Shown here in pieces: positions 1-64,000 of a stretch of 64,000 nucleotides of DNA (position 1 is the stretch's first letter; each line of letters begins with the position of its first letter). The stretch comes from Parachlamydiaceae bacterium. GTDB taxonomy: Bacteria; Chlamydiota; Chlamydiia; Chlamydiales; Parachlamydiaceae. A model generated the notes under the pieces. It ran no database searches and was not told the origin of the DNA. It saw nothing but the letters and a program-made list of their open reading frames with translations. The DNA lies in assembly GCA_044226925.1 (NCBI GenBank), contig JBGAGC010000001.1:474862-538861 (forward strand). Reading direction: 5' to 3'. Position numbers and translations under genes: made by a program.

Positions 1-563
1 TTTTCAGGTGTTTTTTTATCTGAATCTCCTTTTCCCGCCGGTGTTTGGATATCATTATTCCCTTGCACACGTTCAGGCGCAGCATAGAAAAAATACTTGA
101 TATTGACCACATGTTCGCATAAAACTTCTTCATATAAATATTCATGCGGCTGATCAACATGCAAGGGCCAGCTAGCTAAACAAAGTCGTCCATTTAAATC
201 TACATAAAGTCTTGCTAAAAGATCGCGTGAAAAATGTGGATTTTTTCGGACTTCATTATCAAATGTAAAAATCAAGCTTGGTGAGTTTGAAAAATCTCGA
301 TGTGACGGTTGGGTATAAAAATAAAACGGCCTTTTTTTACTCTCATTCTCATTGACAATCCTTTCGAAAATAAATCCCAAACGAGACTCTAAATAACGCA
401 TTTTGAAGCTGTCTCTTTGCGCTTGTTCTGATAAACGAGTCATCTCCGATAATTCACGAAAAAAACCAAATACAAAAACCAGCAAAATGGAGAGAATAGA
501 AACTGCGATTAACGTTTCTAACAAAGTCATATAAGCTTTACGCACACTAAAAAGAGCGCTCAT
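1..563 (-). CDS. pseudopilin-like protein, 3' end outside window (fourth prepilin-type gene of the T2SS operon)
   Basis: Minus-strand frame reads open from ATG 563-561 to the window edge (187 codons; stops checked explicitly for bases 3-59, the rest translated by eye). It is absent from the ORF track because there is no stop in the window. The ATG overlaps the TGA of the upstream ORF (ATGA). N-terminus MSALFSVRKAYMTLLETLIAVSILSILLV has a basic leader, MTLLE and a hydrophobic helix, which is the prepilin-type layout. Confidence 0.6.
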   Translation of the reverse strand, partial: MSALFSVRKAYMTLLETLIAVSILSILLVFVFGFFRELSEMTRLSEQAQRDSFKMRYLESRLGFIFERIVNENESKKRPFYFYTQPSHRDFSNSPSLIFTFDNEVRKNPHFSRDLLARLYVDLNGRLCLASWPLHVDQPHEYLYEEVLCEHVVNIKYFFYAAPERVQGNNDIQTPAGKGDSDKKTPE

Positions 564-1339
564 CTTTTTTTCCCATTAAACGGCTTTTTGCCCGGCTGCA
601 CAGGAGAGGTTATTTGAGAAGGTACTTGTCTTGGAAAAGGAGGTGGTTTATCATCGTCATCCTCATCATCCTCTAAGTCATCTTCATCGTCATCCTCATC
701 ATCCTCTAAGTCATCCTCATCATCATCCTCAGTTTCTTCTTGGTGAATTGCCGCTGTTTGACTTGGCTGACCTGGCGCTTGAGGTGTTGTTGGTTGATTT
801 TGATCTGGTCCATTAGCCTCTATTTTCTTTGATTCAATACAGACACAATAGTCATAAAAAGTGACGGCTGGATTTTGATTTTGGTCATCGCTTTTTTTAT
901 TTTCTAATTCTGTTGGTTTATAACGTGTATCTTCTAATTGAATGACAAGTTTGCCTATAGATTTTTTAGGTTTACCGGAAGTCGTTGCTATAGGAGTCAT
1001 CAACGTAAATTCGCCTTGAAATTTATAAGCTAATTGTTGCAAAAGTTGAGTAACTTCAGGATCTGATAAAACAATCAAATTTGATTGTTTTGCTTCAGGT
1101 AATGGAATATTGCGCTTATAAAGTTGTTCGATAAATTTAGCATGAATCAAATGCGCTAAATGATCACGATTGTTTTGTCGAATTATTTCTTGCTGCGATT
1201 GATAAATAGACGTAAAAATACGCATGGTGGGTGCAATGCAAATTAAGAGAATAAAGGCAGCCACCATCAACTCCAAAAGCTGGAAATGACGCTTATGACG
1301 TCGGATTCTGTTCAGAGCGATCTGCATATAATTTCTCAT
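560..1339 (-). CDS. pseudopilin-like protein with acidic D/E-repeat and Pro-rich C-terminal tail
   Basis: ORF track, 259 aa. RRHKRHFQLLELMVAAFILLICIAP is a prepilin-type N-terminus (Glu at +5 of FQLLE). The C-terminus is EETEDDDEDDLEDDEDDDEDDLEDDEDDDD followed by KPPPFPRQVPSQITSPVQPG. The start is Met1 (1339) or Met5 (1327). Either one overlaps the upstream ORF. Confidence 0.65.
   Translation of the reverse strand: MRNYMQIALNRIRRHKRHFQLLELMVAAFILLICIAPTMRIFTSIYQSQQEIIRQNNRDHLAHLIHAKFIEQLYKRNIPLPEAKQSNLIVLSDPEVTQLLQQLAYKFQGEFTLMTPIATTSGKPKKSIGKLVIQLEDTRYKPTELENKKSDDQNQNPAVTFYDYCVCIESKKIEANGPDQNQPTTPQAPGQPSQTAAIHQEETEDDDEDDLEDDEDDDEDDLEDDEDDDDKPPPFPRQVPSQITSPVQPGKKPFNGKKR
651..716. repeat. 33-bp tandem duplication (2 copies, 1 mismatch) inside the pseudopilin-like gene, encoding the acidic 11-aa repeat
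   Basis: 651-683 tcatcgtcatcctcatcatcctctaagtcatct is followed directly by 684-716 tcatcgtcatcctcatcatcctctaagtcatcc. Confidence 0.9.
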
Positions 1340-1901
1340 AAACTTCTGCAGGATAAAGCAACTGGCTTTTCTCTGCTTTTTTTTGCGGCTTTGCTTCAGG
1401 CGATTTAGCTGTTAAAGAAGTGGGATAACCGAGAAGTTCAATTTCAAATGTTCTTTTATTCGAGCGTTGAGTGTCATCTTTTTTTCCTTCAAATAAAATC
1501 AACATGCCTTGACTCATGTGACCTAAAGAAAATTCAATACTTAGTTCTTCCTCATTGCTCTCATTAAATTCATATGATTGGATCATCGATAATTTGACTT
1601 TACGCTCAACAAAACGATCCCAGCCTTTTTCTAAAGGCTTTTCAAGCTGCAGCCAAAAAAAAATTTGCTTACTATCAGGATCTTTTGCCATTTTAAAATG
1701 GACATCCGTATCCATAATCAGCATTAAATCCTGAGCCATAGCTAAATGGCTCAAGACCTGCTGAGATTCCGATAAGAAGCGTTGTTCTTGATAAACTTCT
1801 TTAATCTTTACTCCTGTTAAAATGGCACCAAATGACATAATGAATATGACAATCAATAGCTCTAACAAGGTAAAATAAGATTTTTTAACAATATGGATCA
1901 T
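1293..1901 (-). CDS. pseudopilin-like protein (minor pseudopilin position downstream of gspG)
   Basis: ORF track, 202 aa. N-terminus MIHIVKKSYFTLLELLIVIFIMSFGAILTG has a basic leader, FTLLE and a hydrophobic helix. It starts 14 nt downstream of the gspG stop. Confidence 0.65.
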   Translation of the reverse strand: MIHIVKKSYFTLLELLIVIFIMSFGAILTGVKIKEVYQEQRFLSESQQVLSHLAMAQDLMLIMDTDVHFKMAKDPDSKQIFFWLQLEKPLEKGWDRFVERKVKLSMIQSYEFNESNEEELSIEFSLGHMSQGMLILFEGKKDDTQRSNKRTFEIELLGYPTSLTAKSPEAKPQKKAEKSQLLYPAEVYEKLYADRSEQNPTS

Positions 1902-1915
1902 GAATCAAGTTAAAA

Positions 1916-2317
1916 CTATTGGCTATTAAATAAACTACCTTTACCTTTCGCAGATTGATATTCTCCATATTTTTTGGATGTAATTTCAATTTCGCCACTA
2001 TTATCAGTGCTCACTTCATAATCATCGCCCCATCCATCTTTCATCAATTCCTTAGAATTTTTGACAAGTTGAGAACTTGCAACAATATCTCTCCATCGAG
2101 AATCTAAATGCTCACGATCTTCTGGATGCGTTGCTAAATGAAGGTCTAACACAGTACGAATTTTATCAATCCCAGCTTTTGTTTTGAACGCCTTCCCTTC
2201 TTCTAAGCTTCCTGTATAGTTATAAGCAATAACACCAGTAATCATGGCAATCAAAAACATCACGATCATCATCTCAACTAACGTGATAAATCGCTTTTTA
2301 AATGCAAATTTTTTCAT
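1916..2317 (-). CDS. gspG: type II secretion major pseudopilin GspG
   Basis: MKKFAFKKRFITLVEMMIVMFLIAMITGVIAYNY N-terminus and a GWGDDYEV motif near the C-terminus. I chose the internal Met30 of the 162-aa ORF (ATG 2317-2315) because it is preceded by AAGAGGA. The longer 5' extension has no pilin-like sequence. Confidence 0.85.
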   Translation of the reverse strand: MKKFAFKKRFITLVEMMIVMFLIAMITGVIAYNYTGSLEEGKAFKTKAGIDKIRTVLDLHLATHPEDREHLDSRWRDIVASSQLVKNSKELMKDGWGDDYEVSTDNSGEIEITSKKYGEYQSAKGKGSLFNSQ

Positions 2318-2459
2318 CTTGTCCTCTTTGTTATTGTTAAATAAATCACATGAGAGTCGCAAAAATGAGAGCCAGAAATTAGGAGACAGAAGCCTATGCC
2401 ACATGATCTTAAGTAGTTTCTTCTGTCTTCTGACTGATGACTTCCATTTTTCAACTCTT

Positions 2460-3647
2460 TTACCCCACTGAAAAGGAACTGACGTCTGTTAATGGCAACA
2501 AAATTGCCAATAAAACTGTCCCAATGACAACCCCCATAACAATCAAAATCACAGGCTGTGCAAGCGCCATCACACGATCTAACGTTTTCTCGAGCTCTTG
2601 TTCATACATATCTGCAATACGATTGAGCATGACCACACTTGTTCCAGACTCTTCGCCTACAGCCAACATGCGAGAAATTAACTGAGGAATATACTTGGAT
2701 TTTGCCAACTCTCGACTTAAAGAGTGTCCTTCAATAATTTTTCCCTCTGCAACCTGGATCTCTTTTTCCAATACCACATTGCGCATAATCCCTCGCGAGA
2801 TGCGCAAAGCGTCAATCATGCTCAATCCCCCTTGCAACAAGGTCCCCATGGTTCGGCAAAAACGAGCCACAGCAGTTTGAATGACAAGTGTTTTAAGCAA
2901 AGGAATTTTTAAAAATGTTTTTTCTAACCATAGGCGGCCTTCCTGTGATCGCAATTTCCAAATTAATCCCACTATTCCACCCACAATGAGAGGAAAATAA
3001 AGCCACCAATAGTCCCGAAATAGATGACTAAGCCCTAGAACACCATTCGTAAAAGCATTCAACTTTCTTTCAGCAAAAATTCCTTCCAAAGAAGGCACCA
3101 CAAATCCTAAAAGCAGTGCAATAATGAGGAGCGAAAAGCCTCCTAAAATTCCAGGATAAATCATTGCTGTCACAATTTGTTTTTTCAACTTCATATTGCG
3201 TGAAAGAAAATGGGTTAATTTTTCTAGAACTGGTCCTAAAGCACCAACAGCTTCCCCTGCAGCAATCATTCCACAATACAGCTTATCGAAACTTTCAGGA
3301 TAAGTTCCCATGGCAGTTGACAATGACATTCCAGCGCGAATTTGCTCGCATAAACTTAAAATAATTCGATGATAAGACTCCCCTCTTGACTGCTCTTCAA
3401 GAGCTAATAAACTTTCATATAAAGGAACACCTGCGTTGATCAACTGTGAAAGCTGAACAGTAAATGCGAGTAAATGGTCGCCTTTTAAATTCTGTTTTTT
3501 GTTAATTTTATTTTTGGCTTGCAGCTGGATGACCAAGATTCCTTGCTCGCGCAATTTAGCTTTAGCTTCTCGATCTCCTTGAGCATCAATCGCTCCCGTT
3601 CTTCTTTTTCCCTGGCTGTCGACATATTGGTATTGATAAAGCGGCAT
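2460..3647 (-). CDS. gspF: type II secretion inner-membrane platform protein GspF
   Basis: 395 aa. Shows the duplicated GspF/PilC cytoplasmic-domain plus TM architecture (GVPLYESLLAL, LLQGGLSMIDAL). Lies between gspE and gspG. Confidence 0.9.
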   Translation of the reverse strand: MPLYQYQYVDSQGKRRTGAIDAQGDREAKAKLREQGILVIQLQAKNKINKKQNLKGDHLLAFTVQLSQLINAGVPLYESLLALEEQSRGESYHRIILSLCEQIRAGMSLSTAMGTYPESFDKLYCGMIAAGEAVGALGPVLEKLTHFLSRNMKLKKQIVTAMIYPGILGGFSLLIIALLLGFVVPSLEGIFAERKLNAFTNGVLGLSHLFRDYWWLYFPLIVGGIVGLIWKLRSQEGRLWLEKTFLKIPLLKTLVIQTAVARFCRTMGTLLQGGLSMIDALRISRGIMRNVVLEKEIQVAEGKIIEGHSLSRELAKSKYIPQLISRMLAVGEESGTSVVMLNRIADMYEQELEKTLDRVMALAQPVILIVMGVVIGTVLLAILLPLTDVSSFSVG

Positions 3648-3656
3648 AGATATTGT

Positions 3657-5288
3657 TTACCCCTGTTCTTCGATTCCTCTTGCGACACGTAGAACTTCAG
3701 CGGCAGTTGACATACCACTTTTCACTAGTTCGGCCCCATGTCCCAATAGACTAATCATTCCTTGAGCAAGGGCGACGCGGCGCATTTCAACAGCGTCGGG
3801 ACTTTGCACGATTTGTTTATTAATGGCATTATTGACGGGCATGAGTTCATAAACTCCCTGACGTCCTTTAAAGCCTGTTTGATAGCAGTGTCCGCATCCT
3901 TTTCCTCTATAAAGATAACCATCAGGCAAACTTTCAGGCTTAATTCCGAGACTTTGAAGCTCGCGCTGGTTTGGAATATATGTTTCTTTACATTCAGGGC
4001 AAATGCGGCGCACCAAACGCTGCGCTAATACACCAACAATACAAGACGACAGTAAATAGGGTTCGATTCCCATATCCACAAGACGAGTAATCGCAGAAGG
4101 AGCATCATTTGTGTGCAAGGTGCTTAATACCAAGTGGCCTGTTAAAGCAGCTTGAATCGCAATTTCAGCTGTTTCTTTATCACGTATTTCCCCCACCATG
4201 ATAACATCGGGGTCTTGACGTAAAATATGGCGCAAACCAGTGGCAAAATCGAGTTTAATTTTATGATGCACGCCAATTTGAGCAATCCCTTTGAGATTAT
4301 ATTCGACAGGATCTTCAATTGTCATGATATTGATTTCATCGTTTGCCATTTCACAAATTGCACTATAAAGCGTCGTTGTTTTTCCGCTTCCTGTTGGCCC
4401 TGTGACAAGAACAATTCCTTCTGGCAAATCCACCAAGCGTTTAAATTGTTCAAATACGCTAGGAAGCATGCCTATTTTATCCAAACCCAATAAGACATTG
4501 CCTTTGTCCAAAATACGCAACACGATGCGTTCTCCACCTGCAATCGGAACTGTACTAACGCGAAAATCAATTTCGCGTCTGCCCATACGCAGCTTGATGC
4601 GTCCGTCTTGCGGAAGGCGATGTTCAGCGATATCAAGCTTAGCCATAACTTTAATACGTGTAAGGAGCTGAACTTGATAATCTTGAGCTGGTGCATGGCG
4701 ATTTTGCAACACACCATCAATGCGATAGCGCACGCGCATGCCATTTTCAGAAGGTTCAAAGTGAATATCTGAGGCACCTTGTTGGATAGCTTCAGTTAAA
4801 ATCAAATTTAAAAGCTGAATAATGGGCGATTGATGGCGGCTTTGATCTAAAAGATCGAAAACTTCTACATCATCTGCTCGTCCAGCTTCATTTTTATCTG
4901 TTAAATTGGCAATAAGTTGTGAAGCAGCGCCATCTTCTGTGTTATAGCAATCATGAATGGCTGATAAAATAACATCGCGTGGACTATAAACAGCTTGAAC
5001 ATCGCAATTGAGCAAAAAGCGCAACTCTTCTAAAGGAGCAAGATTAAGCGGATCGGCCACAGCAATAATAACAGTTTTATCAAGATCTTGAATGGGCAGC
5101 ACCACATGCTTTTTAGCAAAAGAGTAAGGAATTTGTTTATAGCGTTCACGGCTAACTTGTTTACCAGATAAGTCATGATAAATTGGCATTCCTAATTGTT
5201 CTGCCAAGCTAGCTTGCGCATCGCCGCCTAACATTCCTTGAAGAGCTAAGCCTTCAGATCCTAACTGAGTGCCGTTAGCGTCCATCAT
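3657..5288 (-). CDS. gspE: type II secretion ATPase GspE
   Basis: Walker A GPTGSGKTTT, Asp box, Walker B DPDVIMVGEIRD, His box LTGHLVLSTLHTN and tetracysteine CPECK...CGHC. Start set at the MM pair (5288/5285) preceded by GGAGAA. This overlaps the gspD stop (5275) by about 14 nt. The ORF-track extension to 5360 lies inside gspD. Confidence 0.9.
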   Translation of the reverse strand: MMDANGTQLGSEGLALQGMLGGDAQASLAEQLGMPIYHDLSGKQVSRERYKQIPYSFAKKHVVLPIQDLDKTVIIAVADPLNLAPLEELRFLLNCDVQAVYSPRDVILSAIHDCYNTEDGAASQLIANLTDKNEAGRADDVEVFDLLDQSRHQSPIIQLLNLILTEAIQQGASDIHFEPSENGMRVRYRIDGVLQNRHAPAQDYQVQLLTRIKVMAKLDIAEHRLPQDGRIKLRMGRREIDFRVSTVPIAGGERIVLRILDKGNVLLGLDKIGMLPSVFEQFKRLVDLPEGIVLVTGPTGSGKTTTLYSAICEMANDEINIMTIEDPVEYNLKGIAQIGVHHKIKLDFATGLRHILRQDPDVIMVGEIRDKETAEIAIQAALTGHLVLSTLHTNDAPSAITRLVDMGIEPYLLSSCIVGVLAQRLVRRICPECKETYIPNQRELQSLGIKPESLPDGYLYRGKGCGHCYQTGFKGRQGVYELMPVNNAINKQIVQSPDAVEMRRVALAQGMISLLGHGAELVKSGMSTAAEVLRVARGIEEQG

Positions 5289-7848
5289 ATTCTCCACATA
5301 CATTTTCACCGCATCCGTTACAACTATCGAGAATGTAGTAATTTTCACGAGGACGTCCAAACAACAGGGTCATGCTTCCTTCCATTAAGCGTGTTTTGTT
5401 ATAATAATGAGCTTCTTCTACGCATTCTAAGAAGTAAGGAACATCACCTGGACGCAAGCAAAGAAGTTCTTGCCTTAGACAAGCCAACTGCTCTTTCGGA
5501 TCTTTGACGATGTGAGGAGTAATAAAAATAAACATCTCTGTGCTGCTATCTCTCATTGTATTAATGCTAAATAACTTTCCTAAACCTGGCAATTCGCCTA
5601 AGAATGGAATAGCTTCTCGCGTATCATTAGAGACTTTTCGGCGCAATCCACCTAAAATAACGGTATCGCCATCTGGCACTTGTACTTGGTTGGTGATATG
5701 ACGTCTTGTCACATTGGGTCGGTCGGCGTTCGCGCCTGGATGAATAGTATCAAAAGTAATATCGGTTTCTAATGTCACATAGTCATATTCGGGATCATTT
5801 TCTTCACACTGCGATAGGTGAATCGTCGGCTTAATGCTAATGGTGATTCCGTACTGAGCTCGGGTGAAAGCATCTTTTAAAGTCACCCCTTTCGCTGTTT
5901 CAACTTCAAATACACCAGTATTAATGGAAATATCTTCGTTAATTGCAATAGTGGCTGGTGTTTGGTTGACAGTCATCAACGATGGGTTGGAATTGATTTG
6001 AACATCATCTTGATTCAATAAGAAGCGATAGACAAGATCAAAGCCCGGAATGCCGCAATCTGTTCCTTTTCGGCTGATAAGAAATTCAAATACTCCAGCA
6101 CTCGCACGAACGGCATTTTTATGTCCTTTCGGGAAAAGGTTATTGAAAGCTGCACCTGTCACGTTTTTATGGCCGCAATCGTTACCGCCAATTTTCAAGA
6201 GATTAAGTCCGAAACTGTTCTCCCTGTTGAGAATTTTCTCAAACAACAATGTCTCAATCTGCACCATTTTTTTCGGCACATCAAGCTTACGTAATAAATC
6301 TTTAAGCTTAGGAAGAATATCAGCTTCAACCACCATGACAATGGCTCCAGTCTTGACATCAACAATAAAATTGTCACGATCGTTATTGGCAGTTGTAGGT
6401 GCAAAAACACGAGGCTGGGCAGGAGCTGGATTAACAATATATCCTCCCTCTTGATAGAAGCCTTCTTGCTGGTAAAGAAGCAAAGGTGGTTCCTTTTGCG
6501 GAGGAAGAGCTGGTGGAACAGGTGGAGGTCCTGCTGGATTATTGTTATCAACAACAACAACTTTATTTTGAACATTTTCAGGACCACCAGGAAGCGGCTG
6601 GCCTTCCATGCTTGCACCTGTTGAAATCATCAAAGAATAAACACGGTATAGGACGTCAGCAAGCTCTTCTGGCTCTGAATGTTTGACTGTATACCAGAAT
6701 ACAACCTTATCGCGCGCTCCGCCAATTTGGCTTTCTACATTACGAACAATTTCTTCAGCTTTGCGGACCTCTTCTCGAGTTCCCACGACAAAAAGGGCCT
6801 GTGCCATATTCTGCAAAACAATAATTTTTAATCCATTGATATCAGCAGCAGATGATGATGCACGAGGAGGCACCGGAGCATTTCCTCCTGTAGGCGAAGA
6901 TGGTGGAGCAGATATGGGAATTGGAGCATCTGTTTGATCAAAAATCGCGCTTAAAATTTTCGCCATCTCATCAGCTTGCAGTTTAAAAACAGGCAATAAG
7001 CGATATTCTTTTTCACCGCGATTAACTGCGATAAAATCGTAAAGCCTGAGAAGGTCTTGGATTTCTCCAGCAGGTCCAATGAGTAAAATGTCTCGGCCTA
7101 AAATCTGAAGAAGAGTGGTATTAGGATTAATGAATTTTTCTAAAAATGAAAAAGTCCGACGTACTTCAGAAGGTTCGGTTGAAAGAACAAAACTAACGCG
7201 AGCTGTAGGCGGCAATACTTCTAAATCTTGCCTTACATTGGTAATTAAGCGCAAATGAGCATTATTTTGCTTAATCAAATAGAGCTGCCGCAAATAAGGA
7301 TTAAGCGTTTTAATACCTACTCCATTTTGACTCAGAATCAATTCAAGCATTTCACTCCAGGCAGCACGAGGAATTGGCAAATTAGAATCAATGCTGAGTT
7401 TAATGCTTCCCACTTCAGGTGGAATCAAATATACATAATCCTGCGAGCCATAATCAATAATGAGTTGCTCTAATGTTGTTTCAGGAGCATGCCAAAGCCC
7501 GTAGCCTTCTGTGCGATTACCGCGTGTGACTAATTCACGCCATCGATTTTCTAAATGATTTAAATAGCGCTTTTGCTCATTGATTTGATCTAACAATATC
7601 CGATATTCTTGTGGAGGAGCATCAGCTTGATAAAGACGCAAGACTTCATCATATAACTGTTGAAGGCGCGCATGGATTTCTTGTGTTTCTTTATTGATTT
7701 GCAACAAAAAACGTTCTGTTTCTTGATCAAGATCACTCTCATTGGATTTAAGATTAGCCTTCTTTTCAGCAATCGATTGCCCAAATAAAGTAAACGATGG
7801 AAGCCCTAAGAAAAGAAACCCGATTATCCAAATACGTTTGCTTATCAT
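5275..7848 (-). CDS. gspD: type II secretion outer-membrane secretin GspD, with Pro-rich insertion and Cys-rich C-terminal extension
   Basis: 857 aa. Signal peptide MISKRIWIIGFLFLGLPSFTLFG. Secretin core VPDGDTVILGGL...IPFLGELPGLGKLF...TEMFIFITPHIV. Sits in the gspDEFG context. Confidence 0.9.
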   Translation of the reverse strand: MISKRIWIIGFLFLGLPSFTLFGQSIAEKKANLKSNESDLDQETERFLLQINKETQEIHARLQQLYDEVLRLYQADAPPQEYRILLDQINEQKRYLNHLENRWRELVTRGNRTEGYGLWHAPETTLEQLIIDYGSQDYVYLIPPEVGSIKLSIDSNLPIPRAAWSEMLELILSQNGVGIKTLNPYLRQLYLIKQNNAHLRLITNVRQDLEVLPPTARVSFVLSTEPSEVRRTFSFLEKFINPNTTLLQILGRDILLIGPAGEIQDLLRLYDFIAVNRGEKEYRLLPVFKLQADEMAKILSAIFDQTDAPIPISAPPSSPTGGNAPVPPRASSSAADINGLKIIVLQNMAQALFVVGTREEVRKAEEIVRNVESQIGGARDKVVFWYTVKHSEPEELADVLYRVYSLMISTGASMEGQPLPGGPENVQNKVVVVDNNNPAGPPPVPPALPPQKEPPLLLYQQEGFYQEGGYIVNPAPAQPRVFAPTTANNDRDNFIVDVKTGAIVMVVEADILPKLKDLLRKLDVPKKMVQIETLLFEKILNRENSFGLNLLKIGGNDCGHKNVTGAAFNNLFPKGHKNAVRASAGVFEFLISRKGTDCGIPGFDLVYRFLLNQDDVQINSNPSLMTVNQTPATIAINEDISINTGVFEVETAKGVTLKDAFTRAQYGITISIKPTIHLSQCEENDPEYDYVTLETDITFDTIHPGANADRPNVTRRHITNQVQVPDGDTVILGGLRRKVSNDTREAIPFLGELPGLGKLFSINTMRDSSTEMFIFITPHIVKDPKEQLACLRQELLCLRPGDVPYFLECVEEAHYYNKTRLMEGSMTLLFGRPRENYYILDSCNGCGENVCGEYDGR

Positions 7849-7867
7849 ATCTGTTACACCTTAACAG

Positions 7868-16704: not shown

Positions 16705-17745
16705 TTAATAAGTACGTTCAGTTAGAATCTCTGCCACTTGTTTGGCTGCATAGGTCAAAATGAAATCTGCCCCAGCCCGTTTAATAGCAATAAGAGATTC
16801 TTCAAAAACGCGTTTTGCGTTGAGCCATCCATTTTGAGCAGCTGCCATGACCATGGCATATTCTCCGCTGACATGATAGGCTCCAAGAGGTAATGTCGTG
16901 ACTTCTCTAACTTTAGCAAGAACATCTAAGTAAGGCAAAGCAGGCTTGATGAGAAGCATATCTGCTCCTTCCAGCTCATCCAGCTGGCACTCTAGCAAAG
17001 CTTCGCGCACATTGGCGGGATTCATCTGATAAGTTTTTTTATCTCCAAACTTAGGTGCAGAATTTAAAGCCTCTCGAAAAGGTCCGTAAAAAGCCGAGGC
17101 ATATTTGGCTGCGTAAGATAAAATGCCTACAGAAGAAAAACCAGCCTCATCCAAAACTGCACGAATGTATGCGACTCTTCCATCCATCATATCGCTTGGA
17201 GCTACAATGTCAGCTCCTGCTTCAGCTGCTAATACAGACATTTGCCCTAGCACCTGCAAAGTCAAATCATTTTCAATAATTCCTTGTTGGTTGACAACAC
17301 CATCATGTCCGTGATCTGTAAAAGGATCCAATGCAATATCCACCATGAGGCACATGTCGGGAACTTCTTTTTTAAGCAAACGAATTGCTTGCTGTAGTAA
17401 ATTACCCTCTCTAATAGCTTCAGAGCCTGCAGCATCTTTTTTTTCAATAGGAACATAACAAAAAAGATCTACAGACCGAATTCCCAAACGATGCAGAGCC
17501 ATCACTTCTTTGATAAGAAGATCTAAAGAATAACGAAAAATGCCAGGCATGCTGGCAATAATTTGCTGTTGAGAATGTCCTTCAACAATAAATAAAGGCG
17601 CAACAAGTTGGCTGGGATGTAAATGCGTCTCTTGAACTAAACCTCGAATCGCCGCTGTTTGACGATTGCGCCTTGGACGACGGTTAAGAGCTTGTTGAAC
17701 ATCAGACTGTAAAAAAAGAGAAGAGGGAGTAGAAAAAGTTGTCAT
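16705..17745 (-). CDS. hemB: porphobilinogen synthase (delta-aminolevulinate dehydratase)
   Basis: 346 aa. Motifs RRPRRNR, the Asp-rich metal site DIALDPFTDHGHDGV, LLIKPALPYLDV and YHVSGEYAM. Confidence 0.9.
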   Translation of the reverse strand: MTTFSTPSSLFLQSDVQQALNRRPRRNRQTAAIRGLVQETHLHPSQLVAPLFIVEGHSQQQIIASMPGIFRYSLDLLIKEVMALHRLGIRSVDLFCYVPIEKKDAAGSEAIREGNLLQQAIRLLKKEVPDMCLMVDIALDPFTDHGHDGVVNQQGIIENDLTLQVLGQMSVLAAEAGADIVAPSDMMDGRVAYIRAVLDEAGFSSVGILSYAAKYASAFYGPFREALNSAPKFGDKKTYQMNPANVREALLECQLDELEGADMLLIKPALPYLDVLAKVREVTTLPLGAYHVSGEYAMVMAAAQNGWLNAKRVFEESLIAIKRAGADFILTYAAKQVAEILTERTY

Positions 17746-18063
17746 GACGAAGTATAAAATAGAATTCTAAAAAATTTAAGCATACAAAATGACATGATAT
17801 AACGTCTTTCGATTAATTGTAAAATGATCTTGCATTTCTAAAACTTTAATCAAACATTGTGAGCAAAATTATTTTATTAATTAAAAATTAAGGCATTCAT
17901 ATCAACGCAAATTTAATTAAGATTTGAACAAACAATCAATTAATCAAAAAATTATGGGGTTTTATTTAAAGAAATCTTTGATGAGATTGCATCTCATGCT
18001 TTTAAAGAATTCGTTTTTCAACAAATAGCCATTTTTAATGGGAAAAATAATTAGAAATTTATC

Positions 18064-18125
18064 CTTAGAGTATGTTTCTGAGTTGCTAAAGTGCTTGTTT
18101 AAGCAATTCAGAAACATACTCTAAG
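18064..18125. repeat. palindromic intergenic repeat (family 1, CAATTCAGA subfamily), probable terminator overlapping the yihY stop codon
   Basis: CTTAGAGTATGTTTCTGAGTTGC...GCAATTCAGAAACATACTCTAAG, with a 14-bp perfect stem GAGTATGTTTCTGA/TCAGAAACATACTC. Half-copies containing CAATTCAGAG occur at about 33579, 33755 and 56383. Confidence 0.75.
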
Positions 18126-19035
18126 CTTTTTTTATCTCTTGATCATGTTGAATATGATAAGTCAGTTCGGCTCCGAAAATAACGATAAGCCAACTATAAT
18201 TTAGCCAAATAAGAAAAAGAGGAATAGCTGCAAAGCTTCCATAAATGAGGCCATAACTGGCGGCATTGGCTTGAAAGGTTACATAAATCCACTGCCATAG
18301 CAGATAAATAAGTCCTGTAATCACACCAGCAATAATTCCAGCCGTCCAGGATACCTTGGTATTCGGCAAATAAATGTAAATAAAGCTGAGAAATCCCCAA
18401 CTTACCGCATAAGCGGTTATTTGAAATAAATATTTCACCACGGGACCTAAAAATTTCAGAAATGTGATCGATTCAATCACTCTGTTAGCCGTTTCAGACA
18501 TATAGAGCAAAATACTGCTAGAGCCCACTAAAAAAATGGGAAAAAAAAGAATCATCGGGACATAGCTTTTAATTTGCTGCCATAAAGTCCTAGATTCGAC
18601 TTTCCAAATATCATTAAAAAAAGAAGAAATATTTCCAATCATCCTCAAAACAGTCCAAAGAAGAACAACTAATCCAAATGCCGCAATCACTCCGCCTTTA
18701 GTGGTTCTTAAAGTGGCATCAGAAAATTGAATAATTTTTTCTGCAACCTGTGGCTGACTACTCAAATTGTTTTTAACTTGTTCTTCAAATTGATCTGCAA
18801 ATCCTAATTCTTGGGCAATGCCAAATCCAATTGCAACTAAAGGGACAAGAGAAAGCAGGAAATAGAACGTCAACGTCGATGCTTTGTCAAAACCCTTATC
18901 TTCCATAAAACCCTGAATCGAAGAAATCAAAATTCTTAAACATTTATAACAAAAGCCTTTTATTGATCTTTCCTGAGGCTGAACTTTCCAAATATCCTTC
19001 TGAAAAAAGTCAATATAACGTTTAAATAGCTTCAT
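18121..19035 (-). CDS. YihY/BrkB (ribonuclease BN-like) family inner-membrane protein
   Basis: 304 aa, polytopic. KASTLTFYFLLSLVPLVA and the C-terminal FGAELTY motif are typical of the YihY family. Confidence 0.75.
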   Translation of the reverse strand: MKLFKRYIDFFQKDIWKVQPQERSIKGFCYKCLRILISSIQGFMEDKGFDKASTLTFYFLLSLVPLVAIGFGIAQELGFADQFEEQVKNNLSSQPQVAEKIIQFSDATLRTTKGGVIAAFGLVVLLWTVLRMIGNISSFFNDIWKVESRTLWQQIKSYVPMILFFPIFLVGSSSILLYMSETANRVIESITFLKFLGPVVKYLFQITAYAVSWGFLSFIYIYLPNTKVSWTAGIIAGVITGLIYLLWQWIYVTFQANAASYGLIYGSFAAIPLFLIWLNYSWLIVIFGAELTYHIQHDQEIKKA

Positions 19036-19382
19036 TTTTGCTCATTTTGTTCATTTATGCTAATGCTCAAATTATCAAATTAAAAATAAAATAACCAAAT
19101 CATCTAAGGTAAAATCAATTTTTTAATATAAATACTTAAGAACCTGTACTAAGCGTTTGCTTAAAGCAAGAGATGAGCCTGAATTTTGCGAAGGGATTGA
19201 CGTATTTAAAAAAGTTATAGAATCAACGACTTAGCACTCCCTAAACATTTATTAGGATTGCAACTTCCAAAACTTTTTTTGATGTGTTAAGCTAAGATTT
19301 TGAAGACTACCCCTAAGAAATAGGGATTGTCTGACACTTCGAGAGAAAAAATTTTAAAATATTTTCAAACTTGAGTTTTGGG

Positions 19383-19874
19383 ATGACTTTGATTCGTCAA
19401 ATTGGACAATTGATTCCTGTCTTTCAAATGCAAGACTCTAAAGGACAGATCATGACTCCGGATCATTTCCTTGGCCATCCTACAATCCTTTATTTTTATC
19501 CGAAGGACGATACGCCAGACTGCACTCAACAAGCTTGCGACCTTCGAGACCATAAAATATTATTTGATCAGGTGAATGCCATAGTCATTGGGATAAGTCC
19601 AGACACGGCCGCTTCCCACCAACAATTTATGAGTAACCATGCCTTAAACTTCATTCTTGTTCCTGATCCCTATCATGAGTTATGTAGCTTGTTTGGTGTT
19701 TGGGAAGAAAAAAAGGGAAAAGGTTCACCTCAATGGCAAGTGACGCGAACAACATTTGTGATAGATGCAAAAGGCATTATTCGCTGGATAGAAAAACCGG
19801 TTGTTGTCGAAGGACATGCTGAACGAGTCCTTCAAGCCTTGCACAACCTACCGAAAGTTTCAGACGCCGCTTGA
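19383..19874 (+). CDS. bcp: thiol peroxidase / peroxiredoxin Bcp
   Basis: FYPKDDTPDCTQQACDLRD is the peroxidatic Cys motif. ATG 19383 is preferred over the TTG at 19371. Confidence 0.85.
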   Translation: MTLIRQIGQLIPVFQMQDSKGQIMTPDHFLGHPTILYFYPKDDTPDCTQQACDLRDHKILFDQVNAIVIGISPDTAASHQQFMSNHALNFILVPDPYHELCSLFGVWEEKKGKGSPQWQVTRTTFVIDAKGIIRWIEKPVVVEGHAERVLQALHNLPKVSDAA

Positions 19875-20912
19875 AAGTTGTTGGAAAACGCGTCGATGAC
19901 CCGAAGAAAAAGCCAACTGTTTAAGCGCTTCATGCGAAATCCACTCAAACTCTTCAATCTGCTTAGGCTTTTGGGATATAAACAAGATGGGATAAAGACG
20001 CACGTTGTAACGAGTAAATCCGTGACTGACTTCTTGTAAAATTTGTTTTTGTAAAACGGGCAGTTCAAATTGTTGTTCGATTTTTTTCTGTAAAAGTTGA
20101 GCAGAAAAACCTTCCTTTTCGACTTCAAAATAAGGAAACTCATAAAGATCGGACATAATCGCTCCCTTTTTGCCACGCTTCACCAGATAAGCAGAATTGC
20201 ATTGAACGACTGCTACTGCACGATATAAATACTCTGTCTTTGTTGTTTTAGATTTAATAGGTAGTAAGTCGACAATCCCTTTTTTGAAAGCGATGCAACT
20301 GCTTTGTAGCGGACATAGTTGACAACGTGCTTTACGCTGACAAATAGTCGCTCCCAATTCAATTAAAGCTTCATTAATTATCCAAGGCTCTTCATCGGGC
20401 AAAAGAGCTTGCATGAGTTGCCGTAATCGATTAACTGTTGCAGGCTTAGCAATGTCTTCTTCTAGACCAAAATAACGGCTTAACACACGAATGACATTTC
20501 CATCTACAGCAGCTTTTTTTTGATGAAAAGCAAAACTTAAAATGGCCCCAATGGTATAAGGTCCTAAACCTTTAATTTTTTTAAGCTGTTCTTCTTCCTG
20601 AGGAAGCTGACCATCAAAGCACTCCACTAAATAGTGAGCTGCTTCATGTAAATGACGGACGCGAGAGTAATAACCTAGTCCTTCCCATGCTTTAATGACT
20701 TCATCTAAAGACGCTGCAGCTAAGTGGCGAATTGTAGGAAACCGCTGCATCCAATTGAGAAAATAAGGAATGACAACTGCAACTTGAGTTTGTTGCAACA
20801 TGACCTCTGAAATCCAAATCGCATAAGGATCAAGTGTTTGACGCCAAGGCAAATCTCTTTTTTCTACTGCAAACCAAGTTTTTAGGCGTTGATAATCTAA
20901 CTGTCTTTCCAT
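19860..20912 (-). CDS. mutY: A/G-specific adenine DNA glycosylase
   Basis: 350 aa. Motifs LPWR, WISEVMLQQTQV, GLGYYSRVRHL and GLGPYTIGAI, the Fe-S cluster CQRKARCQLCPLQSSC, and a NUDIX-like C-terminal domain. Confidence 0.9.
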   Translation of the reverse strand: MERQLDYQRLKTWFAVEKRDLPWRQTLDPYAIWISEVMLQQTQVAVVIPYFLNWMQRFPTIRHLAAASLDEVIKAWEGLGYYSRVRHLHEAAHYLVECFDGQLPQEEEQLKKIKGLGPYTIGAILSFAFHQKKAAVDGNVIRVLSRYFGLEEDIAKPATVNRLRQLMQALLPDEEPWIINEALIELGATICQRKARCQLCPLQSSCIAFKKGIVDLLPIKSKTTKTEYLYRAVAVVQCNSAYLVKRGKKGAIMSDLYEFPYFEVEKEGFSAQLLQKKIEQQFELPVLQKQILQEVSHGFTRYNVRLYPILFISQKPKQIEEFEWISHEALKQLAFSSGHRRVFQQLSSGV

Positions 20913-21049
20913 GATGTAAATTTTTGATTATAAAAGGAATTATCATAAGAAATTTGCATTTAAAGCGCACGATTTTTGAAAATAGAAAACACACAGCTTT
21001 TGAGGGGTGAAGGAACATCTTTAAGAAGAACATGTAAGTTTGAGAATGA

Positions 21050-21550
21050 TTAACGCATAGGAAGCCAATTACGACGTTGTCCTACGGTTTTACTGCGGCG
21101 TTCTTTTGCAACTTTTGGATCATGAGGCATATGATCGCGCAGCAAAGGGTTCTTTTTGGCTTCTTTTTTAGCCAGTTCTTCTTCTTCTTGTAATTCTTTA
21201 GGGGATTTGACCGAATTGCTGAGTTCTTTTCGCTTGTTTTGCATCTCTCTCCAAGCATCAGCATTAGGAAAATTAGCAGGATTATCGAGAAACTCTTTGA
21301 GATATTTAGGTGTCCAGCCGGTCGCTTCTAGAGCCTGGCTAATCAGGCGGTCGATCTTTTCATAAGCCTTTTTCATTTCAGCCACGATTTTTAAGGCTTC
21401 ATCGACTGTAACATCGTCATCTTTGCCTTTTACTCTTTTTTCTTCCTTTGTTCCCTCTTTAATATGCTGAGCAAAAGGTAAAGGAGGAGGAGGCGCATCC
21501 TTTAAAGATTTGGGTTTAGGTAGCTTAGATTTATCTGAATCTTGGGCCAT
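21050..21550 (-). CDS. hypothetical charged (Lys/Glu-rich) protein
   Basis: 166-aa ORF with no TM segment and no recognised family. Coding-like composition. Lies divergent from greA. Confidence 0.5.
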   Translation of the reverse strand: MAQDSDKSKLPKPKSLKDAPPPPLPFAQHIKEGTKEEKRVKGKDDDVTVDEALKIVAEMKKAYEKIDRLISQALEATGWTPKYLKEFLDNPANFPNADAWREMQNKRKELSNSVKSPKELQEEEELAKKEAKKNPLLRDHMPHDPKVAKERRSKTVGQRRNWLPMR

Positions 21551-21783
21551 AATAACCTCTATATTGATTACCCTATATTACTATTTTAACAAAAAAATAT
21601 TATTTAGGGTATTAGCATCCAACATTTAATCACTATAAACTGACATTGAAATTAATAAAGTGAAAAGATATATTGCTTCACACAGAGCTTATACAAAATT
21701 TAAAAACAAGGGTTTTAGGTAAGTAAGAGGCTTTAAGTTTTATTTGCCAAAACCGGTTAAATAAACAAACAAAGGTTTGGGTG

Positions 21784-23955
21784 ATGGGTTATTTAAAGGA
21801 GTTTTTGACACAAATCAATAACCGCGATTTTCATAAATTTCTTGTACTTTGGGAAGAATACTGTACGAGTGATGTCATCGATTCAGAAGAATTCAGTCAA
21901 TTATTAAAAGTTATTAAAACTTCTGATTTAGCCCGTCATTTTGGGCAAATTATTGAAACAGCACTCCCTTTGTGGAGAACAATTCAAGACAAGGAAGCTT
22001 CTTATGAAATTTTACGTTTGCTAATTGATCTTCAAACAACCAATAGTCCAGCTTTAGCAGATGTTACAATGGAGGCTCTTAAGGACAAGTATGGCCAAGA
22101 TCCTAAATTCAACGAACGCCTTCGTTTAATAGGCTTGCGCAATAAGGAAAATTTCCAAGGAGCCCTTTCCAAATACGACTTATTAGCCCATATGGCCAAA
22201 AATAACATCGTGTTCCATACAGGTGGATGGGGAACAGGAGAAATCGTCGATGTTTCTTTTGTTCGTGAGCATCTTGTCATTGAGTTTGAAAACGTTAGTG
22301 GACGCAAAGATCTTTCTTTTGTCAATGCTTTTAAAACCTTGATTCCTCTGCCTAGCCGGCACTTTCTCGCCCGTCGCTTTTCCAATCCTGATAAACTAGA
22401 ACAGGACGGACGTGAAGATCCCATCGCTTTAGTTAAACTGCTTTTGCACGATTTAGGTCCTAAAACAGCTGCTGAAATTAAAGATGAGTTATGTGAATTA
22501 GTGATTCCTGAAAAAGATTGGACTAAATGGTGGCAAGGAGCTAGGGCGAAAATTAAAAAGAACCCTATTATTGAATCGCCAGATTCTCTTAAAGAACCCT
22601 TCTATTTAAGAAAAGCAGAGCTGACACCTGAAGAGCGTTTACAACAAGCGATGCAGAATAAAACAGATGTGAATCAAATTATTCAAGCAACTTATAATTT
22701 TGTACGCGATACTCCAAGTGCCCTTAAAAATCCTACAACTAAAGAATCCCTACAAAATAAATTGCTCCAATTACTAGAAATTCCTCAAATTAGTAAAGAG
22801 CAGCAACTGCAAACTTATTTACTTCTGGAACAATTTTTTGGATATCAAGCTGCCGAAGAACGCATTATCCAACTTATTCAACAGCAGTCAGATTTAGAGA
22901 AAATTATTCATTCTATTGATATCGTTGCGTTTAAAAAACGCGCCTTAGTTGCCATTAAAGATTATCGACAAGATTGGATTTCTTTGTTCCTTTCTCTTCT
23001 ATTTACTCTTCCTCAAGCACAATTGCGTGATTACATTTTGCGTGAACTTAATCGCAAAGAAGAAACCCGAAAACTTGTAGAGAAAAAACTTGAAGAACTG
23101 CTTGTTCATCCTGCGCAATATCCAGATATGTTTGTTTGGTATTTCCAAAAGATTATCGGGGAAGAGGAAAATGAAATTCCTTTCCAAAATCAAGAAGGAA
23201 GAAATAAATTTTTTGAAGCTTTCTTTATTTTGTTTAGCATATTAGAAAATCAGCCTGAACAGCGCGAATTGCTCAAGAAAATGTATAGCATGCTATCGAG
23301 CCAGCGCTATGCTCTTGTCAGACAACTTTTACAGGGAAGTAGCTTAGAACTTGCGAAAGAATTGCTATTATTAGCTTCAAAGTGTCAAACTTTGACAGGC
23401 CATGACATGAAAATTTTACGTTCGCTTACTGAAGTCGTTCATCCTTCACTAGCTGCTCCTAAGCAACGAAAAGGAGGACAAGCAGAGGAAGATGAAGAGA
23501 TTTGGACTACAGAGGAAGGCTACCTCAAAATTCAAGAGCGCGTCCGCCAAATTGGAACTGTAGAAATGGTAGAAAATGCGCGTGAAATTGAAGCAGCACG
23601 AGCGCTTGGTGATTTGCGCGAAAACTCAGAATTTAAGTTTGCACAAGAAAGACGAGCCAGGTTACAATCCGAACTTAAAACTTTATCCTCCCAATTAAAT
23701 CGCGCACGTATTATTACTCCAGAAGATGTTCATGCAAATGAAATTGGCATTGGAAGTATAGTCACCGTTACTGATACTCAAGGAAATCAGGCGAACTATA
23801 CCATTTTAGGACCTTGGGACGCAGATCCAGACAGAAATATTTTGTCCTTTAATTCTAAGCTAGCCCAAACCATGATAGGTAAAAAAGCAGGACAAAGCTT
23901 TAATTTCCGAGATGAGAAATTTCAAATTGTAAACTTGGGTAGCTACTTTAAATAG
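21784..23955 (+). CDS. greA: transcription elongation factor GreA, long chlamydial form
   Basis: About 723 aa. The C-terminal 160 aa (EEGYLKIQERVRQI...GDLRENSEFKFAQERRARL...ILGPWDADPDRNILSFNSKLAQTMIGKKAG) form a canonical GreA coiled-coil plus globular domain. A roughly 560-aa N-terminal extension is present, as in Chlamydiae. Confidence 0.85.
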   Translation: MGYLKEFLTQINNRDFHKFLVLWEEYCTSDVIDSEEFSQLLKVIKTSDLARHFGQIIETALPLWRTIQDKEASYEILRLLIDLQTTNSPALADVTMEALKDKYGQDPKFNERLRLIGLRNKENFQGALSKYDLLAHMAKNNIVFHTGGWGTGEIVDVSFVREHLVIEFENVSGRKDLSFVNAFKTLIPLPSRHFLARRFSNPDKLEQDGREDPIALVKLLLHDLGPKTAAEIKDELCELVIPEKDWTKWWQGARAKIKKNPIIESPDSLKEPFYLRKAELTPEERLQQAMQNKTDVNQIIQATYNFVRDTPSALKNPTTKESLQNKLLQLLEIPQISKEQQLQTYLLLEQFFGYQAAEERIIQLIQQQSDLEKIIHSIDIVAFKKRALVAIKDYRQDWISLFLSLLFTLPQAQLRDYILRELNRKEETRKLVEKKLEELLVHPAQYPDMFVWYFQKIIGEEENEIPFQNQEGRNKFFEAFFILFSILENQPEQRELLKKMYSMLSSQRYALVRQLLQGSSLELAKELLLLASKCQTLTGHDMKILRSLTEVVHPSLAAPKQRKGGQAEEDEEIWTTEEGYLKIQERVRQIGTVEMVENAREIEAARALGDLRENSEFKFAQERRARLQSELKTLSSQLNRARIITPEDVHANEIGIGSIVTVTDTQGNQANYTILGPWDADPDRNILSFNSKLAQTMIGKKAGQSFNFRDEKFQIVNLGSYFK

Positions 23956-23972
23956 TCGGCACTATTGTTGTT

Positions 23973-24575
23973 ATGGAACTTCTTTTAGCAACTGCTAATC
24001 TACACAAGATTCGAGAGTTCAGGGACATGTTTAAGTCCCTGACTTACATCGAGCTCATATCCTTGCATCAATTTAATCATTACAGTTCACCCGAAGAGAC
24101 AGGCAAAACTTTTAAAGAGAATGCTATTCTCAAAGCAGAACACGCTGCTAAGCATCTCAACAGATGGGTATTAGCCGACGATTCCGGACTTGTTGTCCCA
24201 GCTTTAAATGGCGCGCCTGGAGTCCAATCAAGGCGTTATGCTGGCCCTGAAGCAACGGACGCTGAAAATCGCACAAAACTTCTCCAAGCTATGCATCATT
24301 TAAGAAATCCGCAAGAGCGGACTGCTTATTTTGAATGTTGTTTAGCTATTGCAAGTCCTGAAGGATTGAAAAAATGCGTGGAAGGCATTTGTGAAGGATA
24401 TATCGTGAAAGAGTCAAGAGGCCGCTATGGATTTGGCTATGATCCTTTATTCATTAAGAATGACTATGAAAAGACATTTGGAGAGCTCGAAGATACTGTT
24501 AAAAATCGCGTTTCTCACCGCCGCAAAGCTTTTGAGCGTCTTCTGACATTTCTAGAAACGCTAAAAAAAGCTTAA
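23973..24575 (+). CDS. rdgB: dITP/XTP pyrophosphatase (RdgB/HAM1 family)
   Basis: 200 aa. Motifs LATANLHKIREF, DDSGL, FGYDPLF and SHRRKAF. Confidence 0.85.
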   Translation: MELLLATANLHKIREFRDMFKSLTYIELISLHQFNHYSSPEETGKTFKENAILKAEHAAKHLNRWVLADDSGLVVPALNGAPGVQSRRYAGPEATDAENRTKLLQAMHHLRNPQERTAYFECCLAIASPEGLKKCVEGICEGYIVKESRGRYGFGYDPLFIKNDYEKTFGELEDTVKNRVSHRRKAFERLLTFLETLKKA

Positions 24576-24579
24576 CCTC

Positions 24580-25320
24580 ATGCATTATTTCATCGATGGC
24601 TATAACATGCTTTTCCGCTTGGTTCATAGCAACGATGACCTGCAAACCCAGCGTGAATCTTTTATTTATGATCTAAACAAAAAAATTTCTCTACTTAAGC
24701 TGGATGTTTCTATTGTTTTTGATTCTACTTTTCAAATTGGCGATCGGTCTCGCTCTCATTATGATGCATTAGAAATCCTTTTCTCTGCCGAAGGAGAAAC
24801 TGCCGATGAATATATCTTAGATGAACTGAAAAATCATCTTCATCCGCAACAAGAAACCATTGTCACTTCTGATAAAAAATTAGCATGGCGAGCACGCAAT
24901 CGTCTAGCCCATACAGAAAGTGTAGAAGACTTTATCTTTTGGCTAAATCGATCTTATAAAAATAAATCGAAGCAACTAAAAAAAGAACATCATCCTCTCC
25001 CTAAATCCACCCTTCCTCCTCGTCCCCCTCTACGCCCCTTGATTCCAGCTAAAGACGCTCCTTTAGAAGCTTATGCGGATTACTATACTCAAGTCTTTGA
25101 ATCTGAATGGCAAGAAATTTTAAAAGAAGAACAAACACGTCAACAAGATCTTGCTCCAGCAACAGCTTCTAAGCGTCCTCCAAGAAAGCCGAAGCAGCGC
25201 CGCGATCCTTTTCAACCTACCCCTACCCCAGAAGAACAACAAGCAACAGAAATGGAACGTTGGTTAAAAGCTTTTGAAAAGCGTTTATCTGATCCCAACG
25301 ATCCATTTTCAAAATACTAA
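24580..25320 (+). CDS. NYN/YacP-like predicted RNA-binding nuclease domain protein with Pro/Gln-rich C-terminal extension
   Basis: MHYFIDGYNMLF...VSIVFDS...TADEYI...IVTSDKKL matches the YacP/NYN layout. The last 110 aa or so are low-complexity (PLPKSTLPPRPPLRP). Confidence 0.65.
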   Translation: MHYFIDGYNMLFRLVHSNDDLQTQRESFIYDLNKKISLLKLDVSIVFDSTFQIGDRSRSHYDALEILFSAEGETADEYILDELKNHLHPQQETIVTSDKKLAWRARNRLAHTESVEDFIFWLNRSYKNKSKQLKKEHHPLPKSTLPPRPPLRPLIPAKDAPLEAYADYYTQVFESEWQEILKEEQTRQQDLAPATASKRPPRKPKQRRDPFQPTPTPEEQQATEMERWLKAFEKRLSDPNDPFSKY

Positions 25321-25579
25321 AGCAGCAGCTTATCATTCTTGCTAGTTCGCACGAGAGATCCGATTGATTATAGTTGCATGATGGTGAACTGATTCATGCA
25401 ATAAAAATAATAGAAAAAAAATTATAAAAAATGTTAATGTCCGTCAGCTTAAACCTTAAAAAGCAGTAAATTATGAAGTCAAATAGAGTTTTACTAATTT
25501 TTACATTATTCACTTTGTTGATAATACCAGCTTTACAAGCAGCTAATGGAGGTAACGGTGGACATGGTGGTCATTCGCT

Positions 25580-25720
25580 ACAAATCAAAATGAAATTGAT
25601 AAATGCTATGAATTAGGATGCAATTTCTATTTGACAAAATCTACAGATTATCAAACATTTTTTAACATGATTATATCATTAGGAGCTTTGCTCAAGACAC
25701 TAAAAGTGCCTGAGCATTGA
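25580..25720 (+). pseudogene. remnant of a response-regulator receiver domain (C-terminal about 46 codons only)
   Basis: The frame reads TNQNEIDKCYELGCNFYLTKSTDYQTFFNMIISLGALLKTLKVPEH*. This resembles the alpha4-beta5-alpha5 end of CheY-like receivers (G-a-x-d-Y-L-x-K-P pattern). The frame is closed by a TAA a few codons upstream, and no phospho-acceptor region is present. Confidence 0.35.
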
Positions 25721-25780
25721 AGATAGATCTGAAAATTGAGCGTCTAATTCAAGACCTCAAATTTCAGATACTTGAGTAAT

Positions 25781-26350
25781 CTAAGATTTTAGAATTTTAG
25801 ATACTTTTTGGTAGATAGCAAAGAGTTGCGGAAGCGGAATAATTTTTTTTACTCCCTTTTTTACACTTAAAATTTTCCTAGCTTCATCTATCAAATCAAG
25901 TTTTTTGTTTTCAATAGATTCTTCAATTCCTTCGATATCGTCATTCAATTCCTCCAACTTATTTTTGTGGTCTTTTAAAAGCTGATGCAAATGAAGAATT
26001 CTTCCTTTAGCTCTTTGGAGGAAAAAGAAATTCTCTTTAGAGCGAGCCTCTTTCTTACATGCAGGCAAACGCGCTGCCAATAAACTTATTTTTGTTTCTA
26101 TAAGATCAATATATGTGACTTCTTGTTCTTCAGCCTTTAAAGCCTTTTGATAAGCTTTTTTTTCTTCTTGCAGTAAGCAATTCAAATCATAGCGGTGTAA
26201 GAAATTGACTTTCAAAATATGTTTAATATTTTTCAGCAGATTGGTTTGAACCGTCTTTTTTCCTTTTTTTGAAATTACACTTTTTGGCTTTGGAAGAAGT
26301 TCTGTTGGCGATTGAGTATGATGATGACGTTTAGTAATTGGGTGGGGCAT
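25781..26350 (-). CDS. hypothetical coiled-coil protein
   Basis: 189-aa ORF, Lys/Glu/Leu-rich with heptad-like character. No recognised family. Confidence 0.5.
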   Translation of the reverse strand: MPHPITKRHHHTQSPTELLPKPKSVISKKGKKTVQTNLLKNIKHILKVNFLHRYDLNCLLQEEKKAYQKALKAEEQEVTYIDLIETKISLLAARLPACKKEARSKENFFFLQRAKGRILHLHQLLKDHKNKLEELNDDIEGIEESIENKKLDLIDEARKILSVKKGVKKIIPLPQLFAIYQKVSKILKS

Positions 26351-26528
26351 GAGTTCTCCTTATAAAAATTATTCAAATATTCAATTTTTAATTGTTTTAA
26401 AATTAACAGGTTAAATTTGTCAAAAAATTTAAAGGTTTTGCTAATTTATTACCAGAAATTGTTTGCAACTTTGCCTGTAATTCTAGTTGCTGATATGCTG
26501 GCAAATTTAAACATAATAAGGAAATTTT

Positions 26529-27533
26529 ATGAAAAAAATTGGTTATTTAGGCATGGGAGCCTGGGGGTATTGCTTAGCTTCTTTGCTTGCTGCGAAAGAA
26601 GAATACGAGTTAGTCTGCTGGACAACAAAGCCAGATTTAGCACAGCATCTAACGCAAACGTATGAACATCCTCTCCTTCCAGGACATCGATCTAAAGGAA
26701 AAATGACATTTACAACCGATATGGCTCAAGTCTTACACAAAGCGGATATGATTGTAGAATCAGTGACTTCTGCTGGCCTTCGCCCTGTTTTTGAACAAGT
26801 GCGTTCTTTAGGTTTACCGCTTTGTCCAATTGTCATTACATCGAAAGGCATCGAACAAGATACAGGACGCATCCTTCCTGAAGTGGTTCTTGAAATTCTA
26901 GAAGAAGATTTTCGTCCATTTATTGGATCTTTAAGTGGTCCTAGCTTTGCTCAAGAAGTCATCCGCGGTTTACCTACTTCTGTTGTTGGCACAGGATATT
27001 CTCTAGAAGTCATTCAAAGTATTTGTGAAACATTCACCACTCCTAGCTTTCGTATTTATCCAAATACCGACATTTTAGGAGTTGCATTTGGAGGAGCTCT
27101 CAAAAATATTATTGCAATTGCCTGTGGTATCTCTGAAGGATTATCTCTTGGTAGCAGTTCAAAAGCGGCTTTAATGACAAGAGGATTGCATGAGATTCGC
27201 AAGCTTGCTGTTGCTTGTGGATGTAAACCTGAAACCATTAATGGCTTAGCAGGAATGGGTGATTTATGTTTAACTTGCAGCTCCACCATGAGCCGTAATT
27301 TTCGCTTTGGCACACTCTTAGCTCAAGGAGTTTCTTCAGAAGAAGCTCAGAAGCGCATTGGAATGGTTGTAGAAGGTGCTTATACCTGCGTCTCAGCTCT
27401 TCAATTGAGCAAGCAATATCAAGTCGATTTACCCATCGCAGAAGCTGTTCATCAAATTATTTATTATTCTATGCGTCCCATTGACGCTGTCAGCGCATTA
27501 ATGCAAAGAACCATTAAAGAAGAACATTTGTAA
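26529..27533 (+). CDS. gpsA: NAD(P)H-dependent glycerol-3-phosphate dehydrogenase
   Basis: 334 aa. Motifs GYLGMGAWG, LSGPSFAQEV, GGALKNIIAIACGISEGL and GLAGMGDLCLTC. Confidence 0.9.
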   Translation: MKKIGYLGMGAWGYCLASLLAAKEEYELVCWTTKPDLAQHLTQTYEHPLLPGHRSKGKMTFTTDMAQVLHKADMIVESVTSAGLRPVFEQVRSLGLPLCPIVITSKGIEQDTGRILPEVVLEILEEDFRPFIGSLSGPSFAQEVIRGLPTSVVGTGYSLEVIQSICETFTTPSFRIYPNTDILGVAFGGALKNIIAIACGISEGLSLGSSSKAALMTRGLHEIRKLAVACGCKPETINGLAGMGDLCLTCSSTMSRNFRFGTLLAQGVSSEEAQKRIGMVVEGAYTCVSALQLSKQYQVDLPIAEAVHQIIYYSMRPIDAVSALMQRTIKEEHL

Positions 27534-27540
27534 TGATCTT

Positions 27541-29055
27541 ATGAAAATTGTATCTGCCAAAGCCATGTCTGAATTAGAAGTCCATGCCTACGAGCAAGGA
27601 TATAAAGAAGCTGATTTTATGGAAAAGGCAGGACTGGGCATTGCGCTTGCCACTCAAGACTTTATTGATGAACATGATCTTCCTCACTGCATCTGGCTTT
27701 TATGCGGCAAAGGTAATAATGGCGGCGATGCATTTGTGGCAGGCTGCTATTTAATGGATCAAGGTTATCAGGTGAATGCCATCCAATTAGACGAGCTCAT
27801 CCACTGTTCACCTCTTTGCCAGCAAAATGGACAACGCTTTCAAAATCGAGGTGGAAAGATCATTCGTCAAATAGAATCTTTTCATCCTTCTGGTGTCATT
27901 TTAGATGGCTTATTTGGCACAGGATTTAAAGGTCAAGTGCGAGAGCCTTATGCTTCCTTGATTCAAACTGCCAACCAAAGTAAATTTCCTATTTTAGCCA
28001 TTGATATTCCATCTGGACTCAATGGCTCTACAGGCCAAATAGAAGGACCTGTCATTCAAGCAACAGAAACAATTTTTTTAGGTCTTCCTAAAACAGGATT
28101 CTTTTTAGAAAATAGCTGGAATGTTGTCGGGCAATTACGAGGGGTTGATTTTGGTCTGTCTCAAGCCATCATTAATCAAGCTACAGCAGACTTTGAATTA
28201 ATCACGGAAGTAAAAGCTGCAAGTTTACTTCCGCCAATTAAGCGGAATCGGCATAAATATCAAGCAGGCTATGTGATTGGCCTTGCAGGCTCTCCTACAA
28301 TGCCAGGAGCTGCTCTCTTATCTTCGCTAGCAGCATTCAGGGGAGGCAGCGGAATGGTGCGTTTGCTTCATCCTCGTGAAATGGAGGCAGAGCTTTCTTC
28401 TAGTCCTTATGAACTCATTAAAATTCCTTATGCCTATGAAGATATTGAAGAAGTTAGCCAAATCATGCACAAAGCTTCTGCAACGTTTATTGGCCCAGGA
28501 CTCGGGCGCACCGATCAAACAAGGCATCTTTTGCAGGGCATCATGCCTACTCTTGAAAAGCCTTGTGTGATTGATGCAGATGCATTGACACTATTTGCAG
28601 ATGGAGCTTTTCAGCTTCCCAAACAGGCCATTTTAACTCCTCATACCGGCGAAATGCAAACCCTCTTAAGAACTTCTGAGCGCCTTATTCTCAATTTTGA
28701 GTTATTGCAAATCTGTCAACTCTATGCAGAAGATCATCATATCACTCTCATTTTAAAAGGAGCCCCCACTTTTATTTTTCATCCCCAAGCTCCTATTTTT
28801 GTGAATCCTACAGGTGACCCCGGAATGGCGACAGCAGGCAGCGGAGATGTCTTAACTGGCCTTTTGGCTTCTTTATTATCTCAAGGATTAACTTGCCATC
28901 AAGCTGCAATTTTAGGAGTGTATTTACATGGATTGGCTGGAGAATTCGCTGCTAAGCAACGACAAACTTCTTACGGCATGATGGCGACGGATTTAATTGA
29001 TCATTTTGCTTCTGCTTTTTACTTCTTACAAGCATTCACGCTAAAATCGAGTTAG
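27541..29055 (+). CDS. nnr: bifunctional NAD(P)H-hydrate repair enzyme (epimerase + ADP-dependent dehydratase)
   Basis: 504 aa. YjeF_N motif GKGNNGGDAFVAG. C-terminal carbohydrate-kinase motifs GPGLG and GSGDVLTG. Confidence 0.85.
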   Translation: MKIVSAKAMSELEVHAYEQGYKEADFMEKAGLGIALATQDFIDEHDLPHCIWLLCGKGNNGGDAFVAGCYLMDQGYQVNAIQLDELIHCSPLCQQNGQRFQNRGGKIIRQIESFHPSGVILDGLFGTGFKGQVREPYASLIQTANQSKFPILAIDIPSGLNGSTGQIEGPVIQATETIFLGLPKTGFFLENSWNVVGQLRGVDFGLSQAIINQATADFELITEVKAASLLPPIKRNRHKYQAGYVIGLAGSPTMPGAALLSSLAAFRGGSGMVRLLHPREMEAELSSSPYELIKIPYAYEDIEEVSQIMHKASATFIGPGLGRTDQTRHLLQGIMPTLEKPCVIDADALTLFADGAFQLPKQAILTPHTGEMQTLLRTSERLILNFELLQICQLYAEDHHITLILKGAPTFIFHPQAPIFVNPTGDPGMATAGSGDVLTGLLASLLSQGLTCHQAAILGVYLHGLAGEFAAKQRQTSYGMMATDLIDHFASAFYFLQAFTLKSS

Positions 29056-29207
29056 CCGATTCACAAGTTGGAATGAACAAGATGAAAAATAGGCTGAGTT
29101 ACACATTTTCCAAAATCTGTGCATCACTTGCATTTTGAATTTTTCGCCTGTTGCTTCCAAGTCTTACCAGAAGAGCTTTCAAGTTGGCAAAAAACTCAAA
29201 ATCTAGG

Positions 29208-29867
29208 TTAATAATTGGGAACATAACGCTCAGGAAGACGACTGATCACAGGCTTTCTAGCAGCTGCAGGATTAGGATTTTCAATTTGTTCAATATAGGG
29301 AAGATCAGCTTCTTTCTTAATTAGAGCTAACTCACGGCTTTTATAGTAGGGCTCAAAACGATCATGGTTCCAATCAATGCCATTAAGGGACGGATCTTTG
29401 CGATCAAAAGCATAGAAATGCAAACATCCAGCTTGCAACCATGCCATCCCCACATAAAGTTCATCAATATAACGCCCATAAAAACTTTCAAAATTGATTC
29501 GAACGTCTAAGTCGTTTGCTGTAAAAGGAAAGTGATCAAGTTCATAGCTAATGACAGAATTATTATTGAGACGATAGAGAAGCTCTTCAACAACTTCTAC
29601 CATCAGTAAACGAGCATCATAGACTGTGAGCAAGCGCTGAGAAGAATAACGCAAGACAAGTTTTGTGATATAATCATCATAAGCAGCCCAAGAATCTTCT
29701 AATTCTAAATGCTTGTCAATTTTCATTTTGGTCGAAAAATTGATAATAATGCGCGATAATTCTTCAGAATCAATTTTTTTTACCCAAGGACCAACTCCCA
29801 CCACTTTCGGCTGACATCCAGTCAAAATTGCTGCTAAAAACATCCATAAAACTGCTATCTTACGCAT
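29208..29867 (-). CDS. hypothetical lipoprotein
   Basis: 219 aa. Signal peptide with lipobox MRKIAVLWMFLAAILTGC. No recognised family. Confidence 0.6.
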   Translation of the reverse strand: MRKIAVLWMFLAAILTGCQPKVVGVGPWVKKIDSEELSRIIINFSTKMKIDKHLELEDSWAAYDDYITKLVLRYSSQRLLTVYDARLLMVEVVEELLYRLNNNSVISYELDHFPFTANDLDVRINFESFYGRYIDELYVGMAWLQAGCLHFYAFDRKDPSLNGIDWNHDRFEPYYKSRELALIKKEADLPYIEQIENPNPAAARKPVISRLPERYVPNY

Positions 29868-29982
29868 GGTGGGCTTGCTCCATCGAATTTATCACATGAT
29901 TGCCATAACAAAATTAAACGAATCGAGTAAATAAAAAAATAAAAAAGTGCAGATTTTATTTGTTGCACTTCCGTTACTATTT

Positions 29983-30591
29983 TTACTGCGAGGTGGCTAA
30001 TTCCTTACTTTGCTGATTCATGTGTATGTCTTCTTTTACTTTTTCTTCTACTGTCTCTACATTTTTGCCTGGTATCTTCTTATTATTCATTAATCGATCC
30101 ACTATTTCAGGAGATTGTTCATCTAATTGAGCCAATAACTGACAAGCTTTTGTTGTTGCAACGGCTTCTATACAAGATAGATCTTGTGATCCCATTGCGA
30201 AAACAATCTCTTGTCTCAAATGTGGGGGTGTGGGTGCTTTCAATACAGCAAGAACTTGCTGAGCTAAGTAAGTTCTAAAGTCCTGCTGTCTTGCAGTTAA
30301 AGGTGCAGGCTTTGTTTGAGAATCCGGTTGAACCCAAAGTTTTTTTGTTAGTAATTTTTCTGCTATCATTTTTGGTGTTAAGCTTGCAGCAGAAGTCTCT
30401 TCCTCTATGATTTCAAAGAATTGTTGAATGAGATCATTAATGATTTGTTCTCTAGCTTGAAAAATAAAGTGCTCCATGACTTTTTGATCCGGAAAAACAA
30501 TGACTTTTGTGATTCTTTTTTCTTTTTTGTCATAATCATAATCAAATAATTTTGGTTTCGTGTCTATTCTGAGATTGCTAAGAAATGTCAT
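29983..30591 (-). CDS. hypothetical protein (lineage-specific orphan)
   Basis: 202-aa ORF with no TM segment or signal peptide and no recognised motif. Confidence 0.5.
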   Translation of the reverse strand: MTFLSNLRIDTKPKLFDYDYDKKEKRITKVIVFPDQKVMEHFIFQAREQIINDLIQQFFEIIEEETSAASLTPKMIAEKLLTKKLWVQPDSQTKPAPLTARQQDFRTYLAQQVLAVLKAPTPPHLRQEIVFAMGSQDLSCIEAVATTKACQLLAQLDEQSPEIVDRLMNNKKIPGKNVETVEEKVKEDIHMNQQSKELATSQ

Positions 30592-30932
30592 GGCTGTCTC
30601 CTAAAATATCTAATTCCTTTATATCATGATGAATATTGAGTATTTGAATTTTTAAATAGCTTTATTTTATCCATTCCTGAAATTGTCAAAATTAAGGACA
30701 TCTCTTCAATAGGCTAGTTTATTGAAAGTCTCATCAGACAAAGAAAAGACTGAGTGTTAAGATCCTGTGAAGACATATTCATTGCTTAACCACTCACTAT
30801 TCATGTAGTTAAAAATCATAATATTTATTTTTAACAGCAACATTAAATTTATTTATAATAAAAAAACAAATGATTATTATTCTCATGCAACACAATTATT
30901 GAACATATTAAATATTGCAAAGGAGATTTTAA

Positions 30933-31541
30933 ATGATCAACACGATTGATGCTCGTTATTTGGAAGCTGTTCAAAAGTTTGACTGGTCGGAACAAGTAGA
31001 CAATTCAACTTTGTCTATTTCAAATGTTGACTTAGATGCAGTCGTTAACGAAATTGCTCAAAAAATTATTGCAGCTTCTCAATTAAGACCCATAATTAGT
31101 CAAATATTCCAAGATCCCCTTTCTTTGTCCCAAACTTGGGCGTATATCGTTCAAGATCTAGATAACAAATTCGGTCAACAGACAATTCAGAAAATTCTCA
31201 ATGCTTCTGCTAAAGAAGTCAAGATTCTGAATCAAACCGTAAAAAAATTGTCTGATCTATTTAAACAGGTTACAAATGAAGACTTAAAAGCTGCAACGTT
31301 GTTATTTGGAATTCAACGTATTCATGAACTTGCTGCAGCAAACCTCACTGTCATTCCCACTCAATTAACGAAAACCCAGCAAATGGAGTTGGCTTTATCT
31401 AAATTGATTCTTGAGAGAAACCAAATTTCTAATGAGGCAATGACTAAAGGAGGTCCTTCTATTTTGGCAAAAATTAATGAGATAGATCAAGCCATTGAAA
31501 AGTATTCAGAACTTTTAAAAACGCTTAAACAACCTCAATAA
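30933..31541 (+). CDS. hypothetical protein (lineage-specific orphan)
   Basis: 202-aa ORF preceded by AAAGGAGA 7 nt upstream of the ATG. Helical, Gln/Leu/Ile-rich. No recognised motif. Confidence 0.55.
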   Translation: MINTIDARYLEAVQKFDWSEQVDNSTLSISNVDLDAVVNEIAQKIIAASQLRPIISQIFQDPLSLSQTWAYIVQDLDNKFGQQTIQKILNASAKEVKILNQTVKKLSDLFKQVTNEDLKAATLLFGIQRIHELAAANLTVIPTQLTKTQQMELALSKLILERNQISNEAMTKGGPSILAKINEIDQAIEKYSELLKTLKQPQ

Positions 31542-31578
31542 ACAGTTAGCGAGATAATTTTCTCGCTCTAATCCATTC

Positions 31579-31603
31579 GGATGAGCAGAAATCTAGCTCA
31601 TCC
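31579..31603. terminator. stem-loop terminator between convergent genes
   Basis: GGATGAGC-agaaatcta-GCTCATCC followed by TTATTTATCTT. A second hairpin AGCGAGA-taatttt-TCTCGCT lies just upstream (31548-31568). Confidence 0.65.
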
Positions 31604-31623
31604 TTATTTATCTTAAATTCTAT

Positions 31624-32586
31624 TCATTTAACTTGGTAATAATCTTTATACCATTTCACAAAATGAGCAAGCCCCTCTTCTAAAGAAACCTTAGGTACAA
31701 AATTTAAATGATTTTTGCTTTCTTCAATGCAAGCATAAGTAGAAAGCACATCTCCTGGTTGCATCGGCAATAAAACCTTTTGTGCTTTGCGCCCGAGTTC
31801 TTTTTCCAAGATCGCAATCAAATGTAAAAGCTCTTCAGGCTGATGATGGCCTAAATTAAACGTCGCATAAGGCAAAGCGCGATCTAAGGCGGCTGTTGTT
31901 CCTTCTACTATATCGTCAATATAAGTAAAATCGCGGCGCATTTGACCGTGGTTGTAAATTTCAATGGGTTTATTTTCGAGAATTGCCCGAGTAAACAAGA
32001 AATAAGCCATATCTGGCCTTCCCCATGGGCCATACACAGTAAAAAAGCGAAGACCTGTGACCGAAATGCCAAAAAGATGATGGTAAGAGTGCGCCATCAA
32101 TTCATTTGTTTTCTTTGTCACCCCATACAAACTTGCTTGATGATCGGTACGATCCTCAATCGCAAAAGGCACTTTTTGATTTAAGCCATAGACAGAAGAC
32201 GAAGAGGCATAAATTAAGGGAATATGAGAATGAGTACGGCACACCTCTAAAATATTGAGAAAACCCTCAATATTAGATTGTAAATACGTTTGAGGATTTT
32301 GCAGCGAATAGCGAACTCCTGCCTGAGCAGCCAGATGCAATATGTGGGTGGTTTGGTGTTGTTCAACAGCTTGTTGAAGAGCTTGACGGTCCTGTAAACT
32401 TCCTTCCAGTACCGTGATCCCCAACTTCTCTAATTCAGCTGCTCGCGCTCGTTTTAGCTGCGGATCATAATAGGAGTTAAAATTATCATAGCCAATGACA
32501 TGATCCCCTCTTTGATGTAAGTGGCGGGCCATGTGAAATCCAATAAAGCCGGCAGCGCCGGTAATGAAAATATGTTTTCTCGTCAT
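31624..32586 (-). CDS. NAD-dependent sugar-nucleotide epimerase (UDP-glucuronate 4-epimerase-like SDR)
   Basis: 320 aa. Motifs ITGAAGFIGFH, SSSSVYG and YGVTKKTNELMA (YxxxK). Extended-SDR architecture. Confidence 0.8.
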   Translation of the reverse strand: MTRKHIFITGAAGFIGFHMARHLHQRGDHVIGYDNFNSYYDPQLKRARAAELEKLGITVLEGSLQDRQALQQAVEQHQTTHILHLAAQAGVRYSLQNPQTYLQSNIEGFLNILEVCRTHSHIPLIYASSSSVYGLNQKVPFAIEDRTDHQASLYGVTKKTNELMAHSYHHLFGISVTGLRFFTVYGPWGRPDMAYFLFTRAILENKPIEIYNHGQMRRDFTYIDDIVEGTTAALDRALPYATFNLGHHQPEELLHLIAILEKELGRKAQKVLLPMQPGDVLSTYACIEESKNHLNFVPKVSLEEGLAHFVKWYKDYYQVK

Positions 32587-32630
32587 CTTAAGTCTAAAAG
32601 TTAAAATTATGATTTCTACTATTAAAAAAC

Positions 32631-33467
32631 TTAGCTTTCATGGGAAACTCCCAATAAGGCCAACAAACGATCTAAATCATCAAAATTATAATAATCAAGG
32701 CTAATGCGCCCTTTTTTACCTTTGGCTTGAATGGACACTTTTGTGCCAAACCGTTCTCTGATTTTTTCAGCCAATTGTTCTAAATAAAAATCACGTGGCA
32801 CATAACTGAGTTGCTGTTTTTTAGCTTTTTCTCCAATACGGCTAGCCGCTTGTTCAGCCTCGCGCACATTGAGGTCATCTCGCAAAATAAGCTCATGCAA
32901 TAAAATTTGTTTATCTTCTTGATCTAAAGCCAAGATGGCTTTGGCATGTCCCATCGTGACACAGCCTTTAACAATACTTTCTTGAATGGTTTGAGGAAGA
33001 GCTAATAAACGTAGATAATTGGCAACAGTTGAACGTTTTTTTCCAATTTGCTGCGCTAACTGGTCTTGCGTAAGTCCAAATTCAATCATCAACCTTTTGA
33101 GAGCTTTTGCGATTTCTAAGGGATTAAGATCTACTCTTTGGATATTTTCAATTAAAGCAGCTTGAGCTGAAACAGAATAATGAGTTTTTCGAATATAAAC
33201 GGGAATAGTCGATAAGGCAGCTAATTGAGCAGCACGAAAACGCCGTTCGCCTGAAATTAATTCATATCGATCAGCAGTTGGTAGGGGGCGAACCAAGGGA
33301 GGATGAAGAATGCCGACTGCTCGGATAGATTGGGCTAATTCTTCCAAATCTTCTGGTTTAAAGTCCCGTCTAGGTTGATAAGGATTCACAACAATTTGAG
33401 ACAAGAGAACATGTTTTAATTCATCTTGATGTTGAGAGTCAGAAAAAGAGGAATCCACTTTTTTCAA
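32631..33467 (-). CDS. parB: chromosome partitioning protein ParB/Spo0J
   Basis: 278 aa. Motifs NPYQPRRDF, ISGERRFRAAQLA and an HTH LTQDQLAQQIGKKRSTVANYLRLL. Confidence 0.9.
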   Translation of the reverse strand: MKKVDSSFSDSQHQDELKHVLLSQIVVNPYQPRRDFKPEDLEELAQSIRAVGILHPPLVRPLPTADRYELISGERRFRAAQLAALSTIPVYIRKTHYSVSAQAALIENIQRVDLNPLEIAKALKRLMIEFGLTQDQLAQQIGKKRSTVANYLRLLALPQTIQESIVKGCVTMGHAKAILALDQEDKQILLHELILRDDLNVREAEQAASRIGEKAKKQQLSYVPRDFYLEQLAEKIRERFGTKVSIQAKGKKGRISLDYYNFDDLDRLLALLGVSHES

Positions 33468-33788
33468 TCCTTAAATTAAATCTTACCATAAAAGCGTCTC
33501 TCTGAATTACGAAGCTTTTGCTTTAAGGTAAAATTTTAATGAAATCAAAACTCGCTTAAATCAAATGCTTAGCAATTCAGAGACATATGCTAAAGTAAAA
33601 ACACATAATCAAAGAAAATGCTGAAAAATATTATGGTTTTATTTATGATTTTTTATCAAATTGACAAATAGGCTTTTTAAGTCAAATTACCTAAGTTTGA
33701 AAACTACTCTTAAGTATCTCTAAAATTTAACTGATAGGCTATTTTAACCCATTTTTCAATTCAGAGCTACTTTAAAGTTTAAGAAGCC

Positions 33789-33901
33789 TTAGAGCCTGTT
33801 AAAAAACCTCTAATGGTTTGAATTGGAGTTCTTTTCCTCTTGGAAGGAAGAAAATCATCTCAAATCCAAGCTATGAAAAGAGATTGAACACGCTCTCAGA
33901 A
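33789..33901. repeat. palindromic intergenic repeat element (family 1, full copy)
   Basis: Left arm TTAGAGCCTGTTAAAAAACCTCTAATGGTTTGAATTGGAG. Right arm CTCAAATCCAAGCTATGAAAAGAGATTGAACACGCTCTCAGAA. Aligns with the copies at 9438 and 45448. Confidence 0.75.
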
Positions 33902-33942
33902 TTGCAGGTCTGACAAAAACCCTTAACCAAGTGATAAATGAT

Positions 33943-34692
33943 ATGAATAAATCTTCAGTCAATTCTTCTCTCAACAATGTTGATCTTGGTGAAGATTGGA
34001 GCTCTCATCCAGCTATAGAATGGTTATCTGCCAATAAAAAATTTCTTCTTTGGGGGTTTTTAGCCCTATTAGCCTGCCTAATCTTAGCTTATCGAATGAT
34101 TGCTACGCGCACATTAAATGCAGAAAGTGATTTTTTTCAGGCACAAACAGCTTTTACTCAATTTCAACAAGCAAGTCTTTCTTCCGAAGAGAATTCAGCA
34201 GAGGCTGATCTTCAGCAATTACAAGCCATTTTACAGCGTCGACCAGAATTAAAGCCTAAATATGAAGGGGCTTTAGCTCAAACATTACTCATTACAGGAC
34301 AAACGGCACAGGCTCAAAATTTTGCCGAAGACATTTTCAAACGCACTCAGCCCGATCACCTTCAACTTTATCAAAATTATTCTCAAACATCTCTTTTGAT
34401 TGCTGAAGGACGCTATGCGGATGCTTTACAACAAGCACAACAATTACAAGCGACTTTGGATCAATTGAATGAGAAAGCCAATCCTACACTTTATGTATTT
34501 AATCTGATCCGCTTAGCAATGCTCTATCAGCAAACAGGCCAGCCACAAGAAGAACTGCAGGTATGGGAACAATTTCAAAATCAGCCTTCTTATCGCCTAG
34601 ATTTTGTGTTAGCAGCCAATCATGCCTTAAAAGTTGGTCAAGCTTCGTTAAATCAATACATCGAAGAGCGGAAGCAGGCTTTGACTCGTTAA
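33943..34692 (+). CDS. hypothetical membrane-anchored helical-repeat (TPR-like) protein
   Basis: About 249 aa from ATG 33943 (the ORF track starts at GTG 33931). One TM segment (FLLWGFLALLACLILAY) followed by a Gln/Ala/Leu-rich helical region. Confidence 0.55.
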   Translation: MNKSSVNSSLNNVDLGEDWSSHPAIEWLSANKKFLLWGFLALLACLILAYRMIATRTLNAESDFFQAQTAFTQFQQASLSSEENSAEADLQQLQAILQRRPELKPKYEGALAQTLLITGQTAQAQNFAEDIFKRTQPDHLQLYQNYSQTSLLIAEGRYADALQQAQQLQATLDQLNEKANPTLYVFNLIRLAMLYQQTGQPQEELQVWEQFQNQPSYRLDFVLAANHALKVGQASLNQYIEERKQALTR

Positions 34693-35178
34693 AAGTGAAA
34701 TGATCGGAACTTGCGAATTAAATCCAAGCCTGATAGATGTAAAAAAATAATTATTAGTTTTTGTTCTTTCTTTATTTTGAGTCTATGTGATTTAAAATAA
34801 ATAAGATCAAAAAAACCACTTTGTTCTAACAAATGAACAAAGTGAATGTGCAAGCCCCAAAAAAGTGGAACGATGGAGCTAAAAAGGAGGTGACATGAGG
34901 CTAGTAAAAAAAAGCTCGAAGCCACAGCGATTGGGGATTTTTCTGAAAAATAAGTAATAAACCTCGCCTCAGGCGAGATAAAATGAATCACGAGAACGAC
35001 GACGAAAAGGCATGATGGCTTAATGCCAAGCCTGTTTGTCTAGCAAATATGTGTTATTTAGAGATTTTGTCATCACTCAATGGCGTCATATTAACTGGAG
35101 GAAGGCTGCATGCATAAGAACAATGCCCTAATTCGTGTTCTCAGATAACTACCTTCTGAAGGTAGATGGAGAGTAACT

Positions 35179-35346
35179 GTGGGCATCATTAATCGCTCGC
35201 TCGCACTTGAAGAAACAAAACAAGTGGAAAACCAATTTGTTGATTTAATTCCTGTGCGACATCTATCTATCAGTAATGCTTCAACTGATACACAACCAAT
35301 TTGTCAAGTTGTGAAAGTCAGTGGAAATATTACCGTTTCTTTCTAA
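35179..35346 (+). CDS. possible small protein (55 aa) of unknown function
   Basis: GTG start preceded by GGAGAG 5 nt upstream. Translation is VGIINRSLALEETKQVENQFVDLIPVRHLSISNASTDTQPICQVVKVSGNITVSF*. A strong terminator follows 20 nt after the stop. It is below the ORF-track size cut-off and no family was recognised. Confidence 0.3.
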   Translation: MGIINRSLALEETKQVENQFVDLIPVRHLSISNASTDTQPICQVVKVSGNITVSF

Positions 35347-35365
35347 TAGAAAGAAAAAATCCATC

Positions 35366-35396
35366 GGCGACTATTTCGGTAGTCGCCTTCTTTTTG
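35366..35396 (+). terminator. rho-independent terminator
   Basis: GGCGACTA-tttcgg-TAGTCGCC (8-bp perfect stem) followed by TTCTTTTT. Confidence 0.8.
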
Positions 35397-35489
35397 GGAA
35401 GACAGAAGATAGAAGATTAAATCACACGAAAAGAGGTGCCTTTTCCTTTTGTCTCCTACCTTCTATCTTCCCAAAACTTCAGGTGTTTC

Positions 35490-36551
35490 ATGTCATCCTC
35501 TTCTGTCATTTTACAATCAGATGGGTTAGCTGAATTACAGGTCTTCTTGCCTGAGTTGGCAAATTATAGCCAACTTGTTGTCCTTTCAGATCCTCAAGTA
35601 GGATCGCTTTATGGTCCTTCCCTTTTGACAGCTCTTAAACGATTCAAACGTCCCATCATTGAATTATCTATTCCCAAAGGAGAGCGCTCTAAAAATCTCA
35701 GGCAAGTAACACGCTGCTGGCAGCAGATGTTAGCTCATGGAGTGGACCGCCACGCAGCATTCATTGCATTAGGTGGAGGAGTCATCTGTGATTTAGCAGG
35801 ATTTATCGCAAATTGCTATATGCGAGGCCTTGATCTCTTTTATTTTCCAACTACTCTTTTAGCAATGGTTGATGCTGCAATAGGCGGGAAAACAGGTGTT
35901 AATTTTCAACACCTTAAGAATGCAATTGGTACTTTTTATCTGCCTCGCCGGATTCTAATAGATCCCATTTGTCTCAAAACTTTGCCCGATCGCGAATTTA
36001 ATTCTGGTTTAGCGGAAATTATCAAATATGGCATAATAAGTGACCCTTTATTATTTGAAAGATTAGAAAAAGGAATAGAAGAGCTTAAAAATCGACAAGG
36101 ATTCTTATTAGAAGAAGTCATTAACTGTTGTGTGGCCATTAAAAACGAGATTGTCGCTCAGGATGGGAGAGATTTGACTGGTCAACGAGCAATTCTTAAT
36201 TATGGACACACATTTGGCCATGCAATTGAAGCGTTAACTGATTATCGGAGTTATTTGCATGGAGAGGCGGTTTCGATGGGAATGAGTTGTGCTGCCAGCC
36301 TAAGTGTTAAATTAGGTTTATGTGATGATTCTCTAATAGAACGGCAAGATTGCTTATGTCGGCGTGCGAGTTTGCCTATACAGCTCCCTTTTTTACCAGT
36401 AGAGCGATTAATAACAGCAATGAGAAGCGATAAAAAGGCCGTTTGTGGTAAAATAAATTTAATTCTTCTAGAAAGAATTGGCAAAGTGGTGAAGGTCTGT
36501 GACGTTGACCCCATTCTGATTCGACACATATTGTTAGCCAAAATGGGATAA
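35490..36551 (+). CDS. aroB: 3-dehydroquinate synthase
   Basis: Motifs GGGVICDLAGF, DAAIGGKTGVN, GLAEIIKYG and NYGHTFGHAIE. Start placed at MSSSSVILQ (ATG 35490). The ORF-track extension from 35436 crosses an upstream inverted repeat. Confidence 0.85.
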   Translation: MSSSSVILQSDGLAELQVFLPELANYSQLVVLSDPQVGSLYGPSLLTALKRFKRPIIELSIPKGERSKNLRQVTRCWQQMLAHGVDRHAAFIALGGGVICDLAGFIANCYMRGLDLFYFPTTLLAMVDAAIGGKTGVNFQHLKNAIGTFYLPRRILIDPICLKTLPDREFNSGLAEIIKYGIISDPLLFERLEKGIEELKNRQGFLLEEVINCCVAIKNEIVAQDGRDLTGQRAILNYGHTFGHAIEALTDYRSYLHGEAVSMGMSCAASLSVKLGLCDDSLIERQDCLCRRASLPIQLPFLPVERLITAMRSDKKAVCGKINLILLERIGKVVKVCDVDPILIRHILLAKMG

Positions 36552-36742
36552 GAAGGTTTGCCTATCTATCGCGCTTTATCAAGTGTCAATAGATAAGTAG
36601 GGCGTTAGCATATTGAAGACACGCCCTAAAATACTGTAAGCTTCTGCTCGATGATGTCTTGTGTCCTCCCTCTAACTCTTAATATCGCGATTTCCACTCA
36701 ATATTAGATGCTTCCTCTCATAGGAAAGCAAAAGGAGCATTT

Positions 36743-37831
36743 TTGGAAGAGCTAGAAGCTTTACTCATTTTGAGCAGCCTGCCCCATATAGGCTCTGTAA
36801 AAATTCGCCTTTTGATGCAGCATTATGGTTCTGCAGTTGCCGCTTTGCAAGCGCCTTTAACAGAACTGGAAAACTTTCCTGGATTCGGGTCTAAAATTCT
36901 GCAAGCTTGGAAGAAAGGACTTGATGAAGAAAAATGGAAACAAAATTTGATTTTGGCCGAGCGCTTGCAAACACAGCTTATTCCATTTACAAGCCCTCAC
37001 TATCCCAAACGATTACTTGAAATTGCGGATTATCCTCTTGTTCTTTACGTTCAAGGAACTTTGCTTAAGGAAGACCACCGTTGCTTAGCTGTGATAGGAA
37101 CACGGCAATCTAGCATTTACGGGCAAGAAATGGCGAAGCAGCTGAGCCGTGATTTAGCCCAAGCTGGCTTTACAATTGTTAGCGGCTTAGCTCGAGGAAT
37201 TGATACAGCTGCTCATCAAGGAGCTCTAGAAAAGGGAAGGACAATTGGGGTTTTAGGCTCAGGCTTGGCTTGTCTTTATCCTAGCGAAAACATTGCTTTA
37301 GCAGGCGCTATTCAGCAGCAAGGAGCATTGATGAGTGAATTTGCGATGGCAACGCCACCTGATCGACAACATTTTCCACAACGCAACCGAATTGTCAGCG
37401 GAATGACCTTGGGGACCATCTTAATTGAAGCCCCGCAGCAAAGCGGCGCGATGTTGACAGTTGAAAGAGCTTTGAGCCAGGGACGTCCCGTTTTTGCTCT
37501 ACCTGGTAGAATAGACCAAGAGTGTTTTAAAGGAAACCATGCGCTTATTAAAGAGCGCAAAGCAGAACTCATTGAAAATGTGCATGATGTCTTAAAGCAT
37601 TTTAATGATTTTTCTTTACCCCTCGTCTTTAAACCTGCTAGACAGGCCCCAATTCCTTTGGAAAAAGAAGAAGAAGAGATTTTAAGACGAATGCCTCTTC
37701 AAGAGGTTTCAATTGAAGAACTTGTAACAAGTTTTCAATGGCCAGTTGCAAAATTGAATGGTTTGATGATGAGTTTAGTTTTAAAGAAATTGGTGAAAGA
37801 ATATCCTGGCAAAATTTATAAAAAAATTTAA
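36743..37831 (+). CDS. dprA: DNA-processing protein DprA/Smf
   Basis: 362 aa with a TTG start. Motifs VIGTRQSSIYG, GLARGIDTAAHQGAL and SGAMLTVERALSQGRPVFALPG. Confidence 0.85.
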   Translation: MEELEALLILSSLPHIGSVKIRLLMQHYGSAVAALQAPLTELENFPGFGSKILQAWKKGLDEEKWKQNLILAERLQTQLIPFTSPHYPKRLLEIADYPLVLYVQGTLLKEDHRCLAVIGTRQSSIYGQEMAKQLSRDLAQAGFTIVSGLARGIDTAAHQGALEKGRTIGVLGSGLACLYPSENIALAGAIQQQGALMSEFAMATPPDRQHFPQRNRIVSGMTLGTILIEAPQQSGAMLTVERALSQGRPVFALPGRIDQECFKGNHALIKERKAELIENVHDVLKHFNDFSLPLVFKPARQAPIPLEKEEEEILRRMPLQEVSIEELVTSFQWPVAKLNGLMMSLVLKKLVKEYPGKIYKKI

Positions 37832-37878
37832 TAGAAGGAGAGAATACTTTATTCTCTCATTGACGGAGTTAAGTTAAC

Positions 37879-40488
37879 ATGGGTAAAGCGCTAATTATTG
37901 TAGAATCACCCGCTAAAATTAAAACACTTAAGAAGTTTTTGGGCCCTAATTATATTTTAGAGTCTTCAATTGGTCATATTCGAGATTTGCCTGAAAAAGA
38001 ATTTGGGATTGATATTGAACATGATTTTGAACCGAAATATACGATTCTGCCCAATAAAGAAGAAGTGATTGATCGGCTGAAAAAAGCGGCTAAGCAGTGT
38101 GATGTCGTCTATTTATCCCCTGACCCTGATCGCGAAGGAGAGGCTATTGCTTGGCACATTACGCAAATCCTGCCTCCTCAAACACAGTATAAGCGCGTTG
38201 CATTCAATTCAATTACTAAAGATGCTGTTCTTAAAGCTTTAGAAAATCCTCGTTCTATTGATCTCGCTCTTGTCAATGCACAGCAAGCTCGCCGTCTGCT
38301 CGATCGAATTGTGGGATATAAAATTTCTCCTCTTCTCAATCGCCGCATTCAACGCGGAAAAGAAAATTCCTTATCAGCAGGGCGTGTTCAATCTGTTGCT
38401 CTTAAATTAGTTGTAGATCGTGAAAAAGAAATCCTAGCTTTCATTCCTGTCGAATATTGGAACCTGGGTGCCATTTTAAAAACTGGATCGGAAGAACGCG
38501 CTTTCCGAGCCGCTCTTTATTCAGTTGATGGTAAACGCTTTGAAAAAGAGCCCGTCGAAGGCAAAGATGTCACATTGATTAACAATAAAGAAACTGCCGA
38601 CACCATTTTAGCTCGTATGCGTCCTGGTCCTTTTGAAGTTCTTAAAATTGAGCGTAAGGAGAAAAAGCGCAATCCTGTTCCTCCTTTTATTACTTCTACA
38701 TTACAGCAAGAAGCGAGCCGGCATTACGGCTTTTCCTCTTCCCGCACCATGAGCATTGCTCAAGGTCTTTATGAAGGGATTGATTTGGGAACAGAAGGTC
38801 CAGAAGGTTTAATTACTTATATGAGAACTGACTCTGTTCGTATTGCCCCCGAAGCCATTACAGAAGCACGCCGCTATATTCAAGACATTTATGGGCCCGA
38901 ATATGTTCCCTCTGATGTAAAGCAATATTCTACGCAAAAAAGCGCACAAGATGCCCACGAAGCAATTCGTCCCACAAACCTCAATAATCCTCCTGAAAAA
39001 GTTAAGCCTTATTTAACGCGTGAACAATTTTTACTTTATCAACTCGTTTGGCGCCGCTTTTTAGCTTCGCAAATGGTTCCCGCTATTTATGATACTGTTT
39101 CAGCTGATTTGATGGGCGGCGAAGGCATTATCTTAAGAGCAACGGGCTCTATTATGAAATTTCCTGGCTTTTTGGCTGTTTACGAAGAAAAGCATGATGA
39201 TGAAGAAAAAGAAGATGAGAATCGCTTGCTACCAGACTTAAAAGAAGGACAATCGCTTCTTCTTCAAGAATTGACAGCTGAACAATCCTTTACAAGACCT
39301 CCGCCCCGCTATACGGAAGCTTCTTTGGTAAAAGAGTTAGAAAAATCAGGTATTGGACGTCCTTCGACTTATGCCACAATTATGAATAAGATTCAGAGTC
39401 GGGAATATACCATCAAAGAAAATGGTCGTTTAAAACCAACTGAACTTGGACAAGTGATTGCCCAAATGTTGGAAGATAATTTCCAACAAATCATGAACAT
39501 TGGTTTTACTGCTAAGATGGAAGATAACCTTGAGCTTGTGGCAGAAAATAATAAGGACTGGAAAGAATTAATTCGTGAATTTTGGGGTCAATTTAATCCA
39601 ACACTTGAGACAGCTCTTAAAGAAGCCTTTGTTCCCAAAATTATGACAGATATTGTTTGTCCTAAATGCGGAGAAGGCAAGCTTCAGAAAATCTGGTCGC
39701 GTTCTAAGTATTTTTATGGCTGCTCGCGCTATCCAGATTGTCATTATTCTGCTCCTATTGAGGAAGTTGCTTTTAACAAGGATGATTATGCATCCGATTT
39801 TAATTGGGAACAACCTTGTCCTATATGCAGCTCTGAAATGAAAGTGCGACATGGCCGCTATGGCGCGTTCTTAGGTTGCACTCGCTATCCTGAATGTAAG
39901 GGAATTGTCAATATTCCTAAGAAGGGAGAAACCGCTGTCGCGCAAGAAGATCTTCCATCTTGCCCCGCAATTGACTGTCCAGGACATATGGTCGCTCGCA
40001 AATCGCGATTTGGAAAACTCTTTTATTCTTGCTCAACTTTTCCAGAATGCGATGTGATTGTCAATCAACTTGATCAGTTAGAAAGCAAGTACCAAAATCA
40101 CCCTCGTACTCCTTATCAAAAAAAGGAGAAAAAGAGCAAGACAAAGGCCGCTGCAACAGCCAAGACAACCAAAGCAACAGGTAAAGCAACAAAAAAAACA
40201 AAGGCGAAAAAAGAAAAACCGGCAAAAGAAAGTAAGACAAAAACTCCTAGGACAATGCCAGCTTATCATTTATCGCCAGAATTAGCAGCAATTGTTGGAT
40301 CTACAGAGCTGCCACGTGGAGAAGTGACCAAAAAAGTTTGGGACTATATCAAAGCACACAATTTGCAAGATACTAGTAATAAACGTCTCATTCGTCCAGA
40401 CGATCTGCTTGGACGTGTGTTTGGATCAAATGAACCTGTTGATATGTTCAAAATGGCGGGCTTACTGAACGCTCATATCAAAAAGTAA
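37879..40488 (+). CDS. topA: DNA topoisomerase I fused to a C-terminal SWIB/MDM2 domain
   Basis: 869 aa. TOPRIM (LIIVESPAKIKT, DPDREGEAIAWH), the catalytic region GLITYMRTDS, three Cys4 zinc ribbons, a Lys-rich linker (KKEKKSKTKAAATAKTTKATGKATKKTKAKKEK), then the SWIB-like segment LSPELAAIVGSTELPRGEVTKKVWDYIKAHNLQD...DMFKMAGLL. Confidence 0.9.
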   Translation: MGKALIIVESPAKIKTLKKFLGPNYILESSIGHIRDLPEKEFGIDIEHDFEPKYTILPNKEEVIDRLKKAAKQCDVVYLSPDPDREGEAIAWHITQILPPQTQYKRVAFNSITKDAVLKALENPRSIDLALVNAQQARRLLDRIVGYKISPLLNRRIQRGKENSLSAGRVQSVALKLVVDREKEILAFIPVEYWNLGAILKTGSEERAFRAALYSVDGKRFEKEPVEGKDVTLINNKETADTILARMRPGPFEVLKIERKEKKRNPVPPFITSTLQQEASRHYGFSSSRTMSIAQGLYEGIDLGTEGPEGLITYMRTDSVRIAPEAITEARRYIQDIYGPEYVPSDVKQYSTQKSAQDAHEAIRPTNLNNPPEKVKPYLTREQFLLYQLVWRRFLASQMVPAIYDTVSADLMGGEGIILRATGSIMKFPGFLAVYEEKHDDEEKEDENRLLPDLKEGQSLLLQELTAEQSFTRPPPRYTEASLVKELEKSGIGRPSTYATIMNKIQSREYTIKENGRLKPTELGQVIAQMLEDNFQQIMNIGFTAKMEDNLELVAENNKDWKELIREFWGQFNPTLETALKEAFVPKIMTDIVCPKCGEGKLQKIWSRSKYFYGCSRYPDCHYSAPIEEVAFNKDDYASDFNWEQPCPICSSEMKVRHGRYGAFLGCTRYPECKGIVNIPKKGETAVAQEDLPSCPAIDCPGHMVARKSRFGKLFYSCSTFPECDVIVNQLDQLESKYQNHPRTPYQKKEKKSKTKAAATAKTTKATGKATKKTKAKKEKPAKESKTKTPRTMPAYHLSPELAAIVGSTELPRGEVTKKVWDYIKAHNLQDTSNKRLIRPDDLLGRVFGSNEPVDMFKMAGLLNAHIKK

Positions 40489-40503
40489 AGTCATATACAT
40501 GAT

Positions 40504-40527
40504 GTCCCTTGTCTTAAGGCAAGGGAC
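40504..40527 (+). terminator. stem-loop terminator after topA
   Basis: GTCCCTTG-tcttaagg-CAAGGGAC (8-bp stem), 16 nt after the topA stop, followed by a moderately T-rich tract. Confidence 0.6.
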
Positions 40528-41120
40528 GCCCAGTTTATTCTCAATTTATTCTCCGCATCCTATCTTCACAGGCTAGTCAGCATTTAACATTTACTTCAAT
40601 TTCTTCATCAGAGCCATCGATATAATAAACCTTATGAAGAAATTGATCGTGCTCGCCAAAATGATAAATAGACAGAGACTAAGTTTCTTTGTTCCAAAAA
40701 AATAAAGTTTGCCTGCTGTCATGCTTTGAAATAGAAAGATAAAAAGATAATGGAAACAACAATGTTATTTAAAAGTTCTCTATTCCAATAAGAAGAATTC
40801 TTGTTATGACTGATTTGAATTCTTTTTCTTGGTTGTTAAACGACAATATTTTCCAAATGAGGCATTGGATTTTTTATGATGGGATGAGATGAAATATTCA
40901 TTTTATTTCAAAATTTATTTGTTTTTAAAATTCAAATTCACATTAAAATGTAATTAATTTTTATTTTCTCAACATAACAATTTATTAATTTCGATTCCTG
41001 TTTGCAATTGATACAAGATAACGAGTATCAATCATTATTAAATTTTATATTTCTCAAAAAAACACGTATTTTCTTGGCTTTATTAAATAATACAATTGTT
41101 CTATAGATAATAGATCTTAA

Positions 41121-41200
41121 TATACCGAAGAAAACTGAAAAATTGGAATTTGGGCTTTGACGCTAGCCAAAATTTCAATTTTTGAATTCTCTTCGGTATA
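41121..41200. repeat. palindromic intergenic repeat element (family 2)
   Basis: TATACCGAAGAAAACTGAAAAATTGGAATTTGGGCTTTGACGCTAGCCAAAATTTCAATTTTTGAATTCTCTTCGGTATA. The termini TATACCGAAG/CTTCGGTATA are perfect inverted repeats. The central GGAATTTGGGCTT..TAGCCAAAA recurs at 16404-16424. Confidence 0.7.
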
Positions 41201-41232
41201 TGCATCTTTTAAAGATTTTCTAGGATTGAGCC

Positions 41233-42288
41233 ATGATGAAAAAGAAAGCTCTTGTGGCAGGCGCATTAGGGATTGTTGGACGCAATCTTATTCATTATTT
41301 AGATACGCTTGAAGATTGGGAATCAATAGGCATTTCCCGGCGAGCGCCTGATTTTTCAAGTCGGGCTGATTTTATTTCCCTAGATTTGTTAGATCGACAA
41401 AGTTGTGAAAAGCACGCTAATGCCTTTAGTGGTATTACTCATCTTCTATTTGCAGCCTATATTCCCACAGGTAGCCATGCAAGCGATGTTGAACCCAATC
41501 TTGCCATGTTAAAAAATCTTGTTGAAACTGTAGAAAGGAACTCTACCCAACTTCAGCGCGTGGTTTTAGTAGAAGGAATCAAATATTACGGTGCTCATTT
41601 GGGGCCATTTAAAACTCCTGCTAAAGAAAACGATCCTCGCCACATGCCTCCTGATTTTTATTACGATCAAGAAGATTTTTTACGTCATTGCAGCCAAAAC
41701 AAATCCTGGGGTTGGTCAGCCCTTAGACCTTCGAATATTTGCGGCTTTGCAGTCGGCAGCCCAATGAATTTATTAACTGCTATTGCCATTTATGCAAGCT
41801 TGTCAAAAGAACTAGACCTGCCTTTGCGTTTTCCCGGACAGCAAGCCTCTTATCATCAAATCAGCGAAGCAACAGATGCCCATTTGCTTGCGAAAGCTAT
41901 TGTTTGGGCAGCAACAGCCAAGCAATGCCAAGGAGAAGCTTTCAACGTTACGAATGGTGATTTCTTTCGATGGGAATCTCTTTGGCCAAAATTTGCCCGC
42001 TATTTTGAAATGGACTATGCTCCGCCTCAAAGCCTGCGGCTAACTGATGTCATGGCAAATAAAGGTTTGATTTGGGAACGTCTTGTTAAAAGACATGCCC
42101 TTAGACCTTACCGCTATGAGGAAATGGTTCAATGGGGATTTGCAGATGTCGTATTCAACTTAAACTATGATTTAATGTCCGATACTGGCAAAGCGCGCCG
42201 AGCAGGCTTTCAGGAATGTATAGATAGCGAAGAAATGTTTTTACGCTTATTTGATCAATTGAGAAAAGAAAGATTGATTCCTAAGTGA
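41233..42288 (+). CDS. PRISE-family SDR (progesterone 5-beta-reductase / iridoid synthase-like enone reductase)
   Basis: 351 aa. Block-by-block resemblance to plant VEP1/P5betaR as I recall it: GALGIVGRNL, WESIGISRR, THLLFAAY, GIKYYGAHLGPF, PPDFYYDQEDFL, WSALRPSNICGF, RFPGQQ...EATDAHLLAKAIVWAA, EAFNVTNGDFFRWESLWPKFARYF and WGFADVVF. Confidence 0.8.
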   Translation: MMKKKALVAGALGIVGRNLIHYLDTLEDWESIGISRRAPDFSSRADFISLDLLDRQSCEKHANAFSGITHLLFAAYIPTGSHASDVEPNLAMLKNLVETVERNSTQLQRVVLVEGIKYYGAHLGPFKTPAKENDPRHMPPDFYYDQEDFLRHCSQNKSWGWSALRPSNICGFAVGSPMNLLTAIAIYASLSKELDLPLRFPGQQASYHQISEATDAHLLAKAIVWAATAKQCQGEAFNVTNGDFFRWESLWPKFARYFEMDYAPPQSLRLTDVMANKGLIWERLVKRHALRPYRYEEMVQWGFADVVFNLNYDLMSDTGKARRAGFQECIDSEEMFLRLFDQLRKERLIPK

Positions 42289-42293
42289 AAAGA

Positions 42294-42366
42294 TGGAGCG
42301 TAACGGAGTCGAACCGTTGGCCTCAACAATGCCATTGTTGCGCTCTACCAACTGAGCTAACGCCCC
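42294..42366 (-). tRNA. tRNA-Ala (anticodon GGC)
   Basis: The reverse complement GGGGCGTTAGCTCAGTTGGTAGAGCGCAACAATGGCATTGTTGAGGCCAACGGTTCGACTCCGTTACGCTCCA folds as a cloverleaf. Acceptor stem has the G3:U70 Ala identity pair. D arm GCTC/GAGC. Anticodon stem CAACA/TGTTG with loop ATGGCAT (anticodon GGC). T arm AACGG-TTCGACT-CCGTT. CCA is not encoded. Confidence 0.93.
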
Positions 42367-42580
42367 AAAGAATGAGTTATTTATTTTAGTCAGCGTTTCT
42401 TTTTTAAGCAATCATAATAGTATCTGGCAATTAAAGACAAAAATGCCAAGATTTCAAACTTTTATTTTCTGCTAACATAAAAGCCATCATCTAGGCATTA
42501 GAGCCTGTTAAGTAATAGAAACTTCAATTCATATTTTTATTTTAAAATATAATTTTTTAGTTTAGTTTTTCTTTAAATTT

Positions 42581-43768
42581 ATGAATATGGAGTACAAGAT
42601 GCGTCATATACTTTCTTTTCTTTGCTTAATGATTTTTAGTACCTTTTTAGAAAGTGCTTCTGCCATTTCACCAAGTGGAGATCCTTGGCTTTTAACACCA
42701 GGACCTTTGACAACCTCTTTGACAGTGAAAGAAGCAATGCTTCATGATTATGGTTCTCGCGATCCAACTTTCATCAAATTCAATCAAGAAATTCTGCATG
42801 ACTTACTGGATATCGTTTCTGGACAAGAGACGCATGTTGTCGTTCCACTTCAAGGATCGGGAACATTTGTTGTGGAGGCAATGTTACGTACACTAGTTCC
42901 TCGTGAAGGCAAAGTGCTCTTATTAATAAATGGTGTTTATGGAAGACGCATGAGGGACATTTGTAAAGCCATTCCTAGATCTTTTGAAGTACTAGAATTT
43001 CCCGAAGATCAACCAATTGACGTCAATGTTGTTAAAGAAATTTTAGTTAAAGATGCTTCTTTGACCCATGTCGCAGCTATTTACTGTGAAACCACGACAG
43101 GGATTTTGAATCCTATCTCAAAAATTGCTGAAGTCGTCTCGCAAGCAGAACGTAAATTACTTATTGATGCAATGAGTGCTTTTGGAGCACTGCCTCTGGA
43201 TAGCCAAGAAATTGATTTTGATGCAGTTTGCGCTTCATCTAATAAGTGCTTGCAAGGAGTTCCTGGAGTAGGATTTTGTATAGCAAGAAAACAGTCTTTG
43301 GAAAAAGCAGAAGGAAATGCAGGTTCATTATCTCTAGATCTTTTTGCACAATGGAAAGAGATGACACGAAGCGGTCAATGGCGCTTTACTCCACCTACAC
43401 ATGTCCTTTTGGCTTTTCATCAAGCTTTAAAAGAATTTAAAGAAGAGGGAGGAGTCGCAGGGCGCGGCAAGCGATATGCAGATAATTGCCAAATATTACG
43501 CGCTGGCATGCTTTCATTAGGATTTGAACCTTTATTACCGGAAGAACTGCAAGCTCCTATTATTTTAACATTTCAAATGCCCAAAGATCCTGCTTTTAAT
43601 TTTTCTTCTTTCTATCAACAGTTAAAAGCTAGAGGTTTTATTATTTATCCAGGGAAATTAACACATATCGATACTTTTCGCATTGGATGCATCGGAGATC
43701 TAAGTTCAAAAGAAATAGAAGAGGCGTTGGAAGCAATTCGCGCTGTTCTTACAACAAGCAAGGAATAA
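42581..43768 (+). CDS. phnW: 2-aminoethylphosphonate:pyruvate aminotransferase with N-terminal signal peptide
   Basis: 395 aa. Core motifs LLTPGPLTTSLTVKEAMLHDYGSRD and the PLP-Lys motif SSNKCLQGVPGVGF match PhnW (class V aminotransferase). It is preceded by about 30 extra residues MNMEYKMRHILSFLCLMIFSTFLESASA|IS with n-h-c signal-peptide structure. Confidence 0.85.
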   Translation: MNMEYKMRHILSFLCLMIFSTFLESASAISPSGDPWLLTPGPLTTSLTVKEAMLHDYGSRDPTFIKFNQEILHDLLDIVSGQETHVVVPLQGSGTFVVEAMLRTLVPREGKVLLLINGVYGRRMRDICKAIPRSFEVLEFPEDQPIDVNVVKEILVKDASLTHVAAIYCETTTGILNPISKIAEVVSQAERKLLIDAMSAFGALPLDSQEIDFDAVCASSNKCLQGVPGVGFCIARKQSLEKAEGNAGSLSLDLFAQWKEMTRSGQWRFTPPTHVLLAFHQALKEFKEEGGVAGRGKRYADNCQILRAGMLSLGFEPLLPEELQAPIILTFQMPKDPAFNFSSFYQQLKARGFIIYPGKLTHIDTFRIGCIGDLSSKEIEEALEAIRAVLTTSKE

Positions 43769-43772
43769 AGAT

Positions 43773-44699
43773 ATGAAAAAGAAGATTTTAGCTTCTATTG
43801 TTTTGTGTTCTTTGATTTTGATGAATGTATTACAAGCAGAAGAAACATCTAAACGGATTAAACTCGTCATTCTAGACAATTCTGGCACATTAAATGATTG
43901 CGGAGTCTACGCACCAGTTATAGCTTTCGTTCAGCTATTTGAAAAGTACGGTCTGGAGATTACGATGGAAGAAGCTCGAATTCCAATGGGACTCTATAAA
44001 AAAGATCATATTCGAGCTATTTTGTCCATGGCACGTGTTAGCTCTCTTTTTCAGACACTTTATCAACGTACTTGGACTGAACAAGACGTGGAAAATATGT
44101 TTACAGATTTTATTCCCATTCAAATGAGCTGCTTGGAAGATTACGCTGATCTTATTCCTGGAACAGCAGAGACTTTAGCTTTCATTAAAGAAACGTATGG
44201 AGTTAAAATCGGTTTAACAACAGGTTTTGATCAAGAAATGAACGAACTTGTTTTGAGAAAAGCCAAAGAACAAGGATTTTTTCCTGATGCTTATACAAGC
44301 TCCAGCCAAGTTCCAAAAGGAAGACCTTACGGATATATGATCGAAGAAAATATGCGCCAAACAGGAATTACCGATCCGGAAGAAATTTTAAAAATCGGAG
44401 ATACTTATGGAGATATGCAGGAAGGAAAAGCGATGCAAGCTTTGTTAGGCTCTCCAACATGGACCTTGGGACTTACAACAACTGGAAATTACGTTGGCAA
44501 GCAATGGAAAGACATTATTGCTACACCTGGAGATTTTCTACAAAAAGAACAACAAAAAGCAGAAAAATTCCTTTATCAAGCTGGAGCAGACTATGTCGCT
44601 CCTAATCTCAATTCGCTTCCAGCCATTATTGAACTTATCAATGCTCGTTTAAAAGCAGGAGAGCATCCCCGTTCCCCTTCATTAGATTTCTTAAAATAG
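43773..44699 (+). CDS. phnX: phosphonoacetaldehyde hydrolase (phosphonatase, HAD family) with N-terminal signal peptide
   Basis: 308 aa. Motifs VILDNSGT (nucleophile Asp), FAP..F, EEARIPMGLYKKDHIRAIL (Schiff-base Lys region), GLTTGF and IGDTYGDMQEG resemble Bacillus PhnX as I recall it. The N-terminus MKKKILASIVLCSLILMNVLQA|EE is signal-peptide-like. The start lies 4 nt after the phnW stop and is preceded by AAGGA. Confidence 0.8.
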   Translation: MKKKILASIVLCSLILMNVLQAEETSKRIKLVILDNSGTLNDCGVYAPVIAFVQLFEKYGLEITMEEARIPMGLYKKDHIRAILSMARVSSLFQTLYQRTWTEQDVENMFTDFIPIQMSCLEDYADLIPGTAETLAFIKETYGVKIGLTTGFDQEMNELVLRKAKEQGFFPDAYTSSSQVPKGRPYGYMIEENMRQTGITDPEEILKIGDTYGDMQEGKAMQALLGSPTWTLGLTTTGNYVGKQWKDIIATPGDFLQKEQQKAEKFLYQAGADYVAPNLNSLPAIIELINARLKAGEHPRSPSLDFLK

Positions 44700-44714
44700 A
44701 ACAAAGGAGAATGT

Positions 44715-45437
44715 ATGAAAAATGTTCTGCTAGGATTAAGTTTATTGCTGCTTTTAGCAGCTTGCACATTACAAAGTGATGAGAAAACAGCTTCCGGACG
44801 TCAAACTTCTGAAAAACGGGAAGTCGAACATTTTTCCCGTATCTTTTTTGCAGGCAATGGGAATCTATTCCTTCAACAAGGGGATACAGAAGAAATCACG
44901 ATTGAAACAGATGAAAGTCTTTTACCCTATGTAAAAACAGAGGTTAAAGATGGCACTTTGTATATTGAAGAAAAACCATTGGGCTGGTTGCAAAGTTTCA
45001 AATCCCGAGCTCTTAATGTCTATGTTTCCTTAAGAAAATTAGAAGAGGTCACTTTAGCTGGTAAAGCCAAAGTCACAGCAGATAAAGAAATTAGAGGAGG
45101 AGCTTTAGTCGTTAGAGTCAGCGGAGCTGGACAAGTCGACCTTCCTATCAATTACGAAAAACTTTCTGCAAGCGCAGCAGGATCTGCACAATATACTTTA
45201 AAAGGACAAGTGACAAACCAAGATATTCAAATCACAGGGTCATGTTTGTATGATGCATTGAATTTAGCAAGTCAACAAACTTCAATTGATATTCGCGGCA
45301 ATGGACAGGTCAACGTTAACGTCCAAAACGAATTAACAATCATCATTACTGGTAATGGTTTAGTTCGTTATGTAGGAAAACCTTCCATTACTCAAAAGGT
45401 TTTTGGCAAAGGGAAAATAGAAGAACTCAATCAATAA
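44715..45437 (+). CDS. lipoprotein, DUF2807/GIN-domain-like (putative beta-helical surface protein)
   Basis: 240 aa. Lipobox LLLLAAC. Repetitive beta-strand pattern (GNGNLFLQQGD, VSGAGQVDL, IRGNGQVNV, ITGNGLVRYVG) as in DUF2807. Starts 15 nt after phnX, preceded by AAGGAGA. Confidence 0.65.
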   Translation: MKNVLLGLSLLLLLAACTLQSDEKTASGRQTSEKREVEHFSRIFFAGNGNLFLQQGDTEEITIETDESLLPYVKTEVKDGTLYIEEKPLGWLQSFKSRALNVYVSLRKLEEVTLAGKAKVTADKEIRGGALVVRVSGAGQVDLPINYEKLSASAAGSAQYTLKGQVTNQDIQITGSCLYDALNLASQQTSIDIRGNGQVNVNVQNELTIIITGNGLVRYVGKPSITQKVFGKGKIEELNQ

Positions 45438-45447
45438 ATTCTCTTAC

Positions 45448-45537
45448 TTAGTGCCTGTTCCATCACTTCTCATGGGTTTGAATTTAGAAAGCATTCTTGA
45501 TTCTAAGCCATAAGAAGGGTTGGAACAGACTCTCAAA
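45448..45537. repeat. palindromic intergenic repeat element (family 1, full copy)
   Basis: Left arm TTAGTGCCTGTTCCATCACTTCTCATGGGTTTGAATTTAG. Right arm TCTAAGCCATAAGAAGGGTTGGAACAGACTCTCAAAA. The left arm shares ATCACTTCTCATGG with the copy at 9452. Confidence 0.75.
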
Positions 45538-45764
45538 AATTCTCTCCTCTTATAATCAGGAGAACTTATCACTTGAACAACGATCCAACAGATTCCTTGA
45601 TTCTAGGATTCATTAGGCACAAAGAAATTAAGATTTTTTATCATTTTCATTTCTTTTTATGCACTATAATTTAATAATAAATTATTAAACAACAAATTTA
45701 AATCAAAATAATTAAATTTTAGTGTTTATTTTGATAATTTTTTTAATCAATTTTATTTACGTTT

Positions 45765-46244
45765 ATGACTATTATTGTTCCTTATATGAATGGCTGTATC
45801 ACTCTGGCCGAGAATGTTTTTAATGTCTGTGGTTATCTTCCTAAAGAGCAATTTCCTCAGTTAAATACATGGTCTACGAAATGGCGAGAGCGTTTCGGTC
45901 AATTGCAGATGATTACAGGCATTGCTTTGTTTGCCGTTGGATGGCTTGTTGATAGCTTAAGTCATAAACCAGATAAACAAAAATACCTGACAATTACTCA
46001 ACAAGCCATGTCGTTAGGAATTTTGTATATTAATCATGGCATTTTTAATCTGATGCGAGCTTATGTTGAACGACAAGGATGGGGAGTTTTAACAGGGGCT
46101 TATGATTTTTACGGCCGTAAATTTCTTCCTCCATTAGCAGCTTCTTTTGATTTGCAAGGATACTGTTTTGAATATGTACGTCGACAATTAGATCGTATTC
46201 ATTTTATCACTATTTTTCCGCTTGAATTTTGTTTGAGGAGTTGA
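45765..46244 (+). CDS. hypothetical membrane protein
   Basis: 159-aa ORF with one or two hydrophobic segments (ITGIALFAVGWLV, MSLGILYINHGIF). No recognised family. Confidence 0.45.
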   Translation: MTIIVPYMNGCITLAENVFNVCGYLPKEQFPQLNTWSTKWRERFGQLQMITGIALFAVGWLVDSLSHKPDKQKYLTITQQAMSLGILYINHGIFNLMRAYVERQGWGVLTGAYDFYGRKFLPPLAASFDLQGYCFEYVRRQLDRIHFITIFPLEFCLRS

Positions 46245-46319
46245 ATAATAAAAGCTAATGGCAGACAATTAGATTGAATCCCTCATTTAAAAAGCTATCT
46301 GAACTAGCGGAGGATTTCA

Positions 46320-47528
46320 ATGCCATTCTTCAATGATATTCCACAAGCGGCAGTAGATCCCATTTTGGGTCTTCCTATTGCTTTTGCAGCAGATTCTCGT
46401 CCTTATAAAGTCAATTTAGGTGTAGGAGCTTATCAAACAGCAGAAGGTTTTCCTCTTGTCTTAACCAGTGTCAGAAAAGCAGAATGCCTTATCCAGCAAA
46501 AGCATTTAAATAAAGAATATTTACCCATTGAAGGAGATGGAGAATTTATTCGTTGTGCACTCCAGCTTTTATTGGGAAACGATTCTCTTCTTTTCAAATC
46601 AGGAAAATTTTTTGCAGCTCAAGCCGTGGGCGGAGCTAGTGCTTTACGCATAGCTGGTGAATTTTTAACAAAATTTGTGAGCAAAACAATTTTTATTTCA
46701 CAGCCTTCATGGTCTAATCACAAATTAATTTTTGAAAGGGCTGGATTGAATGTAGGCAGTTATCCCTATTTTAATCCCCAAACATACAAACTTGATTATT
46801 CGGGCATGTGTGAGGCTATTCGGAACATGCCACCTGGAAGTGTCATTCTGCTTCACGGATGCTGCCATAATCCTACTGGCCTTGATCCCACCTTTGAACA
46901 ATGGCAAGAATTATCAGAATTAATTAAAAAACAGCAGTTAATTCCCTTATTTGATATTGCTTATCAAGGATTTGGCGAAGATATTGATCAAGATGCTCAA
47001 GCGATTCGCTATTTTATTCAAGAGGGACATGAAATGTTGGTCGCCTATTCGTTTTCCAAAAATTTTGGCCTTTATGGAGAAAGAGTAGGATTTTTAACAG
47101 TGACATGTGCAAAGCCTGAAGCAGCTCCAAAATTAGGCAGCCAAATTAAAATTTTAATCCGCGGCAATTACTCTAATCCCCCTATTCATGGCGCCCGCAT
47201 TGTTTCAACCATTTTAAAATCTCATGAATTAACCTCAGAATGGAAAACAGAATTAAACAACATGCGTGAAAGAATTAAAGAAATGCGTAAAGCTTTAGTT
47301 GCAGCTTTATTCGTTCAAGGGCAAGACCATAATTTTTCTTATATTCATGAACAAAAGGGATTATTTTCTTTTTCTGGTTTAAATCCCAAACAAGTGCAAT
47401 ATTTAAGAGAAGAAAAAGGCATTTATATGCCTAGCAATGGACGTATCAATATTGCAGGTCTGAATACTCAAAATTTATCTTATGTAGCAGAATCTCTTTT
47501 AGCTGTAATGAAACAAAGCAATTTATGA
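46320..47528 (+). CDS. aspC: aspartate/aromatic aminotransferase (class I, AspC/TyrB type)
   Basis: 402 aa. Motifs GVGAY, PSWSNHKLIFERAGL, CCHNPTGLDPT, SFSKNFGLYGERVG and RGNYSNPPIHGARIV. Confidence 0.9.
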   Translation: MPFFNDIPQAAVDPILGLPIAFAADSRPYKVNLGVGAYQTAEGFPLVLTSVRKAECLIQQKHLNKEYLPIEGDGEFIRCALQLLLGNDSLLFKSGKFFAAQAVGGASALRIAGEFLTKFVSKTIFISQPSWSNHKLIFERAGLNVGSYPYFNPQTYKLDYSGMCEAIRNMPPGSVILLHGCCHNPTGLDPTFEQWQELSELIKKQQLIPLFDIAYQGFGEDIDQDAQAIRYFIQEGHEMLVAYSFSKNFGLYGERVGFLTVTCAKPEAAPKLGSQIKILIRGNYSNPPIHGARIVSTILKSHELTSEWKTELNNMRERIKEMRKALVAALFVQGQDHNFSYIHEQKGLFSFSGLNPKQVQYLREEKGIYMPSNGRINIAGLNTQNLSYVAESLLAVMKQSNL

Positions 47529-47635
47529 AAGGGTCAAAGTTGATAAGCACTTGATCAAAGTGAAATTTTAGGCTATATTTGCCTTAATGCAGAAAAAAAA
47601 TTCCATCAAGTCCTGATCAGAGGACGCGCTCCAGC

Positions 47636-48808
47636 GTGCAAAAAAAATTTTTTGTTACTTATTTTCTTATTTTTACAACGCTCTTAATCATGATGAGCTT
47701 ATCTCGTCGCACGAGTGATAAGATGCGGGGAGAATCAGTTGCTCTTTTAGCTCCTCTATGGGAAAAACTCTTAACTTTTAAGCATTTTGTCAAACATCCC
47801 ACTCAGTCATCTGTCTTAACATCTTTTTCAGTTAAAGAAGATGCACAACGCTTACATCTAGAAAATCAACTACTTGAAAATGAAATCGCACATTTACAAA
47901 AGCAGCTCAATGAGCAAATTCTTTTGTCTTCTGAAATCGCACAAATTCACTCTTTATCTCCCAAAGAGGCAAGCTCATTAACAACAGAGTATCAAAAATT
48001 TTTGGAAAGAAATTTAAAAACAATTCATTGGCGTCTAAAAGCTGTGCCTGCACGAGTCATTTTTCGTTCATTTGATACATGGAGCAGCTCATTGTGGATT
48101 AACGTAGGAGAAGTGACCAATCAAACCCATCAAGCCTCTCTTATTGCTCTCAATAGCCCTGTCGTCATTGGAAAGGCTATTGTAGGAATAATTGATTATA
48201 TAGGTAAATATCAATCCCGCGTGCGCTTAATTAGTGATCATCGGCTTACTCCATCGGTGAGAGCTCTGCGTGGTGGAGAACAGGATTTCTTCATAAGCGA
48301 ACAAATTGATCGTCTATTACAGCAAATGAATCACAAAAGAACCATTCCCCTTTCTCCAGAAGATCAAACGCGTCTCTCTAATCTTTTAAATCAATTAAAA
48401 CAAGAGCTACAGCCTTTTAAAAAAACATGGCATTTAGCAAAGGGAGTGCTTTTGGGAAGTTCATCTCCTTCTAGAATAGGTCAAAATATTTATCTTAAGG
48501 GAACTGGATTTAACTATGATTTTGCTGATGAAGAAGGAATTGGGCGTGATTTGCGCAATGGAAAATCTTTGCAGCAGCCTCAAGAGCCAAATGTTGCCAT
48601 TTTAAAGGTCAACGATATCTTAGTCACAACGGGAATGGATGGCATTTTTCCTGCAGGTTTTCAAGTGGCAGTTGTCTCTCAAGTGGACTTATTGAAAGAA
48701 GGCGATTATTTTTATAACTTAGAAGCTCAACCCATTGCTGGGCCTTTGGAAGAACTCTCACTTGTTTTTGTTCTCCCACCCCTTACAGAAGAGCTGGTAG
48801 AAGAGTAG
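47636..48808 (+). CDS. mreC: rod-shape/cell-division protein MreC
   Basis: 390 aa with a GTG start. N-terminal TM segment, coiled coil (LENQLLENEIAHLQKQLNEQ) and a C-terminal beta-domain with TTGMDGIFPAGFQVAVVSQV. aspC-mreC adjacency is as in Chlamydia. Confidence 0.75.
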   Translation: MQKKFFVTYFLIFTTLLIMMSLSRRTSDKMRGESVALLAPLWEKLLTFKHFVKHPTQSSVLTSFSVKEDAQRLHLENQLLENEIAHLQKQLNEQILLSSEIAQIHSLSPKEASSLTTEYQKFLERNLKTIHWRLKAVPARVIFRSFDTWSSSLWINVGEVTNQTHQASLIALNSPVVIGKAIVGIIDYIGKYQSRVRLISDHRLTPSVRALRGGEQDFFISEQIDRLLQQMNHKRTIPLSPEDQTRLSNLLNQLKQELQPFKKTWHLAKGVLLGSSSPSRIGQNIYLKGTGFNYDFADEEGIGRDLRNGKSLQQPQEPNVAILKVNDILVTTGMDGIFPAGFQVAVVSQVDLLKEGDYFYNLEAQPIAGPLEELSLVFVLPPLTEELVEE

Positions 48809-48900
48809 AACAGAAATATCTTTCTCTCTTTCATCTTTTGATAAACCATTTGACTCTGAATTTTGATCACGCTAAGATGAACACACTCTGAATTTTTTGA

Positions 48901-49821
48901 ATGAATCCACATATGCAGTCTTCTATTGGCATTGTCATTCCCACTTTCCAAGCCGCTAAACATTTGCCTCATTGCTTGCCCCCTCTTTTGCAATCGCCTT
49001 TAAAACCTCGTATTTTAGTCATCGACTCTTCTTCAACCGACGGAACTGCTTCTATTGCACGTCAGATGGGTGCTGAGACATTAGTGATTCCTCAAAGCGA
49101 ATTTAATCATGGAACGACAAGAGAAAAAGGACGTCAATATTTACGCACCCCTATTGTGGTCATGATGACGCAAGATGCCTATCCGACCTCGCCCGACATG
49201 CTAGGACACCTGGTTAAACCTCTCCTCGAGAAAAAATCTTCTATTGCTTATGCACGCCAATTGCCACACAAAGGCGCTGGCTTTTTCGGTGCTTTTGCCC
49301 GCACGTTTAATTATCCGGCTACAAGCCACATCCGTAGTCTGCAAGATATCGCCACCTACGGAGTGTATACTTTTTTTTGCTCAGATTCTTGCGCTGCTTA
49401 TTGCAATGACGCTCTCGATGAAATCAGAGGATTTCCTCATGTCTTATTTGGAGAAGACACAGTTGTAGTAGCAAAACTTTTACATCGGCAACACTACATC
49501 GCTTATGTAGCCGAAGCAGAAGTTCGTCACTCTCATGATTACACTTTAAAGCAAGAATTTTGCCGCCATTTTGATATTGGCTTAGCCAGGCACCTTTATC
49601 AAAATTTGATTGCCATTGCAGGATCGGATAGCCAAAGAGGCAAAGCTTATGTCAAAACTTTATTAAAAGATCTTTGGCAAACCTCTCCTTCCTTAATTCC
49701 TTATGCTTTATTGCAAACATTCGCCAAATTCGGCGGTTATCGCCTAGGCAAGGCTAGTTCCAAAGCTCCTATCTGGTTTAAAAAAACTTTTAGCAGCCAA
49801 AAGTTTTATTGGAACAAATAA
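48901..49821 (+). CDS. family 2 glycosyltransferase (rhamnosyltransferase-like)
   Basis: 306 aa. Motifs IGIVIPTFQAAKHL, VIDSSSTDGT, MTQDAYP and FFCSDSCAAY match a GT-A fold GT2 layout. Confidence 0.7.
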   Translation: MNPHMQSSIGIVIPTFQAAKHLPHCLPPLLQSPLKPRILVIDSSSTDGTASIARQMGAETLVIPQSEFNHGTTREKGRQYLRTPIVVMMTQDAYPTSPDMLGHLVKPLLEKKSSIAYARQLPHKGAGFFGAFARTFNYPATSHIRSLQDIATYGVYTFFCSDSCAAYCNDALDEIRGFPHVLFGEDTVVVAKLLHRQHYIAYVAEAEVRHSHDYTLKQEFCRHFDIGLARHLYQNLIAIAGSDSQRGKAYVKTLLKDLWQTSPSLIPYALLQTFAKFGGYRLGKASSKAPIWFKKTFSSQKFYWNK

Positions 49822-50051
49822 AATAAGTGATTTAATAGGCTCTAAGAGGCTTCAATTTTTCTATTCATTTCAAGAAAGCGAAAGTTTCAGTTACTCTGGT
49901 TTTCAATATTATTTTATCTGCTAGATAAAAAAATAATATTGAAGAGTAAATATTAATTATATTCTATTGAAGTTAAAAAATTTATCTTTTAAATTTTAAT
50001 TAATCTTTGATAGTATAAACAGCTATTAATTAACTGATCAAATGGATTTTT

Positions 50052-52220
50052 ATGGTTAACAATCTTGACCGTCTTCAAGCAGTAAATGTCGATTACTTTG
50101 CATTTCTTGCAGATGATAAACCTGTACACGCCTACCTTAAGTCAGCAGCGGTAATGACAGGTGTTGCAGTTGCTACTTTATCTTCGGCTTATTTAGCTTA
50201 TCAAAATCCTAGACATTGGTGGTTAACAACAAGTTGCGTCGCTCTTATCAATTTATACGTATTGCCTAAGATCTTACATTTTGGCAATTGTGTCATGATT
50301 AAAACAGCCTTAGCCCTTAATCTCACATCTTTGGGAAGTTTGATGTTAGGAGGTATTGGCATAGCAACAATTTCTTTGAGCAAGCTTAGCCTTACTTTTC
50401 TTAAAACAACTCAATTATCAAATGCTCTTTTTACGACGTTTTTTCTAACGGGTGTTCTTGGTTATGGACTTCCTCTATGTAAAGAAGTGCTTGAAAAAGT
50501 CTATTATTTGTTGAGAGAAGACGAGTGGCAAAGTCGAATGGATGAACTCCATGATCAATTTCATCGCATGCCTGAACTGGGTTTAGGCTTTTTACAATCG
50601 AATTTATGGCATCACTTTATTCTTAATCTAACTCTATTGAAACCAGACTTGGTTTTAGAGGTTTATAGAATCTTCAATATTGATCCCCCCAGCTACGTAT
50701 GGCCAGTTGTAACAGCCATGAGTGATGAAGTCAGTGTGAATCAATTTAAAAATATGATTTCACAAATGGAGCAAATCGCTCACCTGGCAGAACTTCAAGG
50801 CGACCTGACCTCGGATGAAATGAAAGATACTTACTATATGCGCTTAAAAACAGCGCTAAGAGCCATTAGTAAAGAAAACCTTACTGAAGCTGTCATTTTA
50901 CTTCTCTCAAACGGTCCTAAACTCATCCCTTACGTTCTTTCTTCTTCCCAATTTTTAACTTTATGCATAGAAGATGCTCAAGACGCTTTTAATGAATTAA
51001 GCGAACAATTTTTAAATTTACTTTCTTCTTGGGACGATTTGCGCAAACGTTATCTTGATCTTAACCAAGATATTATCCAATTAGAACAAGATGTGAAAAG
51101 TCAAAATTTGCAAAAATTGACAACAAACCAAAAAGAAGATCTTCTTGAACGCCATCAGATAGTGGCAAAAGAATTTAATAGTTTGCGAGGAGAAATTGAA
51201 AAAGTTTATTTTGATAAACGTATTTGGCAAAACTTTATTCCTTTATGTCTAGAAGATGATCAAATGAAAGATTTGCCTGATGACTTTGATTGGATTTTTC
51301 AAATCATTTGGTTTAATCAGCCTTTATTGATTGAAATCGATCAAACTTATCGCTCATTGATTGAAACACAATCCACTTCTCAAAAGAGTCCCAATCCCGC
51401 TGCACAAACCAAGTTACCTACTCTAAGTGCCAGCCTCCAATATATTACAAGCAAACTCGCTACCATCGAAGAAGATGATGATGACGAAACGGTTTCCGCT
51501 GTTATGTTTTTAGGAGCCAACAAAGAGTTTGTTCAAAAAGATTACGATAATTTACAGGAGTGGTTGGATTTAGATAGTCCGCACCAATTAGAAGAAGCGA
51601 TGGAAAAACTTGGATTGGCTACTGAAGAAGATCTTTACGCCAAAAATATTTTACCTCGCCAAGGGCAAATTTCCAAAACAGAAATTAGCCAAAACCTTCG
51701 AAAGTATATTGATCAAATGCCCAAGCCTCATTTGGCTCAACGCGTTCAACCTAAAAATCAAATTCAACCAGCATCTCTCTTAAATAAAATAATTCAAACG
51801 ATAACGCGTTTATTATATTACGCGATAAGTTCGAGTTTGATCCTTGTTCCTGTTCTTATTCATCCTCATTTAGGGCTACGAGGTATTGCTTTAGGGACAA
51901 GCTTTTTTGTTCTTAAACGATTTAACGTGCCGGGAACCCAAGCTATTGTTAATGGTGTCCAAAAAATAGTAGATCACCTTCCTTTAGGCAATTTTTTCTT
52001 TGGTCTAGTAACACGCCGTATTATTACTCTAACACCTCGAAGGCGAGAGCAAACTAACCAATTTATTCATGCCAATTTTTTTGAACGCATGCGCATCATT
52101 AATTGCCAAATTCTTCTTGCAATATTCATTTCTCATTTTAGTTTGCGTGCGGATCTCCCTCCTGTAGGAAGTTTTTTTCAAGGCATTGCTCTTGGCGGCG
52201 AATTAGTCGATATTGTTTAG
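50052..52220 (+). CDS. large polytopic membrane protein, lineage-specific (Inc-like hydrophobic pairs at both ends, coiled-coil centre)
   Basis: 722 aa. Four or five N-terminal TM segments, a central Glu/Leu/Gln-rich region with an EEDDDDE patch, and C-terminal hydrophobic pairs (LLYYAISSSLILVPVLIHPHLGLRGIALGTSFFVL). No recognised family. Confidence 0.6.
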   Translation: MVNNLDRLQAVNVDYFAFLADDKPVHAYLKSAAVMTGVAVATLSSAYLAYQNPRHWWLTTSCVALINLYVLPKILHFGNCVMIKTALALNLTSLGSLMLGGIGIATISLSKLSLTFLKTTQLSNALFTTFFLTGVLGYGLPLCKEVLEKVYYLLREDEWQSRMDELHDQFHRMPELGLGFLQSNLWHHFILNLTLLKPDLVLEVYRIFNIDPPSYVWPVVTAMSDEVSVNQFKNMISQMEQIAHLAELQGDLTSDEMKDTYYMRLKTALRAISKENLTEAVILLLSNGPKLIPYVLSSSQFLTLCIEDAQDAFNELSEQFLNLLSSWDDLRKRYLDLNQDIIQLEQDVKSQNLQKLTTNQKEDLLERHQIVAKEFNSLRGEIEKVYFDKRIWQNFIPLCLEDDQMKDLPDDFDWIFQIIWFNQPLLIEIDQTYRSLIETQSTSQKSPNPAAQTKLPTLSASLQYITSKLATIEEDDDDETVSAVMFLGANKEFVQKDYDNLQEWLDLDSPHQLEEAMEKLGLATEEDLYAKNILPRQGQISKTEISQNLRKYIDQMPKPHLAQRVQPKNQIQPASLLNKIIQTITRLLYYAISSSLILVPVLIHPHLGLRGIALGTSFFVLKRFNVPGTQAIVNGVQKIVDHLPLGNFFFGLVTRRIITLTPRRREQTNQFIHANFFERMRIINCQILLAIFISHFSLRADLPPVGSFFQGIALGGELVDIV

Positions 52221-52234
52221 CAGTTGACAACAAA

Positions 52235-52266
52235 GCTTAACTCTTTTGATTTCAAAAGAGTTAAGT
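52235..52266. repeat. left copy of 32-bp direct repeat flanking the IS (contains terminator hairpin)
   Basis: GCTTAACTCTTTTGATTTCAAAAGAGTTAAGT is identical to 53737-53768. The internal hairpin is CTTAACTCTTTTGA-tt-TCAAAAGAGTTAAG. Confidence 0.9.
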
Positions 52267-53736
52267 CTATAGTTCGGAACTTTTTAAGCTGCTTTTTTAA
52301 ATATTTCAGCGAGAATGGGAACAGTTAATCCGCATTCTTCCCATATGTGAGGGCTATCAATAATAGATTTTCTCAGTTGACCTTTAAGAGCTCGAAGAGT
52401 TAAGCGCTTAGCAGGCTTTCTCCAAGGAGGATCATCTGTAAGAGGGGGTTCATCTTGATAAGTTTGCAAGCTTACAAGCAAAAGAGCACTATAAGCTGCA
52501 ACATGTAAAGCTGGTTGCTTTTCAACTGATTTTTCATTTCTTACTTGAGCTTGTCCAACTCCTAAAATAGACTTTTCATCACGGTGATTATATTCGATTT
52601 GCCATCTATCGAAATAAGCTTGAATGACTTTAAGGGTATCTAGTTCTTGATCTGTACAGAGGAGAAAAGCAGGCTGTCTATAGCACTTTTTACCAGCTTT
52701 TCGATAGGCTAAAGGAGCAATCACAATAAGTTTTAAAAACTTGCGCTTTGTTCCCGATTTCCAAAGAACATTTTTGATTTGCTTATATCGAACAGGATTA
52801 AAATAGCCGCCATAGTAAATAATACCTTCTTGCCATACAAGTGTCTGATCTTGTAGGACAGAGAGAGGAGTAAAAGTAAAGTCATCGTAAAACTTTCTTT
52901 TCTTTTGAGAAGAAAAACAAAGTTTAGCATCTTTTCTACATCTTGCAACAAGACTTGTTCGATCGAGATCTATTCCCATACAAATTTTATTACAAAAACT
53001 ACCATCTCCAACTAAAAGAAGTTTTTTATCTTGATAACCCATCTGATCTAAAGCTTGCCTCAATTCGTTTGCATGCTCTTTAAACAATGTAGATAGATTG
53101 AATTGCTCTTTTGCAAGCCGATATTCTTTAATTTCTTCTTCACTTGCTTTCTTATGAGGTTTCTTTATATGCGGAGCATTAATAAATCGAATAGGAATCG
53201 CTCTTGGCGGCTTTTGCCATAAACGATGAAGAGGCATAAGAATAGAAAACTGTAAAAATCTTAATCCCCAGATTAAATTAACACAAAAAGCTGGAGACAT
53301 GGGGTCTCTATGCCAAGAAGTAAAAGGAATTTTTTTACCTGTCTTCTTAAGTCTTGTATCATCGACTCCCACGGCTATGAAATCATCTGGAATATAATCC
53401 AAACATTTTTTTAGGATCGGATTAAAAACATCTTGCGTTTTCCACTTGCATTTAGAGTATAATTTGTAATCTGAACTTGGCTTTGTTTTCGCTTTTCCAA
53501 GAAAAATTGCAAAGTTCGTAATCGTGGCTCTGCCAAAAAGACATAAAGCTGCTACCGCATGTGCTTTAGCTTTTAAAAAGGCTTGTTTCTTTGTGAAAAG
53601 TGGACGCCATAAATCTAATGTAGTAACTAAATTCTTTAGCAGGTTCATATATTGTTCTCCTTTGGTCGGGAAGAACATCTATTTTATGGACCTGCTCTTT
53701 TTTTTGGAATTTAACTGAAAAAGTTCCGAACTATAG
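52267..53736 (-). mobile_element. insertion sequence, IS4 superfamily, 1470 bp, apparently intact
   Basis: Perfect 19-bp terminal inverted repeats: CTATAGTTCGGAACTTTTT (52267-52285) and AAAAAGTTCCGAACTATAG (53718-53736). A single transposase ORF fills the element, and it is flanked by a perfect 32-bp direct repeat. Confidence 0.9.
52284..53648 (-). CDS. DDE transposase (IS4 superfamily)
   Basis: Candidate DDE residues are VGVDDT, LLVGDGSF and the Y-(2)-R-(3)-E-(6)-K signature in YFDRWQIEYNHRDEK. Start set at MNLLKNL (ATG 53648), preceded by AAGGAG 8 nt upstream. The ORF track begins 10 codons earlier. Confidence 0.85.
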   Translation of the reverse strand: MNLLKNLVTTLDLWRPLFTKKQAFLKAKAHAVAALCLFGRATITNFAIFLGKAKTKPSSDYKLYSKCKWKTQDVFNPILKKCLDYIPDDFIAVGVDDTRLKKTGKKIPFTSWHRDPMSPAFCVNLIWGLRFLQFSILMPLHRLWQKPPRAIPIRFINAPHIKKPHKKASEEEIKEYRLAKEQFNLSTLFKEHANELRQALDQMGYQDKKLLLVGDGSFCNKICMGIDLDRTSLVARCRKDAKLCFSSQKKRKFYDDFTFTPLSVLQDQTLVWQEGIIYYGGYFNPVRYKQIKNVLWKSGTKRKFLKLIVIAPLAYRKAGKKCYRQPAFLLCTDQELDTLKVIQAYFDRWQIEYNHRDEKSILGVGQAQVRNEKSVEKQPALHVAAYSALLLVSLQTYQDEPPLTDDPPWRKPAKRLTLRALKGQLRKSIIDSPHIWEECGLTVPILAEIFKKAA

Positions 53737-53768
53737 GCTTAACTCTTTTGATTTCAAAAGAGTTAAGT
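53737..53768. repeat. right copy of 32-bp direct repeat flanking the IS
   Basis: GCTTAACTCTTTTGATTTCAAAAGAGTTAAGT, identical to 52235-52266. Confidence 0.9.
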
Positions 53769-53794
53769 TTGGTTAGCCTAAAAAATTTTCAGTT

Positions 53795-54646
53795 TTATTT
53801 CTTTTTTTTGGCATAAAAAATGCCATACTGCCAAAGACCTTTTTTCAATGTTTGATATTGACAGCGAGCGCTATAAAGATTGGCTGTTTGAGAAGGCTGG
53901 CGCCATCCTATCCACTCTCCAACTTTAGAAAGAGGGATAGCAGGCAAGGAATACCAATAAAGCCGGCGCGAAGAAGGTAAAACATTTGCTGTAATATCAG
54001 AAAAATCAATGTCTTCAAAACCTTCTTTTTTTAAACTAGCAGCGAAAGTTTCAGCTGAATCTAAAGCTTGTACGCCCCATCCATTTAGCCAGCACTTCAT
54101 TTGGGTTTGATCATGAGAACTCTTGGCCTGCTCCTTGACAAAAGCATCTGCTACAATTAAACGGCCTTCTGGCTTAAGGAGACGCGCAGCTTCTTTGATA
54201 AATAACTGCTTATTATTTGCATGGCAGATGCTTTCAATTCCCCAGACCACATCAAATGTATGAGATGGAAAATCTGTACAAGTGTAATCCATGACTTTAA
54301 AAGTCGTTTTATCTTGCACGCCTGCTTGGATGGCTTTTTGCGTAGCTGTTTGAACTTGTTTTTCACTTAATGTAATACCAACTACTTGGCAATCATAAGC
54401 TTGAGCAAGAAAAATCGAACTCCCACCCACCCCGCAGCCAGCATCTAGAATACAATCTCCATTTTTAATTTTTGCTCTTTCAGCCAAAATTTCATTTTCC
54501 CGCTTTAAAGCATCACGCAATGATTTTGTTTGATCATCCCAATAACCTGCATGCATCGCATGGCTATGATCTAAATCCCATAGTAAGCGATAATCAGATT
54601 CACAAGTATCGTAATAATCAATAATTTGCTCTTTTTGCATGGTCAC
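53795..54646 (-). CDS. class I SAM-dependent methyltransferase (Methyltransf_11-like)
   Basis: 283 aa. SAM motif I ILDAGCGVGGSSIFLA, post-I VVGITLS, and the N-terminal YYD...YRLLW...HAMHAGYW block seen in the tocopherol/sarcosine/sterol-type MT clade. Confidence 0.75.
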   Translation of the reverse strand: MTMQKEQIIDYYDTCESDYRLLWDLDHSHAMHAGYWDDQTKSLRDALKRENEILAERAKIKNGDCILDAGCGVGGSSIFLAQAYDCQVVGITLSEKQVQTATQKAIQAGVQDKTTFKVMDYTCTDFPSHTFDVVWGIESICHANNKQLFIKEAARLLKPEGRLIVADAFVKEQAKSSHDQTQMKCWLNGWGVQALDSAETFAASLKKEGFEDIDFSDITANVLPSSRRLYWYSLPAIPLSKVGEWIGWRQPSQTANLYSARCQYQTLKKGLWQYGIFYAKKKK

Positions 54647-54648
54647 CT

Positions 54649-55323
54649 TTAAAAATAGTAAGCAATGCCTAATTTAGCTCCTTTACCACGAAGACCATGT
54701 TTTTCTTGAGATAAGGTAATATTATAACCTACACCAAAAATCACCGACCAATGCTGGCTTAAGCTATAATCAATTCCAAGAGAATAATTAGAACCATCAG
54801 AATGGCTATGTTCGGAGACGAGCTGTCCAATTTTAGTATGGGTTCGGCTCCAAGCATATTGATAAACACCCATCAATGTCCATTTTTCTGCAAATGTATA
54901 GCAAAATTCTATTCCAATAAAGGGGCTTTGCGAACGAAAACGCTCTTTTAAATCAAAGAGACCTAATTGTTCAAAATCGACACGCGTATGTAGATAACTC
55001 CATGTCACTCCTACATTGGGTAGGATTTTGATACACTTCATGATAGGAATGCAATATCCGACAGCAATCGTTCCAGCAGCCAATTGTCCATGGCCTCGTC
55101 CCCAAATAAATCCAGGTTTAATGCAAAGACCTTGATAAATTAAGATAGTAGCGTCTCCTTTAACTCCACCCATGTGCAAGGTTTTTACTGTCTTGCCAGA
55201 TTCCAAAATATCAATATCCATGATCGTCGGGCCTAAATCGACTTTTCCGCAGCATTTGCCCTCAAGAGAGGAAAAGCTTAAACCAAATAAAATAACCATT
55301 AATCGAATCATCAAAGTTAGCAT
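54649..55323 (-). CDS. small outer-membrane beta-barrel protein
   Basis: 224 aa. Signal peptide, alternating-hydrophobicity strands, aromatic girdles and the C-terminal GIAYYF (terminal Phe) typical of OMP beta-barrels. Confidence 0.6.
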   Translation of the reverse strand: MLTLMIRLMVILFGLSFSSLEGKCCGKVDLGPTIMDIDILESGKTVKTLHMGGVKGDATILIYQGLCIKPGFIWGRGHGQLAAGTIAVGYCIPIMKCIKILPNVGVTWSYLHTRVDFEQLGLFDLKERFRSQSPFIGIEFCYTFAEKWTLMGVYQYAWSRTHTKIGQLVSEHSHSDGSNYSLGIDYSLSQHWSVIFGVGYNITLSQEKHGLRGKGAKLGIAYYF

Positions 55324-55348
55324 AGTGTTTTCCTATTATTTAAAATCA

Positions 55349-56149
55349 TTACCATTTCACAAGGGGAGGCATAGAACAAAGAATCGCATCTGGATTACCT
55401 CCAGATTGAAATCCAAACTTTGTCCCACGATCGTAAAGAAGATTAAATTCAACATAATGAGCGCGGGAATGTAATTGCTGCTCTCTTTCTTCTAAAGTAA
55501 AAGGCTGGTGAAGGCGCTTTTGATAAATAGGCAACAAAGCAGGTAAAAAAGAACGCCCCACTGCTTTCCATAACAGCAAATCTTGCTCAAATTGTCCTGT
55601 ATTTAAATGATCAAAAAAAATTCCACCCACACCACGCTCTTTCTGACGATGGGGAATATAAAAATAATCGCGCGCATTTTGAGAAAATGTTTCGTAAATC
55701 GTCGTTCCAAAAGGAGCTAAAGCTTGTTGGGCCATTTGATGAAAATGAATGGTATCTTCCTCATATGGAAAACCCATAGGGGTTAAATCATATCCTCCTC
55801 CAAACCAGCATTTATCTCGAGTTTCAATAAAACGAATATTGAAATGAGCTGTTGGCATATGAGGATTTGACATATGAGTAATCAAGCTGACGCCTGTTGC
55901 AAAAAAAGGACCTTCGCCATCCGACAGAGGAAATTTTTCTCCTCCTACACCAGACCAGTTAACAGCTGCTTTTTCAAAGACCTGGCCTCTTAAGACGGCC
56001 ATTTCTCCTCCTCCCTCTTGATGATACTTCCAAGACTGCTTTTCAAAACGCGAAACAAATTCAAATTGCTCAAAAGCAGAAATAATGTTCTCTCTTAAAT
56101 CTTTAAGAAATTGAATCAATTCGTTTCGCTGAGGGTGGGGAAAAACCAT
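55349..56149 (-). CDS. hemF: oxygen-dependent coproporphyrinogen III oxidase
   Basis: 266 aa. Motifs GGGEMAVLRG, PTAHFNIRF, WFGGGYDLTP, ERGVGGIFFD and YVEFNLLYDRGTKFG. Confidence 0.9.
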   Translation of the reverse strand: MVFPHPQRNELIQFLKDLRENIISAFEQFEFVSRFEKQSWKYHQEGGGEMAVLRGQVFEKAAVNWSGVGGEKFPLSDGEGPFFATGVSLITHMSNPHMPTAHFNIRFIETRDKCWFGGGYDLTPMGFPYEEDTIHFHQMAQQALAPFGTTIYETFSQNARDYFYIPHRQKERGVGGIFFDHLNTGQFEQDLLLWKAVGRSFLPALLPIYQKRLHQPFTLEEREQQLHSRAHYVEFNLLYDRGTKFGFQSGGNPDAILCSMPPLVKW

Positions 56150-56403
56150 AAACTCTCCAAAAATGATTCATAAGGAGAGCGATTTTAAAAATTGCTTCAG
56201 TTTTAGAGCCAGCAAAAAATGAAATTTAAAATTAAAATCTCTTTTCTTTAAATTTCTTTTAAGTAAAAATTTTACAAATTGTCAAAATTTAAATGTTTAT
56301 TGACAAAACATAAAATTAAATTAAAAGAAATGAGAGGGCTTAACTATTGAGATGTGTCAAACATCTAAACTTTTCAAAACGTTTATCAATTCAGAGACGC
56401 TCT

Positions 56404-56847
56404 CTAAAGATTCTTGGCTTGTTCAACATTAAGAGCTCCTTTTACAATTTTACCATCAACATATTTCCAAGCATGCCCTTGTTTAAGGAAACGGCTTTTT
56501 TCTGTAAAAGTTAAATCTTTTCCATCTTTGCTCAAATAGGCAACAAATGTCACAAAAGCTTCTGGATCTCCATTTTTTGTCTCTAAAATTTCAAGAGCGT
56601 CAAAAGAAATCTGCTTGCAGAAAGCTAAAATATCAGAAAGCCATTGTTTTTTGTTTACAAGAAAATAAGGACTCTCTGAATGTGTCGTTTCAATAATATA
56701 CTGAGCAAGTCCGCGTGCATAAGCTGAGTAGCGAGAACGCATAAGAGCTAGAGCATTTTCTGGCAAATTTCCTTGATGATATTTTTGACAGCAATTCACA
56801 TATGGCTTACCGCTGCAGCATGGGCAAGAAGGAGAAGACGTTGGCAT
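56404..56847 (-). CDS. YchJ-family protein with SEC-C metal-binding motif
   Basis: 147 aa. N-terminal CPCCSGKPYVNCC (SEC-C motif) followed by an NTF2-like body, as in UPF0225/YchJ. Confidence 0.7.
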   Translation of the reverse strand: MPTSSPSCPCCSGKPYVNCCQKYHQGNLPENALALMRSRYSAYARGLAQYIIETTHSESPYFLVNKKQWLSDILAFCKQISFDALEILETKNGDPEAFVTFVAYLSKDGKDLTFTEKSRFLKQGHAWKYVDGKIVKGALNVEQAKNL

Positions 56848-57015
56848 AAAACCTTTTCTTTCGAATTGATATTTTAACTATAAACCTGCATCAAATTTTC
56901 TAATATATTTCGCATTTGATGCAAGCTTGTATTGATGAAGATTTTATTTGAGATCAATCCATCATAAAATTAAATATTTTACCGTCTGACAAGATATTCA
57001 GCTTTTTTCTTTATT

Positions 57016-58587
57016 TTAGATATTCTCCATTAAATTCCGGTGAGGACCCGATGCTGTAATGACAACTTTAGCTAAAGCATCAGAAGTGTAAGCAAAAGGC
57101 AAAATTGAAATATTCGCAATTCGTATTTGCTTGGGATTAGCACCTTTTGCAATTGCTTGCTGCTTAGCTTGTTCTTTTAAATCATTGAGGACTTTTTCTC
57201 GTTCTTTAAGTGAAAAAACACCATCTATTACACTCGACACTTCTGCAAGACCTGCTCCATAGGCATTAGCTACAGAAGCTTCTATTGGTGCCCATCCTTT
57301 TAATCCAAAATCTTTAAAAAGAGGCTGCAAAAGGGACGCTCCTCCTCCCACTAGGATGACTGGAAATTCATGTCTTTTTCCTCTTAAACGAATAATGCCT
57401 TGATATATTTTTTGACAAACATATGTGATCATTTCTTTCGCATAAGAAGAATTTAATCCTATTTTCTCCTGAAAAGAATCTTCTAATTGTAAATAACCTG
57501 CCGCAATTCCGACATCGGTTAACGTCAAAGTCGATCCTCCAAATACTCGAGATTGAACTTTTAATTCTCTTGCAACACTTTGAGGGCCTACTTGAAATGT
57601 ATGATGGTCTTTAAGCTGAACATGGCTTCCTCCACCAAAAGCCAAAGAAATCATATCTGGCATTGAAAAGTGCAACGGAATTCCTCCAATAGCAGCAGCT
57701 TGCAGCGACGATCTCGCATATCCTCCTTCTACAATTCCGATATCTGTTGAAGTTCCTCCTATATCGACGACAATTGCCTCTTGTGCCCCGCAAAGTCTAG
57801 TGGCTCCAACAAACGAATTGGTAGGACCAGCTCCAATTGTTTTGATGGGAAAATCAATGGCTTCTTGTAATGAAAGCAAGCTGCCATTATTTTGCGTGAG
57901 CCATAAAGAAGCCTCTATTCCTAATTGTCGAAGAACTTCTTCAACATGGCAAAATCCTTGAGCAATGACTTTTTTAAGCGCAGAATTAAGAAGAGTTGCA
58001 TTCTCTCTTTCAATCAATCCAATGCCACCAATTTGATGAGAAAGAGAAAATGGAAAATTTTTCCCTGCTAATTCTTGAATGACGAAACCCACTTCTTTCT
58101 CTTGCTGACCATTAAGAGGCGAGAAAGATCCAACAACACTAATAGCCTCGACTCCTTTATCCATTAAATACATCAATGCTTGCTTAATTTGTGCAAGATT
58201 GAATTTTGTAGAACTTCTACCATCGCATTCATATCCTCCTTCACAAGTTTCATAAGCTGCTATCACCTGTTCCTTTAAATTTAAAGGCCAACCAAATCCT
58301 GGAGAAGGAAATCTAGGTTTTCCATCTAGCAGCCTTAAGAGACCAACTTTAAGCAAATTTTTTCCTTCTAAAATCGCATTTGTTGCATGCGTCGTTCCTA
58401 CAATCACATTTTGAATGGAACATGGTGAAAGATGAGCTTTTGTTAAGAGTTGTTTGACAATGGTCTTAACACCTGCTTCAAGTGAAGCAGTAGTTGTGGT
58501 TTTTCCCCACGCATGACTTTTGCCTTGCCAATCCAAAAGAACTCCATCAGTATGAGTTCCTCCAACATCTATTCCAATTTTATACAT
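57016..58587 (-). CDS. hydantoinase/oxoprolinase A-family (ATP-dependent, actin-like fold) protein
   Basis: 523 aa. MYKIGIDVGGTHTDGVLL N-terminus and a second phosphate loop VVDIGGTSTDIG, as in Hydantoinase_A/HyuA. Confidence 0.75.
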   Translation of the reverse strand: MYKIGIDVGGTHTDGVLLDWQGKSHAWGKTTTTASLEAGVKTIVKQLLTKAHLSPCSIQNVIVGTTHATNAILEGKNLLKVGLLRLLDGKPRFPSPGFGWPLNLKEQVIAAYETCEGGYECDGRSSTKFNLAQIKQALMYLMDKGVEAISVVGSFSPLNGQQEKEVGFVIQELAGKNFPFSLSHQIGGIGLIERENATLLNSALKKVIAQGFCHVEEVLRQLGIEASLWLTQNNGSLLSLQEAIDFPIKTIGAGPTNSFVGATRLCGAQEAIVVDIGGTSTDIGIVEGGYARSSLQAAAIGGIPLHFSMPDMISLAFGGGSHVQLKDHHTFQVGPQSVARELKVQSRVFGGSTLTLTDVGIAAGYLQLEDSFQEKIGLNSSYAKEMITYVCQKIYQGIIRLRGKRHEFPVILVGGGASLLQPLFKDFGLKGWAPIEASVANAYGAGLAEVSSVIDGVFSLKEREKVLNDLKEQAKQQAIAKGANPKQIRIANISILPFAYTSDALAKVVITASGPHRNLMENI

Positions 58588-58589
58588 TT

Positions 58590-59669
58590 TTATCCTCTTT
58601 CTGCTATAGGGTGATAATCACATTGAAATCCAAATACTTTTGGCCCAACACAAGCTAATCCTTGAGGGGTTTGCCATACGATAGGAGCTGGTAAAGCGCA
58701 GACACATACTTGCATTCCAAAAGCAAGCCGTTCAACAGGAACAGGTAATCCACTATCATGATCGAAAACAACAATAATATCAGGAGTTGTCACAACATAG
58801 TCTTGATTGTTTTTTTGTATGGCTAAAAATTCATTTTGATAATGAATGGTCCATTGAACATTGCCTTGTTCAATGCAGACTGATCCTTTTAAAAAAGAAC
58901 CTTGCAAAGAAGATATCATATCTAGAATGGTTCCTTCTAAAATCAATTTCCCGCCCCACTTTTTAAGAAGATTAGGAGCGAATAGCTCGCCTTGTTCTCT
59001 TGCCGTTAAAAATGTTTGTCCCATTTCGATGGCTAAAGAAATAGATCCTTTAATTAACGTTTTTTTTGCTTGTTCTCCCTGCATAGGATAAGTACAAACA
59101 GCAGCACTTGCTCCCATCGAAGTCGTTAATGCTCTTAATTGCCTTTCCATAGTTTCTCCATCTTTGGCATAAACAATCGCGTATTGATCTGTATGATCAA
59201 CGATGATTGCAGGTGAGGGAGAGATACTCGCTAAATGGCAAACACTCATATTCATTTCTGGAAATGCTCTTCCAAAAGTATCTGCATCTAATACGGGTAT
59301 TCCTAGCTGTCCTGCCGCACAAAAAGGAGCAAAGGCATTAGAACCTCCTATTTCAAATGGCAATAAAGCAGAAACGGGTCGTTGACAAGAATGAAGTTGA
59401 TCGACAATCAAAGAAAATTCTCTACCGCTTGGAATTTTCTCTAAACATACAAGGGGAGCACCCATGTATCCAATAGGAGCTACCCAAGATTGATCTTCTA
59501 AATCATCGATCGAGAGAAGAAGGACAGGCCCCCACTCTCGAATGCATTCCTTAGCAAGAATCAGATCATAAGCTGGATCTCCTCCTCCTCCTGAACCCAG
59601 AATATTCGCTCCAATAGCTAAGGCATCTAATTCTTTTTCTCCTATCCATCTTAAAGTTGATTGTTTCAT
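58590..59669 (-). CDS. DUF917-family protein (hydantoinase-associated)
   Basis: About 359 aa from MKQSTLRWIGEKE (ATG 59669, overlapping the permease TGA as ATGA). ANILGSGGGGDP glycine loop, which I recall as typical of DUF917. The stop is 2 nt before the hydantoinase start. The ORF-track 5' extension lies inside the permease gene. Confidence 0.6.
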   Translation of the reverse strand: MKQSTLRWIGEKELDALAIGANILGSGGGGDPAYDLILAKECIREWGPVLLLSIDDLEDQSWVAPIGYMGAPLVCLEKIPSGREFSLIVDQLHSCQRPVSALLPFEIGGSNAFAPFCAAGQLGIPVLDADTFGRAFPEMNMSVCHLASISPSPAIIVDHTDQYAIVYAKDGETMERQLRALTTSMGASAAVCTYPMQGEQAKKTLIKGSISLAIEMGQTFLTAREQGELFAPNLLKKWGGKLILEGTILDMISSLQGSFLKGSVCIEQGNVQWTIHYQNEFLAIQKNNQDYVVTTPDIIVVFDHDSGLPVPVERLAFGMQVCVCALPAPIVWQTPQGLACVGPKVFGFQCDYHPIAERG

Positions 59670-60934
59670 CCGATTTCCTCCACTAACATTTGTTGAATAG
59701 GCTTGAAAATAACATTTAAAAATTGACTGATCAGCAACATCAGTATAGAACCTATGCCAGCATCTAAAACAGGTGCACCAGATCCTAATTGCGGCCATAA
59801 AAAGGAGCTAAATCCAGCTCCAATTCCGATGCCCCAAGACATCCAAACACAGAAAGATTTGGGAGAAAATCCATAACTTTCCAATATAAAAGCCATAAAC
59901 ATCACTCCTCCCATTGCAATGACAAAAATTCCCATGACATCTAAAGCCACTGAAAATTGTTCAAGCATAGGAATAAAAACTAAACAGCATCCTATTAAAC
60001 CTGCCAGTCCTGTTGCAGTCGATAACGACATACTTTTGGCAAGACTTGTCAAGCTTAAAGAAGCTGAGTAAAGATTAAGATTATTGGTCGTCCATCCTGC
60101 TAAGAGCATGAAAAAAACAACCCAAATCTTCCAAGAAATTGTCGGATTTGAAGCTAACGCTTCACTAATGCCAGGAGCTTGTGTTCCGTAGTTCAAACAT
60201 AGGCCTGCTATTTGAACAAGAGGTATGGCGAATAAATAATTAGCAATAGAAGCTTGAATGACTGATTTTTGACTATCGCTATGCCGATAAAAAGTTGGTA
60301 GATCAATTGTTGCTGCCATAGAAGAAGCCAACACTAGCGAAACACCTTTGCCATCCCATAAGGATGGCAAAGAGCTCAGAGAAAAATCTTTTATCCAAGA
60401 TATATTTCCTACTTCATAAACAGCATAACTAATCGTTCCTAGTAATAAAGGAACACAAAGATTAGACAACCAAGTAAAGAATTTAAGCCCCCAGAAAGCC
60501 CCTATAACCATCAAAGCAGCCAATATGACAGATAACGAAATCTTCCATGAAGCGCCATGAATTAGATCCTCGCCTTTTACATACTTCATCAGATGGTAAA
60601 TGTCTGTTCCCATACATTGTGTTTGAATGGCAAACCATCCCAACATAGAGCTTGCTAAAGTTAATCCAAAAAATTTTCTTCCAGTAGAGCCAAAATAACA
60701 GGAAGCATGCTCAACAGTTGTCAAGGGATTTTTGGTACTCATGTATCCTGCAATCAGCGCTAAGCCAAATAGCAAAAGATTTCCCCATAAAATCGAACTC
60801 AATATTGTAATCGGATGTCCTTGTTTGGCTAATTCATAACCCACAATTAACACAGGTAAGCAAATCGTTCCTCCAATTTGCACACTTGCTAACTGTTTCC
60901 AATTTTGTTTTTGTGTTTTTGCTAAAGAAAACAT
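59666..60934 (-). CDS. NCS1-family (CodB-like) nucleobase/hydantoin-type permease
   Basis: 422 aa with about 12 TM segments. Its size and its N-terminal region (GGTICLPVLIVGYELAK) suggest purine-cytosine/hydantoin permeases. Confidence 0.6.
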   Translation of the reverse strand: MFSLAKTQKQNWKQLASVQIGGTICLPVLIVGYELAKQGHPITILSSILWGNLLLFGLALIAGYMSTKNPLTTVEHASCYFGSTGRKFFGLTLASSMLGWFAIQTQCMGTDIYHLMKYVKGEDLIHGASWKISLSVILAALMVIGAFWGLKFFTWLSNLCVPLLLGTISYAVYEVGNISWIKDFSLSSLPSLWDGKGVSLVLASSMAATIDLPTFYRHSDSQKSVIQASIANYLFAIPLVQIAGLCLNYGTQAPGISEALASNPTISWKIWVVFFMLLAGWTTNNLNLYSASLSLTSLAKSMSLSTATGLAGLIGCCLVFIPMLEQFSVALDVMGIFVIAMGGVMFMAFILESYGFSPKSFCVWMSWGIGIGAGFSSFLWPQLGSGAPVLDAGIGSILMLLISQFLNVIFKPIQQMLVEEIG

Positions 60935-60940
60935 GATTTT

Positions 60941-62386
60941 TTATTCCCCATCTTTTCTTTCATTTTTGGACTCAAGCCCAATCCACTTGGCTGTTTGCTT
61001 TAACAATTCAAATTCCTGTTTCTGATTTTTAAAAGAATCAACAAAAATATGAGAAAGAATCAGCAAAGATTGGTTGTAAAAAGAACAACCTAATTTTTCA
61101 GCTTCTTGCTTAAGGCTATCGACTTTTTTTGCTTCAATCATGTATTCCTTTTTTTGTAAAAGAGGAATGACTTCTGAAGGCTTTTGTTGCAAAGAATCTT
61201 CATCGCTTGTGTATTGCTTATGTTGAGATCCATCTAGTTGACAAAAATGTAAAAAATCAAAATTTTGCATTAATCTTTTTATATATTCTTCTGTAGGTTC
61301 TTTTTTTACTGTTTTACCGCTTCTTTTTCCTTCCACAATGATGACAGGACCTTTTAATTGATCTAAAGCAGGATAGCTGGGTTGAAAACCTTTTCCTTTT
61401 TGGGGGAAGAGATAAATGACAACATCAAAAGGAGTCTTGAGTTCTTGGTAGCGATGAGCATGCAAACATCTTTTGATCTTTAGCAAGAGAGGAATCTTTC
61501 TCTCCAAGCAAACCTGAAAAGCTGCTGTCAAGCTATAGTAGTCCGGAATTTCAACTTTTCCCTTAAATTTTTTTTGATTGAGATAGAGAAAGTTGTAAAT
61601 ATGCGGCTGTTCAATTTTTTGAGCCTCCTTTAAAAGAAATTGAACAGATAAATCTGTTAATTGTTGTTTGGCAATTTGATAAATATCTTTTTCAATCAAC
61701 TTATTGTTGACATTGAGATTTCCATTTTGAACACATTGCGTGAGCTGCTTCACTTGCGTCACTTCCTTATAAATTTGATGCTTTGATTTGAGTATTTTTC
61801 CACATGCTTGATCTGCACAGTTGGTACCATGATCAACATCAATTTGTTCGTAGCTTTTCACAATAGCTAATATGTGAGCATGAATGACATAGGCCAATTC
61901 CTCTGTTAAATTCAATTTGACTTGCAATTTGTCAAGGGTGTCTTGCAAAGTAAACTGGTAAGAAGATATTTCTAATCCTTGCAAAGCTTGAATCGCTGAT
62001 ACAATAGGAGTTAAAGAACCCGACATTTTTTTACCCTTTGCACACCAATCTTTCAAATCAGCCTCTACATTTGTTAAAAGAGCTTTTTTAGTTTTTAAAT
62101 TTTCTAATAACTCATCTAATTGCTTTCCTAAGGCATAGGATGAAAACAGTTCTTGAGTAATGACAGCAATTCTTAACGCTCTAAGATGACAAGAGCAGTC
62201 AGTTGCTAAAGAATCAAAAGATGGCAAGTCTTCTTTTTTCAAACTTTCAAGTGCTTGAATCGCGACTTGATACAATCCTGCAACAGTATTAAACAGTTTG
62301 GAAGCTTCGGCTGACTTGGATAAATCCACGATCTTATCAGCAGGCAGAAGAATATCTGGAAAAGAGTATGTTTGTTTCACTGACAT
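60941..62386 (-). CDS. hypothetical soluble protein, first gene of the permease-DUF917-hydantoinase operon
   Basis: 481-aa ORF with no TM segment or signal peptide. The stop lies 6 nt upstream of the permease start. No recognised family. Confidence 0.6.
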   Translation of the reverse strand: MSVKQTYSFPDILLPADKIVDLSKSAEASKLFNTVAGLYQVAIQALESLKKEDLPSFDSLATDCSCHLRALRIAVITQELFSSYALGKQLDELLENLKTKKALLTNVEADLKDWCAKGKKMSGSLTPIVSAIQALQGLEISSYQFTLQDTLDKLQVKLNLTEELAYVIHAHILAIVKSYEQIDVDHGTNCADQACGKILKSKHQIYKEVTQVKQLTQCVQNGNLNVNNKLIEKDIYQIAKQQLTDLSVQFLLKEAQKIEQPHIYNFLYLNQKKFKGKVEIPDYYSLTAAFQVCLERKIPLLLKIKRCLHAHRYQELKTPFDVVIYLFPQKGKGFQPSYPALDQLKGPVIIVEGKRSGKTVKKEPTEEYIKRLMQNFDFLHFCQLDGSQHKQYTSDEDSLQQKPSEVIPLLQKKEYMIEAKKVDSLKQEAEKLGCSFYNQSLLILSHIFVDSFKNQKQEFELLKQTAKWIGLESKNERKDGE

Positions 62387-62636
62387 AAAATAAAATTCCT
62401 TTTGGTTTTGTTCGCACGGCGAACGAAATAAAAATTTATTAAAATAACGACGATTAGTATCCCTCCTCAGAGCAGCCTCGATATTTTATTTTTTAATGAG
62501 TGCGGCTAACGCTGAGATGTGGCAGTACAATTGATGATCTTAGAATTGAAGCAGAAGCAAGTTAAAGACTCTGCTGCAATGCCTCGAAGCTATTGCATCA
62601 ATTTCATTTCAATTAAAAAAATGGGAAAATCAATTT

Positions 62637-62707
62637 TTACGCCCAACGGCGGCGGCGAGAAGCCAAAAGGAAAGAAATAGAGAAAATAAAAGAGGGCAAG
62701 AAATAGG
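62637..62707 (+). repeat. GC-rich hairpin plus purine-rich tract, copy 1 of a local direct repeat
   Basis: TTACGCCCAACGGCGGCGGCGAGAAGCCAAAAGGAAAGAAATAGAG... aligns with 63024-63080. A shorter relative, GTTCGCACGGCGAAC, lies at 62410-62424. Confidence 0.6.
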
Positions 62708-63023
62708 ATCCAGCAGCTTGAACAACTAGTTGCGAGAAGTCAAATGCCTGGGTGGCATGCTTAAAGTATGGTTTCATACAATGCTTTTTCATCAAATTGA
62801 ATATTGTTTTATTAATTGTTCGCTAAAAGCGATTCATCACCATTTTCAATGGTGTGATTTTCCTCCCACCTTTCGCAAGATTTCCTATGAATCTGGCAGA
62901 GGTAGATTGATTTGGAAAAGAATTCAGACAGATGATTAACAGACTGCACGCATCCGCGTTAACCGATCGATCAGATCTTTGTCTAATAAAATTTAAATAC
63001 GAAAAAAGACAAGGGGGATAATG

Positions 63024-63080
63024 TTACGCCGAACGGCGGCGAAAAGACATGGAAAAAAAAGAAGACAAAGCAGAAATGCC
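63024..63080 (+). repeat. GC-rich hairpin plus purine-rich tract, copy 2
   Basis: TTACGCCGAACGGCGGCGAAAAGACATGGAAAAAAAAGAAGACAAAGCAGAAATGCC. The hairpin is CGCCG-aa-CGGCG. Confidence 0.6.
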
Positions 63081-63489
63081 TGTTGTAGATACAACAGGTA
63101 ATGAAAGATTAAACGCCTTTAAGGCTATATGACAAGGCTGTTTCATGTTACAATATACTAAAAAGTTTTGAGGTTATCTGTCATTTTAACAAAATTTGAT
63201 TTTTTTGTCTATTCTTTAAAGAAATGATAATAATTTTCTTTCTTTTTGTTTTTCAATAAAATTTAAATGAGAGATTAAGAAATTATTAATTTACAATCTT
63301 TTAACACTACAATTCTTGCCAAGAATTCAATCTATCTTTCATAGTTGGCAACGCCGGTTTAGAGCCTATTAAATCACTTTTAATGGCTCTTAAAATGTCT
63401 TTAAATTGCTAAACAGTGGATTGACTTGGCAATGTAGAGGCATTCTTAAATATAATGATCGTGAAACAATATTTACTAAGGACAAAACG

Positions 63490-63825
63490 ATGAAATTTCT
63501 TCGCTTAGCTCTTTTCAGTATGTGTTTATTAGGTTGTGGCAGTGCAACAGCTGCACAATTGTCTGATCGCCAGTTTGACCAAGATCATATGATTACAACC
63601 AACTATAGCATTCTTATTCTTTCAGCTTTTGACGACGAAGACCACATCACAGCTTATACGGATTATGGCACTTTGCTTTGGGATGTCACCATCCATCCAA
63701 AAGTCATTTCTTGGAAATTAAAAGATGGCTTGCTTTACATTTTCTCTAAATCTCGCTATTTAAACAAAACTTACCTGACTTGTGTCGATCCTGCAACAGG
63801 ATATACACTCTGGGAAAGACCTTAA
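63490..63825 (+). CDS. small lipoprotein with a single beta-propeller-like repeat
   Basis: 111 aa from MKFLRLALFSMCLLGC (lipobox; ATG 63490). The C-terminal VDPATGYTLWERP resembles a PQQ/BamB-type blade. The ORF-track 5' extension lacks an SD sequence and precedes the signal peptide. Confidence 0.6.
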   Translation: MKFLRLALFSMCLLGCGSATAAQLSDRQFDQDHMITTNYSILILSAFDDEDHITAYTDYGTLLWDVTIHPKVISWKLKDGLLYIFSKSRYLNKTYLTCVDPATGYTLWERP

Positions 63826-63827
63826 AT

Positions 63828-63860
63828 AAAAGCCAGTTGGGAATTTACCAACTGGCTTTT
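63828..63860. terminator. bidirectional rho-independent terminator
   Basis: AAAAGCCAGTTGG-gaattta-CCAACTGGCTTTT, a 13-bp perfect stem including A/T runs, between convergent genes. Confidence 0.85.
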
Positions 63861-63871
63861 AAGTCGTCTTA

Positions 63872-64000
63872 TTAACTGAAGATTTCATCATAATGATCAA
63901 TTAAATGCTCTGTGATCGCTTGTCCTGGCCCAAGCGCTGCAAAGGCAGCTCCAGGATCTTTGACTTGTGGAGTATACAGTCGAGGAGCAAAAACAATGGC
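63872..64000 (-). CDS. 3' end of an unidentified gene (5' part outside window)
   Basis: The minus-strand frame is open to the window edge and ends ...AIVFAPRLYTPQVKDPGAAFAALGPGQAITEHLIDHYDEIFS* (TAA at 63874-63872), immediately before the terminator. Confidence 0.5.
   Translation of the reverse strand, partial: AIVFAPRLYTPQVKDPGAAFAALGPGQAITEHLIDHYDEIFS

Follow-up and report, generated by a model that had tools for sequence, protein, structure and literature searches.

The cluster and its surroundings

The window, a stretch of 64 kb, contains three open reading frames on the + strand at 42581-43768, 43773-44699 and 44715-45437, which are separated by intergenic gaps of 4 nt (phnW/phnX) and 15 nt (phnX/lipoprotein gene), as the first-pass annotation had described for a tight three-gene cluster. 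The features considered are listed below.

2460-7848, - strand: gspF, gspE and gspD (secretin) of type II secretion, assigned by Pfam T2SSF, T2SSE and Secretin matches
42292-42367, - strand: tRNA-Ala(GGC), found by ARAGORN, bordering the cluster upstream
42534-42550, + strand: AT-rich box TTTTTATTTTAAAATAT, found by aligning five loci 5' of phnW; may be a promoter or regulatory element
42581-42598, + strand: upstream in-frame ATGs (MNMEYK), probably untranslated; orthologues begin at the MR... position
42599-43768, + strand: phnW, 2-aminoethylphosphonate (AEP):pyruvate transaminase precursor, 389 aa, assigned by NCBIfam, PDB alignment and orthologue starts
42599-42664, + strand: predicted Sec type-I signal peptide of PhnW, 22 aa, MRHILSFLCLMIFSTFLESASA followed by IS, assigned by n/h/c layout, orthologues and AF2
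43773-44699, + strand: phnX, phosphonoacetaldehyde hydrolase precursor, 308 aa, assigned by TIGR01422, alignment with Bacillus cereus PhnX and AF2
43773-43838, + strand: predicted Sec type-I signal peptide of PhnX, 22 aa, MKKKILASIVLCSLILMNVLQA followed by EE, assigned by n/h/c layout, orthologues and AF2
44715-45437, + strand: DUF2807 (GIN-domain) lipoprotein gene, 15 nt after phnX, Pfam PF10988 at 155 bits, lipobox LLAA/C

Both enzymes were examined with NCBIfam equivalog profiles having curated cut-offs (NF010006, TIGR02326 and TIGR01422). The product of gene 1 scored 514.5 bits against NF010006 (cut-off 296) and 473.4 bits against TIGR02326 (cut-off 400.8), with matches beginning at residue 33-35. 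It belongs to the Pfam family Aminotran_5, the class V aminotransferase fold (AF2 pTM 0.86), and its PLP lysine lies in SSNKC, where SSNKCLQGVPG was aligned with SSANKCIQGVPG of PDB 1m32 and with 7e7g. Gene 1 is hence assigned as PhnW with the catalytic residues kept, for which AEP:pyruvate transaminase activity is predicted. The product of gene 2 scored 248 bits against TIGR01422 (cut-off 220) from residue 29 and was aligned to B. cereus PhnX residues 5-259. It carries the HAD motif I DNSGT, the Schiff-base lysine in PMGLYKKDH and motif IV GDTYGD, which match, together with GRPY, the B. cereus residues D12, K53, H56, R160 and D186/D190; these catalytic columns are invariant in the clade described below and in more distant sequences. 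Two positions past the nucleophile stands a Ser, where HAD phosphatases typically have an Asp; an active-site-proximal cysteine (NDCG) is kept, and the AF2 model has a mean pLDDT of 93. By alignment, gene 2 is PhnX with its catalytic residues retained. The first-pass identities of the two genes, made from motifs, are borne out by these scores above the equivalog cut-offs. In the explanation that we favor, phnW and phnX probably form a two-gene operon for the classical phosphonatase pathway.

The AT-rich box TTTTTATTTTAAAATAT sits approximately 50-65 nt 5' of the phnW start and is mostly kept between loci in the five-locus alignment, so that a role as a promoter or regulatory element is possible, while a generic promoter and terminator scan of the window gave a result no better than shuffled sequence. 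The GC content of the cluster (0.37-0.38) is similar to that of its flanks, which gives no sign of recent transfer. No phosphonate or phosphate transporter was recognizable in the cluster, as already noted in the first pass, or among the annotated ORFs of the window (about 560-59,800).

The window TopA-SWIB protein is 78-80% identical to that of Candidatus Protochlamydia, indicating a Parachlamydiaceae-like chlamydia related to Protochlamydia. The named Protochlamydia genomes recovered by this TopA search were absent among the PhnW/PhnX clade matches, which indicates that amoeba symbionts do not carry the pair as a general trait. Some clade members come from a marine-sediment metagenome, loci L010-L012 originate from Loki's Castle sediment, and the taxonomy of L014 was inferred from long-GreA/Ham1/YacP synteny.

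The third gene was compared at those loci that reach past phnX (L002, L003, L006/L007, L010/L011 and L013). The lipobox, the DUF2807 body and the adjacency to phnX seen in the first pass all stand, but a conserved phnW-phnX-DUF2807 lipoprotein module does not: the lipoprotein gene adjoins phnX in the window genome only, and the genes 3' of phnX at these loci are unrelated to it (Rce1-like, hexapeptide transferase, cyclase and endonuclease V). No conserved third partner of phnWX was found in the neighbor comparison of related loci. Of the genes upstream of phnW, those of 445-457 aa in L010 and L008/9 are mutually unrelated and have no Pfam match. The FAD_binding_4 genes upstream of signal-bearing PhnX (L012 and L016) are only 24% identical across the FAD domain, which we do not count as a real association; both were rejected as partners. 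Upstream, a PhoH-PIN gene is confined to L002, L006 and L007.

The N-terminal presequences and their conservation

The first-pass annotation had started phnW at 42581, whereas the orthologues begin at 42599; the hydrophobic extension that it described is present with either start. The ATG at 42599 is preceded by GGAG at 6 nt, is conserved with loci L002 and L006, and gives a 389-aa product (MRHILSF...) identical to the database call P0001. From the orthologue starts and this GGAG, ATG 42599 is taken as the best start, and 42581-42598 is probably not translated. After the ATG within the hydrophobic segment, which is codon 11 counted from 42599, the next in-frame ATG, GTG or TTG is a TTG that already lies within the conserved GPLTTS core, so the extension cannot be removed by re-calling the start, as had been claimed.

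The extension is an addition to the enzyme in both proteins, as the alignments proposed in the first pass reveal. The solved PhnW enzymes (PDB 7e7g and 1m32) start at query residue 34-36, with residue 7 of 7e7g at query residue 34, and residue 5 of B. cereus PhnX falls at query residue 28. In PhnW, the presequence has an n-region of +1, a 15-residue uncharged h-region (best 10-residue hydropathy 2.96) and ASA at -3 to -1; in PhnX, these are +3, 18 residues and LQA. The AF2 model of PhnW places residues 1-20 outside the fold at pLDDT <50, and that of PhnX shows a helix (2-19) and then a coil (20-30) before the HAD core. This location outside the folded domains indicates that the presequences are dispensable for the fold. 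PhnW and PhnX thus each bear approximately 22 extra N-terminal residues shaped as a predicted Sec type-I (SPase I) signal, with a positive n-region, an unbroken h-region and small residues at -3 and -1.

Other signal types were rejected. No twin arginine (RR) occurs in the n-region of any presequence listed when the S/T-R-R-x-F-L-K motif of Tat export is sought. The lipobox [LVI][ASTVI][GAS]C is absent from the window PhnW and PhnX and possible in orthologue P0003 (LLS/C). A microcompartment encapsulation peptide, an idea taken from PMC9324843, does not fit the n/h/c signal layout, which has no amphipathic helix, and there are no nearby shell genes.

Signal-likeness was scored by a loose heuristic (n/h/c architecture with small residues at -3 and -1), which also marks 13 of the 49 window ORFs, including Rossmann-fold false positives; one genome is therefore weak evidence, and the weight rests on the comparative data. 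A signal-like presequence was found in all 26 full-length PhnX of the clade of at least 59% identity and in none of the 29 more distant full-length matches. It was also present in the nine nearest PhnW orthologues (in P0004 only after re-calling to an upstream ATG, MIKTIAVFLSIVLSINVLG) and in none of the remaining 111 top PhnW matches, which are of proteobacterial type. Across the clade, the presequences keep the n/h/c architecture, and their AxA-type sites fall near residues 19-25. Signal-bearing PhnW is monophyletic in an NJ tree, and the PhnX clade is discrete: clustered at 50% identity it reduces to a single representative, which scores 423 bits, against 202 bits for the next match. Identity of the clade PhnX to more distant PhnX matches does not exceed 44%, and it has DNSGT where those have DWAGT, while the window PhnW is 60-64% identical to the proteobacterial-type matches.

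Pairwise identity among the PhnX orthologues is 23% in the presequence versus 70% in the mature part, and 16 of the 26 have no Met beyond residue 10, and hence no internal Met with which to bypass the h-region. Locus L004, one of only two loci obtained in a genome-contig scan with PhnW, encodes a natural PhnW-PhnX fusion of the same clade with a single N-terminal signal, in which the PhnX part begins ...EEELSKKRIKLV, the predicted mature end. The possibility raised in the first pass that orthologues would expose an annotation artefact was thus examined, and the extensions stand; as judged from these comparisons, they are not start-calling artefacts. PhnX proteins with a signal-like presequence also occur outside the clade, including a 674-aa signal-PhnX-PhnW fusion (P0367/L016) of a different lineage.

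Predicted location of the pathway and its alternatives

We consider it probable that both enzymes of this chlamydial clade are precursors with cleavable Sec type-I signals and that they work outside the cytoplasm, the periplasm being the simplest location. We infer the signal cleavage, the final location, the substrate source and the product uptake in the following course. AEP and pyruvate would enter the periplasm via outer-membrane pores, and PLP and Mg2+ would be bound by the enzymes once translocated. PhnW would convert AEP and pyruvate to phosphonoacetaldehyde and alanine, and PhnX would convert phosphonoacetaldehyde and water to acetaldehyde and phosphate, so that acetaldehyde would arise outside the cytoplasm. 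Ordinary transporters would import the released phosphate (and alanine), and a dedicated AEP importer would not be required. Against export, PhnW would need PLP and pyruvate outside the cytoplasm, and the NDCG cysteine of PhnX would lie in an oxidizing compartment.

Among the alternatives, Sec export followed by type II secretion across the outer membrane, leading to action in the inclusion lumen, a host compartment or the environment, is rather unlikely but the best of them. In its favor, genes for GspF, GspE and the GspD secretin lie in the window, PhnW and PhnX are soluble globular enzymes in their AF2 models, and type II substrates carry Sec signals and fold in the periplasm. However, such substrates are not recognizable by any sequence feature, the gsp genes lie approximately 35 kb from phnWX without any link to them, and loss of phosphonoacetaldehyde and PLP by dilution would be worse outside the cell.

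Less likely still, the hydrophobic segments may be uncleaved signal anchors that tether the enzymes on the outer face of the inner membrane, with lipid anchoring perhaps in some orthologues. In some orthologues, the h-region is long (18-23 residues) or the AxA site weak, and P0003 has its lipobox-like motif. As is seen in cleaved signals, however, most h-regions run for 12-18 residues before a small-x-small site and a linker of acidic or polar character, and the ASA and LQA sites of the window proteins are good.

It is improbable that the divergent clade PhnX and PhnW have shifted to a different substrate, either some other aminophosphonate of the periplasm or a phosphonate linked to the surface, and serve, e.g., in remodeling AEP-decorated glycans or lipids instead of scavenging nutrients. 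This would suit the gap in identity that separates the clade from other PhnX, with its DNSGT/DWAGT difference, and the modest margin over the TIGR01422 cut-off, but the Schiff-base Lys, His, Cys and motif IV specific to phosphonoacetaldehyde hydrolase are conserved, the Ser two past the nucleophile is unlike the Asp of HAD phosphatases, and PhnW remains close to the proteobacterial type.

That the extensions are untranslated artefacts of annotation, with true starts downstream (e.g., PhnX Met17) and cytoplasmic enzymes, is strongly disfavored: the gene caller did use internal starts in L013 and L014, but phnW has no usable start from the h-region to the core, most PhnX orthologues have no later Met, the upstream frame is open and positive/hydrophobic/AxA in every orthologue despite the low identity, and exactly this segment is removed in the L004 fusion.

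Relation to known systems and significance

The canonical PhnW-PhnX of Salmonella enterica, Pseudomonas and B. cereus resembles the window pair in both families, the gene adjacency and the catalytic residues. The canonical enzymes have no signal peptide, and the solved proteins begin at the core, whereas the window pair has Sec-type presequences; the canonical system relies on AEP importers (PhnSTUV, AepXVW; PMC10574752), whereas the window pair has no nearby transporter gene. Canonical PhnX was SignalP-negative in an Achromobacter study (PMC11203657). A 2023 review describes the phosphonate catabolic routes as intracellular and paired with dedicated importers, and no mention of extracytoplasmic phosphonate enzymes was found in it (PMC10574752); surveys therefore infer phosphonate users from transporter and enzyme genes jointly. 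Literature searches on chlamydiae with AEP/PhnW, on PhnX with periplasm and on phosphonoacetaldehyde hydrolase with signal peptide found no description of exported PhnW or PhnX. The pair would be a conserved and apparently undescribed form of a known pathway that works outside the cytoplasm.

It is unusual for a PLP enzyme to be exported by Sec, as the first-pass annotation remarked, but there is a precedent in the periplasmic PLP racemases (P. taetrolens ArgR/Alr, P. putida KT2440 Alr and V. cholerae BsrV), in which the cofactor is loaded outside the cytoplasm. These racemases differ from PhnW in fold type and reaction and use no co-substrate, while PhnW needs pyruvate as amino acceptor. HAD-fold enzymes also work in the periplasm. 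The periplasmic HAD phosphatases (class B AphA and class C lipoprotein e(P4)) and the secreted PhoA/PhoX/PhoD release phosphate outside the cytoplasm, which leaves Pi alone to be imported. These enzymes cut P-O esters, whereas PhnX cuts a C-P bond via a Schiff-base lysine and needs a transaminase before it. Physical coupling of the two activities is also seen in PhnW/PhnX fusion proteins (P0362, P0397 and others among the representatives), most of which have no signal; the two signal-bearing fusions found were L004 (signal-PhnW-PhnX) and P0367/L016 (signal-PhnX-PhnW). The strategy may be more widespread, as hinted at by independent PhnX-PhnW fusions that bear a signal in other bacteria.

Host phosphonates are abundant in amoebae, ciliates, cnidarians and molluscs. 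Lipophosphonoglycan makes up approximately 30% of the Acanthamoeba plasma membrane (PMC2109393). We infer a harvesting of host phosphonates from this setting, and offer only tentatively its fullest form, in which environmental chlamydiae would keep a whole C-P-cleaving pathway outside the cytoplasm, possibly secreted by the type II system into the inclusion, and mine host AEP, free or in the head groups of phosphonolipid and lipophosphonoglycan, as a source of phosphate and alanine with no need of a phosphonate importer. If the extracytoplasmic location is true, C-P cleavage would be possible in the periplasm or outside the cell, a PLP transaminase would work on an external keto-acid pool, and AEP would be usable by organisms without phosphonate transporters. 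Host phosphonates would then be suggested as a phosphorus source for chlamydiae, and, if the mining of the host is also true, the pathway would be the first for phosphonate catabolism outside the cytoplasm, and the nutritional parasitism would be of a new kind.

The phnW-phnX cluster and its N-terminal extensions

The phosphonatase genes of the window form a tight cluster, as the first-pass annotation had described and the ORF calls bore out:

42581-45437, + strand: phnW, phnX and gene 3, three co-directional ORFs separated by 4 nt and 15 nt.

The GC content of the cluster is the same as that of its flanks. Profile scores agreed with the three identities assigned earlier. Gene 1 is PhnW, the 2-aminoethylphosphonate (AEP):pyruvate transaminase (NCBIfam NF010006, 514.5 bits against a cut-off of 296; TIGR02326, 473.4 against 400.8), gene 2 is PhnX, the phosphonoacetaldehyde hydrolase (TIGR01422, 248 bits against 220), and gene 3 encodes a DUF2807/GIN-domain protein (155 bits) preceded by the lipobox LLAA↓C. 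The NCBIfam matches began at residue 33-35 in PhnW and at residue 29 in PhnX. In structure alignments, residues 7-363 of 7e7g were aligned with PhnW residues 34-390, where the PLP-lysine motif SSNKC is kept, and residues 5-259 of the B. cereus phosphonatase with PhnX residues 28-289. In PhnX, DNSGT with its nucleophile Asp, PMGLYKKDH with its Schiff-base Lys and His, GRPY, and GDTYGD as motif IV are retained. These comparisons indicate that both enzymes look catalytically complete and that each carries approximately 22-28 extra N-terminal residues, which are additions before the aligned core, as had been supposed.

Both extensions look like Sec signal peptides. According to heuristic scoring, the PhnW presequence, MRHILSFLCLMIFSTFLESASA↓IS, consists of an n-region of charge +1, an h-region of 15 uncharged residues and ASA at positions -3 to -1, and that of PhnX, MKKKILASIVLCSLILMNVLQA↓EE, of an n-region of +3, an 18-residue h-region and the site LQA; a twin-arginine motif and a lipobox are absent from both. 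The signal peptides that had been read on the two proteins were thus recovered as n/h/c-type presequences, predicted by the heuristic and by orthologue comparison. In AlphaFold2 models built from clade alignments (the clade being the close relatives of window PhnW/PhnX with a signal-like presequence), the presequences of both proteins sit outside the folded domains; PhnX was modeled as a helix (2-19), a coil (20-30) and then the HAD core with a mean pLDDT of 93, and the pLDDT of PhnW was below 50 over residues 1-20. The phnW start formerly placed at 42581 was not upheld, as orthologous loci conserve the ATG at 42599 with GGAG 6 nt upstream; the signal-like segment is retained under either start. 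Upstream of phnW lies a further element, possibly of promoter or regulatory function, set in intergenic sequence that otherwise diverges:

42534-42550, + strand: AT-rich box TTTTTATTTTAAAATAT, largely conserved across five loci.

Conservation of the presequences among orthologues

The loose heuristic marked 13 of the 49 window ORFs, Rossmann-fold false positives among them, so that the case from the window genome by itself is weak and the comparative evidence carries the weight. A survey for signal-bearing pairs had been proposed, and it found them. All 26 full-length PhnX matches of at least 59% identity (305-326 aa) begin with a positively charged n-region, followed by an h-region of 12-20 residues and, near residue 19-25, a small-x-small site; none of the 29 full-length matches at or below 44% (258-286 aa) has such a presequence. 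It is also present in the nine closest PhnW matches (60-79% identity), counting P0004, the sole apparent exception, whose start was miscalled; an in-frame upstream ATG in its locus L013 gives MIKTIAVFLSIVLSINVLG... N-termini are short and hydrophilic in the remaining 111 top PhnW matches (approximately 60-64% identical); the few named ones among these belong to Gammaproteobacteria or Kiloniellales. The nine signal-bearing PhnW were monophyletic in a quick neighbor-joining distance tree of the 60 best matches. When 1.84 billion representatives were searched exhaustively, the corresponding PhnX clade appeared as one 50%-identity representative (423 bits), and the next protein scored 202 bits.

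Pairwise identity within the PhnX clade is 23% in the presequence versus 70% in the mature part, the physico-chemical layout is always kept, and 16 of the 26 orthologues have no methionine past residue 10 usable as a bypassing start. This is the pattern expected of a signal peptide, not of untranslated or accidental sequence. Codon reading also agreed with the earlier statement that no in-frame ATG, GTG or TTG lies between the hydrophobic segment of phnW and its conserved core, and together these observations make it very unlikely that the extensions are an artefact.

Gene fusions and neighboring genes

Two signal-bearing fused forms were found:

L004:1406-3484, + strand: PhnW-PhnX fusion of 692 aa with one N-terminal signal-like segment and a short masked stretch (XXXX).
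L016:10001-12025, + strand: signal-PhnX-PhnW fusion of 674 aa (P0367) from an unrelated lineage.

L004, a MAG locus that belongs to the window clade and shares a PhnW sub-branch with P0005 and P0007, has the single signal MLSFFKDFFFSTSLFLFLIFPIASHA..., and its PhnX part is joined at ...QHPEEELSKKRIKLV, which begins at the cleavage point predicted for the stand-alone proteins and therefore lacks a presequence. A second presequence is, to judge from this junction, dispensable when PhnW and PhnX are physically linked, consistent with presequences that direct both enzymes to one common location. Beyond the clade, a few other PhnX representatives (P0325, P0443 and P0367) also have signal-like N-termini; many other N-extended ones resemble eukaryotic organellar presequences. 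P0367 has a DWAGT-type PhnX and a PhnW part 51% identical to that of the window, and phosphonatase export appears to have more than one origin. The L016 fusion adjoins an FAD_binding_4 gene, RND efflux genes and an SDF symporter.

The phnW-phnX adjacency is kept in L002, L003, L006-L011, L013 and L014, and no third gene is conserved beside the pair across the compared loci. The lipoprotein gene noted after phnX is indeed present, but it occurs in the window only and is not a conserved partner. Genes upstream of phnW differ between loci and are mutually unrelated. In the closest relatives of the window pair (L002, L006, L007), the gene immediately upstream of phnW on the same strand encodes a PIN-domain PhoH-like ATPase; this arrangement is not seen in the window. 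Similar low-complexity Lys/Glu/Pro-rich proteins (L003:3202-5853 and L013:145-1491, both -), encoded divergently upstream of phnW, share the N-terminal block …FFTALKQ[IL]FGNI…, have no Pfam match and may be chlamydial effector-like. A 445-aa protein directly upstream of phnW (L010:7378-8715, +), with a signal-like N-terminus, a GYSHGG (GxSxG-like) motif, no Pfam match and no conservation in other loci, might act as an esterase or lipase after export. The sediment metagenome assembly of L010 also contains a lone signal-bearing phnX paralogue without phnW (L012:10001-10918, +), with a degenerate HAD motif IV (DDTCAG versus GDTxGD) and a short deletion, which may be decaying or have a new function; a membrane-anchored FAD_binding_4/ALO oxidase gene precedes it. 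The recurrence of FAD_binding_4 near signal-bearing PhnX was rejected as a shared partner since it does not reflect orthology.

No phosphonate or phosphate transporter was recognizable among the annotated window ORFs (approximately 560-59,800). Other window genes are as follows:

2460-3647, - strand: gspF, type II secretion cluster (560-9277).
3657-5360, - strand: gspE, same cluster, overlapping gspD as listed.
5275-7848, - strand: gspD secretin, same cluster, overlapping gspE as listed.
12324-14549, + strand: YjbH-family protein, 741 aa, 538 bits, signal-like N-terminus.
52284-53678, - strand: IS701-family transposase gene, NF049999 at 130.7 bits, below the cut-off of 170.
57016-59798, - strand: adjacent hydantoinase/caprolactamase-alpha-like and thiohydantoin-desulfurase-like pair, both far below equivalog cut-offs.

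Among small ORFs at 560-2404 (-), one has a prepilin-like N-terminus (KKSYFTLLELLIVIF). The YjbH family comprises exopolysaccharide-associated outer-membrane proteins and is unexpected for a chlamydial genome.

A putative extracytoplasmic phosphonatase pathway

An extracytoplasmic phosphonatase pathway in the window clade is the best-supported reading of these sequences. Sec would translocate the PhnW and PhnX precursors across the inner membrane in the unfolded state. After removal of the signals, the enzymes would fold in the periplasm, acquire PLP or Mg2+ and convert AEP and pyruvate there into alanine, acetaldehyde and phosphate, so that import would be limited to generic nutrients. The sequences establish the identities of the two enzymes and the conservation of their presequences, and from these we infer the cleavage, the compartment, the supply of substrate and the uptake of products. 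The racemases of P. taetrolens and P. putida, PLP enzymes located in the periplasm, are a precedent for an exported PhnW, and HAD-fold periplasmic phosphatases exist. Onward secretion by the type II system, for which the window encodes GspD, GspE and GspF, is rather unlikely; a presequence acting as an uncleaved membrane anchor is less probable again, and a shifted substrate of the clade enzymes is the most doubtful of these three.

The TopA of the window, which ends in a SWIB domain and is 78-80% identical to Candidatus Protochlamydia proteins, points together with a 724-aa GreA, NqrA and MreC (best match NCBIfam NF011450/PRK14872) to a Parachlamydiaceae-like chlamydia, whose contig measures 1.78 Mb. 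L014 has the long-GreA/Ham1/YacP gene order in common with the window (41-66% identity), and L010-L012 come from a Loki's Castle sediment metagenome, one analysed for chlamydiae. Named Protochlamydia genomes matched the TopA search and none was among the PhnW/PhnX clade matches, so that the exported-type pair appears patchy among chlamydiae, not general to amoeba symbionts, where we infer the taxonomy of most related contigs.

In a 2023 review of phosphonate degradation, the periplasm comes up only for transporter binding proteins and porins (PMC10574752). Canonical PhnX was SignalP-negative (PMC11203657), in contrast to the window PhnX with its Sec-type presequence, and a description of exported PhnW/PhnX was not found in literature on chlamydiae with AEP/PhnW or on PhnX with periplasm or signal peptide. 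The window genes would thus represent a known pathway in a new compartment. Host phosphonates would be a reasonable AEP source; approximately 30% of the Acanthamoeba plasma membrane is lipophosphonoglycan (PMC2109393). An organism with a reduced genome could plausibly benefit from needing no importer and from keeping the formation of acetaldehyde out of the cytoplasm.
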